A model generated the notes under the pieces. The model was not told where the DNA came from, ran no database searches, and worked only from the letters and a program-made list of their open reading frames with translations. Both the position numbers and the translations under genes were made by a program. A stretch of 64,000 bases of DNA from Gammaproteobacteria bacterium (GTDB lineage: Bacteria > Pseudomonadota > Gammaproteobacteria > JBCCGL01). The stretch spans positions 2,560,001 to 2,624,000 of the forward strand of contig OZ255836.1 in NCBI GenBank assembly GCA_965277715.1, given 5' to 3'. Positions 1 to 64,000 of the stretch are shown here, piece after piece (within the stretch, counting starts at the first letter, position 1; each line of letters starts with the position of its first letter).

Positions 1-30
1 TAAATCTATTTTTCAACCCCGCCAGACTCC

Positions 31-146
31 TGATAGGTATTAACTTGCAACCAATTGTTCCAGAACGCCTTTTTCTGGAACAATTATTGGCTAATGCATC
101 AGGCATCATGTATTGGCTTGTGGGCAAGTTAATACACGGAGTCTAG
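31..146. repeat. Palindromic MITE/REP-like element, family A (copy 1)
   Basis: Near-identical to 18955-19068 and to the reverse complement of 12219-12295. Contains the hairpin AATTGTTCCAGAA...TTCTGGAACAATT and inverted GTATTAACTTGC/GCAAGTTAATAC. Its end overlaps the phoR TAG stop. Confidence 0.85.
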
Positions 147-1438
147 ACCTGCATATGTTCAAGTGGAAAAGTACATATAAAAACAGCACCACTACCCGGC
201 ACACTTTCCACATCCAAAAACCCACCATTATTTTCCACCGCATGCTTAACAATCGCCAACCCCAACCCCGTACCGCCGCTATTGCGCGAACGCCCCGCAT
301 CGACACGATAAAAACGCTCAGTCAAACGCGGCAAGTGTTGCGCTGCAATACCAGGCCCATCGTCGCGCACCAGCAATCGCGCCGCCCCTCTGTGCATCTC
401 CCACACCACATCGATATGCGTGGCGGCCGGTGTATGCTGAATAGCATTGGCAATCAAATTGAAAAACGCGCTACTGAGCTCCGCCGGGTTACCCATAATC
501 GTCACGCTATCGTCCACACTGAGATCAATTTGATGCCCGGTAGTACCACACAACAGCAGCGCCTGCTCACGCAGCGAACCCAACAAACGACTCACATCGA
601 CAGATACCCACTCAACCTCCTGCGGGTTTTCCAACTCCATTTTTGATAGCAACAGTAAATCATCGACAATGCGTGACATACGCCGCGCCTGTTGGTCGAC
701 CGAGGCCAAACCTTTGCTCACCGCAACCGGTAGCCCCTGCTCCTGACTCAACACCTCGGTATACCCCAGAACCACTGTCAGCGGCGTTTTTAATTCATGC
801 GATACATTGGCAACAAAATCGCGCCGGATCTGCTGCAGACGGTGCGCAATGGTCACATCGTGCGCCAATAGCAAACGCAGGCCATCACCATACGCAACCA
901 CACGCACCGAGAGCACTATCGACGGCTGCACCGGCGAGCAAATTTCCAGGCTAGTGGAAAAATCGGCCTGCGACAGGTAACGCCGAAAATCCGGCGAACG
1001 CAACAGGTTATCGATACGTTGCCCGATATCCTGCGGATTGCGAATGCCCAGTACATGCCTCGCGGCGGTGTTAGCCCAATCAATATCCCCATTGGTGCGC
1101 AAGACGACTGCGGCATCGGGCAACGCTTCAGTCGATGCATTGAAACGCCCCAGCATAGCAACCAGGCGCGTTTTACGGCTGCGGCTATTCTGCTGAATAC
1201 GGTAAACGTGGCCGATGATCGCCTCCCAGGCGCCCCGGCTCTCCGGTAGCTGCGACTTTCTCGCCCCTGTGGAGAGCCATCGCTCAAAGCGGTACATCTG
1301 CCGCAGGTGATAGCCGCTGTATAGCGCCAAACCCAAGGCATAAACCACGCCCCAGGCACCACTGATAAGCGCTATCAAGGTACAGACCAGCAGCACCCAG
1401 CATAAGCGCCAACACTCGCTACGCCAGCCGTTACTCAT
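143..1438 (-). CDS. phoR: Phosphate regulon sensor histidine kinase PhoR
   Basis: N-terminal TM region, PAS domain, H-box DFVANVSHELKTPLT, HATPase motifs (RLTERFYRVD, GTGLGLAIVKH). Lies downstream of phoB. Confidence 0.93.
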   Translation of the reverse strand: MSNGWRSECWRLCWVLLVCTLIALISGAWGVVYALGLALYSGYHLRQMYRFERWLSTGARKSQLPESRGAWEAIIGHVYRIQQNSRSRKTRLVAMLGRFNASTEALPDAAVVLRTNGDIDWANTAARHVLGIRNPQDIGQRIDNLLRSPDFRRYLSQADFSTSLEICSPVQPSIVLSVRVVAYGDGLRLLLAHDVTIAHRLQQIRRDFVANVSHELKTPLTVVLGYTEVLSQEQGLPVAVSKGLASVDQQARRMSRIVDDLLLLSKMELENPQEVEWVSVDVSRLLGSLREQALLLCGTTGHQIDLSVDDSVTIMGNPAELSSAFFNLIANAIQHTPAATHIDVVWEMHRGAARLLVRDDGPGIAAQHLPRLTERFYRVDAGRSRNSGGTGLGLAIVKHAVENNGGFLDVESVPGSGAVFICTFPLEHMQV

Positions 1439-1461
1439 GGCTTATAAAGCCTGGATAACCG

Positions 1462-2148
1462 CTAGCTGGCTGAAAAACGATAACCAACACCACGCACCGT
1501 TTGCAAAAATGTCTCGAAGCCAAACGGTTTAAGTGACTTGCGCAGGCGCAGCACATGCACATCGACAGTGCGTTCTTCGACATAAGCGTTGTGTCCCCAG
1601 ATATGGTCGAGCAACTGCCCGCGTGAATAGACGCGCCCTATATGGCTCAGAAAAAAATGTAACAGCTTGAATTCTGTTGGCCCCAGCGACACAACCGCCT
1701 CACCGATGGTGCACCGATGTTCTGCCATATCGAGCACCATTGCATCGAATCGCAGCTTGGCATCGTCTTCCGGTTGCTGGCTGCGCCGGGTGACCGCACG
1801 GATCCGCGCCAGCAACTCAGCGGGTGAAAACGGTTTGGTCACGTAGTCATCGGCACCGGCATCCAGCCCCAGCACTTTATCTGAATCCTCCGATTTCGCC
1901 GTCAGCATAATCACCGGCAATGCAGCGAGGTGCTTATCGCGCTTGATACGGCGAATAAGCGCCAGCCCGCTCGTACCCGGCATCATCCAGTCGATCAATA
2001 CCACGGCAAACGACTGTTGACAGATAAGCTGATAGGCTGTCTCGGCATTTTCTGCCTCATAAACCGCAAAGCCTTCACGATAAAGTGAAAAGGCAATCAT
2101 CTCGCGGATCGATGATTCATCGTCTACAATTAATACAGCTTGCGGCAT
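1462..2148 (-). CDS. phoB: Phosphate regulon response regulator PhoB
   Basis: REC domain (DWMMPG) plus OmpR winged helix (LGPTEFKLLHFF, VEERTVDVHVLRLRK, TVRGVGYRFS). ATG at 2148 chosen over TTG at 2163. Confidence 0.93.
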   Translation of the reverse strand: MPQAVLIVDDESSIREMIAFSLYREGFAVYEAENAETAYQLICQQSFAVVLIDWMMPGTSGLALIRRIKRDKHLAALPVIMLTAKSEDSDKVLGLDAGADDYVTKPFSPAELLARIRAVTRRSQQPEDDAKLRFDAMVLDMAEHRCTIGEAVVSLGPTEFKLLHFFLSHIGRVYSRGQLLDHIWGHNAYVEERTVDVHVLRLRKSLKPFGFETFLQTVRGVGYRFSAS

Positions 2149-2268
2149 CTTTGTATCGTTCAAAACCTGGATATCACTACATCACATAGGTGATTCTGGA
2201 GAGGCGGCGCAATAGCATAAATAATTAATCCTGAGCAAAAAGACAGGGCCGTATTAAACGATACAATT

Positions 2269-2286
2269 GTGACTGTTTAATGACAA
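2269..2286 (-). promoter_or_regulatory. Pho box upstream of phoBR
   Basis: Minus strand reads TTGTCAT-TAAA-CAGTCAC, matching the CTGTCAT-N4-CTGTCAY consensus, followed by a -10-like TTTAAT. Confidence 0.8.
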
Positions 2287-2607
2287 CGCAGGATAAAATC
2301 CACACACCACTATTAACCTGGGTATTTCACAATAAGCCCCCACAGATTGCACCCGGGTCTGACCAGGGTATTTGACAATCCCATCACAAAATAGCGCGTA
2401 GACACACGACCTGACGCAATCGCCGGAACTATTTTCAGCATCACTACTCTTAAGGCTACCAATCTTTTGGCATATACTGTGAAGAGCTATGGATAAAAAC
2501 CTCGGGTAAAAGCCTTAGGTAAAAACCATGTGCTAAACAGTACGCGGATTATCCGTCTCCGAATAATGGCGGTATTTATTAAACAACACTAATCAGGAGT
2601 CTCAACT

Positions 2608-2865
2608 ATGAGCAAACGTAATCAAGCCGCCGCGGCGGCACTCGCCGGTCTGGTTGCTGTCGGCATGAGCGCGGTGACCACCAATGTATCTGCCGCTGAT
2701 ATGGAAAAATGCTACGGCGTCGTCAAAGCCGGTAACAACGACTGCCAGACCGCCACCAGCGCATGCGCAGGCACTTCGACCAAAGACGATCAGGCCGACG
2801 CCTGGCTGCTGGTACCCAAAGGTATGTGTGAACGCCTGACAGGTGGTAGCAACACCGCCAGCTAA
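2608..2865 (+). CDS. Bufferin precursor BufA1-like (DUF2282), signal peptide plus 4 Cys
   Basis: Signal peptide followed by EKCYGVVKAGNNDC...CAG...AWLLVPKGMCERL. AGGAG RBS. Adjacent to a DUF692 gene. Confidence 0.88.
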   Translation: MSKRNQAAAAALAGLVAVGMSAVTTNVSAADMEKCYGVVKAGNNDCQTATSACAGTSTKDDQADAWLLVPKGMCERLTGGSNTAS

Positions 2866-3740
2866 TGCAGTCCCTCCGCTCACCTGGTGAGCGAATTCGA
2901 TCATCAATCCCGGCTGCGGCCGGGATTGGTCTTCGTGGCCCTCACTACCGTGATATCGTCGAGCAAACGCCCCCCGTAGCCTGGTTGGAGGCACACGCAG
3001 AAAACTATTTTGGCGATGGCGGCGCCCCGCTCCACTACTTGCAGCAATGCCGGGAACACTACCCACTCAGCCTGCACGGTGTCGGTTTATCACTGGGCAG
3101 CATCGACCCACTCAACCAACGCCATCTACACAAACTCAAATCGCTCATCGAACGCTTTCAGCCCGGCCTGGTATCTGAACATTTAAGCTGGGGTTCTATC
3201 GATGGCCAGTTTTTTAACGACCTGCTGCCAATGCCCTACACAGAGGAATCGTTACATCATTTCTGTGAGCGCGTAATACAAACGCAGGACTACCTGCAAC
3301 GCCAGATCCTCATCGAAAACCCGTCGAGCTATTTAACGTATACCCATTCAAGCATCCCGGAGTGGGAGTATTTTGTAGAAATTGCCCGGCGCACCGGTTG
3401 CGGTTTGCTGGTCGACATTAACAATATCTATGTCAGTGCGCACAATCACCATTTTGATGCAAAGCACTACATCGAGCACATCCCCTCTCACCATGTGGGT
3501 GAGATCCACCTCGCCGGTTTTGCTGTAAACCGCCACGATGGGGTCGACATACTCATCGACAACCACGGCGCCAGTGTTGCCGAAGACGTTTGGCAGTTAT
3601 TTGGGTTTGCACTGGATCGGTTCGGTGAAAAACCCGCGCTGGTGGAATGGGACAGCGGGATTCCCAGCCTCGACACACTGCTCGCCGAGTCATCGCGGGC
3701 ACAATCAATGATGGACGAGCGTTGTGCCCTCGTTGCCTGA
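2865..3740 (+). CDS. Multinuclear non-heme iron oxidative enzyme (DUF692/MNIO), bufferin maturase BufB-like
   Basis: GIGLR, EAHAENY, LHGVGLSLG, SEHLSW, IENPSSY, DINNIYV, EIHLAG, IDNHG and EWD motifs. Confidence 0.93.
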   Translation: MQSLRSPGERIRSSIPAAAGIGLRGPHYRDIVEQTPPVAWLEAHAENYFGDGGAPLHYLQQCREHYPLSLHGVGLSLGSIDPLNQRHLHKLKSLIERFQPGLVSEHLSWGSIDGQFFNDLLPMPYTEESLHHFCERVIQTQDYLQRQILIENPSSYLTYTHSSIPEWEYFVEIARRTGCGLLVDINNIYVSAHNHHFDAKHYIEHIPSHHVGEIHLAGFAVNRHDGVDILIDNHGASVAEDVWQLFGFALDRFGEKPALVEWDSGIPSLDTLLAESSRAQSMMDERCALVA

Positions 3741-4500
3741 ATTGCAACGCGGCTTCGCCACCGACCTTCTCAGTGACGCAGCACAGATAAGTGGCCCGCG
3801 TATCTGCACGGGAAAATTCTCCAGCGAGCGGCTGCTACAAGTCTACCGCAACAATTACTTTCTAAGCCTCACCCAGGCACTGAAAGACATACATCCGGTG
3901 GTCAATACATTAGTCGGCGAGGGCTTTTTCAACTACGCCGCCGATAGCTATATTCGCCAGCACCCCTCTACCGATGGCAATCTGCACAGCTTCGGCGATC
4001 AGTTTGGCAACTTTCTCAGCGGCTTCGAGGCGGCTGCAAGCCTGCCTTATCTGGCCGATATGGCCCGCCTGGACTGGGCCTGTCACTGTGCATTTCACGC
4101 CGCAGACACGGCTGCTATCCCCCAAAATAAGCTGGCACAAATACCGACCGCACGCTACGCTGATTTGCGTTTTAGCATCGCGCCGTCAGTGACCCTACTG
4201 CAATCGCGCCACCCAATTTTTACTATCTGGTCGTTTAGCCAACAACAAAACGACAGCGAAGGCACTGGTGTAAATCTGGATTCTGGTGGAGAATACACAC
4301 TGGTTCACCGGCCCTTACTGGAGGTTTCAGTTGAACCACTAAACAGCGCTGAATTTGCGTTTATCAACTCACTCACCGCTGAACAAACGCTGGGTTTTGC
4401 AGTCGAACAGGCCGTTGATGAAGATAGCTCGTTTGATTTGAACATGGCCTTGAACCATTTTTTGAGCAATGGGGTGCTGACCGATTTATGGTTGGATTAA
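3724..4500 (+). CDS. DUF2063 MNIO partner protein (BufC/HvfC-like)
   Basis: LQVYRNN, LVGEGFF, HPS..GNL..FG and YLADMARLDWA motifs; position in the operon. Confidence 0.88.
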   Translation: MPSLPELQRGFATDLLSDAAQISGPRICTGKFSSERLLQVYRNNYFLSLTQALKDIHPVVNTLVGEGFFNYAADSYIRQHPSTDGNLHSFGDQFGNFLSGFEAAASLPYLADMARLDWACHCAFHAADTAAIPQNKLAQIPTARYADLRFSIAPSVTLLQSRHPIFTIWSFSQQQNDSEGTGVNLDSGGEYTLVHRPLLEVSVEPLNSAEFAFINSLTAEQTLGFAVEQAVDEDSSFDLNMALNHFLSNGVLTDLWLD

Positions 4501-4578
4501 TGCGCTTCTGGTCAAAACGTAAATCTACGCTAAATTAATAAGAAAGATACGATTAAAAACATAATTGAGGAAAAACGC

Positions 4579-5028
4579 ATGTCACTTATAACCACTCTGG
4601 GCAATATCGTAAAACCCGCGATTAGCCTGCTAACCTTCGCCACGCCGTTAATTGACCTGGTGCTACGCGTATATGTGGCCAATGTTTTCTGGAAATCCGG
4701 GCAAACCAAAATTGCCAATATGGATCAAACCGTTCAGTTATTTGAATACGTCTATAGCGTGCCCATATTGCCGCCCTTCATCGCCGCCTATATGGCAACT
4801 GGCGCAGAGTTGCTTTTCCCCATTCTGTTGGTGTTGGGCTTGGCCACCCGGTTTGCGGCCCTTTCCCTGACGGTACTCAATATCGTCGCGGTTCTCTCCT
4901 TTCCTGATTTGCACGAGGCGGGCCTGGAACAACACATCGTTTGGGGCATTATGTTGCTGGTAACCTTGTTACACGGCCCTGGAAAACTGGCCGTCGATCA
5001 CTTTATCCACAAAAAATACTGGGATTAG
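4579..5028 (+). CDS. DoxX family membrane protein (BufD-like)
   Basis: FWKSGQTK, LFEYVY.VP, AELLFPILLVLGLATR and GPGKLAVD motifs. Confidence 0.9.
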   Translation: MSLITTLGNIVKPAISLLTFATPLIDLVLRVYVANVFWKSGQTKIANMDQTVQLFEYVYSVPILPPFIAAYMATGAELLFPILLVLGLATRFAALSLTVLNIVAVLSFPDLHEAGLEQHIVWGIMLLVTLLHGPGKLAVDHFIHKKYWD

Positions 5029-5050
5029 GTTTTTCTTGTAATGCACACAT

Positions 5051-5078
5051 AAGGGGCGCCTCGCGCCCCTTTTTTATT
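5051..5078 (+). terminator. Rho-independent terminator
   Basis: AAGGGGCGC-CTC-GCGCCCCTT followed by a T tract, downstream of doxX. Confidence 0.8.
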
Positions 5079-5091
5079 GCCATCGATTTTA

Positions 5092-5850
5092 CTACTGCCG
5101 ATTCAAATCGATCATACGCTCGGGATGATCTGAAATCACCGAGGCAACACCCCACGCCAGCAACTGCTCAGCGCGCTGGCGCTCATTCACGGTATACACC
5201 AAGAGGGGGTAACCCGCCTGTAACGGCGCCTCAAGGTGTCGTTGTTGCAGCGTTTCATCCCCGCAATGCAACGAAGCAGCACCAAACCGTTGCAGCTTCT
5301 CCCGCCAATCTGTGGGTATCGTCTCAACCAACCAACCACGGGAAACCTCAGCGAGGTGCTCCGCCAACAAATCCATCACCGTTTCGCTAAAGCTGGACAT
5401 TAACAGGGGCAGGTTTTGCGGCCAACACTGGCGAATAATTGCCGCCGTCGCCAGCACAGTCGCCCACTCGTTGCCCTGGATCGCCTTCACTTCAACATTG
5501 GCCCCCATATTCAATGTTGCCAGCAGTGCAATTACCTCAGAAAAACGCGGAATCCTCTCCCCGGCAAACGCCGCCGAAAAATGGCTGCCCGCGTCTAACT
5601 TTGACAGCGTAGAATAATCGTGTGCCTGCAATAGCCCACTGCCATCGGTGCAACGATCCAGCTCAAAATCGTGAAACACCACTACCTCATTATTCGCCGC
5701 CAGATTGACATCAAACTCGACAAAGGTAACCCCGAGCGTCGCCGCTTCACGCATCGACGCCAGGGTATTTTCCGGCGCAGAACCCTTAGCACCACGGTGG
5801 CCGCTGATATTTGGCAGGCGGGAAAAATCAAACGATGAGATAGTGTGCAT
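5092..5850 (-). CDS. ugpQ: Glycerophosphodiester phosphodiesterase
   Basis: GHRGA..APENT, VEFDV, FHD..LDR, NVEVK, SSF, YTVN and SDHP motifs. Confidence 0.88.
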   Translation of the reverse strand: MHTISSFDFSRLPNISGHRGAKGSAPENTLASMREAATLGVTFVEFDVNLAANNEVVVFHDFELDRCTDGSGLLQAHDYSTLSKLDAGSHFSAAFAGERIPRFSEVIALLATLNMGANVEVKAIQGNEWATVLATAAIIRQCWPQNLPLLMSSFSETVMDLLAEHLAEVSRGWLVETIPTDWREKLQRFGAASLHCGDETLQQRHLEAPLQAGYPLLVYTVNERQRAEQLLAWGVASVISDHPERMIDLNRQ

Positions 5851-5950
5851 AGAATTAATTTAAGATTAAGGCGTACAAAATACATTTACCGCTTGAGAGA
5901 AACCATGCGCTCACTTATTCTTTACAAATATTGAAATAGTAAAGAAAGCC

Positions 5951-6169
5951 ATGCCAAAGGTCAGTTCAAAGCGACAAATTACACTGCCGGTTGATCAATG
6001 CCAAGCACTTGGCATTGAGCCAGGTGATGAATACCAGAGTTTTGTCGCTGGTGGCCAGATTACCATTATCAAAAAAGTACCCGGTGCGGCACAGGGTATT
6101 CTCGCCAACGTCACAGGGGCTATCTATAGCAGTGAGAGACAATCACTGTACAGTGCAATCGACGAATGA
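5951..6169 (+). CDS. AbrB/MazE/SpoVT-family antitoxin
   Basis: VSSKRQITLP..QCQALGIEPGD. ATGA overlap with a PIN gene. Confidence 0.85.
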   Translation: MPKVSSKRQITLPVDQCQALGIEPGDEYQSFVAGGQITIIKKVPGAAQGILANVTGAIYSSERQSLYSAIDE

Positions 6170-6600
6170 TCGCCATCGACACCAATGTGTTGTTGCGCTA
6201 TCTGCTCAATGATGATGCCACCCAATCAGCGCAAGCCACTACGCTGATAACAAACTCTCACAAAGTACTCATCACCGATGTGGTGCTGGTGGAAACCGTC
6301 CAGGCACTCACAGGAAAAAAATACTGCCTGGACAAGATGGCTGTTATCACCGTTATCAATGCATTATTCGAGGAGCCCACGCTTTGTTTTGAAGACGAAC
6401 AAGCCGTGTGGCGTGCATTATACGCCTACCGCAAAGCGACACCTGTCTTCGTCAACGGCAGGAAAAAACACGCCGACTTTGCCGATGCCTTATTGATCAA
6501 TAAATCCCATGGTTACGCAAAAAAAACCGCCACACCGCTACAAACTGTTTATACATTCGACCGTGCTGCGCAACAGATCCCCGGTGCCACGGCACTTTAA
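6166..6600 (+). CDS. vapC: VapC-family PIN toxin
   Basis: IAIDTNVLLRYL, VLVET, DFADALL and YTFD motifs. Confidence 0.88.
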   Translation: MIAIDTNVLLRYLLNDDATQSAQATTLITNSHKVLITDVVLVETVQALTGKKYCLDKMAVITVINALFEEPTLCFEDEQAVWRALYAYRKATPVFVNGRKKHADFADALLINKSHGYAKKTATPLQTVYTFDRAAQQIPGATAL

Positions 6601-6623
6601 CCCTCTATCAACATAAACGAAAC

Positions 6624-7508
6624 ATGACTGACAACACCTTCGATATTCCACACAAAAGTCCAATAGCGCCCATGCAGCTCGACGGCGACGACAAAATTCG
6701 TTTCAACTGCCGCAAAGGCATCGACTGCTGGAACCAATGCTGTATGCAAGCCGATGTCACCCTGGCGCCCTATGACATTATCCGTTTGAAAAATAACCTG
6801 GGTATCAGCTCCAGTGAATTTCTCAACAATTACACCGTGCCGTTTGAGTTGGACGGGCACGGCGTACCCGGTGTGAAGCTGCGCACCACCGATGCCGGTG
6901 CCTGCAAGCTGATGACCGATGAAGGTTGCAGCGTATACCAGGATCGCCCCACCGCCTGCCGCTACTACCCGGTAGGGCTGTTATCAATGAAACGCAAAGA
7001 TGCCCAGGCGGATGAACACCACTACGTACTGGTAAAAGAAGACCACTGCCTGGGGCATCTGGAACCCAGAGAAATCAGCTTTGACGACTACCGTAAAGAC
7101 CAGGGCGTAGAGGATTACGACACACTAAACCGAGAATACTACCGGATTATGTTGAAAAAGCGCTCAAGTGGCCCCGCCATTGGCCGCCCTTCAGAATTGA
7201 GCCTACAACTGTTTTTTATGGTGTGTTACGACATTGACCGGTTTCGCCGTTTCGCCTCAAGCGAGGCATTTAAAAATAACTACGCACTCGATGATGCCGA
7301 AATCGATACCTTCGTCGATGATGTCGCCCTATTGCAGTTTGGCTACCGTTTATTAAAACAAGTGCTGTTTGGCGAGAACAGCATTCCCGTGCGGGAGGGC
7401 GCGATTGAAAGCCGCGTAGAAGCGCGCCGTGACGTTCTCCAAGCCCGCAAGCAGGCGGAGATAGCGCGCTGGCAGAGCGAAGAGGAAAAGCGCAAACGTG
7501 AAACCTAA
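6624..7508 (+). CDS. YkgJ-family cysteine-cluster protein
   Basis: C..GIDCWNQCC, C......GCSVYQDRPTACRYYP and HCLG motifs. Confidence 0.85.
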   Translation: MTDNTFDIPHKSPIAPMQLDGDDKIRFNCRKGIDCWNQCCMQADVTLAPYDIIRLKNNLGISSSEFLNNYTVPFELDGHGVPGVKLRTTDAGACKLMTDEGCSVYQDRPTACRYYPVGLLSMKRKDAQADEHHYVLVKEDHCLGHLEPREISFDDYRKDQGVEDYDTLNREYYRIMLKKRSSGPAIGRPSELSLQLFFMVCYDIDRFRRFASSEAFKNNYALDDAEIDTFVDDVALLQFGYRLLKQVLFGENSIPVREGAIESRVEARRDVLQARKQAEIARWQSEEEKRKRET

Positions 7509-8067
7509 GATATACACCTTTGAACAAACACGCTTACACATCGCCCTGGTTTCAGACACCCACGCGCATATCGACCCGCGTATCCTCGCGCTGATCAACG
7601 CGTGTGATATTGCCATCCACGCCGGTGATGTCATGGATGAAGAGGTGCTTGAGCACATGCGCCCACGTTTATGCACGATTGCTGTGGCCGGGAACAACGA
7701 TGCTTATGGGCTGTGGTCATCACGGCAAAAACGCCACACAAAATACCTGCCCCAGTGTGCATTGATTCACCTGCCCAGCGGCACGATTGCCGTTGAGCAC
7801 GGCCACCGTTTTGGTAACCGCCAGCCCAGCCACACTGCATTGCGGGCAGCATACGCTGAGGCACGCGCTATTGTGTATGGGCATACGCATAAACAATTAA
7901 CCGATAAAACCCAAACCCCGTGGGTAATCAACCCCGGTGCCGCCGGGTTAGTACGCAATCAGGGCGGGCCACGGTGCCTGCTGCTCACCGTCGAGGATGG
8001 GGTATGGTCGCTGCAGCCACATTGTTTTGCACAACCGGAACCGGACAGCCTCGCAGCTTCAGTATAA
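7498..8067 (+). CDS. YfcE-like metallophosphoesterase
   Basis: SDTH, HAGD, GNND, HGH, YGHTH and NPG motifs. Confidence 0.88.
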   Translation: MKPKIYTFEQTRLHIALVSDTHAHIDPRILALINACDIAIHAGDVMDEEVLEHMRPRLCTIAVAGNNDAYGLWSSRQKRHTKYLPQCALIHLPSGTIAVEHGHRFGNRQPSHTALRAAYAEARAIVYGHTHKQLTDKTQTPWVINPGAAGLVRNQGGPRCLLLTVEDGVWSLQPHCFAQPEPDSLAASV

Positions 8068-8187
8068 AATACCCGGCAACCACCCAGTCGTACTGGCAAC
8101 CCGGTTCGGACAGGTGGTATTTTTACCGACACGCTCTCAATGCACTGTTGATCGACAGCCTGTTTCGCTTTCGATTGAGGAATACCT

Positions 8188-8913
8188 ATGAAAAAGACGC
8201 TGGTCGTCTGCTCCGGCGGGCTGGATTCGGTGACGCTCGCCCACAAAATGGCACTCGAAACACAGATCGATTTATTGCTCTCGTTTAACTACGGGCAACG
8301 CCATACCACTGAACTGCAATACGCTGCACGCTGTGCCAGTGCGTTATCCGTGGCACACGAGCTTATTGATATCAGCGCAGTGGGCCGCCTGTTGAGTGGC
8401 TCGGCACTGACCGACGATATTGATGTCCCCGAAGGCCACTACCAACAGGAGACAATGCGGGTGACGGTAGTGCCCAATCGCAATGCCATCATGCTAACCA
8501 TCGCCTTTGGCGTGGCCGCTTCGCGTGGCTGCGATGCCGTGGCGATTGCAGTGCATGGCGGTGATCACTTTATCTACCCGGACTGCCGCCCCGGCTTTAT
8601 CGATAGTTTCCAGACTATGCAGAACAAGGCCCTCGATGGTGTGCAGGCAGTCGAACTACTGGCACCGTTCGTAACAGTGGATAAGGCCGCGATTGTTCGC
8701 CAGGGCGCCGCACTGAATGTGCCCTTTGCCGACACCTGGTCATGCTATCAGGGGGGCGGGCAACACTGTGGCCGCTGCGGCACCTGCGTCGAGCGCCGGG
8801 AAGCCTTTGCACTGGCCGGGATCGACGACCCCACCCAATACGCTGACACGGATTTCTGGCAACAGGCTGTCAATGACCACCACACACCGGAAAAGTGTGG
8901 GCGAGGACATTGA
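8188..8913 (+). CDS. queC: 7-cyano-7-deazaguanine synthase
   Basis: SGGLDS, YGQRH, VPNRNA, YPDCRP and TWSCY..CGRCGTC motifs. Confidence 0.96.
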   Translation: MKKTLVVCSGGLDSVTLAHKMALETQIDLLLSFNYGQRHTTELQYAARCASALSVAHELIDISAVGRLLSGSALTDDIDVPEGHYQQETMRVTVVPNRNAIMLTIAFGVAASRGCDAVAIAVHGGDHFIYPDCRPGFIDSFQTMQNKALDGVQAVELLAPFVTVDKAAIVRQGAALNVPFADTWSCYQGGGQHCGRCGTCVERREAFALAGIDDPTQYADTDFWQQAVNDHHTPEKCGRGH

Positions 8914-8914
8914 T

Positions 8915-9271
8915 ATGTTCCGTATCAGCAAAGAATTCCACTTCTCCGCTTCCCATCAATTGTTTGGCCTTGCCCAGGATCACCCCTGCTCGCGCCTGCA
9001 CGGGCACAACTATACGGTGACGGTTGAATTGGCATCAGCCACGCTCGACCCGCACGGTTTTGTGCGCGATTACCGCGAGCTGGATGCCTTTAAACACTAC
9101 CTCGACGATCAAGTCGACCACCGCCACTTGAACGAGGTGTTCGACGACAGGCGAACGACCGCCGAGCACCTGGCGTATACCTTCTACCAATGGTGTGCCG
9201 CGCGCTGGCCAGAGGTCTGCGCTGTGCGCGTTTCTGAAACACCAAAATCCCAGGCTGAGTACAGACCGTGA
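8915..9271 (+). CDS. queD: 6-carboxytetrahydropterin synthase
   Basis: FSASH, CSRLHGHNY, DHRHLN, TAE and VSETP motifs. ATG at 8915 follows a GAGG RBS. Confidence 0.95.
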   Translation: MFRISKEFHFSASHQLFGLAQDHPCSRLHGHNYTVTVELASATLDPHGFVRDYRELDAFKHYLDDQVDHRHLNEVFDDRRTTAEHLAYTFYQWCAARWPEVCAVRVSETPKSQAEYRP

Positions 9272-9975
9272 GCAGCATTGCCATTAGTGAAATTTTCGGC
9301 CCGACGATTCAGGGCGAAGGGGCCTTGATTGGTACACCAACCGTGTTTGTGCGCACCGGTGGCTGTGACTTCCACTGCCATTGGTGCGACACCCTGTATG
9401 CGGTTGAAAAACGTTATCGCGACCAGTGGTCGCGTATGAGCGCGCAGCAGGTGTTGGCAAAAATAGAGGCGCTGAGCGGTGGCACGCCCTTGTTAGTCAC
9501 CTTATCGGGTGGCAACCCCGCACTGCAACCACTGGCAGCACTTATCGCGCTTGGCGTTGAACGCGGCTATCGCTTTGCCCTGGAAACCCAGGGCAGCGTA
9601 TCGCAAACCTGGTTTAGCGCACTGGATGTGTTGACCCTCAGCCCCAAACCGCCGTCTTCCGGGATGGTTTTTTCGGCTGAAAAGCTACACGACTGCATTA
9701 CAGCGGCGGGCGATAAAACCGCTGTTAACCTGAAAATAGTCATCGACGACGCCAATGACCTGCACTGGGCGGGCCAGCGCCACAGCGAATACCCGCACCT
9801 TCCGTTGACACTGCAACCGTGCAATACCCATAGCGGTAATGCGCCAGTCGATAAAAAACAGCTCAACGAAAAAATGCGTTGGCTGGTCGCTACGGTCAAT
9901 GAACGACAGTGGTACGGTGTGCGGGTGCTGCCACAACTGCATGTCCAACTATGGGGTAACCAACGCGGTTTTTAA
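9268..9975 (+). CDS. queE: 7-carboxy-7-deazaguanine synthase (radical SAM)
   Basis: [35 protein letters not shown] and LPQLH motifs. Confidence 0.95.
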
Positions 9976-9977
9976 TT

Positions 9978-10445
9978 ATGAACGAACAGACCATCTATCA
10001 GAACCTGACACAGCTCGGTGGTGATACCGTGCAGCCACAAAGCCCTGAAGAGGCCGTATTGGAAACAGTGCCAAACCCGCAGGCCGGAGTAAATTACCTG
10101 GTGCGCTTTACCGCGCCGGAGTTTACCTCCCTGTGCCCGATGACCGGGCAGCCGGATTTTGCCCATCTGGTGATCGACTACGTGCCGGAGAAAAAACTGG
10201 TGGAGAGCAAATCGCTGAAACTATTTCTCACCTCGTTTCGCAATCATGGTGCGTTTCACGAAGACTGTACGGTTTCAATTGCACGGCGTTTGATCGATGA
10301 ACTAACGCCTAAGTGGCTGCGTATTGGCGGTTACTGGTATCCACGTGGCGGCATACCGATCGATGTCTTTTTTCAACACGGTGAATTACCTGCCGGTGTA
10401 TGGCTCCCCGATCAGGGGGTGGCGCCCTACCGGGGGCGGGGATAA
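9978..10445 (+). CDS. queF: PreQ1 synthase (unimodular QueF)
   Basis: [27 protein letters not shown] and PRGGIPI motifs. Confidence 0.96.
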
Positions 10446-10697
10446 GTTTCAATACCGCCACTGGGCCGATTTCACCAATGTTCACATGTACTTACACCCA
10501 GGCGGTCGAAACATTCAGGTGGTTGCATAAGCCCTGCGTTCAGGATAGCCTGTCTGTAGACGATACCGTGACTGCGTACTTACAAGAAATTATGCAAATC
10601 GTAGAAAATGGCCATGCCCCGCGATACCCACTGCCCATCCACTCTTTCGCAAGGGTGCAAAAAAATAACCCTAATCAATCTTTCCGCCCGCTACGGG

Positions 10698-10718
10698 CGC
10701 CTAAACCCGACAGACTCC
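10698..10718. repeat. MITE family C terminal sequence
   Basis: CGCCTAAACCCGACAGACTCC is the perfect reverse complement of 12296-12316. A degenerate copy lies at 15-30. Confidence 0.75.
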
Positions 10719-10751
10719 TGGCTTTTATTTAGATATTTAAGAGTAAGAATT

Positions 10752-12221
10752 ATGCTGATCTTAAAAAAACTTCCATTTGTTATTCTCATATCGTTTGCAT
10801 CACTGCTGGCTGCTTGCGGTGGCAGTGGCAACAATGCAAGCACTGCAGTAGTGAATCAAACACATTTGTACAGTAGTACGAATAATGCCGCCGGTAACAA
10901 TGTTGTGGCATTTGAGATTCAATCGGGTGGCGGGCTAACCCAGGTTGGTTCATTCCCTACCGGTGGGTTAGGTGACGCTGACGAGGGTGATTTTGATGGG
11001 CAATCCTCGATTCGTGTTATCGGTAATCACCTGCTGGTCGTTAATGCCGGTGAATTATCAACCGGCGTGAACAACAACGGCAGTATCAGTGTTTTTAGTA
11101 TTGCAACTAATGGCCTGTTAACACGGGTTGATCAGGATGCGACAACCGCCGGTGTACAAAATATAGACTCAAACGGTATCCGCCCAGTCAGCATTGACTA
11201 CCACAGCAACGGGACAACCACATGGGTACTGGTGGCCAATCAACACAGCAATCCATTATGTGACGCGGGTGATATGTTAGGCAGCACAAATGCTGCCCCA
11301 GCCACTTCGCTGGCAAACTGCTTCGATCAAAATGACCAGATGTTGGGGAATGGTACTAACGGGAGTCTCGCCACCTCGACAGCCCGGAATTTGTCACTGT
11401 ACACATTCGCCAACGGCGTATTGACGTCACTGGGTACACCTGCCACCTATAACAGCCCAATATACGGTGGCCCCTCACAGGTATCGTTCAGTCCCAACGG
11501 CAGCATGGTGGCAGTCACTACCTGGGGAATTCCACACTTTACCGGGCTTGCCAATACTACTTTCCAGAGCCCCAGCCGCACCTATCTGTACGATGTCAAC
11601 ATAACGGGTACAACCCTGAGCCTGCAGAACGAGCGCTTTTTTCAGCAGACCGGTGTTTCAGGCAGCATTGGGTTCTCCTGGAGTTCTGATAATCAAAATA
11701 TTTATGTGGCGAATTTTAATATTGCAAGCAACGTTGCCAATTCAAGCGTAACAATACTGAACACCCAGAACAGTACTAACGTATTCAGTTCTAACGGTAA
11801 CTCCATCCCCAGCGGCACCGCCATGGTGCCGGGCTTTGGTGTAGAGGCTTGCTGGACCTGGCTGAACGCGGACAACAGTCTTTTAACCGTACCCAGTTTT
11901 ACCGCCAATACAGTCAGCACATTTCTGGTAAATGGCACTAATCTCGCGCACCGACAATCGCTGGTTCGTCGTGGCACGTCCAGGCCAGATACAAAAGATG
12001 GTTTTTTCCTCAGCAATAATCAGCATCTCTATGTTTTAGGTGCACTTGAAACCCACACCATCACTGTGTACGACTACGATGCCGACAACAACCTGTTAAC
12101 CGAGCAAACCAATTCACCCTTTTTAATTCCTGACTCACGACCGGGTGGGGCCAATGTGTCGGCCACTACACACGCCTACTTAGGGTTGGCTGGTTATCCT
12201 GCTGGCTACGTCGGCTACTAG
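10752..12221 (+). CDS. Lipoprotein, lactonase-like beta-propeller fold
   Basis: Lipobox LLAAC after a hydrophobic stretch (start ATG 10752). Repeated beta blades (LLVVNAG..SISVFSI, SFSPNGS, ACW). Asn/Thr/Ser-rich. Confidence 0.72.
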   Translation: MLILKKLPFVILISFASLLAACGGSGNNASTAVVNQTHLYSSTNNAAGNNVVAFEIQSGGGLTQVGSFPTGGLGDADEGDFDGQSSIRVIGNHLLVVNAGELSTGVNNNGSISVFSIATNGLLTRVDQDATTAGVQNIDSNGIRPVSIDYHSNGTTTWVLVANQHSNPLCDAGDMLGSTNAAPATSLANCFDQNDQMLGNGTNGSLATSTARNLSLYTFANGVLTSLGTPATYNSPIYGGPSQVSFSPNGSMVAVTTWGIPHFTGLANTTFQSPSRTYLYDVNITGTTLSLQNERFFQQTGVSGSIGFSWSSDNQNIYVANFNIASNVANSSVTILNTQNSTNVFSSNGNSIPSGTAMVPGFGVEACWTWLNADNSLLTVPSFTANTVSTFLVNGTNLAHRQSLVRRGTSRPDTKDGFFLSNNQHLYVLGALETHTITVYDYDADNNLLTEQTNSPFLIPDSRPGGANVSATTHAYLGLAGYPAGYVGY

Positions 12222-12295
12222 ACCCCATGTATTAGCCAATAATTGTTCCAGAAAAAAGCGCCCTGGAACAATTAGTTGCAAGTTAATACATATCG
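12219..12295. repeat. MITE/REP-like family A (copy 2, shorter, inverted)
   Basis: TAGACCCCATGTATTAGCCAATAATTGTTCCAGAAAAAAGCGCCCTGGAACAATTAGTTGCAAGTTAATACATATC. Lacks the internal module present in copies 1 and 3. Confidence 0.85.
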
Positions 12296-12490
12296 GGAGT
12301 CTGTCGGGTTTAGGCGGTAGCGAGGGCGTCTAAGGTGCTGAAGATGAAGTGTTTTTACCAGCATTTTAGCCATCCTGTAGGCATTCTACAGGTGAAGCTG
12401 AAATGCTGGTAAAAGCGCTTTGGATTCTGTGCATCAGGTGGTCGCAGTAGATTCAGCTGCGGAATTTAGGTTTAAAGTGGCCTAAGACCG
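12296..12490. mobile_element. MITE family C element with long central hairpin
   Basis: Starts GGAGTCTGTCGGGTTTAGGCG. Imperfect hairpin at 12347-12420 (TTTTACCAGCATTTTAGC...GCTGAAATGCTGGTAAAA). Right boundary uncertain. Confidence 0.55.
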
Positions 12491-12507
12491 TTGCAAGTAA
12501 TAGTTCC

Positions 12508-12993
12508 TCAATTCGACATTGACGATGCACTAACGTACCCCAGCGGTAAAACGGTGGTATTTTTCAGCTCTTCCATAGCGAAATACGAGCTGACCTCAAA
12601 AATATCAACGCGGGCGATCAGGCGCTTATACACCTTATCAAATGCCTCGACAGTGGGCACGACGACTTTCAGAATATAGTCGACATCACCACTCATACGA
12701 TAAAACTCAACGATTTCCGGGGTATCTGCCACGGCCGCAGAAAACGTCTGTAACCACTCGCTGTTATGTTGATTGGTGCGCACGTTAATAAACACAGTGA
12801 CCCCCACATTCAGCTTCTTCGCATCCAGCAATGCCACCCGGCGCCTGATATGGCCCGATGATTGCAACTTCTGAATCCTTCGCCAGCAAGGGTTCTTACT
12901 CAGGCCCACACGCTCGGCTATGTCCGCCAGCGGTAGCTCGGCGTTGTGTTGCAGTAGTTCAAGAATGCGGACATCCAGGCGATCCAGTGACAT
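12508..12993 (-). CDS. Lrp/AsnC family regulator (DecR-like)
   Basis: LDRLD.RIL..LQ, VGLS..PCWRRIQKL, FYRMSGDVDY and SSYFAMEELK motifs. Confidence 0.9.
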   Translation of the reverse strand: MSLDRLDVRILELLQHNAELPLADIAERVGLSKNPCWRRIQKLQSSGHIRRRVALLDAKKLNVGVTVFINVRTNQHNSEWLQTFSAAVADTPEIVEFYRMSGDVDYILKVVVPTVEAFDKVYKRLIARVDIFEVSSYFAMEELKNTTVLPLGYVSASSMSN

Positions 12994-13116
12994 AATTTTT
13001 ATTTAAACAGATAATTTGGGAAATTATCCCAAATATAGCACTAAGCGTGAAAATTATGGGACAAATTTCCTGCGTTTGATTGCTACTATTCAAAAAACAA
13101 TCGGGAGAATGCACAC

Positions 13117-13356
13117 ATGTTAAAACTGTTAACCGACCACCCTGCCAGTGTGGGTGAAACCTATCTTGAACACTTGCTGGCGGCGGGCACGTTTGGTGTG
13201 AAATTATTGATTGCTGCCAGTGTTTGCCTGGTGCACGCGCTGTTGCCGTTTTTGTTCGAGAAAACCGGTAGCAAGATGATCACCGATCTTTACACGTGTA
13301 TGGTGTCACACCGGGATAAGCGGGTGAAAGAGGCAGGCCAGCAGGTGGCCAGTTAG
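13117..13356 (+). CDS. Small DUF6356-like protein
   Basis: HPASVGETYLEH...CLVHALLPFLFEKTGS. Divergent from the Lrp regulator. GGGAG RBS. Confidence 0.75.
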   Translation: MLKLLTDHPASVGETYLEHLLAAGTFGVKLLIAASVCLVHALLPFLFEKTGSKMITDLYTCMVSHRDKRVKEAGQQVAS

Positions 13357-13568
13357 CCCGGATATTTCACAGCGAGTGCTGAGCAAGTCTGCCAGACAGG
13401 TAGGCTTCAGGAGAATTTGTATAAAACCAAGAAGTGATTCGTTTTACACGAAGGGTTAACCCACAAGCCCCCCAGAACTGCGTTGTTTTTACTCACCATA
13501 GCACCACTATATTAGTCAAGTAATGCAGTAACCCAACGGCGGCGCACAACAACGCCAATGAAAACCGG

Positions 13569-14480
13569 TTACCCCAGCATCGCACGTATCGACTCAATTT
13601 TATCGCCCACTTCCTCGACAAAATCCTCATGGGAAACAATCACCAATCCGCTTTCGGCGAGCTTGGCACCCAGTGGCAAATCGTAAATACTCGGCAGAGA
13701 CGTTGCTGCGCCCCCTATGGTCGGTTCCAGCAGTAGCGCACAGTTCACAATATCGCAATAATCCGCCTGGCCTGGTGTATCGCGCCGCCAATTGCGCGTC
13801 TGGTGTATAACATTGATTATTTCACTATCGAAGTTCCACTGTTTTAATAGCCAACTGCCAATGTGCACGCGCAGATTATCGGTGGTTTCTTCCAACTGCT
13901 CTGCGCTATCGATGATTTTCGCTTTTTTATCAACCTGATTGAGTATGGGTATCACACCAATATCGTGCAATAAACCGCACAGTGTTGCGCGCTCGGGGTC
14001 GAGGTATGACAGTTTGTCGGCAACTACTTCGCACAGTGCCGCGACCGTCGTGCTGTGTTCGTACAACGTTTTCAGGCGCTCTTTAACAAACGCCGTGTCT
14101 GCCCGAAACAACTGCTTTATCGCGATCATCGCTATCAGGTTCTGCGTCGAATCCAGCCCGATCCGCACAACAGCCGTACGCAAACTGTCAATTTTGTGCA
14201 TGCCACGGTATAGCTGACTATTGGCCACCTGAACCAAACGGGCACTGATCACCGGATCATTCTGCACAATGGTGGTTATCTCCCGAATACCAATTTCCGG
14301 GTTCAACATTGCTCTACGCACTTTCCAGGCGACCTCCGGTAAATTCGGTAGCTCAATGGTGTTATTGAGAAAGGTGACATGCACAGTCTCAGCGCCACCT
14401 CGTTCCCCTCTCTCGTCAAGGTGTACTTCAGGTACTGTCGGTGGATACTTGGGCTGTGGCCTATACATAGTTGGTATCAA
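13569..14480 (-). CDS. HDOD-domain protein
   Basis: LPNLPEVA, DPVISARLVQVANS, GLLHDIG and W.F motifs. Start uncertain. Confidence 0.85.
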   Translation of the reverse strand: MIPTMYRPQPKYPPTVPEVHLDERGERGGAETVHVTFLNNTIELPNLPEVAWKVRRAMLNPEIGIREITTIVQNDPVISARLVQVANSQLYRGMHKIDSLRTAVVRIGLDSTQNLIAMIAIKQLFRADTAFVKERLKTLYEHSTTVAALCEVVADKLSYLDPERATLCGLLHDIGVIPILNQVDKKAKIIDSAEQLEETTDNLRVHIGSWLLKQWNFDSEIINVIHQTRNWRRDTPGQADYCDIVNCALLLEPTIGGAATSLPSIYDLPLGAKLAESGLVIVSHEDFVEEVGDKIESIRAMLG

Positions 14481-14553
14481 TTACTGAGTGGTTACCAGTG
14501 AGGGTAGATCACTACACGCAATTTACCAGTTATGAGGGAACCAGTCGGAACGA

Positions 14554-15372
14554 TCAACGCGCCGGCTGGCAAATGGCACAGAAAAAGGAGCCGCGCTGAC
14601 CAATCACCTTGTGCTTGATAGGGGCTTTACATTGCCGACAGGGTTCCCCGGTGCGTGCGTAGACATACAGCGATTGCTGAAAATAACCGGGGGCACCCTG
14701 TGGATTGACAAAATCGCGCAGCGTCGTGCCACCGGCTTCAATCGCATTACCCAGCACCTGGCGAATCGCCCCAGCCAGCGCACAATAGCGCGCACGGCTG
14801 ACTTTACCGGCGGGAGTGGTAGGGCGGATACCCGCCATAAACAGGGCTTCACTGGCGTAGATATTACCCACACCGACCACCACACTGCTGTTCATAATAA
14901 ATGACTTGACCGCCAGTGTGCGCTTGCGTGAATGGGCAAACAAATGCTCGCCATCGAACGTATCACCCAGCGGTTCCGGCCCCAGCGCGTGCAATAGTTT
15001 GTGCTGGAGCGGGTCTTTAGCTGTCCACAACAGTGCACCGAAACGGCGTGGGTCATGCAGGCGCAGGCTGTTGCCACTACACAAAAACAGATCCACATGG
15101 TCGTGCTTTCGCAAGGGTTCACCTGCACTCACAATGCGCAAGCTGCCCGACATACCCAAGTGCAGGATAGCGGTGCCAGGGTCACTGCGCAGCAGGATGT
15201 ATTTACCACGTCGCTCCACCGCCAGCACCACGGCGCCCTGCAGGGCATTCAAGCTGCGCGGCACCGGCCAGCGTAGCTGGCGCTGGCGCACCACAATATC
15301 GCTTACTGTTTGTTGCAGAAGGTGCGGCGCAATACCACGGCGGGTGGTCTCAACCTCGGGTAGCTCAGGCAT
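14554..15372 (-). CDS. mutM: Formamidopyrimidine-DNA glycosylase
   Basis: MPELPEVET, HLGMSG, DPRRFG, GVGNIYASE and a C-terminal zinc finger. Confidence 0.97.
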   Translation of the reverse strand: MPELPEVETTRRGIAPHLLQQTVSDIVVRQRQLRWPVPRSLNALQGAVVLAVERRGKYILLRSDPGTAILHLGMSGSLRIVSAGEPLRKHDHVDLFLCSGNSLRLHDPRRFGALLWTAKDPLQHKLLHALGPEPLGDTFDGEHLFAHSRKRTLAVKSFIMNSSVVVGVGNIYASEALFMAGIRPTTPAGKVSRARYCALAGAIRQVLGNAIEAGGTTLRDFVNPQGAPGYFQQSLYVYARTGEPCRQCKAPIKHKVIGQRGSFFCAICQPAR

Positions 15373-15396
15373 TGGGGAAACTCTTATCCAGTCGGG

Positions 15397-16218
15397 CTAT
15401 TGTTCAGTAAGGCCTAGTGCAAGCGCCTGCGATTCAGACAGTAACAACGCGTAGTCGGCTGCCTCAGGTAGCAAAGCGACGTGTTCATCAGTACGCGCCA
15501 TTTGCAGCGATTGTACGCTGCTATCTGTAAACGTGAGCACTACATCAGCGGCATCGCTGAGTGATAGCCCGGCAGTGGCCACAACCGCCAGCGCATTAGC
15601 CCCCTGCCATTGATTGAGTATGTCGCTATTGTCTATTTCACCGTCAGGCGTCTTCAGGCGGGATAACTGTTTGCCTGTCGGCAGCAGATCACGCTGTACA
15701 AATACCCCAAATCCGCCTGTTAACAGCGGTAGAAACACATCGTCCAGCAACCATACCTGCGTACCAATTTGTACATAGCGGCGCACATCGTTAGGGCCTT
15801 TTCCCCCAAACAGCACCGAAATTGCGCCAGCCTCGGCGCTTAAATGAACACTCGCCTGCGGCGTGCCCAAACCCAGCTCGGCGAGATTCAGTTCATTCGC
15901 TCCATACCCTGACTGGCTGTCCAGTTGTGCCAGTGACAATAATGCCTCGACACGTGAATGGATGGCGGCGCGGTGTATAGGGTCAACCACGGCCCAACCT
16001 TCAGCCACTTTTTGTAAACCCATGGTTGCGTAGCCAGGCCGGTGTATTCTGAGTGCTGTAATCTGTTCTGGTTCGAATACCTCTATCGTAGGGATTGCCG
16101 CGTTGCGTGAGCGGTAATCGTAGTAAGTCACCATGGCCATTGCCAGCACACCGATGTACAACATCACATTAACGACTGTGCGACGGGATACACGGCGCGC
16201 TTTATTAACGGCACTCAT
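15397..16218 (-). CDS. DUF4340-like membrane-anchored protein
   Basis: N-terminal TM, W.VVDP, LAELGL..P and FG..GP...RRYV motifs. Confidence 0.6.
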   Translation of the reverse strand: MSAVNKARRVSRRTVVNVMLYIGVLAMAMVTYYDYRSRNAAIPTIEVFEPEQITALRIHRPGYATMGLQKVAEGWAVVDPIHRAAIHSRVEALLSLAQLDSQSGYGANELNLAELGLGTPQASVHLSAEAGAISVLFGGKGPNDVRRYVQIGTQVWLLDDVFLPLLTGGFGVFVQRDLLPTGKQLSRLKTPDGEIDNSDILNQWQGANALAVVATAGLSLSDAADVVLTFTDSSVQSLQMARTDEHVALLPEAADYALLLSESQALALGLTEQ

Positions 16219-16577
16219 ACTTATTTTTTCTCCGGCAATGTAGTCTACATAAGAAGTATATAAGCCTTTACCCGTACCACAAGCAAACGCGGGATGATCA
16301 CACTATCGGGTGATAGGGGTATAGGTTTGGCAGGTTACGCCAAAACAACTGGCGAGCCTTAAGAGATTCCGCGCAGACTACCCGGAGGCGTCACTGTGGC
16401 TGGTATACGGCGGAAAAGATCGCCTGGAGGTAGACGGGGCATAACGGTAATACCGGCGACAGTATTTTTGCGTGATATTGACCGTATTTTGTCGTAGGTG
16501 TGCGTATCCGTGTTAAGCGCTCATGTCTCAAGTGCCTGGAAAAGACCTCGGGCAAAGACACCAGGCAGCTCTCTTGG

Positions 16578-17054
16578 CTACTCAACAAACACCAACGGCG
16601 CCAACTCATTAAGCGCCTGATGGTACACAGCGCGTTTAAAGAAAATAACCTGCCTGCTGGGTTTCCAATAGTCCACCCAACACCAGCGCTCAAACTCTGG
16701 TTTATCGCAGGCATCCAGCGCAACACACGCCTCGTCACACAGCATTTTCAGCATAAACCAAATTTGTTTCTGGCCAACGCATATAGGTAATTGGTGACGT
16801 CGAATGTAGCGTTTCGGCAGATCATAGCGCAGCCAATCACGCGTACAACCCATTATTTCAACATGCTCCGGTAACAGACCCGTTTCTTCCTGCAATTCCC
16901 GGTACATCGCCTCTTGCGGCGATTCGGTCATTTTTATGCCGCCCTGCGGAAATTGCCAGGCGTTGTGCCCAATACGTTTTGCCCAAAAGACCTCAGAGGC
17001 CCCATTGGTCAGAATAATGCCTACATTCGCCCGGTAACCGTTTGAATCGATCAT
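16578..17054 (-). CDS. rppH: RNA pyrophosphohydrolase
   Basis: MIDSNGYRANVGIIL, WQFPQGG, Nudix box AMYRELQEETGL, GQKQIWF. Confidence 0.96.
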   Translation of the reverse strand: MIDSNGYRANVGIILTNGASEVFWAKRIGHNAWQFPQGGIKMTESPQEAMYRELQEETGLLPEHVEIMGCTRDWLRYDLPKRYIRRHQLPICVGQKQIWFMLKMLCDEACVALDACDKPEFERWCWVDYWKPSRQVIFFKRAVYHQALNELAPLVFVE

Positions 17055-17163
17055 AGCCCGTCTCGCGAATTTTACTGGGATTGATTCAATCACAAAACAG
17101 ATCACAATATCAATACGGTCTGCTAACATTGTACGCTGCCCACACACTATAAGGTTTAAATAT

Positions 17164-17817
17164 ATGGCACTGGCATTGTTTGATCTCGACGACACATTAA
17201 TTGTCGGTAACTGCGAAACCACCTGGTTTGAATACCTGATCGAACAAGGCCACTACGATGGCCGCCGTTTTGCTGAGGAAATCGCCGAGTTTGACCGCCA
17301 ATATGAAGCGGGTGGTGGCGACATTGACGATTACATGTTGTTTGTGCTCAAACCGCTGACGGAACACCCTATGGAAACCCTGCTCGAATGGCGCTCGGCA
17401 TGGTTTGAACACCGGGGTAAAGCGATGATTGCCAGCAAAACACACGCGCAATTACAACAACACCGCGATGCAGGCGACACGCTGGTTATTATCTCTGCCA
17501 GCAGTCAATTTTGTGTGCAGCCTTTTGCACAGTTATTCAATGTCGATCACTACCTGTGCAGCATACCCGAGGTTATCGACAACCGTTATACCGGGGTATT
17601 TATCCCCCCCGCCTGCTTTGCTGATGAGAAGATCACCCACCTTGATGCCTGGTTAGAAGAGACGGGGCATTCGCTGGAGGGTAGTTATTTTTACAGCGAT
17701 TCACGCAACGATATTCCTCTAATGGAGCGGGTCGATATACCCGTGGCGGTGAATGCCGATAATCACCTCACCCAAGTCGCCAGTGAGCGTGGCTGGCAAC
17801 AACTCGATCTGCGTTAA
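17164..17817 (+). CDS. HAD-IB family hydrolase (SerB/histidinol-phosphatase-like)
   Basis: FDLDDTL, ISAS and YSDSRNDIPL motifs. Divergent from rppH, a common gammaproteobacterial arrangement. Confidence 0.88.
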   Translation: MALALFDLDDTLIVGNCETTWFEYLIEQGHYDGRRFAEEIAEFDRQYEAGGGDIDDYMLFVLKPLTEHPMETLLEWRSAWFEHRGKAMIASKTHAQLQQHRDAGDTLVIISASSQFCVQPFAQLFNVDHYLCSIPEVIDNRYTGVFIPPACFADEKITHLDAWLEETGHSLEGSYFYSDSRNDIPLMERVDIPVAVNADNHLTQVASERGWQQLDLR

Positions 17818-17830
17818 ACCTACCAATCAA

Positions 17831-18460
17831 TTGAACACATTCCGTAGTAAATTCCAGCGGCAGTGCGCACCGGGTGCTGCGATTACGCTAGTGGGGCCAC
17901 TGCTGGAAAACTGCCCTACCTGGCCGGATGGCCCTGTAATCTTTGTCGACGGTGGGGCAAAGTGGCGGGCGCTACTGCCAAAAGATTTCCACTTTCCGCA
18001 TCTATCCCTGGGTGATGGAGACTCGTTAGGTGACCAACAGTTAGACGTGCTGTTGGATGTGGAAAAGGACTTCTCCGATCTCGGCTATGCACTGGATACA
18101 CTTCAGCCACTCTCGATAAGCCGATTGACATTGACAGGCTTTCTCGGCGGGCGCCGCGACCACGAGTGGATCAATTTTGGTGAGGTCGCCAGTTTTTTAC
18201 AAACCCGCCAGCAGTTGCGGGTCGATTTTGGTGGTGAGGTTGCGCTGTTTGCGCCCGGTGAATATACGTTGATCTATCAGGGTTTATTTTCGCTGGTGCA
18301 CTTTACAGTCGCCCACACCTTCATACGGGGTGCGGTTGATTATCCTCTACCACAACCGACAACTATTCAGCCTTTTTCCAGCCACGGTTTGAGTAATTGC
18401 GCCCAGGGTGTTTTTTCTATTGGCAGTGATGCTGTGGTAATGTGTTTTTTTGTGGGGTAA
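17831..18460 (+). CDS. Thiamine pyrophosphokinase-like protein (divergent)
   Basis: VDGGA, GDGDS, EKDFSD, GGRRDH..N and GLSN motifs. TTG start at 17831 assumed. Confidence 0.7.
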   Translation: MNTFRSKFQRQCAPGAAITLVGPLLENCPTWPDGPVIFVDGGAKWRALLPKDFHFPHLSLGDGDSLGDQQLDVLLDVEKDFSDLGYALDTLQPLSISRLTLTGFLGGRRDHEWINFGEVASFLQTRQQLRVDFGGEVALFAPGEYTLIYQGLFSLVHFTVAHTFIRGAVDYPLPQPTTIQPFSSHGLSNCAQGVFSIGSDAVVMCFFVG

Positions 18461-18485
18461 TCAGTACAAAACACGGATAACGACG

Positions 18486-18550
18486 ATGAATGATAAAAAC
18501 GAAAACCTGGTACTGGAATACTTGCGGGCAATTCGTGGCACGCTGAAAAC
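18486..18550 (+). pseudogene. N-terminal fragment of a small coiled-coil protein interrupted by a tandem repeat
   Basis: MNDKNENLVLEYLRAIRG resembles a recurrent small-protein N-terminus (NLVLEHLRAIR). The frame runs into the 47-bp repeat. Confidence 0.4.
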
Positions 18551-18708
18551 GCAGGAGCAGTTGCCGACGACTGTATGGATACAGGAGATAGAGCAACGCA
18601 GGAGCAGTTGCCGACGACTGTATGGATACAGGAGATAGAGCAACGCAGGAGCAGTTGCCGACGACTGTATGGATACAGGAGATAGAGCAACGCAGGAGCA
18701 GTTGCCGA
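18548..18708 (+). repeat. Perfect 47-bp tandem repeat, about 3.4 copies
   Basis: Unit GCAGGAGCAGTTGCCGACGACTGTATGGATACAGGAGATAGAGCAAC at 18551, 18598 and 18645, with a partial copy at 18692. Confidence 0.95.
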
Positions 18709-18812
18709 GAAGCGGTAGCTTCACTCTGTAAAAAGACAGAGAAATACACTAAAACATCGCGAGAGAAACCCTATAACACCCTACGCTACCTGCATAGAAA
18801 TAAAGTAAACGT

Positions 18813-18954
18813 TAAGCACATGCATGAAACAAACGCCAGGATTAATAAATGTATTAATTTGCCTTATAACTGAGTCGACGTAAGTGTGCTATTAAAAAAT
18901 AACACACTACTGAAATAATATAATAAAAACGGAAGTTGTTTCGTGCACGTTCCT
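18813..18954 (+). mobile_element. MITE family B (TIR AGGAACGTGCAC), copy 1
   Basis: Ends GTGCACGTTCCT; left end is degenerate (AAGCACATGCATGAAACAAAC). Core TTGCCTTATAACTGAGTCG is shared with 30775-30890 and 62221-62342. Confidence 0.75.
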
Positions 18955-19068
18955 GATATGTATTAACTTGCAACCAATTGTTCCAGAACGCTTTTTTCTG
19001 GAACAATTATTGGCTAATACATCAGACATCATGTATTGACTTGTGTGCAAGTTAATACATGGGGTCTA
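18955..19068. repeat. MITE/REP-like family A (copy 3)
   Basis: Near-identical to 31-146. Ends AATACATGGGGTCTA, overlapping the EamA gene stop. Confidence 0.85.
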
Positions 19069-20001
19069 ACGGTTTGTCTTTGAGCGAATCGCAAGAATCC
19101 CCGCAAATACGATTAGGCACATGCCAGCCGCGCCAATGGCATTTGGAATCTCTTGAAACAAGATTATTCCCCAAAAAACGGCAAACGCCACGTAAGCAAA
19201 ATCAAACGTCGCGATTGTGGCGGGCGTGCCATTTTGGTAGGCATACGCGGCCCCTACACTCCCTATCAATATTGCCACCGAGAGAACACCAATCACCACC
19301 CACCCCTCAATGCCCATCGCTGACCAGGGACCGATAAGGAACTTCTGCCCTCCAGCCACCTCTGGATTTTGCTGAACCAACATCAGCGCCAGGGTAGCTA
19401 CTGCACCAGTGAATAACATTGTGAGGTTCAGCCAGAGAGAAAGCACGAGGACATTCTCCGATTTGCAACGGGATCGGGTGAGTATCATGGCCAGGGCATA
19501 CAAAATAGCGGACAAAACGGGAAGAACGGCATACCAGTTGAAATCATCGATTCGCGGCTGAAGCACCATAAAAACGCCAACAAACCCAAGCGCGATTGCC
19601 AGCCATCCAGATCTGCCGATAGTGTCACCAAGAAACACGGCGGCGAAGAGCGTGATGAACAGCGGTAGCGTGTAGTATGCCGCTGCCGCTACAGATAAAT
19701 TAATGTGAGGAAGTGCGGCATAATAGGCAACCCACATTAGCGTCAGCATCACACTTCGCAACACCGTCCACCAAAAATACTGGGGTCGGACTGATGCTTG
19801 CCATCGACTGGATTTGAGTGTCACAACGAGAATAGGCACAACGATCACAGAGCGCAGAAAGAAAATTTGCCAGAGTGTAAAATTGGCACTGGCTCCCTTA
19901 ATAATTGCATCCCCAAACGCCAGTGCGAGCACAGTAAAGATAATCACAACAACTGCGGAACGCGTCCTATCTGGTGCCTGCCTTGTTTCAGTATTCATCA
20001 T
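19066..20001 (-). CDS. DMT/EamA family transporter
   Basis: About 10 TM segments; QIFFLRS, PLFITLFA..FLGD and FDFAYVAFA motifs. Confidence 0.88.
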   Translation of the reverse strand: MMNTETRQAPDRTRSAVVVIIFTVLALAFGDAIIKGASANFTLWQIFFLRSVIVVPILVVTLKSSRWQASVRPQYFWWTVLRSVMLTLMWVAYYAALPHINLSVAAAAYYTLPLFITLFAAVFLGDTIGRSGWLAIALGFVGVFMVLQPRIDDFNWYAVLPVLSAILYALAMILTRSRCKSENVLVLSLWLNLTMLFTGAVATLALMLVQQNPEVAGGQKFLIGPWSAMGIEGWVVIGVLSVAILIGSVGAAYAYQNGTPATIATFDFAYVAFAVFWGIILFQEIPNAIGAAGMCLIVFAGILAIRSKTNR

Positions 20002-20115
20002 AAATGCTTGTTATCAGCTCGTAAAAAACAGTGCAAACATTAAAAAGTAATATTTGTAACTTATGGCGGCTTGCGTGCACGTTCCTAAAAGGCACACGAA
20101 GCCCTGTAGGCCAAT

Positions 20116-21036
20116 TCACTCCCGATCTTTCTCACGCTGTCGCGCCAAGGCCTCACGGTGCAATAAATACAAACCACTCACCACAATAATCAACATGCCG
20201 GAAAACGTCGCAATACTGGGAATATCACCCCACACCAAAAACCCTAAGACCACTGCCCATACCATCGCCGAGTATTCATAGGGCGCAATAGCACCCACCG
20301 GTGCCAGGCTAAACGCATGAGTGAGCGCAAAGTGCCCCAATAGTGCCAGCGCGGCGAATACCATCATAAACAACAGAATATCAGCGGGCATCGCCTGCCA
20401 CTGCCAGGGCAGCGTTGCACTGCATAACACCAGCACGACCAGGTTGTAGTAAAACACCAGTGAAAAAGTCGACTCGGTGCGTGAAAGCCAGCGCCCACTC
20501 AGTATAAAAATGGAATAGGCGATGCTGGCCAGCAATACGTAAATGGTTTCGATACGAAATGTATCCACCCCCGGCTGGGTGATGATCAATACACCGATAA
20601 ACCCCACGACGACACTACCCCAGCGGTGTTTGCCAACCTGCTCGCCCAACCACAGGGCTGACAGTGCGGTCATAATAAACGTGGAGCTGAAAAATAACGC
20701 CACGGCGTCGGCCAGCGGCAGGCTTTTCAGTGAATAAAAAAATAAGAGCGGCGCGCAAACGCCAATCACGCCACGGGTGAGATGAGCGGGCAGGCGCTGT
20801 GTGCGGATAGCGCTAAAGCCACCCTGCCAATAAGACATAAGCAAGAACACTGGCATACTGATCCAGCTACGCACCGCGAGCAATTGCAGGGGGGAATAGG
20901 TGCCGGTGACCAACCATTTGACCAGCGCATCCATCACCGACAGGGCAAACACACCGACGGTAATAAGCAATATGCCGGTGAGTACCGGGTTGCGGGGTGA
21001 TTTTTTATTCGCTGCGAGTGGGTCCAGTTCTATCAC
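20116..21036 (-). CDS. DMT/EamA family transporter
   Basis: DALVK, LPLADA, LGEQVG..RW and APYEYS motifs. Confidence 0.9.
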   Translation of the reverse strand: MIELDPLAANKKSPRNPVLTGILLITVGVFALSVMDALVKWLVTGTYSPLQLLAVRSWISMPVFLLMSYWQGGFSAIRTQRLPAHLTRGVIGVCAPLLFFYSLKSLPLADAVALFFSSTFIMTALSALWLGEQVGKHRWGSVVVGFIGVLIITQPGVDTFRIETIYVLLASIAYSIFILSGRWLSRTESTFSLVFYYNLVVLVLCSATLPWQWQAMPADILLFMMVFAALALLGHFALTHAFSLAPVGAIAPYEYSAMVWAVVLGFLVWGDIPSIATFSGMLIIVVSGLYLLHREALARQREKDRE

Positions 21037-21849
21037 TTAGCGCAGCACCTGGATAACTGGGCGCGTGTCCGGGTGCTGTCCACGCCATAAATAAAATGCC
21101 GCCGCCGCCTGCTCGACCAACATGCCAAGCCCGTCGAGCGCCAGGCGTGCCCCGGCGCGCTCACCCCACTGTACAAACGCGGTGGGGGTGTGGCTGTACA
21201 CCATATCGTAAGTGACACCACCCTGGCATAACAGACTGGCCGCGATGGGCGGCACATCACCCTGAAGACCTGCCGATGTGCCGTTGATGATCAAATCGAA
21301 CGGCGGTTTTTCCAGCTCATCAAAACCGCACCCCTGAATAACACCCAGATCGGCAAAGTCGTCTGCCAATGCGTGCGCCTTGCCTGGGGTGCGGTTGGCG
21401 ATTACTACACAAGCGGGGTTTTCTGCCAGCAACGGCGCCAGTACCCCACGCACCGCACCACCGGCACCTAATACCAGCACGCGTTTTTGTAACAGGGTCA
21501 CCGCGTGATTTTGCACCAGGTCAGCCAGCAGGCCCACGCCGTCGGTGTTATCGCCATAGCATGAGCCGTTTTCTTTTATCATAAGCGTATTAACCGCCCC
21601 CGCCCGCGTTGCCCGCCCGCTCATCGCATCACAGTATAGAAAAGCATCCTGCTTAAACGGTACGGTGACATTGGCACCGCGAACACCGCTCTCAACCAGC
21701 CCGGTAAATGCGCTGGCAAATTCACCCAAAGGCGCCTGAAACCGTTCGTAGCACATTGTTTGATCGGTTTGTTGGGCAAACTGGTGGTGAATCTCAGGGG
21801 ATTTACTGTGCGCAATGGGATTGCCGATAACGTAGTATTGATCTGTCAT
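21037..21849 (-). CDS. aroE: Shikimate dehydrogenase
   Basis: HSKSPEIH, NVTVPFK, GAVNT, NTDG, GAGGA and DGLGMLVEQA motifs. Confidence 0.96.
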   Translation of the reverse strand: MTDQYYVIGNPIAHSKSPEIHHQFAQQTDQTMCYERFQAPLGEFASAFTGLVESGVRGANVTVPFKQDAFLYCDAMSGRATRAGAVNTLMIKENGSCYGDNTDGVGLLADLVQNHAVTLLQKRVLVLGAGGAVRGVLAPLLAENPACVVIANRTPGKAHALADDFADLGVIQGCGFDELEKPPFDLIINGTSAGLQGDVPPIAASLLCQGGVTYDMVYSHTPTAFVQWGERAGARLALDGLGMLVEQAAAAFYLWRGQHPDTRPVIQVLR

Positions 21850-21939
21850 AGTAATCTGTAGTGAAAATTGAGAGGAGCGACGGGGTACTGGTGAAGTTAA
21901 TCACACGGGCGCTGATTAATTTAGGATAATACACCATAA

Positions 21940-22986
<1,047 letters not shown>

Positions 22987-23002
22987 GCCGACCTGTGTCG
23001 CC

Positions 23003-24145
23003 CTATTTTACGTCACGATAACGCATGATATGTCCGTCGATGGCCGCCAACCCCGCATCCAGCCCGGTGCGGCCAAAGCCGAGGCGAAAACGATCGGTGG
23101 GGGTTGCACCAAGATCTGAACGGTAAATGGTGCTGGGTAATAACAAAACACCGCTCTTCTCTACCAGAGACCGTGTAAATTGTTCAACACCTTCAGCCCC
23201 TTTATAGCGTGGGAAGGCCATGCAGGAACCCGCAGGCCGTTGCCAGTCAAATAAGTCGGGGTAGCGGGCAAAAAACGCATCCCACTTGGGCAGGTTTTCA
23301 TCGACAATCGCGCAGCTTCGTGCCAGCAGTGTTGCACGATTGTTTAGCGCGATTTTTGTGAGCCTTTCACTCGGGCCGGCGCTGCATATCGACAGGTAGT
23401 GCTTCATGCGTTCCATCTTTGCAATGACATCGCGATCCTTGCAGGCGATCCAGCCTATTCGAAGCCCGGGCAGGCCGTAGGATTTTGACATGACATTAAG
23501 CGATAAACCCCGCTCATAAATATCGGCGATAAACGGCAGGTGTTTTGTGCCCGTTGGACCTAAGCCATTGAATATTTCGTCATGCAGGATGTAGATGCCG
23601 TGCTTTCGGCATAAATCGACCAGCGCGTGGTAGCGGTCAAGCGACAAAATTGCACCGGTTGGGTTGTGTGGAAAGTTGATGGTGACCAGTTTTGTATTCG
23701 CTCTTATGGCAGCGGCTACCTGGTCGATATCCAGCGACCAGTTATCGTCTGGGTTTAAAGGCACCCCTGTCGCCTCGCAGATCGCCACAGGTAATGTCTC
23801 GTGAGACTGGTAGTTGGGTGTCACGACAATGGCGTGGCTGTCCTTTTCCAGGAGGACGGTATTGGCCGCAAAAATACCTTCACTGGCACCTGCAAAGCAC
23901 AGAATATCGTCGACAGTGCGGTGTTTATAGGTGGAGGCAATGGTTTCACGCAGGTCTAAGGCACCAAACGTTTCGGTATAGCCAAGCCACATATTGTCGA
24001 ATTCTGCGCGCTCTTCGGGGGTCGCCATTGCCAGCAGATCGCGCATCGTCATGCTCTCTGCATCGGAGGCTGTCATGTGGTGGCGCGCCTTAAATTCCCA
24101 TTTTGAGAAATGGGTTTCGAGTTTAAATTCGGGTAATGTTGTCAT
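23003..24145 (-). CDS. PLP-dependent aminotransferase class I/II fold enzyme
   Basis: NFPHNPTG, HDEI and MSKSYGLPGLRIGW motifs. Confidence 0.9.
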   Translation of the reverse strand: MTTLPEFKLETHFSKWEFKARHHMTASDAESMTMRDLLAMATPEERAEFDNMWLGYTETFGALDLRETIASTYKHRTVDDILCFAGASEGIFAANTVLLEKDSHAIVVTPNYQSHETLPVAICEATGVPLNPDDNWSLDIDQVAAAIRANTKLVTINFPHNPTGAILSLDRYHALVDLCRKHGIYILHDEIFNGLGPTGTKHLPFIADIYERGLSLNVMSKSYGLPGLRIGWIACKDRDVIAKMERMKHYLSICSAGPSERLTKIALNNRATLLARSCAIVDENLPKWDAFFARYPDLFDWQRPAGSCMAFPRYKGAEGVEQFTRSLVEKSGVLLLPSTIYRSDLGATPTDRFRLGFGRTGLDAGLAAIDGHIMRYRDVK

Positions 24146-24372
24146 ACGAGTGTTTTCTGGTAGCGGTGAGTGGTGCCTTGGGCAATTGCTGACAAGGTAT
24201 CTCCCTGCGCAGACGCTTTGAACAAGCCAAAGCTGGCAGTAATGTCATCTTTAACAGACCCCAGCGTTGTCTTGTTCCCGTTAGGGTCAAAGTGGGCTTG
24301 GTTATCTTCTGTAAGCTCCGATGCCTTGTGGATCGACGCCGGGAGGGTGATTTGCCCATTAGCGGTGTGCAT
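24142..24372 (-). pseudogene. Degenerate orphan AbrB-type antitoxin
   Basis: TANGQITLPASI...ITASFGLFK...AIAQG resembles AbrB/VapB antitoxins but has substitutions. No toxin gene follows. Confidence 0.5.
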
Positions 24373-24456
24373 GAAGGAATACCAATATAAAAAAGTGTAT
24401 TAGAATCGTTGAACAGTAATACCATAGAACAGCAAGGTCTACCTATTCATCACCTA

Positions 24457-27400
24457 TTACCCCGCACTTTTCCCTTCCATACTTTGCTCTAGATCCAATA
24501 ACAAATCCTCAATTCGCTCGCGGTAACCTCGCTCGTCATGCCACAAATCCCGCTGTATGGCCTCTAGCAAGCGCTCCCCCATTTCACGCAGGGCATCGGG
24601 GTTGTGTTGTTCGAGGAAGGCGCGGGACTGTGCGTCAAATAAATAGGCATCGCTGACCATTTCGTATTGGTAGCCCTCGACCAGTTGTGTGGTGGCATCG
24701 TAGGCAAACAGATAGTCGACGGTGGCGGCCATTTCAAATGCGCCTTTGTAGCCGTGCTGTTGAATGGATGCCAGCCATTTGGGGTTGACTACCCGTGAGC
24801 GAATAACGCGTTGCAGTTCCTCTTTCAGGGTGCGAATTTTTGGTGCGGCCGGGTTGGCGTGGTCGCCCAGGTAAGTGACAGGCGCAGCGCCGGAGGCGAC
24901 TTTAACGGCGTTGTGCAGGCCGCCCTGGAACTGGTAATAATCGTCTGAATCGAGGATGTCATGCTCCCGGTTGTCCTGGTTTTGCAGCACAACTTGCAGG
25001 CTGCCAAGGCGCTGCCCGAAAGTATCGTGCGCGGCTTCCCCCGCAGCCTGTTTACCGTAGGCGTAACCACTCCAGTTGCGGTAGGCGCGGGCCAGGTCGG
25101 CCTCGTCATCCCAGTTGCGCTCGTCGATCAGGCCTTGTAAACCGGCGCCATAAGCACCGGGCTTGGAGCCGAATACCCGCCAGCCTGCGTTGTGCCGGGC
25201 TATATCGGCGGGTACTCCCTGGGCTATTGCCTGCTGGGTCTCCTGTTGTATCCGGGCGCGCAGCGGGTTGATGGTGGCTGGTTCGTCCAGCTCGGCGACT
25301 GCCTGCACGGCGCTATCGAACAGGGTGACTACGTTGAAAAATGCATCGCGGAAGAAGCCGGAGATACGCAGCGTAACGTCGATGCGTGGCCGATCCAGCA
25401 GGCTCGCCGGGATGACTTCAAAGCCACTGACCCGCCCTGAACCAACCGCCCACACTGGCCGCACACCCAGTAGCGCCATCGCCTGGGCAATGTCGTCCCC
25501 CCCGGTGCGCATGGTGGCAGTGCCCCAGACAGACAGGCCGAGGGTTTGGGGGTAGTCGCCGTGGTCTTGCAGGTGGCGAACCAATAAAGCCTCTGCGGAC
25601 AGTCGGCCAAGCTGCCAGGCCGCAACGGTGGGGATGGCACGGGTGTCCACCGAGAAGAAGTTGCGCCCGGTGGGCAGCACATCGAGCCGCCCTCGGGTGG
25701 GCGCGCCGCTGGCACCGGGGGGGACAAACCGACCCGCCAGGCCGCGCAGGGTCTGGCGAATTTCCTCATCACCGCAGGCGTCCAGTTGCGGTGCGACGGT
25801 CTGTTTTAGCCCGGCGAGTACAGCGACTGTTTTTGGCAACCCATCGGGGCTGATCACTGCATCGATCAACTGTTTTGCCAGTTGCTCCAGCCGTTCCCGG
25901 GTGTCCCCAGTGCTGCGCCATACCTGTGAATCGAGCGTCGCCAACAAGGCGGGTTTAGTACCCCACCAGGGTGTGGCGGGGTCGTGTTCCAGTGGGTTGT
26001 AGCCCTCTGCGAGTTGCAGGTCGTCGGCGATGGCCTGCAGTAGGCTGGCATCGCTATCGCGCTCATTGCCACGCGGTAGACGCAGCATCGCGGCGAGGGT
26101 GTCGGTACGTGCTTCGCCCTGTGGTGAGCGGCCAAATATGTGCAGGCCGCTGCGAATTTGCGATTCTTTCAGCTCGCACAAATAGGCGTCGAGCCTGACC
26201 AGGGTAGTGGTATCGTCACTCCTGTCATCAACCCCCAGCTCGGTGTGGAGCTGGCTTTCACGGGTGCGACTGATGATTTGCTGTTGCAGGTAATCGGCGC
26301 GGCGTTTATCCAGGCCCAGCGCCTGGTAGTACTCATCCAGCAGGGCTTCAATAGCCTGTAACTCACCGTAAGTTTCCGCCCGTGTCATTGCCGGTGTTAA
26401 GTGGTCGATGATCACCGCCTGGGCGCGGCGTTTGGCCTGCGCACCCTCGCCGGGATCATTGACGATAAACGGATACAGATGTGGCATGGGGCCAAGGGCT
26501 ATTTCTGGCCAGCAGTGTTTTGACAGGGCCAGCCCTTTGCCCGGCAGCCATTCGAGGTTACCGTGTTTGCCAACGTGCACAATAGCGTCACTGGCCCAGT
26601 GTTCACGCAGCCAAAAGTAAAACGCCAGGTAGGCGTGCGGGGGCACCAGATCCGGGTCGTGGTAGCTGGCGGAGACATCGATATTGTAGCCACGCGTCGG
26701 CTGGATGCCGATAAAGACATTGCCGCAACGCAGGCCCGGTATCATGATTCGCCCATCGCGTACCTTGGGGTCGCTGGCGGGTTCACCCCAGCGTGCCAGC
26801 ACGGCCCGCCGGTTTTCTTCTGGCAAACAGGCGAAGTAATCACTGTAGTCATCCAGCGATAGGCTTTGCAGGGCGGGGCGGGCGTCTTGGGTGTCGATGT
26901 TATTGGTGACCGAGGCCAGCAGTGCGCGCACGAGTGCACTGCCGTCTTCGACCAGGTTTTCAACCAGGCCTTCAGCCTCGACGCCAAGCTGACCATCGAT
27001 GGGCTTTCCCAGGGTGTAACCGCCTTCACGCAGCGCCTGTAAGAGTGCAATTATCGAAGCGGGGGTATCCAGCCCCACACCGTTGCCGAGTCGACCATCT
27101 TTGCCGGGGTAGTTGGCGAGCAGCAGCGCGATGCGTTTTTCGGCGTTATCACGCTGCGCGAGGCGCGCCCAGCGTGCGGTTAGCTCGGCGACAAAAGCGG
27201 CACGATCCGGTTGTAAAACATAGGCGACCACGTCGGTTTCGCTACGCCCGGCCCGGCGTACAAAGCCCTTAAAACTCACCGCACGGGTGATGATACGGCC
27301 ATCCATCTCGGGCAGCGCGACATTCATCGCCATATCTGCCGCCCGCAGGCCACCGCTGTTTTCCTGCCAATCTTCAACGCTGCTACCCGCCAACATGACC

Positions 27401-28341
27401 TGCAAAACCGGCACATCAGCGGAGAAGGTGGCACGGTTTCCTTGGTCATTGGCCGACGCTATAGCAAAGCCGGTGGTGTTCAGGATGACACTCACGCCGG
27501 CCTGCTCACAAAGTTGATTGACCACTTGCATACAATGCGCATCCTTGAGTGACGCCGTGGCGATGGGAAGTGGGTTAATCCCCGCCACTTGCAAGGCTTC
27601 GATCAGTCCATCCATCGCCTGTGTGTTGAGTGACTGCAAATGCGCCCGGTAAAAAATCAGCGCGGCGACGGGCGCGTTTGCCCGTCCTGCATCTACCGCT
27701 GCATCTACCTGTCTCGCACCTACCTGCCCGGCATTTACCTGCCAGTCCTGTTGCCAGCGGGATAGATCGGCATCGCCGGTCTGGGGGTGGTAGAGCTGGG
27801 TGCGGGGCAGTGGGCGCGGGGGTGCGGCTTCTGTCCCGGTTGAACAGACAGTGGGGAAAAAATGCTGCGCGATAAAAGTAAAGAGATTGACCACGTTGCG
27901 CGGGCCACCTTCACGGATATAGCGCCATATTGGCTCCGCAAAACCGGGCTTAACGTTACCGGCTGCCAGCAGGCTGGCATCGGGCTGGTCATCACCCGGC
28001 ATCAACACCAGCTCAATTTTCCCGGCCTGTGACAGGGCCAATAACTGCTCGCTTTGGTAGCGCCAATACGCCCGGCCACCGAGCAGCGAGACGATTACTA
28101 ACGTGGCGTGGCGGATCACCTCATCCACGTATAAATCCATCGCGGCGGGCTGTTTCAGGTACACAAGGTTCGCCAGGCGCACACGCGGATAATCTGCCGG
28201 GAGTGTTTCAACACAGTTGGCGAGCAGTGCGAGGTCGGTATCCTGGGCGGAGAGAAAGACAATATCCCCCGGTGTCTGGCCGAGTGAGACGATGCCCTCC
28301 TCTTCGGCGTTGCCACCGGGGGTGGCGGCTAATAAGTGCAT
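24457..28341 (-). CDS. cobN: Cobaltochelatase subunit CobN
   Basis: MHLLAATPG start, GKHGNLEWLPGK, DPGEGAQAKRR, LPTGRNF and EHDILDSDDYYQF motifs. Confidence 0.96.
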   Translation of the reverse strand: MHLLAATPGGNAEEEGIVSLGQTPGDIVFLSAQDTDLALLANCVETLPADYPRVRLANLVYLKQPAAMDLYVDEVIRHATLVIVSLLGGRAYWRYQSEQLLALSQAGKIELVLMPGDDQPDASLLAAGNVKPGFAEPIWRYIREGGPRNVVNLFTFIAQHFFPTVCSTGTEAAPPRPLPRTQLYHPQTGDADLSRWQQDWQVNAGQVGARQVDAAVDAGRANAPVAALIFYRAHLQSLNTQAMDGLIEALQVAGINPLPIATASLKDAHCMQVVNQLCEQAGVSVILNTTGFAIASANDQGNRATFSADVPVLQVMLAGSSVEDWQENSGGLRAADMAMNVALPEMDGRIITRAVSFKGFVRRAGRSETDVVAYVLQPDRAAFVAELTARWARLAQRDNAEKRIALLLANYPGKDGRLGNGVGLDTPASIIALLQALREGGYTLGKPIDGQLGVEAEGLVENLVEDGSALVRALLASVTNNIDTQDARPALQSLSLDDYSDYFACLPEENRRAVLARWGEPASDPKVRDGRIMIPGLRCGNVFIGIQPTRGYNIDVSASYHDPDLVPPHAYLAFYFWLREHWASDAIVHVGKHGNLEWLPGKGLALSKHCWPEIALGPMPHLYPFIVNDPGEGAQAKRRAQAVIIDHLTPAMTRAETYGELQAIEALLDEYYQALGLDKRRADYLQQQIISRTRESQLHTELGVDDRSDDTTTLVRLDAYLCELKESQIRSGLHIFGRSPQGEARTDTLAAMLRLPRGNERDSDASLLQAIADDLQLAEGYNPLEHDPATPWWGTKPALLATLDSQVWRSTGDTRERLEQLAKQLIDAVISPDGLPKTVAVLAGLKQTVAPQLDACGDEEIRQTLRGLAGRFVPPGASGAPTRGRLDVLPTGRNFFSVDTRAIPTVAAWQLGRLSAEALLVRHLQDHGDYPQTLGLSVWGTATMRTGGDDIAQAMALLGVRPVWAVGSGRVSGFEVIPASLLDRPRIDVTLRISGFFRDAFFNVVTLFDSAVQAVAELDEPATINPLRARIQQETQQAIAQGVPADIARHNAGWRVFGSKPGAYGAGLQGLIDERNWDDEADLARAYRNWSGYAYGKQAAGEAAHDTFGQRLGSLQVVLQNQDNREHDILDSDDYYQFQGGLHNAVKVASGAAPVTYLGDHANPAAPKIRTLKEELQRVIRSRVVNPKWLASIQQHGYKGAFEMAATVDYLFAYDATTQLVEGYQYEMVSDAYLFDAQSRAFLEQHNPDALREMGERLLEAIQRDLWHDERGYRERIEDLLLDLEQSMEGKSAG

Positions 28342-28404
28342 AGTGGAGTGTGTGCCATGAGTGTTTGCGTACGGGGAAAAGCCGTGATAACTGTTTATTT
28401 CAAA

Positions 28405-28440
28405 CACAAAAAAGCCGACATAAACGTCGGCTTTTTTGTG
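28405..28440 (-). terminator. Rho-independent terminator after rpsT
   Basis: CACAAAAAAGCCGAC-ATAAAC-GTCGGCTTTTTTGTG perfect hairpin with A/T tracts. Confidence 0.88.
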
Positions 28441-28456
28441 TAGTGTTTACGCTGCG

Positions 28457-28717
28457 TCACATCGCGTGCAGTTGCGTATTCAATCGGCTTTTATGGCGTG
28501 CCGCTTTATTCTTGTGGATTAGTCCCTTGCGTGACATACCATCGATAATCGGTACAGCCGCTTTATACGCTGCTGCCGCTTCTTCTTTGTTGTTAGCTTC
28601 GATAGCGTAACCAACTTTTTTAATCGCCGTTCGCAGCATTGACCGCAGGCTGGCGTTGTGCTGGCGGCTTTTTTCGGCCTGTTTGGCGCGTTTTCTGGCT
28701 TGGGGGGAGTTTGCCAC
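28457..28717 (-). CDS. rpsT: 30S ribosomal protein S20
   Basis: GTG start [10 protein letters not shown]...[22 protein letters not shown]. Confidence 0.97.
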
Positions 28718-29022
28718 GCTACACGTCTCCTGTAGTGGGGTTAAATTTGGAAAGCCGCGCATTATCTTTTTACTGGGGCGGCGTGTCAATCATACATTGT
28801 AGTATTTTTTAGTGCTCTTGTGCCATAGACACCCAATTGCGGTAGTGTTTGGTCATTGCAGGCAGCAAGGGGGCATATTGTTGCCAACTGTTGCGATAGA
28901 GAGATTCACCAGAACGTCTGTAGTGGATAACATCACGACTGTGTTTGGGCTTGAAACGTGGCTATAGTGTATGTAACACCCAGTGCTGACATCAGCCTGC
29001 GATCACATAAGGAACGTTCAGA

Positions 29023-30105
29023 ATGAAATATAAAAAACGCTTATTCCTGTTATTTTCTATCCTTTTCACACCAATACTGGCGCTGTGCCTGTGGTGGTAC
29101 TGGCCCGGTGAGCAATCGCAGCCTTCTGAGAGCACACAATACGTCGACATGCACCTGCACACAGCGGGGCTGGGCTATGGCGGCAGTGGTGCATTTATCA
29201 GTCAAAGCATGCGGGACAGTTATAAGTTTCCCGTTTACCTGTGGGCGATGGACACCACTGAGGAAGCGCTTCGTGTGCACGGTGACGCTATCGTGATCAA
29301 AAAAATCGCTGCTAAAATTGCCCGGTCGCAGCGAGTGGCCAAAGGTGTCGTGTTGGCGTTGGATGGTGTCATTACTGACGGTGATCTCGACCCTTCACTG
29401 ACGCAGCTTTACGTACCGAACGCATTTATCGCCCGTGAAGTCGGCAAGTACGACAATCTGTTATACGGCGCGAGTATCAACCCCAAGCGACCAGACGCTA
29501 TCGAACGGCTCAGGCGCGCCAAACGCCAGGGTGCGGTGCTGGTGAAGTGGCTGCCCAATATCATGCACTTTGACCCCGGCGATCCGGCGTTCAGTGATTT
29601 TTATCGGGAAATGGTGCGCTTAAAGCTGCCGCTACTCAGCCATGCCGGGCAGGAACGCGCTTTTGCTGGCGCCATTGACCGCTACGGCGATCCCCGCAGG
29701 CTCAAGCTACCACTCGAACTGGGGGTTACCGTGATCGCGGCGCATATCGCCACTACCGGCGAGAGCGAAGGCGAGGGCAACTACCAACGCATCCAGTCGA
29801 TGTTCGCTGAATACCCCAATTTATATACGGATATCTCCAGCCTAACGCAGGCTAATAAACGCGGTTACCTGCGCGACGCGCTGGAAAATGGTGGCTTTGT
29901 TGATCGGCTCATCTACGGCACCGATTGGCCGCTGCAATTTTCGCTCCTGGTGTCACCCGTGTATCAACTTGACCACCTTACGCCTCAACAGGCCAAGGCA
30001 ATTGCCCGGATCGCCAATCAGTGGGATCGCGACGTAGCACTAAAGGAAGCGATGGGAGTGCCCAAGGTAGTGTTCGAGCGCAGCGCGGCAGTGCTCGGTT
30101 TGTGA
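29023..30105 (+). CDS. Amidohydrolase family 2 protein with N-terminal membrane anchor
   Basis: DMHLH, KWLP, LSHAG, AAH, DISS and YGTDWP motifs. Confidence 0.85.
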   Translation: MKYKKRLFLLFSILFTPILALCLWWYWPGEQSQPSESTQYVDMHLHTAGLGYGGSGAFISQSMRDSYKFPVYLWAMDTTEEALRVHGDAIVIKKIAAKIARSQRVAKGVVLALDGVITDGDLDPSLTQLYVPNAFIAREVGKYDNLLYGASINPKRPDAIERLRRAKRQGAVLVKWLPNIMHFDPGDPAFSDFYREMVRLKLPLLSHAGQERAFAGAIDRYGDPRRLKLPLELGVTVIAAHIATTGESEGEGNYQRIQSMFAEYPNLYTDISSLTQANKRGYLRDALENGGFVDRLIYGTDWPLQFSLLVSPVYQLDHLTPQQAKAIARIANQWDRDVALKEAMGVPKVVFERSAAVLGL

Positions 30106-30181
30106 GTCGGGGAATTAAGTGATATGTTGACAACAATATTAAAAATTAGTAGCTTGTGCACGACTATTAGGAAGAAAAATA

Positions 30182-30616
30182 ATGCGTTTCTCAACTGTTT
30201 TTATACTACTTATTGCGCTATGCACTACAGCTTGTACCACAATTCAAGTTACTCCTTTAGAGCCTTCTCTGGCAATATCGAAAGTCTGCATTGAAGTAAA
30301 TAGCAAAGTCATTGTCGGCGATTTTTTACCTGTTATTACCTCGGGGTTTAAAAGGCATGACATATCGACCGAAATCTACGCGAGCGTACCGGATGATGAA
30401 TGCGAAGTAATATTGACTTACACCGCATTGCAGTCTTGGGACCTTACACCCTTCCTGTCGCATGCAGAACTGTGGCTAAACGACAGAAGCGGCAATCAGA
30501 TTGCTTATGCTAAATTTCATTTGGAAGCTAAAGGTGGCTTTGATTTTTCTAAATGGGATAGCACTGAGGAGAAAATGAACCCCGTTATAGACCAGCTACT
30601 CGCAGGCTATAAGTAG
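30182..30616 (+). CDS. Small lipoprotein (Sbal_3080-like)
   Basis: Lipobox TTAC; VCIE.N.KV, LTYTALQSWD and KW.ST..KM.PVID.LL motifs. Confidence 0.7.
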   Translation: MRFSTVFILLIALCTTACTTIQVTPLEPSLAISKVCIEVNSKVIVGDFLPVITSGFKRHDISTEIYASVPDDECEVILTYTALQSWDLTPFLSHAELWLNDRSGNQIAYAKFHLEAKGGFDFSKWDSTEEKMNPVIDQLLAGYK

Positions 30617-30774
30617 CAACCTGATACCTCAATAAATGTATTTTTAACATGCTTTCCATATGAGTTTCATATTCAAATTTTTTATGTGGGAAAAGCCGGA
30701 AAATTTATAAACTTCAGTACGAGTGAATAGCAGTTTGGGCAAAAATCAAACAGTTTGAGTTGTTTGTGGTAGCT

Positions 30775-30890
30775 TAAGAACGTGCACAAAATAACTTCCG
30801 GGGTTTGCAGATATATCGATTTACCTTATAGCTGAGTTGACTGAGTGTGTCATTAACACATAGCGCATTATTTAAATAACATTAAAGAAC
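30775..30890 (+). mobile_element. MITE family B, copy 2 (right end missing)
   Basis: TAAGAACGTGCACAAAATAACTTCCGGG...TTACCTTATAGCTGAGTTG aligns with the other copies. Abuts the intron fragment. Confidence 0.75.
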
Positions 30891-31305
30891 CGTCTGACGC
30901 TGCCCCTTCGCTCCACGTTCATTACAAACGCTTCATCACTACTACGAACAGCTCCGCCCCAGTGCTGTGCTTCGATACGCTCATACTTACCATTTTTGCG
31001 ATTTGTATTTCTCTCTTTGCATCACAACGACTGGTTCCCGCAGTTCCCATAAAAAGCCTGATACACAGCCACGTACACTGTATGCCGGACACCGCCTGCG
31101 CCGCATTCGGCATTCACGCACAGAACTTATCCCAGTTCTACCTCCCGCTCCTGGTTCTGATGTCTTGTCAACTTGGTTTCGACACGTCAACACGTATTCG
31201 GGTTTACTCGTCTCTCATCTATCTTACCTACCAATGTTCTTGCATTGACTTTTCCCCAATGCTCACCACCTACGCTTTTGCATGTTGCCAGGGCGAACGA
31301 CACAC
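30890..31305 (-). mobile_element. Group II intron 5' fragment (domains I-III, IIB/RmInt1-like), no RT ORF or DV/DVI
   Basis: Minus strand shows ordered motifs recalled from RmInt1-like introns: GTGTG start, GGTGGTGAGC, AGACGAG, ACCAGG..CTGGGA, GGCGGTGTCCGGCATA, GGAACTGCGGGAACCAG, GGGGCGGA..CGTAGTAGTGATGAAG..GTAATG..GGAGCGAAGGGG. Confidence 0.82.
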
Positions 31306-34300
31306 TTTCTAAGCTGCCTGTACGGCAGTGAACGTTAAAGACGACGGAATTGGTCATATCATTGCTTTCTAAGCCGCCTGTACGGCAGTGAACTAGAAGA
31401 GCAAGGCAGGCTTGAATATTACAAATTTCTAAGCTGCCTGTGCGGCAGTGAACCAGAGGAAGCTAATAAAATGGCTTGTGATAAATTTCTAAGCTGCCTG
31501 TGCGGCAGTGAACTAGTGTAAACGTCCACACTATCCGATGTAGACTTTCTAAGCTGCCTGTGCGGCAGTGAACACCGGAAATAATAGACGCAGTGGCAAA
31601 CAACATTTCTAAGCTGCCTGTGCGGCAGTGAACACATCGATGTTTGGAATTACTTGACTGTAGATTTTCTAAGCTGCCTGTGCGGCAGTGAACCAGCGAA
31701 CCCAAGAACGCTGGAATCCGTTAACTTTCTAAGCTGCCTGTGCGGCAGTGAACAATTCCCTCTCACCCCCCTCCCACCGATCATTTTTCTAAGCTGCCTG
31801 TGCGGCAGTGAACCAGATTATTTGGACGGCACAGATTGCAGGTTTTTTCTAAGCTGCCTGTGCGGCAGTGAACAAACATCGTGTGTGTCACAACATCCTT
31901 CCCACTTTTCTAAGCTGCCTGTGCGGCAGTGAACAAATTAAGATTTTCAAACTGGGATATTGACTTTTTCTAAGCTGCCTGTGCGGCAGTGAACCCCAGC
32001 AATTTGCGGAGTATCACCGCCGCTGATTTCTAAGCTGCCTGTGCGGCAGTGAACGGAACAAATGTACTCGAAAGAAGTGAGAGAATTTTCTAAGCTGCCT
32101 GTGCGGCAGTGAACGGAACAAATGTACTCGAAAGAAGTGAGAGAATTTTCTAAGCTGCCTGTGCGGCAGTGAACAAAATATTACCCCGCGCAAGCATAAA
32201 ATGAACTTTCTAAGCTGCCTGTGCGGCAGTGAACGCTTGTTTGCTAAACCTTTCTTTTTGCCCTTTTTTCTAAGCTGCCTGTGCGGCAGTGAACTATCAT
32301 TGTCTCTATCTTTATCGAATTCAAAATTTCTAAGCTGCCTGTGCGGCAGTGAACGTTGGTAAACGCACAAAGATTGTTCTTGATGACTTTCTAAGCTGCC
32401 TGTGCGGCAGTGAACTTGCAGATTGTGCTGCAACTGTTATCAGCTTATTTCTAAGCTGCCTGTGCGGCAGTGAACCAGTCAGTTTTGGCATGTATCGCCA
32501 GTGGATATTTCTAAGCTGCCTGTGCGGCAGTGAACAACCGCGCATGTGTGCAGTCATTTACGCGTTTTTTCTAAGCTGCCTGTGCGGCAGTGAACGTGCA
32601 TCATAGTTATCAAAGGGTATGCCAATTTTTCTAAGCTGCCTGTGCGGCAGTGAACCCAAGCAGTGGCTGACGCCGGGCAAAAATAACTTTCTAAGCTGCC
32701 TGTGCGGCAGTGAACGTATTGTCATTCCCATATTTTTGCTTTCATCATTTCTAAGCTGCCTGTGCGGCAGTGAACTGTCAGTGCCTACGGGCCGTTACTC
32801 CCTCGCATTTTCTAAGCTGCCTGTGCGGCAGTGAACTAGACGCAGACGATGCAGAACGTATGCTGGATTTTCTAAGCTGCCTGTACGGCAGTGAACTTCC
32901 CGGAATCGATGCAACGCCTCTGCCCACATTTCTAAGCTGCCTGTACGGCAGTGAACATCAAACTCATTGAATAAATCACAATTGCAGATTTTCTAAGCTG
33001 CCTGTACGGCAGTGAACGGCTATTGGCATCACGCAGTAGTTTCTGCAAATTTCTAAGCTGCCTGTACGGCAGTGAACGACCATGTTCACGGCGTCGATTT
33101 CAACAAGTGTTTCTAAGCTGCCTGTACGGCAGTGAACATTAAATGAAACCGACCGCGCTTTGCGCCGCCTTTCTAAGCTGCCTGTACGGCAGTGAACAAA
33201 AATATCACCGTGCAAAACGTGGTGTCCGTTTTCTAAGCTGCCTGTACGGCAGTGAACCATTGACTAATGTGCAAGCCGGTTTTAGTACCTTTCTAAGCTG
33301 CCTGTACGGCAGTGAACCGCAATTAAATGAGCTTAGGCTCATAATCAATTTTCTAAGCTGCCTGTACGGCAGTGAACTGTTATTGCAAGATAGTTCTAGA
33401 AAGTATCCGTTTCTAAGCTGCCTGTACGGCAGTGAACATCTTCGTTCATCGTATTCTTCTCGTGCTGTCTTTCTAAGCTGCCTGTACGGCAGTGAACCTG
33501 CTGTGGCGCAAAATGTAGTTATCGCACTATTTCTAAGCTGCCTGTACGGCAGTGAACATCATATCAACTGATCATAACGCTGTACTTGCGTTTCTAAGCT
33601 GCCTGTACGGCAGTGAACATAACAGCGCGGTTAGTAGAGTTGAAGGCCAATTTCTAAGCTGCCTGTACGGCAGTGAACCCGACGATTTTATAGACAAAGC
33701 GCACGATATTTTTCTAAGCTGCCTGTACGGCAGTGAACTTCCACATATTCACCGGAAAATCAAGCTCTGATTTCTAAGCTGCCTGTACGGCAGTGAACGC
33801 ACAAGATCTTGCTCATACGAAACCATTAATTTTCTAAGCTGCCTGTACGGCAGTGAACGACGTGAGGAGCCTACGATCTTGCCTGATATCTTTCTAAGCT
33901 GCCTGTACGGCAGTGAACACCATCTCCTTTGCTTGTGCCTTGCGAAATTGTTTCTAAGCTGCCTGTACGGCAGTGAACGCTGAACTTGCATTATTAATGA
34001 TTCAAGACGCTTTCTAAGCTGCCTGTACGGCAGTGAACACCATCTCCTTTGCTTGTGCCTTGCGAAATTGTTTCTAAGCTGCCTGTACGGCAGTGAACGG
34101 TTGGCGCCCGCGTAGTAGCATTTCCGTATTTTTCTAAGCTGCCTGTACGGCAGTGAACGATGTTCAAAATGAGGCGGCTTTATTTATTATTTTCTAAGCT
34201 GCCTGTACGGCAGTGAACCCGTTATGCGCATAAACAATAATTTTTTGCGCTTTCTAAGCTGCCTGTACGGCAGTGAACTATGGATAAAATCTCATATAAA

Positions 34301-37300
34301 ACAGGGAGGGTTTCTAAGCTGCCTGTACGGCAGTGAACGATAGTATAGTCGAGTCCGCCCCGGATGTACATTTCTAAGCTGCCTGTACGGCAGTGAACCA
34401 GTAAATAACCCACTCATAATTGTAGGCGCTTTTCTAAGCTGCCTGTACGGCAGTGAACTCTAAACAACTTAATGACCACTTTATCGCACATTTCTAAGCT
34501 GCCTGTACGGCAGTGAACATATTTTTAAACTCGCACTAAGCGGCGCAACATTTCTAAGCTGCCTGTACGGCAGTGAACGTCTGGATAATATTGGACGCGA
34601 CATTGATCTTTTTCTAAGCTGCCTGTACGGCAGTGAACACAGTCAACTTAGTGCAATTTGCCACGCTGTCTTTCTAAGCTGCCTGTACGGCAGTGAACTA
34701 ACAACTTCATTAATTAATTCAGCATAACTCTTTCTAAGCTGCCTGTACGGCAGTGAACATATGTATCCTTCTGATAGTCTTCATCATGGTTTTCTAAGCT
34801 GCCTGTACGGCAGTGAACACAGTTAGAAGAATGCAAAGAAGCTTCGTGAATTTCTAAGCTGCCTGTACGGCAGTGAACGTTCCGCATTAGAAGGATTTAT
34901 TTTAAGAGCATTTCTAAGCTGCCTGTACGGCAGTGAACTGGAATGACTAATGATATTCTTTCGTTTTTGATTTCTAAGCTGCCTGTACGGCAGTGAACGG
35001 TTGCCGGTGGAAGGGCCGGGCAACAGCGTTTTTCTAAGCTGCCTGTACGGCAGTGAACTTATGCGCGGAGAGCTGAATCTCCTGGCCGCCTTTCTAAGCT
35101 GCCTGTACGGCAGTGAACTCCGGGGCGACCATGTCCTACTTGATGTAAATTTTCTAAGCTGCCTGTACGGCAGTGAACGGTTGTCGGTGAGTTGATTACC
35201 CGTATATTCTTTTCTAAGCTGCCTGTACGGCAGTGAACTGGACGGGGCCTTTTCAGCCACGTTAAATGACTTTCTAAGCTGCCTGTACGGCAGTGAACTG
35301 TTGCTCAGCAGGCCACTTGCCTGAAACAAGTTTCTAAGCTGCCTGTACGGCAGTGAACTGTGATATTACCTCCTTCATTGGCCAAAATATTTTCTAAGCT
35401 GCCTGTACGGCAGTGAACTTATCGGTGTTGCCTGTATCCGTTACTGTATTTTTCTAAGCTGCCTGTACGGCAGTGAACCCTTTGCCATCGATGATTCGGT
35501 GGTCGTAAGATTTCTAAGCTGCCTGTACGGCAGTGAACCGATACCTCGCCACGCCCAAAAAGCCGCCAAATTTCTAAGCTGCCTGTACGGCAGTGAACCT
35601 TCACTTCATATCTAGCTCTGATAACTATCATTTCTAAGCTGCCTGTACGGCAGTGAACTACCGGGCCATGGATATGACTGTCGAGGAAGATTTCTAAGCT
35701 GCCTGTACGGCAGTGAACCAGGAGCGGGTACAAACACGACAATTTCAACTTTTCTAAGCTGCCTGTACGGCAGTGAACGCATTCCTTGCGGCAGGCGTAA
35801 CAATCTATTTTTTCTAAGCTGCCTGTACGGCAGTGAACTATTTCCTGATTAAATAAATGTTGGTATAAATTTTCTAAGCTGCCTGTACGGCAGTGAACAT
35901 TTCTGCCAATTGTCCCAGACGAGACGATAATTTCTAAGCTGCCTGTACGGCAGTGAACGATTTGACGCGTTTTTTTGAATTATATTCTAATTTCTAAGCT
36001 GCCTGTACGGCAGTGAACCGGACAGGATATTAGATGATTGTGTGTTGTCATTTCTAAGCTGCCTGTACGGCAGTGAACTACTTTACTTCATCTTTGCCCT
36101 GGCCGCAGAATTTCTAAGCTGCCTGTACGGCAGTGAACAATTCCCGGTAATTCCAGCGCCGGGAGTGCAGTTTCTAAGCTGCCTGTACGGCAGTGAACTA
36201 CTCGGTTCCGGACATGATAGACATGGTTCCTTTCTAAGCTGCCTGTACGGCAGTGAACAAACTAATGTATCTTATTTTTAAAATCAATAGTTTCTAAGCT
36301 GCCTGTACGGCAGTGAACTTGGAAATATTGTTAAACTGGGAACATGGACATTTCTAAGCTGCCTGTACGGCAGTGAACAAAGCACACAATTCGCCGGTAA
36401 TTTTCAAAACTTTCTAAGCTGCCTGTACGGCAGTGAACTATAATCGGCGCGCAGAAAGATAATGAATATTTTTCTAAGCTGCCTGTACGGCAGTGAACGA
36501 AAAGGAACGCATAGCATCATCGTCTGTATATTTCTAAGCTGCCTGTACGGCAGTGAACTTCTGTCATCAACAAATGAATCAGCTGTTGACTTTCTAAGCT
36601 GCCTGTACGGCAGTGAACTATCAAGATATGGTGGGTATGGCGCTTGTACATTTCTAAGCTGCCTGTACGGCAGTGAACAATCCTTCATACATTTTAAATT
36701 TAATTCAAACTTTCTAAGCTGCCTGTACGGCAGTGAACATTTTTCCCATCGTTTCTAATTTATAGCATTCCTTTCTAAGCTGCCTGTACGGCAGTGAACA
36801 ATCGTTTGAAATGATAGAGAGAGACTTGAGGTTTCTAAGCTGCCTGTACGGCAGTGAACTGTTGGTAGGCGTTGCGATAAGCTGATAAACCTTTCTAAGC
36901 TGCCTGTACGGCAGTGAACATTCAAAAACAGCCGTGCCTGGGGACGCTTGGTTTCTAAGCTGCCTGTACGGCAGTGAACTTACCGGCGCACTAAGAGACT
37001 TGGCATCATCCTTTCTAAGCTGCCTGTACGGCAGTGAACGATTCAAACATTTAATGAAATTGAATTATTTATTTTCTAAGCTGCCTGTACGGCAGTGAAC
37101 GCTGATTTTGGTATCGTATTTGTCCTGCAAAGTTTCTAAGCTGCCTGTACGGCAGTGAACGTTGGAAAGGGGTACACGTTCGAGCTGTGTGACTTTCTAA
37201 GCTGCCTGTACGGCAGTGAACATGATGTGGCCGGAACCATGTCTATCATGTCATTTCTAAGCTGCCTGTACGGCAGTGAACTTTTTAATTATGATTGATG

Positions 37301-40300
37301 CGGTGGGGTCGCTTTTCTAAGCTGCCTGTACGGCAGTGAACGTTTGCGTGATAGTCAAAATCGCGCAGTAATCTTTCTAAGCTGCCTGTACGGCAGTGAA
37401 CCCCCTTCCCCCGTTATTTAACGGCTGTATATACTTTTCTAAGCTGCCTGTACGGCAGTGAACAAGTGGCGGAGACAAGGGAAAGATCAGAAAAATTTCT
37501 AAGCTGCCTGTACGGCAGTGAACGCGGCGTTGAGAGACTGCTGGCAACTTACAACTTTCTAAGCTGCCTGTACGGCAGTGAACAGAGAAGAGAAAAAGAC
37601 GAAAAATTCATGTTCTTTCTAAGCTGCCTGTACGGCAGTGAACGGGCCACGAGCGGATAAGATATTGTGGGCATACTTTCTAAGCTGCCTGTGCGGCAGT
37701 GAACCATCGACGTGGTTGATGCTAGTGATTTATATGTTTCTAAGCTGCCTGTGCGGCAGTGAACATGAAAACTTCTACAGACTCGAGCTTAAAGACTTTC
37801 TAAGCTGCCTGTGCGGCAGTGAACCCGCTGCACCGCGATGATTCGTTTTAATAAACTTTCTAAGCTGCCTGTGCGGCAGTGAACACCCGATGCAAACAAT
37901 TACATAGAAACTAAAGTTTCTAAGCTGCCTGTGCGGCAGTGAACTAATGCCCTCTTTAAATAACGCACTACAAAGCTTTCTAAGCTGCCTGTGCGGCAGT
38001 GAACGATTATTTACTGATGTGTGCTTCGACATAACGTTTCTAAGCTGCCTGTGCGGCAGTGAACTTACAATTATGGGGGTCGCTAATGACTAAAATTTTC
38101 TAAGCTGCCTGTGCGGCAGTGAACCGATGTTCAAAATTTAGTTACAGCGCAAACAATTTCTAAGCTGCCTGTGCGGCAGTGAACAGGTTTAGGTATCTTA
38201 CTTGCTTTAATTAACTTTTCTAAGCTGCCTGTGCGGCAGTGAACGCACACAATAAGCAGGTTACAAGTAAAGTGCGTTTCTAAGCTGCCTGTGCGGCAGT
38301 GAACTTTTGAATGCAAATTTAGACCCGCTGCGCGGTTTTCTAAGCTGCCTGTGCGGCAGTGAACCGAAGCTCAGCGCTTAGCATATCGTGAACCTTTTTC
38401 TAAGCTGCCTGTGCGGCAGTGAACTATAGCGTATTTGGCCTGCAAAAATTCCTGAATTTCTAAGCTGCCTGTGCGGCAGTGAACTACACGGGCGGGTATG
38501 TTGAGCGGAATGTAGACTTTCTAAGCTGCCTGTGCGGCAGTGAACGTGAATTGGAGAAGCGGTTACGAAGATTTGCATTTCTAAGCTGCCTGTGCGGCAG
38601 TGAACGGGATTCAGGTGAAGGTGGAGGTGGAGGTTCATTTCTAAGCTGCCTGTGCGGCAGTGAACTTGTTTACATCGCGACTGTACAGCGCAGCGTATTT
38701 CTAAGCTGCCTGTGCGGCAGTGAACTTTTAAGCGGCAGTTCACTAGTAACGAATAGATTTCTAAGCTGCCTGTGCGGCAGTGAACTGCTAGTTGCAGCAC
38801 GCGCCTCTGTCCACACCTTTCTAAGCTGCCTGTGCGGCAGTGAACTAATACCGTTGTTGCGTACAACGGCGCCACTTTTTCTAAGCTGCCTGTGCGGCAG
38901 TGAACTGGTACGTCGAAGAAAGTTATAAATTACTTGATTTCTAAGCTGCCTGTGCGGCAGTGAACAAATAGGCGATGATCAAGTGGCGCCCATTAGCTTT
39001 CTAAGCTGCCTGTGCGGCAGTGAACAATGTTTCAGAAGCAGGGGCGCTAAACCAATATTTCTAAGCTGCCTGTGCGGCAGTGAACGTGTGGGTGTTTTTC
39101 ATGATAGCACTGGAAGTTTTCTAAGCTGCCTGTGCGGCAGTGAACCATACTATCTGACGCCGGTAACGGGGGGGAACGTTTCTAAGCTGCCTGTGCGGCA
39201 GTGAACTTGGGCAGGGTCTGCTCATAAATTCGCGCAATTTTCTAAGCTGCCTGTGCGGCAGTGAACTTTTCGGCAAAGGAGAAACTAATACACAACTCTT
39301 TCTAAGCTGCCTGTGCGGCAGTGAACCAGGTGTTCAATTCAGTTGGAATGGCTTTACTTTTCTAAGCTGCCTGTGCGGCAGTGAACAGCCGGGGTAAACT
39401 GTTACCGTCGCATCGTTTTTTCTAAGCTGCCTGTGCGGCAGTGAACACGGCGGGGGGCCAGGTACTCGAGCTGAGCGCTTTCTAAGCTGCCTGTGCGGCA
39501 GTGAACGGTTAATAGTTACTTCTAACGTGCCGCCCACGTTTTCTAAGCTGCCTGTGCGGCAGTGAACACGGTGTGCGTCAAATCGTGACTAGCGGCGTTT
39601 TTCTAAGCTGCCTGTGCGGCAGTGAACCGGTACCGCCGGTACCGTACCGGGTTACGGTATTTCTAAGCTGCCTGTGCGGCAGTGAACTAATAAAGGGCAA
39701 TTTAATTTCTGATCGTGTGTTTCTAAGCTGCCTGTGCGGCAGTGAACTGATGTGGGTAACGTCAAAATCCTCGACGATATTTCTAAGCTGCCTGTGCGGC
39801 AGTGAACAAATAAAAAAGATGAAATTACGCATGCTGAAATTTTCTAAGCTGCCTGTGCGGCAGTGAACTTCAAGAACAACTTGCGGCCGCTAAAGGGGGT
39901 TTTCTAAGCTGCCTGTGCGGCAGTGAACGTCATTTACTGTTTCAATTTTATGTTAATGACTTTCTAAGCTGCCTGTGCGGCAGTGAACTGCCCGGGCCAC
40001 ATTCTAATTCGTTTGACTTATTTCTAAGCTGCCTGTGCGGCAGTGAACCGGCGCTGTTGTCGTCAAACACCAGTGAAACATTTCTAAGCTGCCTGTGCGG
40101 CAGTGAACATGCGGGAATAGTGGGCGAGTATTCGGCAACGTTTCTAAGCTGCCTGTGCGGCAGTGAACTTAGAAATAAATTCACCAGCGCGTACATGCAC
40201 TTTCTAAGCTGCCTGTGCGGCAGTGAACAAGTTCTACGGGGCGGGATTTAAGATAAAAGATTTCTAAGCTGCCTGTGCGGCAGTGAACATTCATTAAAAT

Positions 40301-43300
40301 ACTCTCTTTAATTCCGCACGTTTCTAAGCTGCCTGTGCGGCAGTGAACCCCCTCGACGGGTAATCGCCCCATCGACGATATTTCTAAGCTGCCTGTGCGG
40401 CAGTGAACATATTTTGCACCCCATCGGTTTTGGATTTAAATTTCTAAGCTGCCTGTGCGGCAGTGAACGCTCAAGTATCGCTGTAGTTTTTATGCCAGGG
40501 TTTCTAAGCTGCCTGTGCGGCAGTGAACTCCAACTACTGGAATGTACAGACTTAATAACATTTCTAAGCTGCCTGTGCGGCAGTGAACGATTATTACCGT
40601 CGTATGCGCACCAAATGAATTTTCTAAGCTGCCTGTGCGGCAGTGAACTTCACGATGGACGAGAACTAGTACTAGTAATGTTTCTAAGCTGCCTGTGCGG
40701 CAGTGAACAAAGACCTTGCAAAAAATGGGGTGGCAAAACTTTTCTAAGCTGCCTGTGCGGCAGTGAACGCTAGAGACTAAGTTCAATAAATTATTTGAGT
40801 TTTCTAAGCTGCCTGTGCGGCAGTGAACATTGCAGGTCTATTTTAATAACTGTGTGGAAATTTCTAAGCTGCCTGTGCGGCAGTGAACTCTGTCAATCCT
40901 TCCTGGCCACGGCTGTCGCGTTTCTAAGCTGCCTGTGCGGCAGTGAACTAGTGCATTGATAATATCTTGGGGTAATTGCTTTTCTAAGCTGCCTGTGCGG
41001 CAGTGAACCTGGTTTTGTTATCACCCACCGGCACATTGACTTTCTAAGCTGCCTGTGCGGCAGTGAACGATCAGAAACCGTGGCGAAAATATCAATTTTA
41101 TTTCTAAGCTGCCTGTGCGGCAGTGAACTCCTGAATTAATCGATTAAATGCTTGCATGCCTTTCTAAGCTGCCTGTGCGGCAGTGAACCGGGTTCTGAAG
41201 CACTTTTATTGTCATTGTCCTTTCTAAGCTGCCTGTGCGGCAGTGAACGAGGGAATTTAGTATTTTATTGGGATCGGTACTTTCTAAGCTGCCTGTGCGG
41301 CAGTGAACAAAGATTTAGTGAAGGCAGAAAGAGCTATACATTTCTAAGCTGCCTGTGCGGCAGTGAACTGTTGCGCCCCTTGTCAAATGAATATTATTTG
41401 TTTCTAAGCTGCCTGTGCGGCAGTGAACCGACTAATTGAGTCGACAAACAAACAAATAGATTTCTAAGCTGCCTGTGCGGCAGTGAACCAGACGGAGCGT
41501 TATTTTACAAAGACGAAAAATTTCTAAGCTGCCTGTGCGGCAGTGAACCTATGTTAAGTGAATATTCGTACTAGTGAAGATTTCTAAGCTGCCTGTGCGG
41601 CAGTGAACTAAAGCAGTCACAAGCTTATAAATTGGTTCTGTTTCTAAGCTGCCTGTGCGGCAGTGAACAATACCTACCCTGATCATCAATATCTAAAATA
41701 TTTCTAAGCTGCCTGTGCGGCAGTGAACGCCCAAATTTACCCGTTATTATTAGCATTAATTTTCTAAGCTGCCTGTGCGGCAGTGAACCAGAAAGCACCG
41801 GTGTGCACGTAGGCCAAAACTTTCTAAGCTGCCTGTGCGGCAGTGAACACGCGCTGCGCCCCGCACGCGATATTATTTACTTTCTAAGCTGCCTGTGCGG
41901 CAGTGAACGTTGCGTGCATATCCTTGTCGTGTTGACCGACTTTCTAAGCTGCCTGTGCGGCAGTGAACTATGAACTTATTCATCGAGTGACTCTATATCA
42001 TTTCTAAGCTGCCTGTGCGGCAGTGAACCTGTCGATTTTATTTGGGAACCTTCGTGGAACTTTCTAAGCTGCCTGTGCGGCAGTGAACACGCCCCCGGGA
42101 AACCGGGGCAATTAACTAGATTTCTAAGCTGCCTGTGCGGCAGTGAACAGTTATTAACAGCGGGAATCACGCGCTGATTCTTTCTAAGCTGCCTGTGCGG
42201 CAGTGAACAGATATGTGATCGTAGAAGCTAATGATACAAATTTCTAAGCTGCCTGTGCGGCAGTGAACATGAGTAGTGTTGTGCGTGAAAATTATAAAAA
42301 TTTCTAAGCTGCCTGTGCGGCAGTGAACAGTATGATAAATTATTTATAAACTCTGTGATCTTTCTAAGCTGCCTGTGCGGCAGTGAACCATCGAACGAAT
42401 CGAGCGTGCTATCTTTGAATTTTCTAAGCTGCCTGTGCGGCAGTGAACGTCAAAATGTAAAAGTCAGGACTTTAAATGTATTTCTAAGCTGCCTGTGCGG
42501 CAGTGAACTATATAATGAGCACCGGTTCATCCGCCAGCACTTTCTAAGCTGCCTGTGCGGCAGTGAACGGTGGGCGGTCTACAAAAATCACTTAAGAAAT
42601 TTTCTAAGCTGCCTGTGCGGCAGTGAACGGGGTGTGAGTTTACTTGCATTAAATTCACTGTTTCTAAGCTGCCTGTGCGGCAGTGAACGGCAGCGAGTGG
42701 CAGTAATCGGCGATGGCAACTTTCTAAGCTGCCTGTGCGGCAGTGAACATGCAAGAACAATCTAAAATACAATACTTATTTTTCTAAGCTGCCTGTGCGG
42801 CAGTGAACTTGGTAAACAAAGCGTGAACGCGGGAAAAAACTTTCTAAGCTGCCTGTGCGGCAGTGAACAAAGAACTGCCATTGCTCGAATGCCGTAGTAT
42901 TTTCTAAGCTGCCTGTGCGGCAGTGAACCACCCCACAACGCGTAAACGTAACGGGTACTTTTTCTAAGCTGCCTGTGCGGCAGTGAACCCCGATTCGCTC
43001 AATTCATAAAGTCCTACCACTTTCTAAGCTGCCTGTGCGGCAGTGAACGTTAACGCATATAATATAGAACACATACTCACTTTCTAAGCTGCCTGTGCGG
43101 CAGTGAACACTGCTAATTTTCCAATTTCCACGATTGTTGATTTCTAAGCTGCCTGTGCGGCAGTGAACTGTGATATAGCGGAATCGTGGGGCCTATGCGT
43201 TTTCTAAGCTGCCTGTGCGGCAGTGAACTATATCCGCTTATTGGCGGTAGGGGAGTCAGATTTCTAAGCTGCCTGTGCGGCAGTGAACTACTCTGGGGTG

Positions 43301-45809
43301 GAAACATGCATTTGATTATTTTTCTAAGCTGCCTGTGCGGCAGTGAACGCGTGAAAAACTGGTATTGCACAATATCAGAATTTCTAAGCTGCCTGTGCGG
43401 CAGTGAACTGTGTTTCGACGAGCACATTTTTGGCGCAGAGTTTCTAAGCTGCCTGTGCGGCAGTGAACTGACGAAAAGGATGTCACATAGCTTAGTGTTG
43501 TTTCTAAGCTGCCTGTGCGGCAGTGAACTTCGTAGAGCATTGAAACTTGCTGAGGTTGATTTTCTAAGCTGCCTGTGCGGCAGTGAACTGCCAGAACCGT
43601 TTATATGGTGTGCTTATGATTTTCTAAGCTGCCTGTGCGGCAGTGAACATATTTTTGCCAGCATTGAAATTTTACTATAATTTCTAAGCTGCCTGTGCGG
43701 CAGTGAACAAACGGATAGTATCGAAAGTGCCGCTATCATTTTTCTAAGCTGCCTGTGCGGCAGTGAACTATTAGAAGCGGTTAGGCATATAACAAAAAAA
43801 TTTCTAAGCTGCCTGTGCGGCAGTGAACGTTGTTGCGCATAGCTATATAAAGATGTTAAGTTTCTAAGCTGCCTGTGCGGCAGTGAACAATAGGATTGTA
43901 TTTTGATGGATGCGATAAAGTTTCTAAGCTGCCTGTGCGGCAGTGAACGCCCACAAAAGACGCAACAGGCAGCTATTTATTTTCTAAGCTGCCTGTGCGG
44001 CAGTGAACTGAAGATAAATGATCTTTATGAGAGTGACTTTTTTCTAAGCTGCCTGTGCGGCAGTGAACTTATAATACTCGATGTTATTCGTTTTCAAAAA
44101 TTTCTAAGCTGCCTGTGCGGCAGTGAACGGGGGTGGGGAGACGCGGTATTTTATGTTAGTTTTCTAAGCTGCCTGTGCGGCAGTGAACATTTCATCACAC
44201 GCACGCACGTACTGCTGATATTTCTAAGCTGCCTGTGCGGCAGTGAACAAATAATTGATCTTAAAACGATCAAAAAAACATTTCTAAGCTGCCTGTGCGG
44301 CAGTGAACTACTAATATCGCGCCACAGCCAGCCTATATATTTTCTAAGCTGCCTGTGCGGCAGTGAACGAATAAATTATTACCCACTTGCGATAAATCAC
44401 TTTCTAAGCTGCCTGTGCGGCAGTGAACAGCGGAATTAGAGGATCGGTATGGGCCGATGCTTTCTAAGCTGCCTGTGCGGCAGTGAACCGACGAAGGCCC
44501 CACTTACCGAGTCGTTGACTTTTCTAAGCTGCCTGTGCGGCAGTGAACTACGCCCGCTGGATGCCAGACGCCAACCCCCATTTCTAAGCTGCCTGTGCGG
44601 CAGTGAACCGGTAGTGGGGAATCCGATACCAGTTTTTTATTTTCTAAGCTGCCTGTGCGGCAGTGAACTAGATATAAGTCACGTAGAGAGGGCTTTTTAT
44701 TTTCTAAGCTGCCTGTGCGGCAGTGAACTTGAAAAGCATTAGGGCGGATCGTGAAAATCATTTCTAAGCTGCCTGTGCGGCAGTGAACTTGTTGAAAGTG
44801 ATACACCGTCTTATGTATACTTTCTAAGCTGCCTGTGCGGCAGTGAACCGGGTTCTGAAGCACTTTTATTGTCATTGTCTTTTCTAAGCTGCCTGTGCGG
44901 CAGTGAACTTTGTATGATGGCGTTGTTATTGGGAAAGACATTTCTAAGCTGCCTGTGCGGCAGTGAACGTATTTTACCCAGCTCCAGCTCTGCTGAACAT
45001 TTTCTAAGCTGCCTGTGCGGCAGTGAACGGTGGTGGTGAAGTTTATGGTTACAAGGAAGATTTCTAAGCTGCCTGTGCGGCAGTGAACCATTTATGTGCT
45101 CGCTTTTCAACGACATCGAATTTCTAAGCTGCCTGTGCGGCAGTGAACCTGGCGCTGGAAAAGCCACGGGTTTCGAGCCATTTCTAAGCTGCCTGTGCGG
45201 CAGTGAACCAAGGGTTGTACTCGGGGTCAATGTCTTGGTATTTCTAAGCTGCCTGTGCGGCAGTGAACGCCTAATAGCCTCAATTTCACGCTCAACTTCG
45301 TTTCTAAGCTGCCTGTGCGGCAGTGAACAGGTTTTTACAAAGCGTGCCCAGACGGTAATCTTTCTAAGCTGCCTGTGCGGCAGTGAACGAGCTAGGCGCG
45401 CTGGTCAATTTAAGTAAAATTTTCTAAGCTGCCTGTGCGGCAGTGAACTTTGGTGCATAGCAGGGGATCCGGGAGGCCTTTTTCTAAGCTGCCTGTGCGG
45501 CAGTGAACGTAAAAGAAGGCGCTACTACAGTATCTGTAGTTTTCTAAGCTGCCTGTGCGGCAGTGAACGCAGGCGTGGGCGTGGATTTTGTTTTTATTTT
45601 TTTCTAAGCTGCCTGTGCGGCAGTGAACTATTAGAGGCGGTTAGGCATATAACAAAAAAATTTCTAAGCTGCCTGTGCGGCAGTGAACGACGGGGAGTAT
45701 GTGCTAAGCGGGGCGCAGACGTTTCTAAGCTGCCTGTGCGGCAGTGAACCATCGAGGGCGGATGAGATTTGGTCTGGTCTTTTTCTAAGCTGCCTGTGCG
45801 GCAGTGAAC
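31306..45809 (-). CRISPR. Type I-F CRISPR array, 242 repeats / 241 spacers
   Basis: 28-bp repeat GTTCACTGCCG(C/T)ACAGGCAGCTTAGAAA on the minus strand. Spacers are 32 nt, except fourteen of 33 nt and one of 34 nt, counted from period shifts. Confidence 0.99.
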
Positions 45810-45990
45810 GCGAGTATAAAGCAAAAAAAACAAGTCACAACAAATACTTAACTTCAAATAACAAAAAATACCAATGAAATTCGGTGCATCTGTAACTTAT
45901 TGATTTTATTGAATTGTTAAAGAGCGTGAAAAAAGAAGGTCAAAACAAGGGTATTGTTATTGCCTTGCTTAGACTATAGCTGAAAAATAC
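45810..45990 (-). promoter_or_regulatory. CRISPR leader with IHF site
   Basis: AT-rich. Minus-strand AATCAATAAGTTA (45893-45905) fits WATCAANNNNTTR, with a weaker proximal site at 45838-45850. Layout typical of I-F leaders. Confidence 0.85.
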
Positions 45991-46331
45991 ACTTTCTTGC
46001 GGTGTATCGCGCAATACACCATGATCGATACCCATCCTCACCATATTTTCAGTGAATCAACCTCTCATATGGATATAGGGCAAGCGTTTTTTCTGCGCAG
46101 ACCAACCACTTGCCTTACTAACGGTGCAGACGTAGGTCGACACTTTATGGTATGGCAGAGGGTATGCCTGATAGTGATAGTGAGATTGAGTGAACCATCA
46201 TATCGATCACCCTCCCAACTTTGGGTTGGTTAACATATAAGGTAATTTAAGATTATCGACGTTAGTTTATTGAAACTAATACAGCGCCAATTCAGAATTG
46301 ACGGTGTATTAGCTTTAAACCGGAAACCCCT

Positions 46332-49300
46332 ATGTCTGTTTTTGAGTGCAGCCCCCCCGCGCTTTCACCCACCCAGCTTGAAGGCATAGCGGCAACGCAT
46401 TTTAATTTACACGGGACAATCAGCGCACTCGACAGTGAACGCGATCAAAACGCCCGCATTACCACCTGTGCGGGCGATGTGTATACCCTGAAAATTGCCA
46501 ATGCCGGTGAACAGGCCGGGTTGCTCGCGCTGCAGAACGCGGCCATGCAACACATCGCTCAGGTCGACCCGGATTTGGGGGTGCCACATATTGTGCCATC
46601 GCGCACCGGCAATTTAATCGAATCAGCCGATGAAAACGGCGCGACGCACGCGGTGCGCCTGCTCAGTTTTGTGCCGGGGCAATTGTTCTCGACAGTACCC
46701 AAAAGCCTGCCACTACTGCGTAGCCTGGGTGATTTTCTGGGCCGTTTGAGTGTCGCCCTGCAGGGTTTTGCGCACCCGGCAGCACACCGCGATGATTTTT
46801 TGTGGAACCTCGATAACGCCCTGGCCACGCGTGATTATATTGAGGAAATCGATGACAGCACAGACCGGGACAGGGTGCGGGCGGTTTTTAAACGCTACAC
46901 CGCGCAGGTGCAGCCCCGCTTACCCCACCTGCGGGCGGCGGTGATTCACGGTGATGTGAATGACAACAACCTAACCGTGGATGAAGACGATACGCAGTGC
47001 GTTACGGGCATTTTCGATTTTGGCGATATGCTGTGCGCACGGCAAATCAATGAGCTGGCGATTGCCATGGCCTACGCTCTGATGGGCGTGGCGGATATTG
47101 CGGCGGCCAGCCGTGCATTAATCGGTGCCTATACACAGCGGTTTGCGTTGCAGGAAGACGAGCTGGCAGTGTTGTTTGACCTGGTCGAGATGCGCCTGGC
47201 GATGAGTGTGTGCATCTCCTCGCACCGCGCAGCGCAATTCCCGGACAATGAGTATTTGTCGATCAGCCAGGCGCCCGCCCTGGCCCTGTTGCGCACGCTG
47301 TGCGCGATGAACAGTGAGGTGAAAATCTGTATCGCCCGCGCCGCAGCCGGGTTGCCCGCTGTGGCGCACAGCGCGGCAATCGTCACTCACTTGGTGGAGC
47401 AGGGCCAGGCAATGGGGCCGGTTTTTGCCGACGATCTACACACCCGGCCACGTATGCTTATCTCGTTTGCAGAAGGGGCGCCAGGGGCTGAGTACGCCGC
47501 CGATGCAAGGCAATACAGCGCCTGGCTGGACGCAGAGCTTGCAGCCAATGGGGCGGACTACGCGATTGGCCTGTACGCTGAAAACCGCAGTTGTTACAAG
47601 GGCGATCAATTTATCGTCGCGGGCAGCAGTCAGCCGCGCTCGGTACACCTCGGTATCGATATTTTTATCACCGCGCACACCCCCTTGCTGGCACCGTGTG
47701 CCGGGCGTGTTTATAGTATTCAGGACAACGCTCAACCCTACGATTACGGGGCAACGGTTATCCTGCAACATGCGGTAGGGGATACAGACCGGGTGTTTTA
47801 TACCCTCTACGGTCATCTCTCGCAAAAAACCCTGTCACTGCTGCGCGAGGGGGATGAGGTGGAGATGGGCGATGTGATCGGATTTATCGGTGAATCGCAT
47901 GAAAATGGGGGCTGGGCGCCACACCTGCACTTTCAGGTTATGACTACCATGCTTGGTTTAAAGGGCAATTTCAACGGCGCCGCCGAGCCGGACCGCATGG
48001 ATATCTGGTCACAGATTTGCCCAGACCCCAATAGCATATTGGGGTTTCCAGCCGCTGCCTTTTCACTCGCCAGTGATCAAACCGATGCTCTGCGCGCCCG
48101 TCGTGACAAGTGGCTGGGGCCATCGTTGAGCCTTTCCTACCAGAAAAAACTGCACATCACGCAGGGCCGTGGCGCGTGGTTGTTTGATGCGCGTGGCCGT
48201 GCCTACCTCGATTGTGTGAATAACATCTGCCACGTGGGGCACTGCCATCCGCATGTCGTCGAGGCGCTCTCGGCGCAGGCGCGCACGCTCAACACCAACA
48301 CCCGTTATCTACACGCCACTATCCTCGATTACGCCGAGCGGCTGGCGGCGACCCTGCCGGACCCGCTGTCGGTGGTGTACTTCGTCAACTCCGGTTCAGA
48401 GGCAAATGAGCTGGCACTGCGTCTGGCACGGCAGGCGACCGGGCGTCAGGCAACCATTGTCCTCGACTGGGCGTACCACGGTAATACCGCCGGGCTGGTC
48501 GGTCTCAGTCCGTATAAGTTTGCCCGTAAAGGCGGCGCGGGTGCCGGGCCACACACGTATGTGGCGGCACTGCCAGATCCGTTTCGCGGTCAGTACAAAG
48601 GTTACGGGGATGATGCAGCGCGGGCCTATGCCGATTCGGTGGCTGAACGCATCGACGATATACAGAAAAAAACCGGCGGCGGCCCGGCGGCGTTTATCGC
48701 CGAGGCGATTTCCGGTTGTGGTGGTCAGGTGGTGTTCCCGGATAACTATTTCCAGCACGCTTTTGCGCAGGTGCGGGCGGCGGGCGGCCTGTGTATTGTC
48801 GATGAGGTACAAACGGGGTTTGGCCGCGTTGGTGATGCCATGTGGGCGTTCGAATTGCAGGGTGTCGTGCCGGATATCGTCACTTTGGGCAAGCCCATTG
48901 GCAATGGCCATCCGCTGGCCGCTGTTGTCACCACGGCAGAGATTGCACAGGCGTTTAACAATGGTATGGAGTTTTTTAATTCATTTGGTGGTAATCCGGT
49001 TTCCTGTGCGGTGGGGATGGCGGTGCTGGATGTGATCGAGCAGGAAAAATTGCAGGAAAATGCCAAGAGCCGGTTTCACCAGTTGATTCAAAAACTGCGT
49101 CAGTTGCAACAAAAAAATCCGCTGATTGCGGATATTCGTGGGCGTGGTTTGTTTTTGGGTATCGAGTTGGTGGATGATTTGGTAACACTGCAACCGGCGG
49201 GTGTTGCCGCCTCGCAGGTGGTCAATACACTGCGTGAAAATGGGGTGTTATTGTCTACTGATGGGCCGTTTGATAATGTGTTGAAGTTTAAGCCACCGAT

Positions 49301-49379
49301 GGTGTTTGGTGAGTCTGAGCTGGTGTTTTTTGTCGCGCAGTTGGAGAGTGCTTTTATGCAGCTAGTGCATCGCGAGTGA
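46332..49379 (+). CDS. Fusion: APH-like kinase + M23 peptidase domain + class III PLP aminotransferase/phospho-lyase
   Basis: Kinase: [15 protein letters not shown]23: HLGID, YGHL, PHLHFQ. Class III PLP: [25 protein letters not shown]. Confidence 0.88.
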
Positions 49380-49430
49380 AGCCCCAATAACACACCCAAC
49401 ACTGAATATTCCCCATACACAACACCCCTT

Positions 49431-50105
49431 TCACATCAACTCATCCTTACGATCATGCGTTTCACCATAGCGGTGCAGAGCAGGCGCTTTAAGCCCATCG
49501 TACAAAGACTCAATATGCTGATTTACCTGTTCCCCCTGTTCGGCAAACAGTGAATTCCCATACAAATCACTGTCGACCAGAAACGGGCCAAAATCTTTAA
49601 CACGAAACAACCACATCGCCTGGGCAATACCCAGCTCGTCTAACCAATGCACCGCTTCGACACCCTGCACACCCCGCCCGAGCAATGCCCCAGTACCATA
49701 ACCTACAGTCGTTAGGTAGATAGCGCCACGCGGCGCCAGGATGTGTTGGTAATCCGCCACTGGCATACCCCCCTTGCCAATGATTATTTTGGTGTTGGTC
49801 AGGTCCAGCCAATCGGCCAGGTATTTGGAGAAACGAAAGCTGGCTGTCGCGGTGACACCACCGATATGGTACTGGTCATTACCCTGTGGTGCCGCTGCCG
49901 GTGAACAGTGAAAGTTGACGTTGCTGAGGTCGGTCAGCCCTTCGGGTAACTGGCCACCGTGGGTCAGTACCCTATCGTAAACCCCCTCTCTGGCCGTGTA
50001 GACAATGCCATTGAGGTAGACGATGGTGCCAGGGGTCAGTGAGGCAATCGCCTCTGATGTTACTGGCAGGTCGATGCTGACTTGTTTTAACGGTTTATTC
50101 GCCAT
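49431..50105 (-). CDS. Fe-S hydro-lyase (fumarase/tartrate dehydratase) beta subunit-like
   Basis: VYLNGIVYTARE, HCSP, ATASFRF, IIGKGG and FGPFLVDSD motifs. Confidence 0.88.
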   Translation of the reverse strand: MANKPLKQVSIDLPVTSEAIASLTPGTIVYLNGIVYTAREGVYDRVLTHGGQLPEGLTDLSNVNFHCSPAAAPQGNDQYHIGGVTATASFRFSKYLADWLDLTNTKIIIGKGGMPVADYQHILAPRGAIYLTTVGYGTGALLGRGVQGVEAVHWLDELGIAQAMWLFRVKDFGPFLVDSDLYGNSLFAEQGEQVNQHIESLYDGLKAPALHRYGETHDRKDELM

Positions 50106-51096
50106 GCGCCGGGCCTGGTTGTGGTGTGGGTTGTATTGGGGATCGCATTGCGGGTTGCCCGGCGGGCCAATCGATGGTTTCGCGCCGGTGGTAGGGGGTG
50201 AACCACTGCGGATCTGTGCGGTATTCAATCGTATCATCGGCGTGGATGCGGGCGGTGGCGCGCCGCGATGACAGGCAGAATGTGTGCACGCTAATAGGCA
50301 TGCCGCCCGTGTGGGTGTGGCCGACTTCGATGTGCAGGTCGACCACCATTGAAGAGCCGACAAACCCCATCGGCCCCATGCCAATACTGTTGCCCACGTC
50401 TTTTAGTTCCTGTTCGAGTGCGGCGATTTTGGGGTCTGGGTTGCGATCGCCGACGACGCGCAGGCAGGCCGCCTGCTTGCCCAGTTGCATACAGGTGTCT
50501 TTGGAACCACCGAGGCCGACGCCGACAATCGCCGGTTGGCAGCACAGCCCGCGCTTGCCAAATGAAATCAGCGTGTCGAGCAGGAAGCGCTTGATGCCGT
50601 CGATACCATCACCCGGAAATAACATGCGGTAGTCGGTGCCAAACAGCCCGCCCTTGTGTACGGTGGTGATGTCGATCCAGTCGGCATCCGGCTCAAAACT
50701 CCATTCAACTTCCGGGGCGTTGATGCCCACGTTGTTGTTGTTTTCTGTGCGCCACAGCGGGTGTACCCGGTTTGGCCTGAGCGGTACGTCGTGGGTGGCG
50801 CGGGCAGTGGCCGAGCGCATCGCCCGCTCTATGCCGGTAAAGCCACCCTGAAAGCGGGCGTTGTCACCAACCTTGACGTAGTACCTCGGCAGGCCCGTGT
50901 CAGCGCACATCGGGCGCCGGTCTTCGGTGGCGATTTCGTAGTTTTTGATCATGGTTTTAATCACGAAACCGGAGAGCTGTTCAGACTCCTGCTCCGCAAC
51001 CAATTTGATACCGTCCAGGTAGTCATTGGGTATGTCGATGGCGGCCTGGCGCATTATTTCGTAGCTGGCGCGTTCGATGGTGTCGTTTAAGATCAT
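50095..51096 (-). CDS. Fe-S hydro-lyase (fumarase/tartrate dehydratase) alpha subunit-like
   Basis: PMCADTG, LRPN, CCQPAIVGVGLGG, GPMG and CLSSRRA motifs. Confidence 0.88.
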   Translation of the reverse strand: MILNDTIERASYEIMRQAAIDIPNDYLDGIKLVAEQESEQLSGFVIKTMIKNYEIATEDRRPMCADTGLPRYYVKVGDNARFQGGFTGIERAMRSATARATHDVPLRPNRVHPLWRTENNNNVGINAPEVEWSFEPDADWIDITTVHKGGLFGTDYRMLFPGDGIDGIKRFLLDTLISFGKRGLCCQPAIVGVGLGGSKDTCMQLGKQAACLRVVGDRNPDPKIAALEQELKDVGNSIGMGPMGFVGSSMVVDLHIEVGHTHTGGMPISVHTFCLSSRRATARIHADDTIEYRTDPQWFTPYHRRETIDWPAGQPAMRSPIQPTPQPGPAHGE

Positions 51097-51115
51097 GTTT
51101 ATTTCCCCGGTGCGC

Positions 51116-52897
51116 TTATGCCTGCTGTGTCGGCGGTGGCGCACCCGCCTCATCGTCGATTAAAGATTCACCCGGCTGCACAATCGAGAAGTCGACGGGC
51201 ACCATATTTTGTACCAGCCGTTGGTCGATACATTGTGTCTGCGTGTAGGTGGTGGTCGCCAGTTCGCCTGTCTCCGGGAAGTCTTGCCGAAAGTGGGCGC
51301 CGCGTGAGTCCTGCCGGGCCAGTGAGGCGGTGGCGATAACATCGCTAACGGTTAACAGGCTGTCGATATTCAGCCAGTCGTGCCAGGTCAGGTTGAATGA
51401 TCTATCCCCATCGGCCAGCCCCAGTTGCATTAGATCGGCCCGGCTCCGGGTGATTTTTTGCTGGCCCGCCGCTATGCCCTGCGCGGTGCGAACGATACCG
51501 ACGTGCTCCCACATATCCGTCCACAGGGTTTCGCGCAGCGCCATCAGGTCACCCTGTGTGGATTTGCCGGTGCAGTGGCTAAAGGGGTGTTCGGCGCGGG
51601 TGATACCGGCATCCAGTGTGTGTTTGTCTGGATCACGCAGGGGCGCACCAGCGGCAATCGCCGCCGCCATTTCGCTGCCGGCGACACCGCCGTAGACGGT
51701 GGAGTTGGCGACGCCATTACCACCGAGACGGTTGGCGCCGTGTACACCGCCCGCGTCTTCCCCGGCGACGTACAGGCCGGGGGCGCTTGTCGAGCAGTCG
51801 ATACCCACTTCGATACCGCCCATCATATAGTGGGCTGTGGGCACGACTTCGACACGGCCACCCGCCAGGTCAAAGCCGCAGTCTTCGCAGCGTTTCACCA
51901 TGCCGGGGAATTTATTCCTCACCTGCTCCGGGCCTAGATGGGCCATTTCGATATACAGCCCCCCCTGCGGTGTCGAGCGGCCCTCGCGGATTTCGTTGTA
52001 CATGCTCCGCGAGACGATATCCCGCGTAGCGCGCTCGGCGGCGGCGTGGTAGTTGCCCATAAAGCGCTCGCCATTGCCGTTGAGCAAGTAGCCGCCCGCA
52101 CCGCGCAGGCCCTCTTCCAAAATGGTGCCGGTCATGCGGGTGCTATTACCGGCGAGGATGCCAGTGGGGTGAAACTGCACCATTTCCATATCGCGCAGGC
52201 GCAGGCCATAGCGCAGCGCCATCGCCAGGCCGTCGCAGGTTTTATCCCCGGAGGGGGTGTGGTAGCGGTACATCGAGGGGCCTGCCCCGGTGGCCAGTAA
52301 TACTGTGCGGGCCTGTACAAAGCGGTATTGCCCACTGCGTATATCGATCATCAGCACCCCGGCGATACCTGAGCCATCGGCGGCGGGCACCAGTTCGATG
52401 GCGCGGTGTTCTTCCAGCTTGTCAATGTTGAGTGACCAGACTTTTTCCATCAGGCGGTTGATGATTTCAATGCCGGTCAGGTCGCCTTTGTGCGCGGTTC
52501 TGTCAAAGCTCTGCCCGGCGAAGGCTTTTTGGTGCAGGCTGCCATCCGGGTTGCGGTCGAAAAAGCACCCGAGTTCGTTTTCCAGTTCACGGATACGTTC
52601 GATAGCGGTTTCGCACAGCTTCCAGGCGAGGTCCTGGCGCGGCAGCCATTTGCCACCAACAATCGTATCCATAAAATGGCGCTCTACGGAATCACCGGGA
52701 TTCAACGCCACGTTATACCCTCCCTGTACCATGCGCGTGCAGCCAGATTTGCCTAACAGCCCTTTAATCGCGAGGGTAATATCCAGATTCGGGTTGGCCT
52801 GTTTGGCGTGCAGCGCGGCAAATAGCCCGGCACCGCCCGACCCCAGAATCAATATATCGGTTTTGTGGTGTTGCAGTGTACGGCTATAGGAGGACAC
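51116..52897 (-). CDS. SdhA/FrdA/NadB-superfamily flavoprotein (divergent)
   Basis: GSGGAG, QFHPTG, RDIVSR, HYMMGG, HGANRLGGN and SRGAHFRQDFP motifs. Confidence 0.9.
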   Translation of the reverse strand: MSSYSRTLQHHKTDILILGSGGAGLFAALHAKQANPNLDITLAIKGLLGKSGCTRMVQGGYNVALNPGDSVERHFMDTIVGGKWLPRQDLAWKLCETAIERIRELENELGCFFDRNPDGSLHQKAFAGQSFDRTAHKGDLTGIEIINRLMEKVWSLNIDKLEEHRAIELVPAADGSGIAGVLMIDIRSGQYRFVQARTVLLATGAGPSMYRYHTPSGDKTCDGLAMALRYGLRLRDMEMVQFHPTGILAGNSTRMTGTILEEGLRGAGGYLLNGNGERFMGNYHAAAERATRDIVSRSMYNEIREGRSTPQGGLYIEMAHLGPEQVRNKFPGMVKRCEDCGFDLAGGRVEVVPTAHYMMGGIEVGIDCSTSAPGLYVAGEDAGGVHGANRLGGNGVANSTVYGGVAGSEMAAAIAAGAPLRDPDKHTLDAGITRAEHPFSHCTGKSTQGDLMALRETLWTDMWEHVGIVRTAQGIAAGQQKITRSRADLMQLGLADGDRSFNLTWHDWLNIDSLLTVSDVIATASLARQDSRGAHFRQDFPETGELATTTYTQTQCIDQRLVQNMVPVDFSIVQPGESLIDDEAGAPPPTQQA

Positions 52898-52899
52898 GG

Positions 52900-53247
52900 T
52901 TAAAGCACCTGAAGCAGAAATACAAGGCCCACCAATACGGCGGCGATACCGCAGGGCACGACCCAGGCGGCGAAGCGGTTAACCTGGCCTGGCCAGCGGG
53001 TAAATTCGAGCATTAATACACGCAGGCCAAAAAACAGGTGCACCGCGAGTAACATCACCAGCCCCCACTCGGCCACTTTCACCAGGGGTAAATCGGTATA
53101 CACCAAAAACCGATCCAGCCCCCGGGCGCCGTTAAAGGCACTGCCAAGCAGTAAAAAGTGAAACGGTAAAAAGACCGCCAGCGCTAAGCCTGAGAGGCGA
53201 TGACCTATCGAGGCGAGGTAGCTTCTATGGTTTCTGAGTGGCTGCAT
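52900..53247 (-). CDS. SdhC-like cytochrome b membrane anchor
   Basis: HRLSGLALAVFLPFH and HLFFGLR motifs; 3 TM. Confidence 0.85.
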   Translation of the reverse strand: MQPLRNHRSYLASIGHRLSGLALAVFLPFHFLLLGSAFNGARGLDRFLVYTDLPLVKVAEWGLVMLLAVHLFFGLRVLMLEFTRWPGQVNRFAAWVVPCGIAAVLVGLVFLLQVL

Positions 53248-53279
53248 GGCAGGTGTTTGTCGGTGGGCGGAAGCGGCGG

Positions 53280-53603
53280 CTAGAGGATGGCGGCCACAGC
53301 CCGCAACCCCAGAGTTAGCAATAAACAGGCGAAGAGCAGGGCGAGGATGTTGCTGGAGGGTGTGGATAGCCTTGTCCACTCGCGCAGGATATTCCTCATG
53401 CCGATGGGGGCGTGGATGGCCGCCAGGACGACAAACAGCCCATAAAATCCCCCCCAGGCAAGGCTACCCTGGGTGCGCGCCAGGATTTCTGCACCGCTCA
53501 ATCCGTTGCGCACCGCAAATAGAATTAGGCCCAGGTGCACCAAAACCAGCGGCCCTAGCAGCATGGCTGAAATGCGTTGGGCGATAAACAGGTGGCGTTC
53601 CAC
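53280..53603 (-). CDS. SdhD-like membrane anchor
   Basis: QRISA..L..LVLVHL and HAPIGMRNILREW motifs; 3 TM. GTG start assumed. Confidence 0.82.
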   Translation of the reverse strand: MERHLFIAQRISAMLLGPLVLVHLGLILFAVRNGLSGAEILARTQGSLAWGGFYGLFVVLAAIHAPIGMRNILREWTRLSTPSSNILALLFACLLLTLGLRAVAAIL

Positions 53604-53608
53604 GGTAT

Positions 53609-54340
53609 TTATTGCCCCTTGGGAATGCCGGAGAATGCCAGGCGCTTTAGCCCGGCGATGCTTTCTGAGGGCGCCAGGCCAATCGGGCAATGCCGCGTAC
53701 AATTGCCCTGGCTGTGGCAATTGCTGCAACCGCCATCGCCGAAGGCTTTATCGAAGCTTGCCTGCCGCTCGCCGTGGCGCACGTCGTTGACCAGTGTCCA
53801 GGCGCGGTTTAGGCCCGCCGGGCCGATGTAATCCCGGCGCCAGTTGACGACATCGCAGGCGCTGTAACACACGGCGCAGTTGATACACTGTAGCCCCGCG
53901 TCGGCGGCCTGACGGGCGCTGGAGGCGGGGTCCACCGTCGCGGGTGGGTCGTGGCGGGTGCGGGTGCCGACGAACGGTGCGCCCGCCCGCTGCCAGGTGT
54001 CGATAAACGGCGCCATATCACACACCAGGTCTTTAATCCGGGGCAAATTGCGCAGTGGCTCAAGGGTCAGTACACCTTCGCTGGCGACTTTGTTGACGTG
54101 GGTGCGGCACGTCCAGCGGGGGCGGCCATTGACCATCATCGCGCAAGACCCACAAACGCCGACACGGCAGGCAAAGCGGTAGGCCAGGCTGGGGGCGTGC
54201 AGGCGCTGCACTTCGGTGACGATATCCAGCACCGTTTGGTTTTCTCTGGCGGGCACGTGGTAAGTCACCAGCTCGCCGGTCTCTTTGCCGCGCCAGATGC
54301 GGACGGTCAATTGTTGTGCGGTGTCTTCTACCTTGCTCAC
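53609..54340 (-). CDS. SdhB/FrdB-like iron-sulfur subunit
   Basis: CRVGVCGSC...C, CINCAVCYSAC and CHSQGNCTRHCP motifs. Confidence 0.92.
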   Translation of the reverse strand: MSKVEDTAQQLTVRIWRGKETGELVTYHVPARENQTVLDIVTEVQRLHAPSLAYRFACRVGVCGSCAMMVNGRPRWTCRTHVNKVASEGVLTLEPLRNLPRIKDLVCDMAPFIDTWQRAGAPFVGTRTRHDPPATVDPASSARQAADAGLQCINCAVCYSACDVVNWRRDYIGPAGLNRAWTLVNDVRHGERQASFDKAFGDGGCSNCHSQGNCTRHCPIGLAPSESIAGLKRLAFSGIPKGQ

Positions 54341-56136
54341 GACAGCGTTTCCGGGTCAGGTTGATTGTATTGCGGGGCGGGCGCACCGGGCATAATGACA
54401 TTAATGCAGGTCGGTGTTGACGATGCCAGGCCATTTGCCAACGCAGAGGGCAGCGCGGATAAGTCGGTGATTAAAACCCCCTCACAACCCAAACCACTGG
54501 CGGCCAGATCATAGCGGGTTTCAGCGCTCAATTCACACCCCAGCGTGCGCGATGGCCCATACTGCTGCAACTGGATATGGTGCTCGGCATTCCAGCGGGA
54601 GTCGTTACCGATTAATACGGTAATGCCCAGGGATTCTCTGGCGGCGGTTTCAAACTCAGCCAGGTGAAACCCGGCGGTGCCGTCGCCCATAATGGCAATC
54701 ACCACCGCTTCCGGGCGCGCCAACTGTGCGCCGATGGCATACGGCAGGGACGCGCCAATAGCACCGGAAGGCCCATTGGTCAGGCGCTGACTGTCAACTT
54801 GTGAGGTAAACGCCTGCGCCCATTGCCCAAACTCCCCGCCATCACAAATCACAATCTCCCCAGGATGTTCGATTCCAGGGTGTTCGATTCCAGTGGGTTG
54901 GATTCCAGTGGGTTGGATGCCGGGGTGTTGCGCCAATGCAGCGGCGACGCCATCGATAATCGCCTTGCTGTATAGCGCACTGTCAGTGGTATCGGCGAGC
55001 TGCCGGTGGTTCAATGCAATCGCTGCTCTGCGGCACCAATCACCGGGTACTGGGCAATCACCCTGTGCCGGGCGTTTTTCAATCAGTGGTTGGGGGGTTG
55101 CCCGGTTATTGTCTGTGGCATTGAGCAATTCCTCCACCGTCGCTATTGCATTGGCTGCCACCACGGTCAGTTGTTTATCCCTGAACACCGCGCTGGCACG
55201 ATTGACGGCGGCACAGCAGTCAGAGATGAACACGATATTATTGGCGGGAATCACCTCATCGGCGCCAAAGCCAGAGGTAAAGTCGACGGACTTACCCAAA
55301 TAACACACACAATCGGCCATGGATAACAGCGTACGCAATGCGCCGTGGGCCGGGTCACGCAGCCCACGCGGGCTATCGAGCACGACAACGGGCGCGCCCA
55401 GTGCCGCCGATAAAACACCGCATTGCCCGCGCCGCCGGGCGCTGAATACGTGTGGCCCGGCCAGGATAAGTGGCCGCTCTGCCGCCGTGAAGGTATCCAT
55501 AATAGTGGCGATTTGTGCGGTGCCTGGAGCGCGATGAGTGACCTTATTGTCAGCATAAATACGCGCTAACGGGTGCAGGGCGTGGGGGTCGGGCGCTGCT
55601 TCGATCACATCGAAGGGCAAGGCGATATGCACCGGCCCCGGCGTGCCCTGCTGGGCTGTTTGTACGGCTTTGGCAAAGACCTGCGCCGGGTCGTCTGCAA
55701 AAGACAGGCGCACACTGGCTTTAACAAAAGGGCTTGCGGCCGCCACCTGATCAAACTGCTGAAATGCCCCCGTACCATCCTGACCGACGGGGGAATCCCC
55801 ACTGAGCAACACCACCGGCACCTCAGACATCGACGCCGAATACAGCGCCCCCAGGGCGTTGGCAAACCCAGGGGCGGCGGTCACTAATGCAACCCCTATA
55901 CCGCCACTGACCCTGGCATAGGCCTCTGCCATAAACACAGCGGCGGCCTCGTGGCGGGTGTGTACTACCCGTATCGGGCAGTCATTAAAGGCATCGTAAA
56001 CCGGCATAATCTGATTGCCGGATAACGAAAACACCGTCGTCACCCCGGCATAATGCATTGCTGAGGCCAGGCGGTCAGCCGCACGTCGAGTGGTTTGGAG
56101 AGGCAGTGTATCGGCTAATTGGGGGGTGTCAGGCAT
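54337..56136 (-). CDS. ThDP-dependent enzyme (acetolactate synthase-like superfamily)
   Basis: TRHEAAAVFMA, PGPVHIALP and ThDP motif GDGTAGF...GND. Confidence 0.88.
   Translation of the reverse strand: MPDTPQLADTLPLQTTRRAADRLASAMHYAGVTTVFSLSGNQIMPVYDAFNDCPIRVVHTRHEAAAVFMAEAYARVSGGIGVALVTAAPGFANALGALYSASMSEVPVVLLSGDSPVGQDGTGAFQQFDQVAAASPFVKASVRLSFADDPAQVFAKAVQTAQQGTPGPVHIALPFDVIEAAPDPHALHPLARIYADNKVTHRAPGTAQIATIMDTFTAAERPLILAGPHVFSARRRGQCGVLSAALGAPVVVLDSPRGLRDPAHGALRTLLSMADCVCYLGKSVDFTSGFGADEVIPANNIVFISDCCAAVNRASAVFRDKQLTVVAANAIATVEELLNATDNNRATPQPLIEKRPAQGDCPVPGDWCRRAAIALNHRQLADTTDSALYSKAIIDGVAAALAQHPGIQPTGIQPTGIEHPGIEHPGEIVICDGGEFGQWAQAFTSQVDSQRLTNGPSGAIGASLPYAIGAQLARPEAVVIAIMGDGTAGFHLAEFETAARESLGITVLIGNDSRWNAEHHIQLQQYGPSRTLGCELSAETRYDLAASGLGCEGVLITDLSALPSALANGLASSTPTCINVIMPGAPAPQYNQPDPETLS
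54856..54930. repeat. In-frame 15-bp tandem repeat x5
   Basis: Units such as GATTCCAGTGGGTTG encode QHPGI-QPTGI-QPTGI-EHPGI-EHPGE on the minus strand. Confidence 0.85.
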
Positions 56137-56390
56137 GGGCAAAAAAGCACAAAAAGAGAGAGAGGGAGCAGATCAATCAAGGCATTTTCACACGCTGTTT
56201 GTTGGGGGCCTGGCATTTTTTGATCATGGCATAAAGCATGTTGAATAACAATTTTGACTCCTTTTTATTGCTTTTTCGTTGCTTTTTCATCTTTTTTAAT
56301 GATAGCGTTTTTGCATACGCCCACTGACTTCAACGCCGTTCCAGTGTATTCTTGCGCGCCCCGAAACAGGTACCCATTGTGGAAACCAAT

Positions 56391-56984
56391 ATGACACCGC
56401 GAACCGCTTCTGTCGAACGCAATACACTGGAAACCCAAATCGTCGTCGAGGTCAATCTGGACGGTTCGGGCGCCGCTACATTTGCCACTGGCGTGCCGTT
56501 TCTCGAACATATGCTGGAGCAGATTGCACGCCACGGACGGATCGATCTCACGATTCGCTGCCAGGGTGATACGCATATCGACGACCACCACTCGGTCGAG
56601 GATATCGGTATCACACTCGGCCAGGCTGTCAGCCAGGCGCTGGGTGACAAAAAAGGGATTGTACGGTACGGCCACGCGTATATCCCCCTGGATGAAGCCC
56701 TGTCACGCGTGGTGATCGATTTCTCCGGTCGGCCCGGGCTGGTGTTTAATGTCGATTTTATCCGCCCGCGTGTGGGCAGTTTTGATGTCGATTTGTTCTA
56801 CGAATTCTTTCAGGGCTTTGTCAACCACGCCAATGTCACGCTGCACATCGATAACCTGCGCGGCCACAATGAACACCACAAAATCGAAACTGTCTTTAAA
56901 GCCTTTGCCCGTGCGCTGCGCATGGCGATAAGCCCTGACCCACGTATGGCGGGGGTTACCCCATCGACCAAGGGCAGCCTGTAA
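56391..56984 (+). CDS. hisB: Imidazoleglycerol-phosphate dehydratase
   Basis: [10 protein letters not shown] and NEHHKIE motifs. Confidence 0.96.
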
Positions 56985-56997
56985 CCCCCTCAAGACT

Positions 56998-57663
56998 ATG
57001 GCTTCGACAGATAAACAAACGGTCGCTGTTATCGATTACGGCATGGGAAATTTGCGCTCGGTGGCGCGTGCACTAGCGCATGTGGCCAGTGGTGCCGAGG
57101 TGATTGTCAGCGGCGACAGCGCGGTGATAGCGGCGGCTGACCGGGTGGTATTTCCCGGCCAGGGCGCAGCCCGCGATTGTATGCACAATCTGCGTGCGTA
57201 TTCACTGGTCGAGGCGGTAACGGCTGCGTATCACGAAAAACCGTTTCTCGGGATTTGTATGGGCCTGCAGGTGTTGCTTGGCCGCAGTGATGAAAACGAC
57301 GGCATCGACTGCCTGGGGTTGGTGCCCGGTGGGGTGCACGAGTTTGCTCACCAGGGTGGCGATACGGATACCGGGGTGCGCTTATCGGTGCCACAAATGG
57401 GCTGGAACCAGGTGTGGCAGGCAGACAGCCAGCACCCGCTCTGGCACAAGGTGCAAGAGGGGGCGCGGTTTTATTTCTGTAACAGTTATTACGTCGATCC
57501 ACAGGATCATATGCTGGCCGTTGGGCGCAGCCACTACGGCCACGGTTTTACCAGTGCCATTGCCCGGCGCAATGTGTTTGCCTGCCAGTTTCACCCGGAG
57601 AAAAGCGCCACTGACGGCTTACAGTTACTGAGGAATTTTGTGCAGTGGAACGGTCAGTACTGA
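56998..57663 (+). CDS. hisH: IGP synthase glutaminase subunit
   Basis: DYGMGNL, PGQG, GICMGLQ and QFHPEKS motifs. Confidence 0.95.
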   Translation: MASTDKQTVAVIDYGMGNLRSVARALAHVASGAEVIVSGDSAVIAAADRVVFPGQGAARDCMHNLRAYSLVEAVTAAYHEKPFLGICMGLQVLLGRSDENDGIDCLGLVPGGVHEFAHQGGDTDTGVRLSVPQMGWNQVWQADSQHPLWHKVQEGARFYFCNSYYVDPQDHMLAVGRSHYGHGFTSAIARRNVFACQFHPEKSATDGLQLLRNFVQWNGQY

Positions 57664-58151
57664 TTCGCAACGCACAGCAGCGGGACCTGCCTGCGCTGAC
57701 GGCCATCTACAACCACTATGTCGAGCACTCGGTGATAACCTTTGATACCGAGGTATTCAGCACGGCACAACGGCAGGCGTGGTTTGATCGGTTTAGCCAA
57801 ACAGGCCGCCACCGTTTATTGGTCGCCGTGTGTGAAGGTGAACCCGTCGGCTATGCCTGTAGCGCACCGCTAAGACCCAAACCGGCGTATAGCACCTCGG
57901 TTGAAACGACAATTTATCTACGCGCTGATGCCGGTGGCAAAGGCATTGGCCGACAGTTGTATAGCGCTTTGCTGGCAGTATTGGCAGAGGCGGACGTGCA
58001 CCGCGCCTACGCCGTGCTGGCGCTGCCTAATGACGCCTCGCGCCAGCTCCACCTGGCGCTGGGGTTTGCGCCCCTGCACGTGCTACATGAAGTCGGCAGG
58101 AAATGGGGGCGCTACGTCGACACCGAATGGTTTGAGAAAAAGTTGGACTGA
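57645..58151 (+). CDS. GNAT N-acetyltransferase (PAT/MnaT-like)
   Basis: IYNHYV, AY..SVE..IY, GKGIG, PNDAS..LH...GF and [10 protein letters not shown] motifs. Confidence 0.88.
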
Positions 58152-58152
58152 T

Positions 58153-58902
58153 ATGTTACTGATTCCTGCAATCGATATAAAAGAGGGCCAGTGCGTGCGT
58201 TTGCGCCAGGGGTGTATGGACGATAACACGGTGTTTTCCAGTGACCCGGTCGCGGTGGCCGGGCGCTGGGTCGATGAAGGCGCCCGGCGGCTGCATTTGG
58301 TCGATCTCGACGGCGCCTTTGCCGGTGAACCAAAAAACGCGGCGATTGTGCGCCGTATCCACGAGGCTTACCCCCAGTTGCCGCTGCAAATCGGCGGCGG
58401 TATACGCACGCCGGACACCGCCACCGCCTACCTCGACGCGGGGGTGTCGTTTGTGATTATTGGCACCCAGGCAGTGCGTGACCCGGCCTTTGTCAGTGCG
58501 CTGTGCCAGCAGTGCCCCGGCCAGGTAATCGTTGGCCTGGATGCCCGCGATGGTCTGCTGGCGGTGGAGGGCTGGGCGCAGAGCTCCGGTGTCGATGCGA
58601 TTGCGCTGGCGCAACAGTTTGAAGGCGCTGGCGTCGCGGCCATTGTGTATACCGATATTGCCCGCGACGGCATGATGCGGGGGGTTAACGCCGCCGCCAC
58701 CGAGCGCCTGGCGCAGGCGATTTCAATTCCTGTGATCGCCTCCGGTGGGGTCACTGACCTGGCGGATATCGAGCGGCTCTGCGAGGTGGCCACGGCGGGC
58801 ATCAGCGGTGCCATTATTGGCCGGGCGCTCTACGAAGGCCGGATCGACCTGGCCGATGCAAAGCAATTGGTCGGCGATATGCTGGGTGAAGGGCTGGCCT
58901 GA
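58153..58902 (+). CDS. hisA: ProFAR isomerase
   Basis: [28 protein letters not shown] and YTDIARDG motifs. Confidence 0.96.
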
Positions 58903-59675
58903 TGGGCTTGGCAAAACGCATCATCCCCTGCCTGGATGTCGACAATGGCCGCGTGGTTAAAGGCGTGCAGTTTGTCGATATTCGCGACGCGGGTGACCCG
59001 GTGGAAGTGGCCCGGCGCTACAACGCCGAGGGCGCCGATGAAATTACCTTTCTCGATATTACTGCCAGCTCAAGCGAGCGCGCAACCCTGGTCGATGTGG
59101 TCGAGCGGGTGGCCGATGAAGTCTTTATTCCACTCACTGTGGGGGGCGGTATTCGCACCCTGAACGATGTGCGCACGCTGCTCAATGCCGGGGCCGATAA
59201 AGTCGGTATCAACACCGCCGCGATTACCCACCCGTATTTTGTGCGTGAGGCCAGTGAGAAATTTGGTGCACAGTGCATCGTCGTCGCCATCGACGCCAAG
59301 TGCGTCAGTGTGGATAACGAAACACCGCGCTTTGAAATATTCACCCACGGCGGGCGCAAACCCACGGGGCTGGACGCCATTGAATGGGCGCGCAAAATGG
59401 CCGACTATGGCGCCGGTGAAATCCTCCTGACCAGTATGGACAGGGATGGCACCAAGGCGGGGTTTAACCTGCCGCTGACGCGGGCCATCGTCGATGCCGT
59501 GCCGGTGCCGGTTATCGCCTCCGGTGGCGTCGGCAACCTCGATCACCTCTGCGATGGCGTTTTGCTCGGCGGTGCCGATGCGGTGCTCGCCGCCAGCATA
59601 TTTCACTTTGGCGAATACACCATTGGCCAGGCCAAAGCGCGTATGCACGAGCGCGGCATTGAAGTCCGGCTGTAA
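58902..59675 (+). CDS. hisF: IGP synthase cyclase subunit
   Basis: [15 protein letters not shown] and LTSMDRDGT motifs. Confidence 0.97.
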
Positions 59676-59720
59676 ACATCAGCGTGCCAAACCTGGAAAA
59701 ACAAGGGCTTACCCCTCGCC

Positions 59721-60125
59721 ATGAATGAACACTTTCTCGATCAAATCCACTGGAACGAGGCGGGCCTGGTCGCGGCCATCGCCCAGCAGACTGAAACCGG
59801 CACGGTACTGATGATGGCGTGGATGAGCCGCGAATCGTTACAGTTGACCATCGAGCGCGGCGAGGCGGTGTACTGGTCGCGCTCCAGGAATAAGCTGTGG
59901 CACAAGGGTGAGGTGTCCGGTAACACACAATTGGTGCGCGGAATTCGCCTCGACTGCGATGCCGACGTGCTGCTGTTGGAAGTCGAGCAGCGCGGCGATA
60001 TCGCCTGCCACACGGGGCGCCAGCACTGTTTTTTCCGCCGCTATGAAAACGGCGCGTGGCGTGTGAGTGATGCTGTGTTGCGTGACCCTGAAACAATGTA
60101 TACACAAAAGAATAGAGATTCGTAG
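59721..60125 (+). CDS. hisI: Phosphoribosyl-AMP cyclohydrolase
   Basis: SRSR..LWHKGE.SG, DCDAD and ACHTG..CF motifs. Confidence 0.96.
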
Positions 60126-60126
60126 C

Positions 60127-60453
60127 ATGTCTGAGGCTATACTTCGCATCCTGGCGCAACAGCTCGAACAACGCAAAGCGGCAGACCCTGCCACCTCGTA
60201 TGTCGCCAGCCTGTACCATAAAGGGCGTGATGAAATCCTGAAAAAGGTCGGTGAGGAAGCCATCGAAACCGTGCTGGCAGGTAAAAATGACGACGACCGG
60301 CACCTCGTCTATGAAACCGCCGATTTATGGTTTCATACCCTGGTTATGCTGGCGCAGCGGGGCCTTGGCCCGGAGCATGTATTAAACGAATTGCAGCGGC
60401 GGTTTGGCCAGTCGGGTCACCAGGAAAAAGCGGCGCGTTGCAAAACTGAGTAA
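60127..60453 (+). CDS. hisE: Phosphoribosyl-ATP diphosphatase
   Basis: [14 protein letters not shown] and ETADLWFH motifs. Confidence 0.96.
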
Positions 60454-60474
60454 TAGAGAAACTGGAGAGAATTT

Positions 60475-60705
60475 ATGGGCATTAGTGTTTGGCAATTATT
60501 GATTATCCTGGCCATCGTGCTGTTGTTGTTTGGCGCCAAGCGCCTGCGCAATATCGGTGGTGACCTCGGCGCGGCGGTGCGTGGGTTTAAACAATCGGTA
60601 AAAGACGAGGGTGAAAGCGAGGCCGAAAAGCTTAAAGACGCCAGCGAAGAGCGCGTGATTGAAGGCGAGGCCAATGCCAAAGTAGCGGAAAAGGAAAAAG
60701 CCTGA
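60475..60705 (+). CDS. tatA: Twin-arginine translocase TatA
   Basis: [30 protein letters not shown]. Confidence 0.95.
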
Positions 60706-60741
60706 ACCACCGTATTACGGTCACCGGGCTGAACGCACACC

Positions 60742-61260
60742 ATGTTCGATATTGGTTTTTGGGAAATTTGCCTTATTGGCATCGTCGGTCTGCTGGTGAT
60801 CGGCCCGGACCGGCTGCCCGGTGTGGCGCGTACCGTAGGCCGCTGGGTGGGCAAGGCGCAGCGCATGGTGAACGGGGTCAAGTCTGACATTAACCGCGAA
60901 CTGGAGGCCGGTGAGCTGCGCGAATTGCTCGGTGAGCAGAAAAAACAAATCCAGGCGCTGCAGGGCCTGGTCGGTGACACCAAAAGCGACGTGGAGTCCT
61001 CCACCCGCGATGCCATCGCCGCCAGCGAAAAATCCTGGGCTGAAGAAGTCGCCGAGTTTCACGCACAGGAAGCAAAACAACAGAGCGACCAAAACACTAT
61101 TATGCCGCCACCGGCAGGCACCGCTGAAGGGGTTGCTTCCGGTGACAGTGCTGCACCACCGTCACCGGTTGATACAGGCGATGGCAGGGCCACACCGCCG
61201 CCACAGACTAACCCAATCAGCCACGATGCTGCCGACGAGGCAGATAATAGAACAGTATGA
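60742..61260 (+). CDS. tatB: Twin-arginine translocase TatB
   Basis: MFDIGFWE...GPDRLP. Confidence 0.95.
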   Translation: MFDIGFWEICLIGIVGLLVIGPDRLPGVARTVGRWVGKAQRMVNGVKSDINRELEAGELRELLGEQKKQIQALQGLVGDTKSDVESSTRDAIAASEKSWAEEVAEFHAQEAKQQSDQNTIMPPPAGTAEGVASGDSAAPPSPVDTGDGRATPPPQTNPISHDAADEADNRTV

Positions 61261-62213
61261 GTAGCACCGAGGAAGAAGTACTCGACGACGAGGGAAAAGA
61301 ACAGGGGTTCCTCTCGCACCTGTACGAACTGCGTGACCGGCTACTGCGCAGCGTATTGTCGGTCATTATTTTATTCGCCTGCCTGTTCGCCTTCTCCGAA
61401 GAGATTTACACCTGGCTGGCCGATCCCTTGTTAAGACACCTGCCAGAAGGCTCTAATATGATCGCCATCGACGTGGCGTCGCCGTTTCTGACCCCGTTCA
61501 AACTGGTGTTGATGCTCTCTATTTTTCTCGCCGTACCCTACCTGTTATCCCAGATCTGGGGGTTTGTGGCGCCGGGTTTATACAAGAGTGAGAAGCGCCT
61601 GGCGGTGCCTTTGCTGGTGTCCAGTACGGTGCTGTTTTATTGCGGCGTTGCGTTTGCCTATTTTGTGGTGTTTCCACTGGTGTTTGGTTTCTTTACCAGC
61701 ATTGCCCCCGCCGGGGTTGAAGTCAGCACCGATATTGCGCGCTATCTGGATTTTGTTATCACCATATTCTTTGCCTTTGGCATCGCGTTTGAAGTCCCGA
61801 TTGCGGTGTTTTTATTAATCGCCACGGGCATAACCACCCCCGAAGACCTCGCCTCCAAACGGCCTTACTTTATTGTCGCCGCGTTTATCGTGGGTATGTT
61901 TTTGACCCCGCCGGATATCATCTCGCAAACCCTGTTGGCCCTGCCGATGTGGCTATTGTTTGAACTGGGCATTATTTTTGCGAAACTAATGTTGCGCAAA
62001 CCTGACTCAGCACCTGAGCCGGGTAGCGGTTCGATGCCTCTGGCCAGCCAGCCGTTGATAACGACAGCGGCTACCGCTGCAACCGCCTCTAACAGTCAAG
62101 ATGATGACGATTATGTTGAAATGACGGATGAGGAAATGGATGCGGAACTGGATAAGATTGAGGCACAAGAGGATGGGAGTGATGACACACCAGCGGGTTC
62201 AGCCAAGCCATAG
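61257..62213 (+). CDS. tatC: Twin-arginine translocase TatC
   Basis: SHLYELR, APGLY..EK and TPPD..SQ motifs; acidic C-terminal tail. Confidence 0.96.
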   Translation: MSSTEEEVLDDEGKEQGFLSHLYELRDRLLRSVLSVIILFACLFAFSEEIYTWLADPLLRHLPEGSNMIAIDVASPFLTPFKLVLMLSIFLAVPYLLSQIWGFVAPGLYKSEKRLAVPLLVSSTVLFYCGVAFAYFVVFPLVFGFFTSIAPAGVEVSTDIARYLDFVITIFFAFGIAFEVPIAVFLLIATGITTPEDLASKRPYFIVAAFIVGMFLTPPDIISQTLLALPMWLLFELGIIFAKLMLRKPDSAPEPGSGSMPLASQPLITTAATAATASNSQDDDDYVEMTDEEMDAELDKIEAQEDGSDDTPAGSAKP

Positions 62214-62220
62214 CTGCACT

Positions 62221-62342
62221 TAGGAACGTGCACATTTACTCTTTTTCAATACGCTATTGTATTAATAACACGCTTGGCCAACTCAACTATAAGGTAAATG
62301 GGTACATTTACGAATCCCGGAGTTTATTTCGTGCACGTTCCT
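62221..62342 (-). mobile_element. MITE family B, copy 3 (both TIRs intact)
   Basis: TAGGAACGTGCAC...GTGCACGTTCCT, a 12-bp perfect TIR. Interior aligns with the 18813 and 30775 copies. Confidence 0.82.
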
Positions 62343-62425
62343 GTACGCCTATAATGCGTTACATCAAAGTGGGTGGCGACACCTGTCAGTGTGTAACCAC
62401 CTGATCGTTGACCTGGCATTTATAC

Positions 62426-63946
62426 TCAAATAGCAGGGTTCGATTCAATACGAAAAAAACGTTTAATAACCCGCTGAAAAACCGGCGCAACCAACACCAA
62501 AAAAGTTAACGACATAATGCCAAGCGTAATCGGGCGCTCCCATAAAAAACTGAGACTATCGTCGTTGATCAACAAAGCACGCCGAAGGTTGTCCTCCATC
62601 ATGCCACCAAGGATAAACCCCAACAGCAACGGTGCCATTGGAAAAGTCATTAAACGAAGGAATATCGCCAACGCACAGATACCAACCATAATCAGAATAT
62701 CTGTCGGGTTAAATGACACCAGATAAACCCCGGTAATTGAAAACAACAGAATCATCGGTATCAATACAGGCTTGGGGATAATCAGCAGGCGGGCGATGTA
62801 AGGAATCAGTGGCAGGTTCAGAATCAACAAAACCACATTGCCAATGTACATCGAAATAATCACCGACCAAAACACTTCAGGGTTGTCGATAAATAATCTT
62901 GGGCCAGGCTGAATGCCATAGGAAATCAGCGCGCCAAGCATAATAGCGGTGGTGCCAGAGCCTGGGATGCCCAGCGTTAACAAAGGCACGAATGAGCCGG
63001 AAGAGGCGGCGTTATTGGCTGCTTCAGGGGCGGCCAGTCCGCGCAAAGAACCACTGCCAAAGGCGTCTTTCCTGCTACCTTTGGCGATATTACGCTCAGT
63101 GCCATAAGCCAGAAAAGCGGCGATTGTAGCGCCCGCACCCGGCAGAACACCTACCAGAAAACCCAGTACAGAGGAGCGTGCAATAGTGGGGGCAACTTCT
63201 TTTACTTCCTCACGGCGCAGTTTCATGCTGCCGGGCCTGCCCATATCGTGCACCTCTGCGTTTTCATCGCTGCGCTCAAGCACTGACATCATCGCCTCGG
63301 CGAGGGCGAAGGTGGCCATTGCCAACAGCAGAAAGCTGATGCCATCGAGTAGATCGACAGAACCAAAGGTAAAACGCTCGACTCCGGTTGCGCGGTCGAT
63401 ACCGACTGTCGATAGCATTAAACCAAACACTGTCATCATCAATGCTTTGATGATTTGCCCTTTACCGCTAAATGCGGCCACCGCAGAAAGGCCGAGCACC
63501 ATTAATGCGAAATAGTCAGCCGACTGAAAGCTAAGCGATACGTTGGCCAGCACCGGCGCTGCCAGCAACAAAAAAACAGCCGATATAGTGCCGCCGGTGA
63601 ACGATGCATAAGCGGCCAGCGCTAAAGCCTTGCCCGCATCGCCACGGGCGGCCATGGGATAACCGTCAAACGCAGTGACAACCGTGCCGGAACAACCGGG
63701 CGCGTTGATAAGAATGGAAGAGGTCGAACCGCCGAAAATAGCTCCGTAGTAAACACCTGCCATCAGAATAATGCCGGAAGAGGGGTCGATCCCGTAGGTG
63801 ATCGGGATCATTAAGGCGATGGCCGAGACGGGGCCTAATCCGGGTAACATGCCAATAAAAGTACCGACAAAGCAACCGAGCACCACCATGGCCAGATTAG
63901 TCGGCATGACGGCGGTTTGTAAACCGATAAGGATACCGTCGAGCAT
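62426..63946 (-). CDS. tctA: Tripartite tricarboxylate transporter large permease
   Basis: GMLPGLG, YYGAIFGGS.SSILINAPG, APEAANN and LTLGIPG motifs. Confidence 0.93.
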   Translation of the reverse strand: MLDGILIGLQTAVMPTNLAMVVLGCFVGTFIGMLPGLGPVSAIALMIPITYGIDPSSGIILMAGVYYGAIFGGSTSSILINAPGCSGTVVTAFDGYPMAARGDAGKALALAAYASFTGGTISAVFLLLAAPVLANVSLSFQSADYFALMVLGLSAVAAFSGKGQIIKALMMTVFGLMLSTVGIDRATGVERFTFGSVDLLDGISFLLLAMATFALAEAMMSVLERSDENAEVHDMGRPGSMKLRREEVKEVAPTIARSSVLGFLVGVLPGAGATIAAFLAYGTERNIAKGSRKDAFGSGSLRGLAAPEAANNAASSGSFVPLLTLGIPGSGTTAIMLGALISYGIQPGPRLFIDNPEVFWSVIISMYIGNVVLLILNLPLIPYIARLLIIPKPVLIPMILLFSITGVYLVSFNPTDILIMVGICALAIFLRLMTFPMAPLLLGFILGGMMEDNLRRALLINDDSLSFLWERPITLGIMSLTFLVLVAPVFQRVIKRFFRIESNPAI

Positions 63947-63947
63947 G

Positions 63948-64000
63948 TTACTGTCCTGCGACAATGCGCCCTGGCGCGAGGTAAATGTCGAGTAGTTGGG
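63948..64000 (-). CDS. 3' end of TctB-like small permease (partial)
   Basis: Frame reads QLLDIYLAPGRIVAGQ-stop, ending immediately before the tctA ATG. Confidence 0.55.
   Translation of the reverse strand, partial: QLLDIYLAPGRIVAGQ

What the first reader, a model, noticed from the sequence alone, without database searches (positions are those of the whole stretch)
30890..31333. Group II intron ribozyme fragment fused exactly to the last repeat of a type I-F CRISPR array
Seen: on the minus strand the terminal repeat ...GCTTAGAAA is followed with no gap by GTGTGTCGT, and then by about 400 nt carrying ordered group IIB motifs (GGTGGTGAGC, GGAACTGCGGGAACC, GGGGCGGA..GTAGTAGTGATGAAG..GTAATG..GGAGCGAAGGGG). 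The fragment is co-oriented with pre-crRNA transcription. The terminal repeat is intact rather than degenerate. Known: group II introns start with GUGYG. Here TCGT can pair with the GCGG that closes domain I, as expected of a true 5' end, although about 100 nt of early domain I appear to be missing. There is no RT ORF, DV or DVI; a MITE follows. Inference: (a) an intron inserted at a repeat boundary and the old trailer was later deleted; or (b) intron DNA/cDNA was captured like an oversized spacer; or (c) the structured RNA now acts as the 3' end of the pre-crRNA, so Cas6f cleavage would release a crRNA-like RNA (CUUAGAAA handle plus intron 5' end) that could target other intron copies. Caveat: the putative EBS1 loop (GGAGGUA) does not pair with the repeat end, which argues against ordinary retrohoming.
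Basis: partly seen in the sequence, partly recalled or inferred. Interest (0 to 1): 0.82.

Follow-up and report, generated by a model that had tools for sequence, protein, structure and literature searches.

The report
Dead intron fragment beside CRISPR array
Just past the last repeat of a very long CRISPR array lies a broken, non-functional piece of a group II intron, cut off at both ends by deletions; the idea that it is fused exactly to the repeat rests on only nine bases, so it is most likely ordinary genomic debris.

Summary
The sequence facts are real. A 242-repeat I-F-type array (45809->31306, minus strand) ends in an intact repeat followed directly by GTGTGTCGT, and true group II intron DNA follows on the same strand. 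But intron homology covers only 30883-31276, about positions 137-521 of a ~1.9 kb intron: the 3' part of domain I with the EBS2 and EBS1 loops, DII, DIII and the foot of DIV. The first ~136 nt, the RT gene, DV and DVI are absent, so it cannot splice or move. Fuller copies of the same intron in four metagenome runs diverge from the window exactly at 31276 and 30883, so both ends are breakpoints. The 3' end abuts a MITE-like element that has itself lost one terminal repeat. A 29-nt linker (31277-31305) separates repeat and intron. Its first 9 nt match the clade's 5' end (GTGTGCCGY) at 8 of 9 positions (chance about 3e-4). Its other 20 nt look no more intron-like than real spacers. The fragment's EBS1 and EBS2 do not pair with the repeat. 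Best reading: a decayed intron joined to the array by deletion, with the linker a truncated spacer (about 0.5) or a retained intron 5' tip (about 0.3). Oversized-spacer capture and a crRNA-like role are unsupported.

The parts
45810..45990 (-). AT-rich leader of the array (approximate outer limit)
   Evidence: Read directly. It lies upstream of the first repeat in the direction in which the repeats match RF01317.
31306..45809 (-). One continuous CRISPR array: 242 I-F-type 28-nt repeats and 241 spacers (226 of 32 nt, 14 of 33, 1 of 34)
   Evidence: Repeat variants lie in blocks: CA x136, TA x80, CA x24, TG x1, TA x1.
31306..31333 (-). Terminal repeat, intact (TA variant, the same as 81 copies)
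   Evidence: (RF01317, 50.1 bits).
31297..31305 (-). GTGTGTCGT: 8 of 9 match to the clade's intron 5' end GTGTGCCG(C/T)
   Evidence: It is the only one of the 242 repeat-adjacent 9-mers scoring above 6. 39 of 127,982 window 9-mers score 8 or more.
31277..31296 (-). 20 nt of unknown origin (spacer remainder or filler)
   Evidence: No better than real spacers against any part of clade introns. No match in the fetched loci, the window, plasmids, phages or viral contigs.
30883..31276 (-). Group II intron fragment, about positions 137-521 of a ~1.9 kb intron: 3' part of DI, DII, DIII, foot of DIV
   Evidence: blastn to full introns, alignment, and breakpoints at 31276 and 30882-30884 defined by other copies in runs X1, X4, X5, X7.
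31171..31176 (-). Candidate EBS2 (CCAAGT), by position in the alignment
   Evidence: Inferred. L003 has CCATAC against its exon GTATGG; L001 and L002 have CCAGAG against CACTGG. It does not pair with the repeat.
31139..31145 (-). EBS1 loop GGAGGTA
   Evidence: The homologous loops pair with the 5' exon ends in the 15 of 41 unique relatives where the loop was captured. Here the predicted IBS1 is TACCTCC, not the repeat end TTAGAAA.
31033..31048 (-). Invariant core GGGAACTGCGGGAACC, whose CTGCGG pairs with the clade's 5' CCGCAG
   Evidence: invariant in all 4 sequences. Used as the clade probe (72 loci).
30777..30882 (+). MITE-like element, copy A, lacking its right terminal inverted repeat
   Evidence: (depth 10-20x the flank; other copies run on past 30883).
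62222..62342 (-). MITE-like element, copy B, complete, 121 nt with perfect 12-nt terminal inverted repeats
30182..30616 (+). Convergent 144-aa ORF with no Pfam family; first gene beyond the trailer debris

Best explanation
This is a dead remnant of a group II intron lying in the decayed trailer region of a very long I-F-type CRISPR array. It was brought against the array by deletion. The intron belongs to a clade whose encoded proteins have RT and maturase domains but no endonuclease domain, and whose members home into DDE transposase genes and other sites through EBS1/EBS2 pairing. A copy once lay downstream of, or within, the old end of the array.

Deletions then removed the array's original terminal repeats and trailer together with intron positions 1 to about 136 on one side. 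On the other side they removed everything from the RT gene to DVI, together with the right end of a neighbouring MITE. The 29 nt between the last repeat and the intron are most simply the first 29 nt of an old 32-nt spacer.

Shown: the homology, both breakpoints, the missing catalytic parts, the EBS mismatch, and the presence of the repeat-linker-intron contig in two independent runs. Inferred: the order of events and the spacer origin of the linker. The fragment has no function. At most it is read through as a 3' tail of the pre-crRNA, since no terminator-like site precedes it.
For: Homology limits. Other copies in four runs from four studies diverge from the window at 31276 (loose ends in X1, X5, X7; X4 record 16 by its geometry) and at 30882-30884, where they run on to an AGGAGGA ribosome-binding site. 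All blastn alignments to 75 clade sequences start at fragment position 62 or later, that is window 31279 or lower.

The linker. It is 29 nt, against 32-nt spacers in 226 of 241 cases. Its nt 10-29 behave like real spacers in every alignment test: 56%, 73% and 63-95% of spacers score as well. By depth the linker is single copy.

The terminal repeat is intact and of an internal-block variant, as expected if the true end of the array was deleted. The block structure and two duplicated spacers show past rearrangement in the array.

The 3' end is also a deletion. MITE copy A lacks the terminal repeat that copy B has.

EBS1 pairs at 1 of 7 positions with the repeat end, whereas in 15 of 15 relatives with a captured loop it pairs at 5-7 of 7.

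Truncated intron copies beside other mobile DNA are the norm in bacteria (PMC4424553, passages read).
Against: The first 9 nt after the repeat match the clade's 5' end at 8 of 9 positions. Only 39 of 127,982 window 9-mers and 1 of 5,800 within-spacer 9-mers do as well. None of the 241 real spacers starts with GTGT, and none of the other 241 repeat-adjacent 9-mers scores above 6. In a looser gapped test, 0.8% of spacers still reach the observed score.

The repeat end TTAGAAA is 6 of 7 identical to the IBS1 (ATAGAAA) of a subgroup of the same clade. This gives a mechanism for an exact insertion.

No protospacer source was found for the linker, although that is usual for spacers.

The 5' region of the closest full-length copies could not be read.
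Confidence: 0.5

Rival explanations
1. The intron's true 5' tip is retained. An intron of this clade reverse-spliced exactly at the 3' boundary of a repeat, because the repeat end UUAGAAA mimics the IBS1 (AUAGAAA) used by a subgroup that homes into transposase genes. Later internal rearrangement removed positions 10 to about 136, leaving 20 nt of filler. A second deletion removed the RT gene, DV and DVI. The interior, including EBS1, would come from a different lineage or have been overwritten by gene conversion from sister copies.
For: The 8-of-9 match at exactly the first base after the repeat, chance about 3e-4. EBS1 TTTCTAT pairs with ATAGAAA in L048 and L011, and is present in L010 and L046, while the repeat ends in TAGAAA. 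X4's copy of the junction contig has 6 changed letters and 1 gap in 192 nt, against 1 in 421 nt in the flank. That fits exchange among intron copies.
Against: The fragment's own EBS1 (GGAGGTA) pairs at 1 of 7 with the repeat, and its EBS2 does not pair either. Three of four runs show no variant inside the EBS1 loop. Position 6 is T where 42 of 42 clade members have C, and positions 10-11 are TC where 42 of 42 have A and 41 of 42 have G. The rest of the fragment is 97-100% like sister copies. This reading needs two extra breakpoints plus 20 nt of unexplained filler. None of 42 unique clade 5' exons is a CRISPR repeat. No repeat|intron junction was found in viral contigs. The finding was also picked out partly for this coincidence.
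Confidence: 0.28
2. The linker is a genuine spacer that was acquired from the 5' end of some foreign group II intron, with the two exon bases before it serving as the CC PAM. It was later truncated by the same deletion. Its nearness to an intron fragment is secondary.
For: It would explain GTGTG at a spacer start without exact fusion. The fragment's predicted IBS1 TACCTCC ends in CC, which I recall is the I-F PAM (for the loop; the PAM comes from memory, not from a call).
Against: Nt 10-29 match no intron 5' region in 36 unique clade 5' ends, nor anything in plasmids, phages or viral contigs. None of the 241 other spacers matches the intron, the MITE or the 76 fetched loci beyond chance; the best is 16 of 32 nt. 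The prior for one exact protospacer is very low.
Confidence: 0.07
3. The structured intron RNA is a functional 3' end of the pre-crRNA. After Cas6f cleavage of the last repeat, it would yield a crRNA-like guide against intron copies.
For: The fragment is co-oriented with the array and no terminator-like site lies between 31400 and 30100, so read-through is likely. The repeat-linker-intron contig is present in two studies' runs.
Against: Only 9 nt of the would-be 32-nt guide resemble intron sequence. There is no downstream repeat, so the RNA would lack the 3' hairpin that Cas6f holds in the I-F complex (recalled knowledge). No cas genes were found among the 30 large ORFs scanned. The fragment lacks DV, so there is no ribozyme activity. 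The junction was not seen in X5 or X7, although the flank is present there.
Confidence: 0.04
4. The window's path from array through intron fragment and MITE to the flank is partly an assembly join through repeated elements, so the two breakpoints may belong to different intron copies.
For: The fragment (394 nt) and the MITE are multi-copy in the runs. In X1, a 20,006-nt contig carries the flank and the MITE (30450-30884, 3 changed letters) and then runs on for about 8 kb unlike the window. In X5 and X7 the MITE-side contig (30854-30977) is present while the 29-mer is not covered. No single listed contig spans the whole stretch.
Against: A fully resolved 242-repeat array suggests long-read assembly (inference). 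X4 holds both junction contigs at about single-copy depth: 1,310 and 1,058 against a flank depth of 1,052. Strain differences explain the rest equally well.
Confidence: 0.1

Closest known systems
Truncated or inactivated bacterial group II intron copies among other mobile DNA (Zimmerly and Semper 2015, PMC4424553; passages read)
   Same: A fragment lacking the RT gene and catalytic domains, flanked by another mobile element (a MITE), in non-coding DNA. Full copies exist in the same community.
   Different: It abuts the last repeat of a CRISPR array, and the 9 nt at the junction resemble an intron 5' end. I found no description of an intron at a CRISPR repeat among the search listings (49 and 28 papers hold the terms; 15 of each were listed and seen as titles and abstract starts).
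Endonuclease-less IIB-like introns that home into insertion-sequence transposase genes (the clade of L001 Methylobacter, L002 E. coli, L003 Marinobacter; comparison with RmInt1 and the E. coli H-repeat intron is recalled, not tested)
   Same: 74-79% identity over positions ~137-521. The same invariant core and the same EBS1 and EBS2 loop positions. The relatives' proteins have RVT_1 and GIIM only. L001 and L002 sit in DDE_Tnp_1 transposase genes.
   Different: The window copy has no 5' 136 nt, IEP, DV or DVI. Its EBS1 (GGAGGTA) predicts a target ending in TACCTCC, which was not seen among the 42 unique exons.
Class C (IIC) introns that insert after hairpins such as terminators and attC sites (recalled)
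   Same: The junction lies a few bases after a stable hairpin, the CRISPR repeat stem.
   Different: This clade has EBS2 and a 7-nt EBS1 and uses exon pairing. No hairpin-dependent targeting is shown.
RT-Cas1 spacer acquisition from RNA (titles and abstracts seen)
   Same: It links group II-like reverse transcription with CRISPR arrays.
   Different: That process adds normal-sized spacers at the leader end, between two repeats. Here a 394-nt piece sits at the trailer end with no downstream repeat, and no RT or cas1 gene is in the window.

Membership tests
Group II intron (as a functional ribozyme/retroelement) | Sequence homology of DI-DIII to known introns | tested here: met
   blastn E 4e-70 to 5e-63 against full introns with ltrA; 75 clade sequences at 74-79% identity; shared invariant motifs.
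Group II intron (as a functional ribozyme/retroelement) | 5' end GUGYG continuous with domain I | tested here: not met
   GTGTG is present at 31305-31301, but colinearity with intron copies starts only at 31276. About 127-136 nt of 5' DI are absent.
Group II intron (as a functional ribozyme/retroelement) | Catalytic domain V and branch-point domain VI | tested here: not met
   No RF00029 match in the window at gathering score or at E up to 10 in 29500-31340. The relatives have it at 53-58 bits.
Group II intron (as a functional ribozyme/retroelement) | Intron-encoded RT/maturase ORF in DIV | tested here: not met
   Homology ends at 30883, just before the relatives' ribosome-binding site and start codon. 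No such ORF appears.
Group II intron (as a functional ribozyme/retroelement) | EBS1/EBS2 pairing with the 5' flank (IBS1/IBS2) | tested here: not met
   GGAGGTA against repeat end TTAGAAA pairs at 1 of 7. In relatives with a captured loop the pairing is 5-7 of 7 in 15 of 15.
Group II intron (as a functional ribozyme/retroelement) | Rfam covariance-model hit at gathering score | tested here: not met
   RF01999 scores 14.4 bits, E = 6, against a gathering score of 36. The model covers mainly the deleted part.
Type I-F CRISPR array | 28-nt repeat of the I-F family with its hairpin, regular ~32-nt spacers, AT-rich leader | tested here: met
   RF01317 at 50.1 bits per repeat; 242 repeats; 226 of 241 spacers are 32 nt; leader read. 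That RF01317 corresponds to I-F is recalled.
Type I-F CRISPR array | Associated I-F cas genes (cas1, cas2-3, cas8f, cas5f, cas7f, cas6f) | tested here: inconclusive
   None among the 30 large ORFs of the window scanned with Pfam. The rest of the genome is not held.
CRISPR spacer (for the 29-nt linker) | Lies between two repeats, about 32 nt, with an external protospacer | tested here: inconclusive
   It has a repeat on the upstream side only and runs 29 nt to the breakpoint. Composition and alignment behaviour are like the real spacers. No protospacer was found.
MITE | Short, non-coding, multi-copy, with terminal inverted repeats | tested here: met
   Copy B at 62222-62342 has perfect 12-nt TIRs. 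Copy A is 80% identical. Depth is 10-20x the flank, and other copies are present in four runs. Target-site duplication was not examined. Copy A lacks the right TIR.

The most novel reading that the evidence does not exclude
An endonuclease-less group II intron once reverse-spliced exactly at the 3' boundary of a type I-F CRISPR repeat, because the repeat's conserved 3' handle (UUAGAAA) mimics the IBS1 (AUAGAAA) that a subgroup of this clade uses in transposase genes. On this reading, I-F arrays offer hundreds of identical landing sites for such introns, and the 9 nt GTGTGTCGT are the last trace of that event.
Probability: 0.25. Interest if true: 0.55.

Novelty: new member of a known kind. Interest (0 to 1): 0.25.

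Why it matters
As it stands, this is an example of how the trailer ends of large CRISPR arrays collect and erode mobile-element debris. It is useful for annotation: the stretch should not be called a ribozyme, a spacer or part of the array. The one idea worth carrying forward is testable. The 3' handle of I-F repeats is nearly identical to the exon-binding target of a natural intron subgroup, so CRISPR arrays might occasionally act as intron landing pads. If that were shown, it would be a new kind of conflict between retroelements and the immune locus that stores memories of them.

Tried and rejected
Own-genome search: no genome is held for this window.

Synteny in related genomes: the search for related loci with the amidohydrolase gene gave 1 locus at 58% identity on a 2.2 kb contig. 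It was of no use and spent the only genome-contig scan. A search of that genome for RF01999 gave 0 of 1.

Close full-length copy. The exact 31-mer from 31246-31276 gave 0 hits in metagenome contigs and 0 in viral contigs. The degenerate clade probe gave 72 loci, none closer than 79%. The sister copies' 5' end therefore stays unread.

Source of the linker: 0 hits in viral contigs; only E = 9 chance hits in plasmids (12 records, longest 22 nt); none in phages.

Repeat|intron junction motif in viral contigs: 0 hits.

Expression: no RNA holder was listed among the 9 runs, so nothing can be said about transcription.

Coverage gaps. The 29-mer was not covered in X5 or X7, where the bin depth equals the sister-only cover. 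The 30854-30977 contigs likewise have only 29 letters on the MITE side.

MITE by inverted repeats near the fragment: none was found at 30500-31000. The element was recognised only through its second copy. It has no stable fold (z = +2.3).

L011: the two upstream ORFs I tested are YceD-like and a cytidylyltransferase, not transposases. I may have taken the wrong ORFs. The transposase claim therefore rests on L001 and L002 only.

Literature: searches listed nothing on introns at CRISPR repeats. Only titles and abstract starts were seen for those lists, and passages were read in two papers. No supplements were consulted. The library lacks most subscription journals.

An earlier count gave wrong coordinates for EBS1; this was corrected.

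Rejected readings: an oversized spacer, a functional ribozyme, and a compact natural intron variant (the linker is single copy by depth).
Full report
WHAT IS THERE. On the minus strand the window holds one continuous CRISPR array of 242 repeats, from 45809 to 31306. The 28-nt repeats match Rfam CRISPR-DR4 at 50.1 bits each. Of the 241 spacers, 226 are 32 nt, 14 are 33 and 1 is 34. An AT-rich leader lies at the high-coordinate end, so the array is read towards lower coordinates and 31306-31333 is the last repeat. That repeat is intact and identical to a variant found in 81 copies. Repeat variants lie in blocks (136, 80, 24, 1, 1) and two spacers are duplicated, so the array has been rearranged in the past. 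None of the 30 large ORFs scanned is a cas gene, and the neighbours are housekeeping genes. The whole genome is not held.

THE INTRON FRAGMENT IS REAL BUT CUT AT BOTH ENDS. Rfam gives only a sub-threshold hit: RF01999 at 14.4 bits, E = 6, gathering score 36. blastn of 30880-31305 against plasmids found 154 records. The best are complete introns with an ltrA gene, from Methylobacter (75%), E. coli (78.7%, E 4e-70) and Marinobacter. These carry RF01999 at 102-106 bits and the DV/DVI model RF00029 at 53-58 bits. The alignment shows that the window matches them from just before GGTGGTGAGC down to the point just ahead of their ribosome-binding site. In Methylobacter numbering this is about positions 137-521 of a ~1.9 kb intron. 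The first ~136 nt of domain I, the RT/maturase gene, DV and DVI are absent, so the piece cannot fold into an active ribozyme, splice or move.

BREAKPOINTS FROM NATURAL COPIES. Nine public runs hold part of the stretch. I laid contigs of four runs from four studies on it. Other, fuller copies of the same intron (95-100% alike) leave the window exactly at 31276, continuing upstream for 236 nt or more with sequence that resembles the clade's domain I. They leave again at 30882-30884, continuing into an AGGAGGA ribosome-binding site. Both ends of the window's fragment are therefore breakpoints. A 134-nt contig in X1 (31200-31333, no differences) and a 191-nt contig in X4 (31142-31333, 6 differences and 1 gap) carry intron, linker and the whole last repeat. 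The arrangement thus exists in two studies, although each contig has only 28 letters on the repeat side, below the tool's 31-letter rule. In X5 and X7 the linker is not covered: the bin depth there equals what the sister contig alone gives. In X1 a 20 kb contig runs from the flank through the MITE into different sequence. Strains therefore differ here, and an assembly join through these repeats cannot be fully excluded.

THE 3' NEIGHBOUR. The stretch 30777-30882 is a dispersed element, with depth 10-20 times the flank in all four runs. A second copy at 62222-62342 is 121 nt long with perfect 12-nt terminal inverted repeats. The copy beside the intron lacks its right terminal repeat. That junction is therefore a deletion as well, not a clean MITE insertion.

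THE 29-NT LINKER. Between the repeat and the intron homology lie 29 nt (31305-31277). I fetched 72 metagenome loci with a clade probe. Together with the three plasmid introns they gave 42 unique full-length 5' regions.

- All 42 begin GTGTGC. 41 of 42 read CCG(C/T) next. Position 10 is A in 42 of 42 and position 11 is G in 41 of 42.
- The window's GTGTGTCGT matches 8 of 9 positions, then reads TC.
- The match is unlikely by chance. 39 of 127,982 window 9-mers and 1 of 5,800 within-spacer 9-mers score as well. Of the 242 repeat-adjacent 9-mers, only this one scores above 6. No real spacer starts with GTGT.
- In a looser gapped test, 0.8% of spacers reach the observed score.
- The remaining 20 nt are no more like the clade's positions 10-36, the sequence just upstream of the breakpoint, or any part of the introns on either strand than real spacers are. 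The shares of spacers scoring as well are 56%, 73% and 63-95%.
- They match nothing in the window, the fetched loci, plasmids, phages or viral contigs beyond chance.

TARGET PAIRING. In the 15 of 41 unique relatives where my pattern caught the EBS1 loop, the loop pairs with the last 7 exon bases at 5-7 positions:

- TTTCTAT with ATAGAAA
- TGTCCCA with TGGGACA
- CGTCCAG with CTGGACG

The Methylobacter and E. coli copies sit in DDE transposase genes. The relatives' proteins have RT and maturase domains only. The window's loop is GGAGGTA (31139-31145), which predicts a target ending in TACCTCC. It pairs with the repeat end TTAGAAA at 1 of 7 positions, and the candidate EBS2 does not pair either. 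On the other hand, the repeat end is 6 of 7 identical to the ATAGAAA target of a sister subgroup, so a relative could in principle land there.

WEIGHING. The simplest history is one deletion from 29 nt inside an old spacer to position ~137 of an intron that lay beyond the old trailer, plus a second deletion on the MITE side. It explains the intact internal-type last repeat, the spacer-like 20 nt, the near-spacer length and the EBS mismatch. It requires the 9-nt resemblance to be a coincidence of about 3e-4, made less striking because the finding was picked out partly for it.

The rival keeps the 9 nt as a true intron tip. It then needs an insertion not guided by this fragment's own EBS, two more breakpoints, 20 nt of filler, and a mismatch at a position that is invariant in the clade. 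I put these at about 0.5 and 0.28, with small shares for a spacer acquired from an intron end, a functional tail, and an assembly join.

Capture as an oversized spacer is not supported: the site is at the trailer end, there is no downstream repeat, and both ends are breakpoints. A guide role is not supported: only 9 nt are intron-like, there is no 3' hairpin, and no cas genes are in view. No terminator-like site lies between 31400 and 30100, so passive read-through is likely. No RNA run was available.

COMPARISON AND NOVELTY. A review of the field states that most bacterial intron copies are truncated or inactivated and often lie among other mobile DNAs (PMC4424553, passages read). This is such a copy. 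I found no report of an intron at a CRISPR repeat in three full-text searches, for which I saw listings only. No supplements were consulted.

Noticed in passing
window 31306-45809: An exceptionally long single array (242 repeats, 14.5 kb) with no cas gene among the 30 large ORFs of the 64 kb window. Repeat variants lie in blocks (CA x136, TA x80, CA x24, TG x1, TA x1) and two spacers are duplicated, which suggests recombination within or between arrays.
   Followed up: partly
window 62222-62342 and 30777-30882 (short piece also at 18930-18952): A 121-nt MITE-like family with perfect 12-nt terminal inverted repeats (AGGAACGTGCAC). It is highly multi-copy in four metagenome runs. Copy B lies between tatC and a TctA transporter gene.
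   Followed up: partly
L001, L010, L011, L029, L031, L040, L046, L048, L076 (5' exon ends): A subgroup of the intron clade has 5' exons ending TGG NNN AT(A/T) GAA A, with EBS1 TTTCTAT where the loop was captured. The E. coli type (18 identical metagenome copies plus L002) ends CTGGACG. L001 and L002 interrupt DDE_Tnp_1 transposase genes at two different points a few codons apart.
   Followed up: partly
window 31142-31333 compared with 30450-30870, in run X4: The junction contig of X4 differs from the window at 6 letters plus 1 gap in 192 nt, while the single-copy flank differs at 1 in 421 nt. This hints at sequence exchange among intron copies.
   Followed up: no
window 2865-4500: A gene pair of an MbnB/TglH/ChrH-type RiPP modification enzyme (E 7e-104) and a DUF2063 protein, which is a possible peptide natural-product locus.
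   Followed up: no
window 46332-49379: A 1,015-aa ORF next to the CRISPR leader combines a phosphotransferase (APH) domain, a peptidase M23 domain and a class III aminotransferase domain, which is an unusual fusion.
   Followed up: no
window 40049-40080 (spacer) and 20443-20465: One spacer matches an EamA transporter gene in the same window at 21 of 23 nt. Given 241 queries this is probably chance.
   Followed up: no
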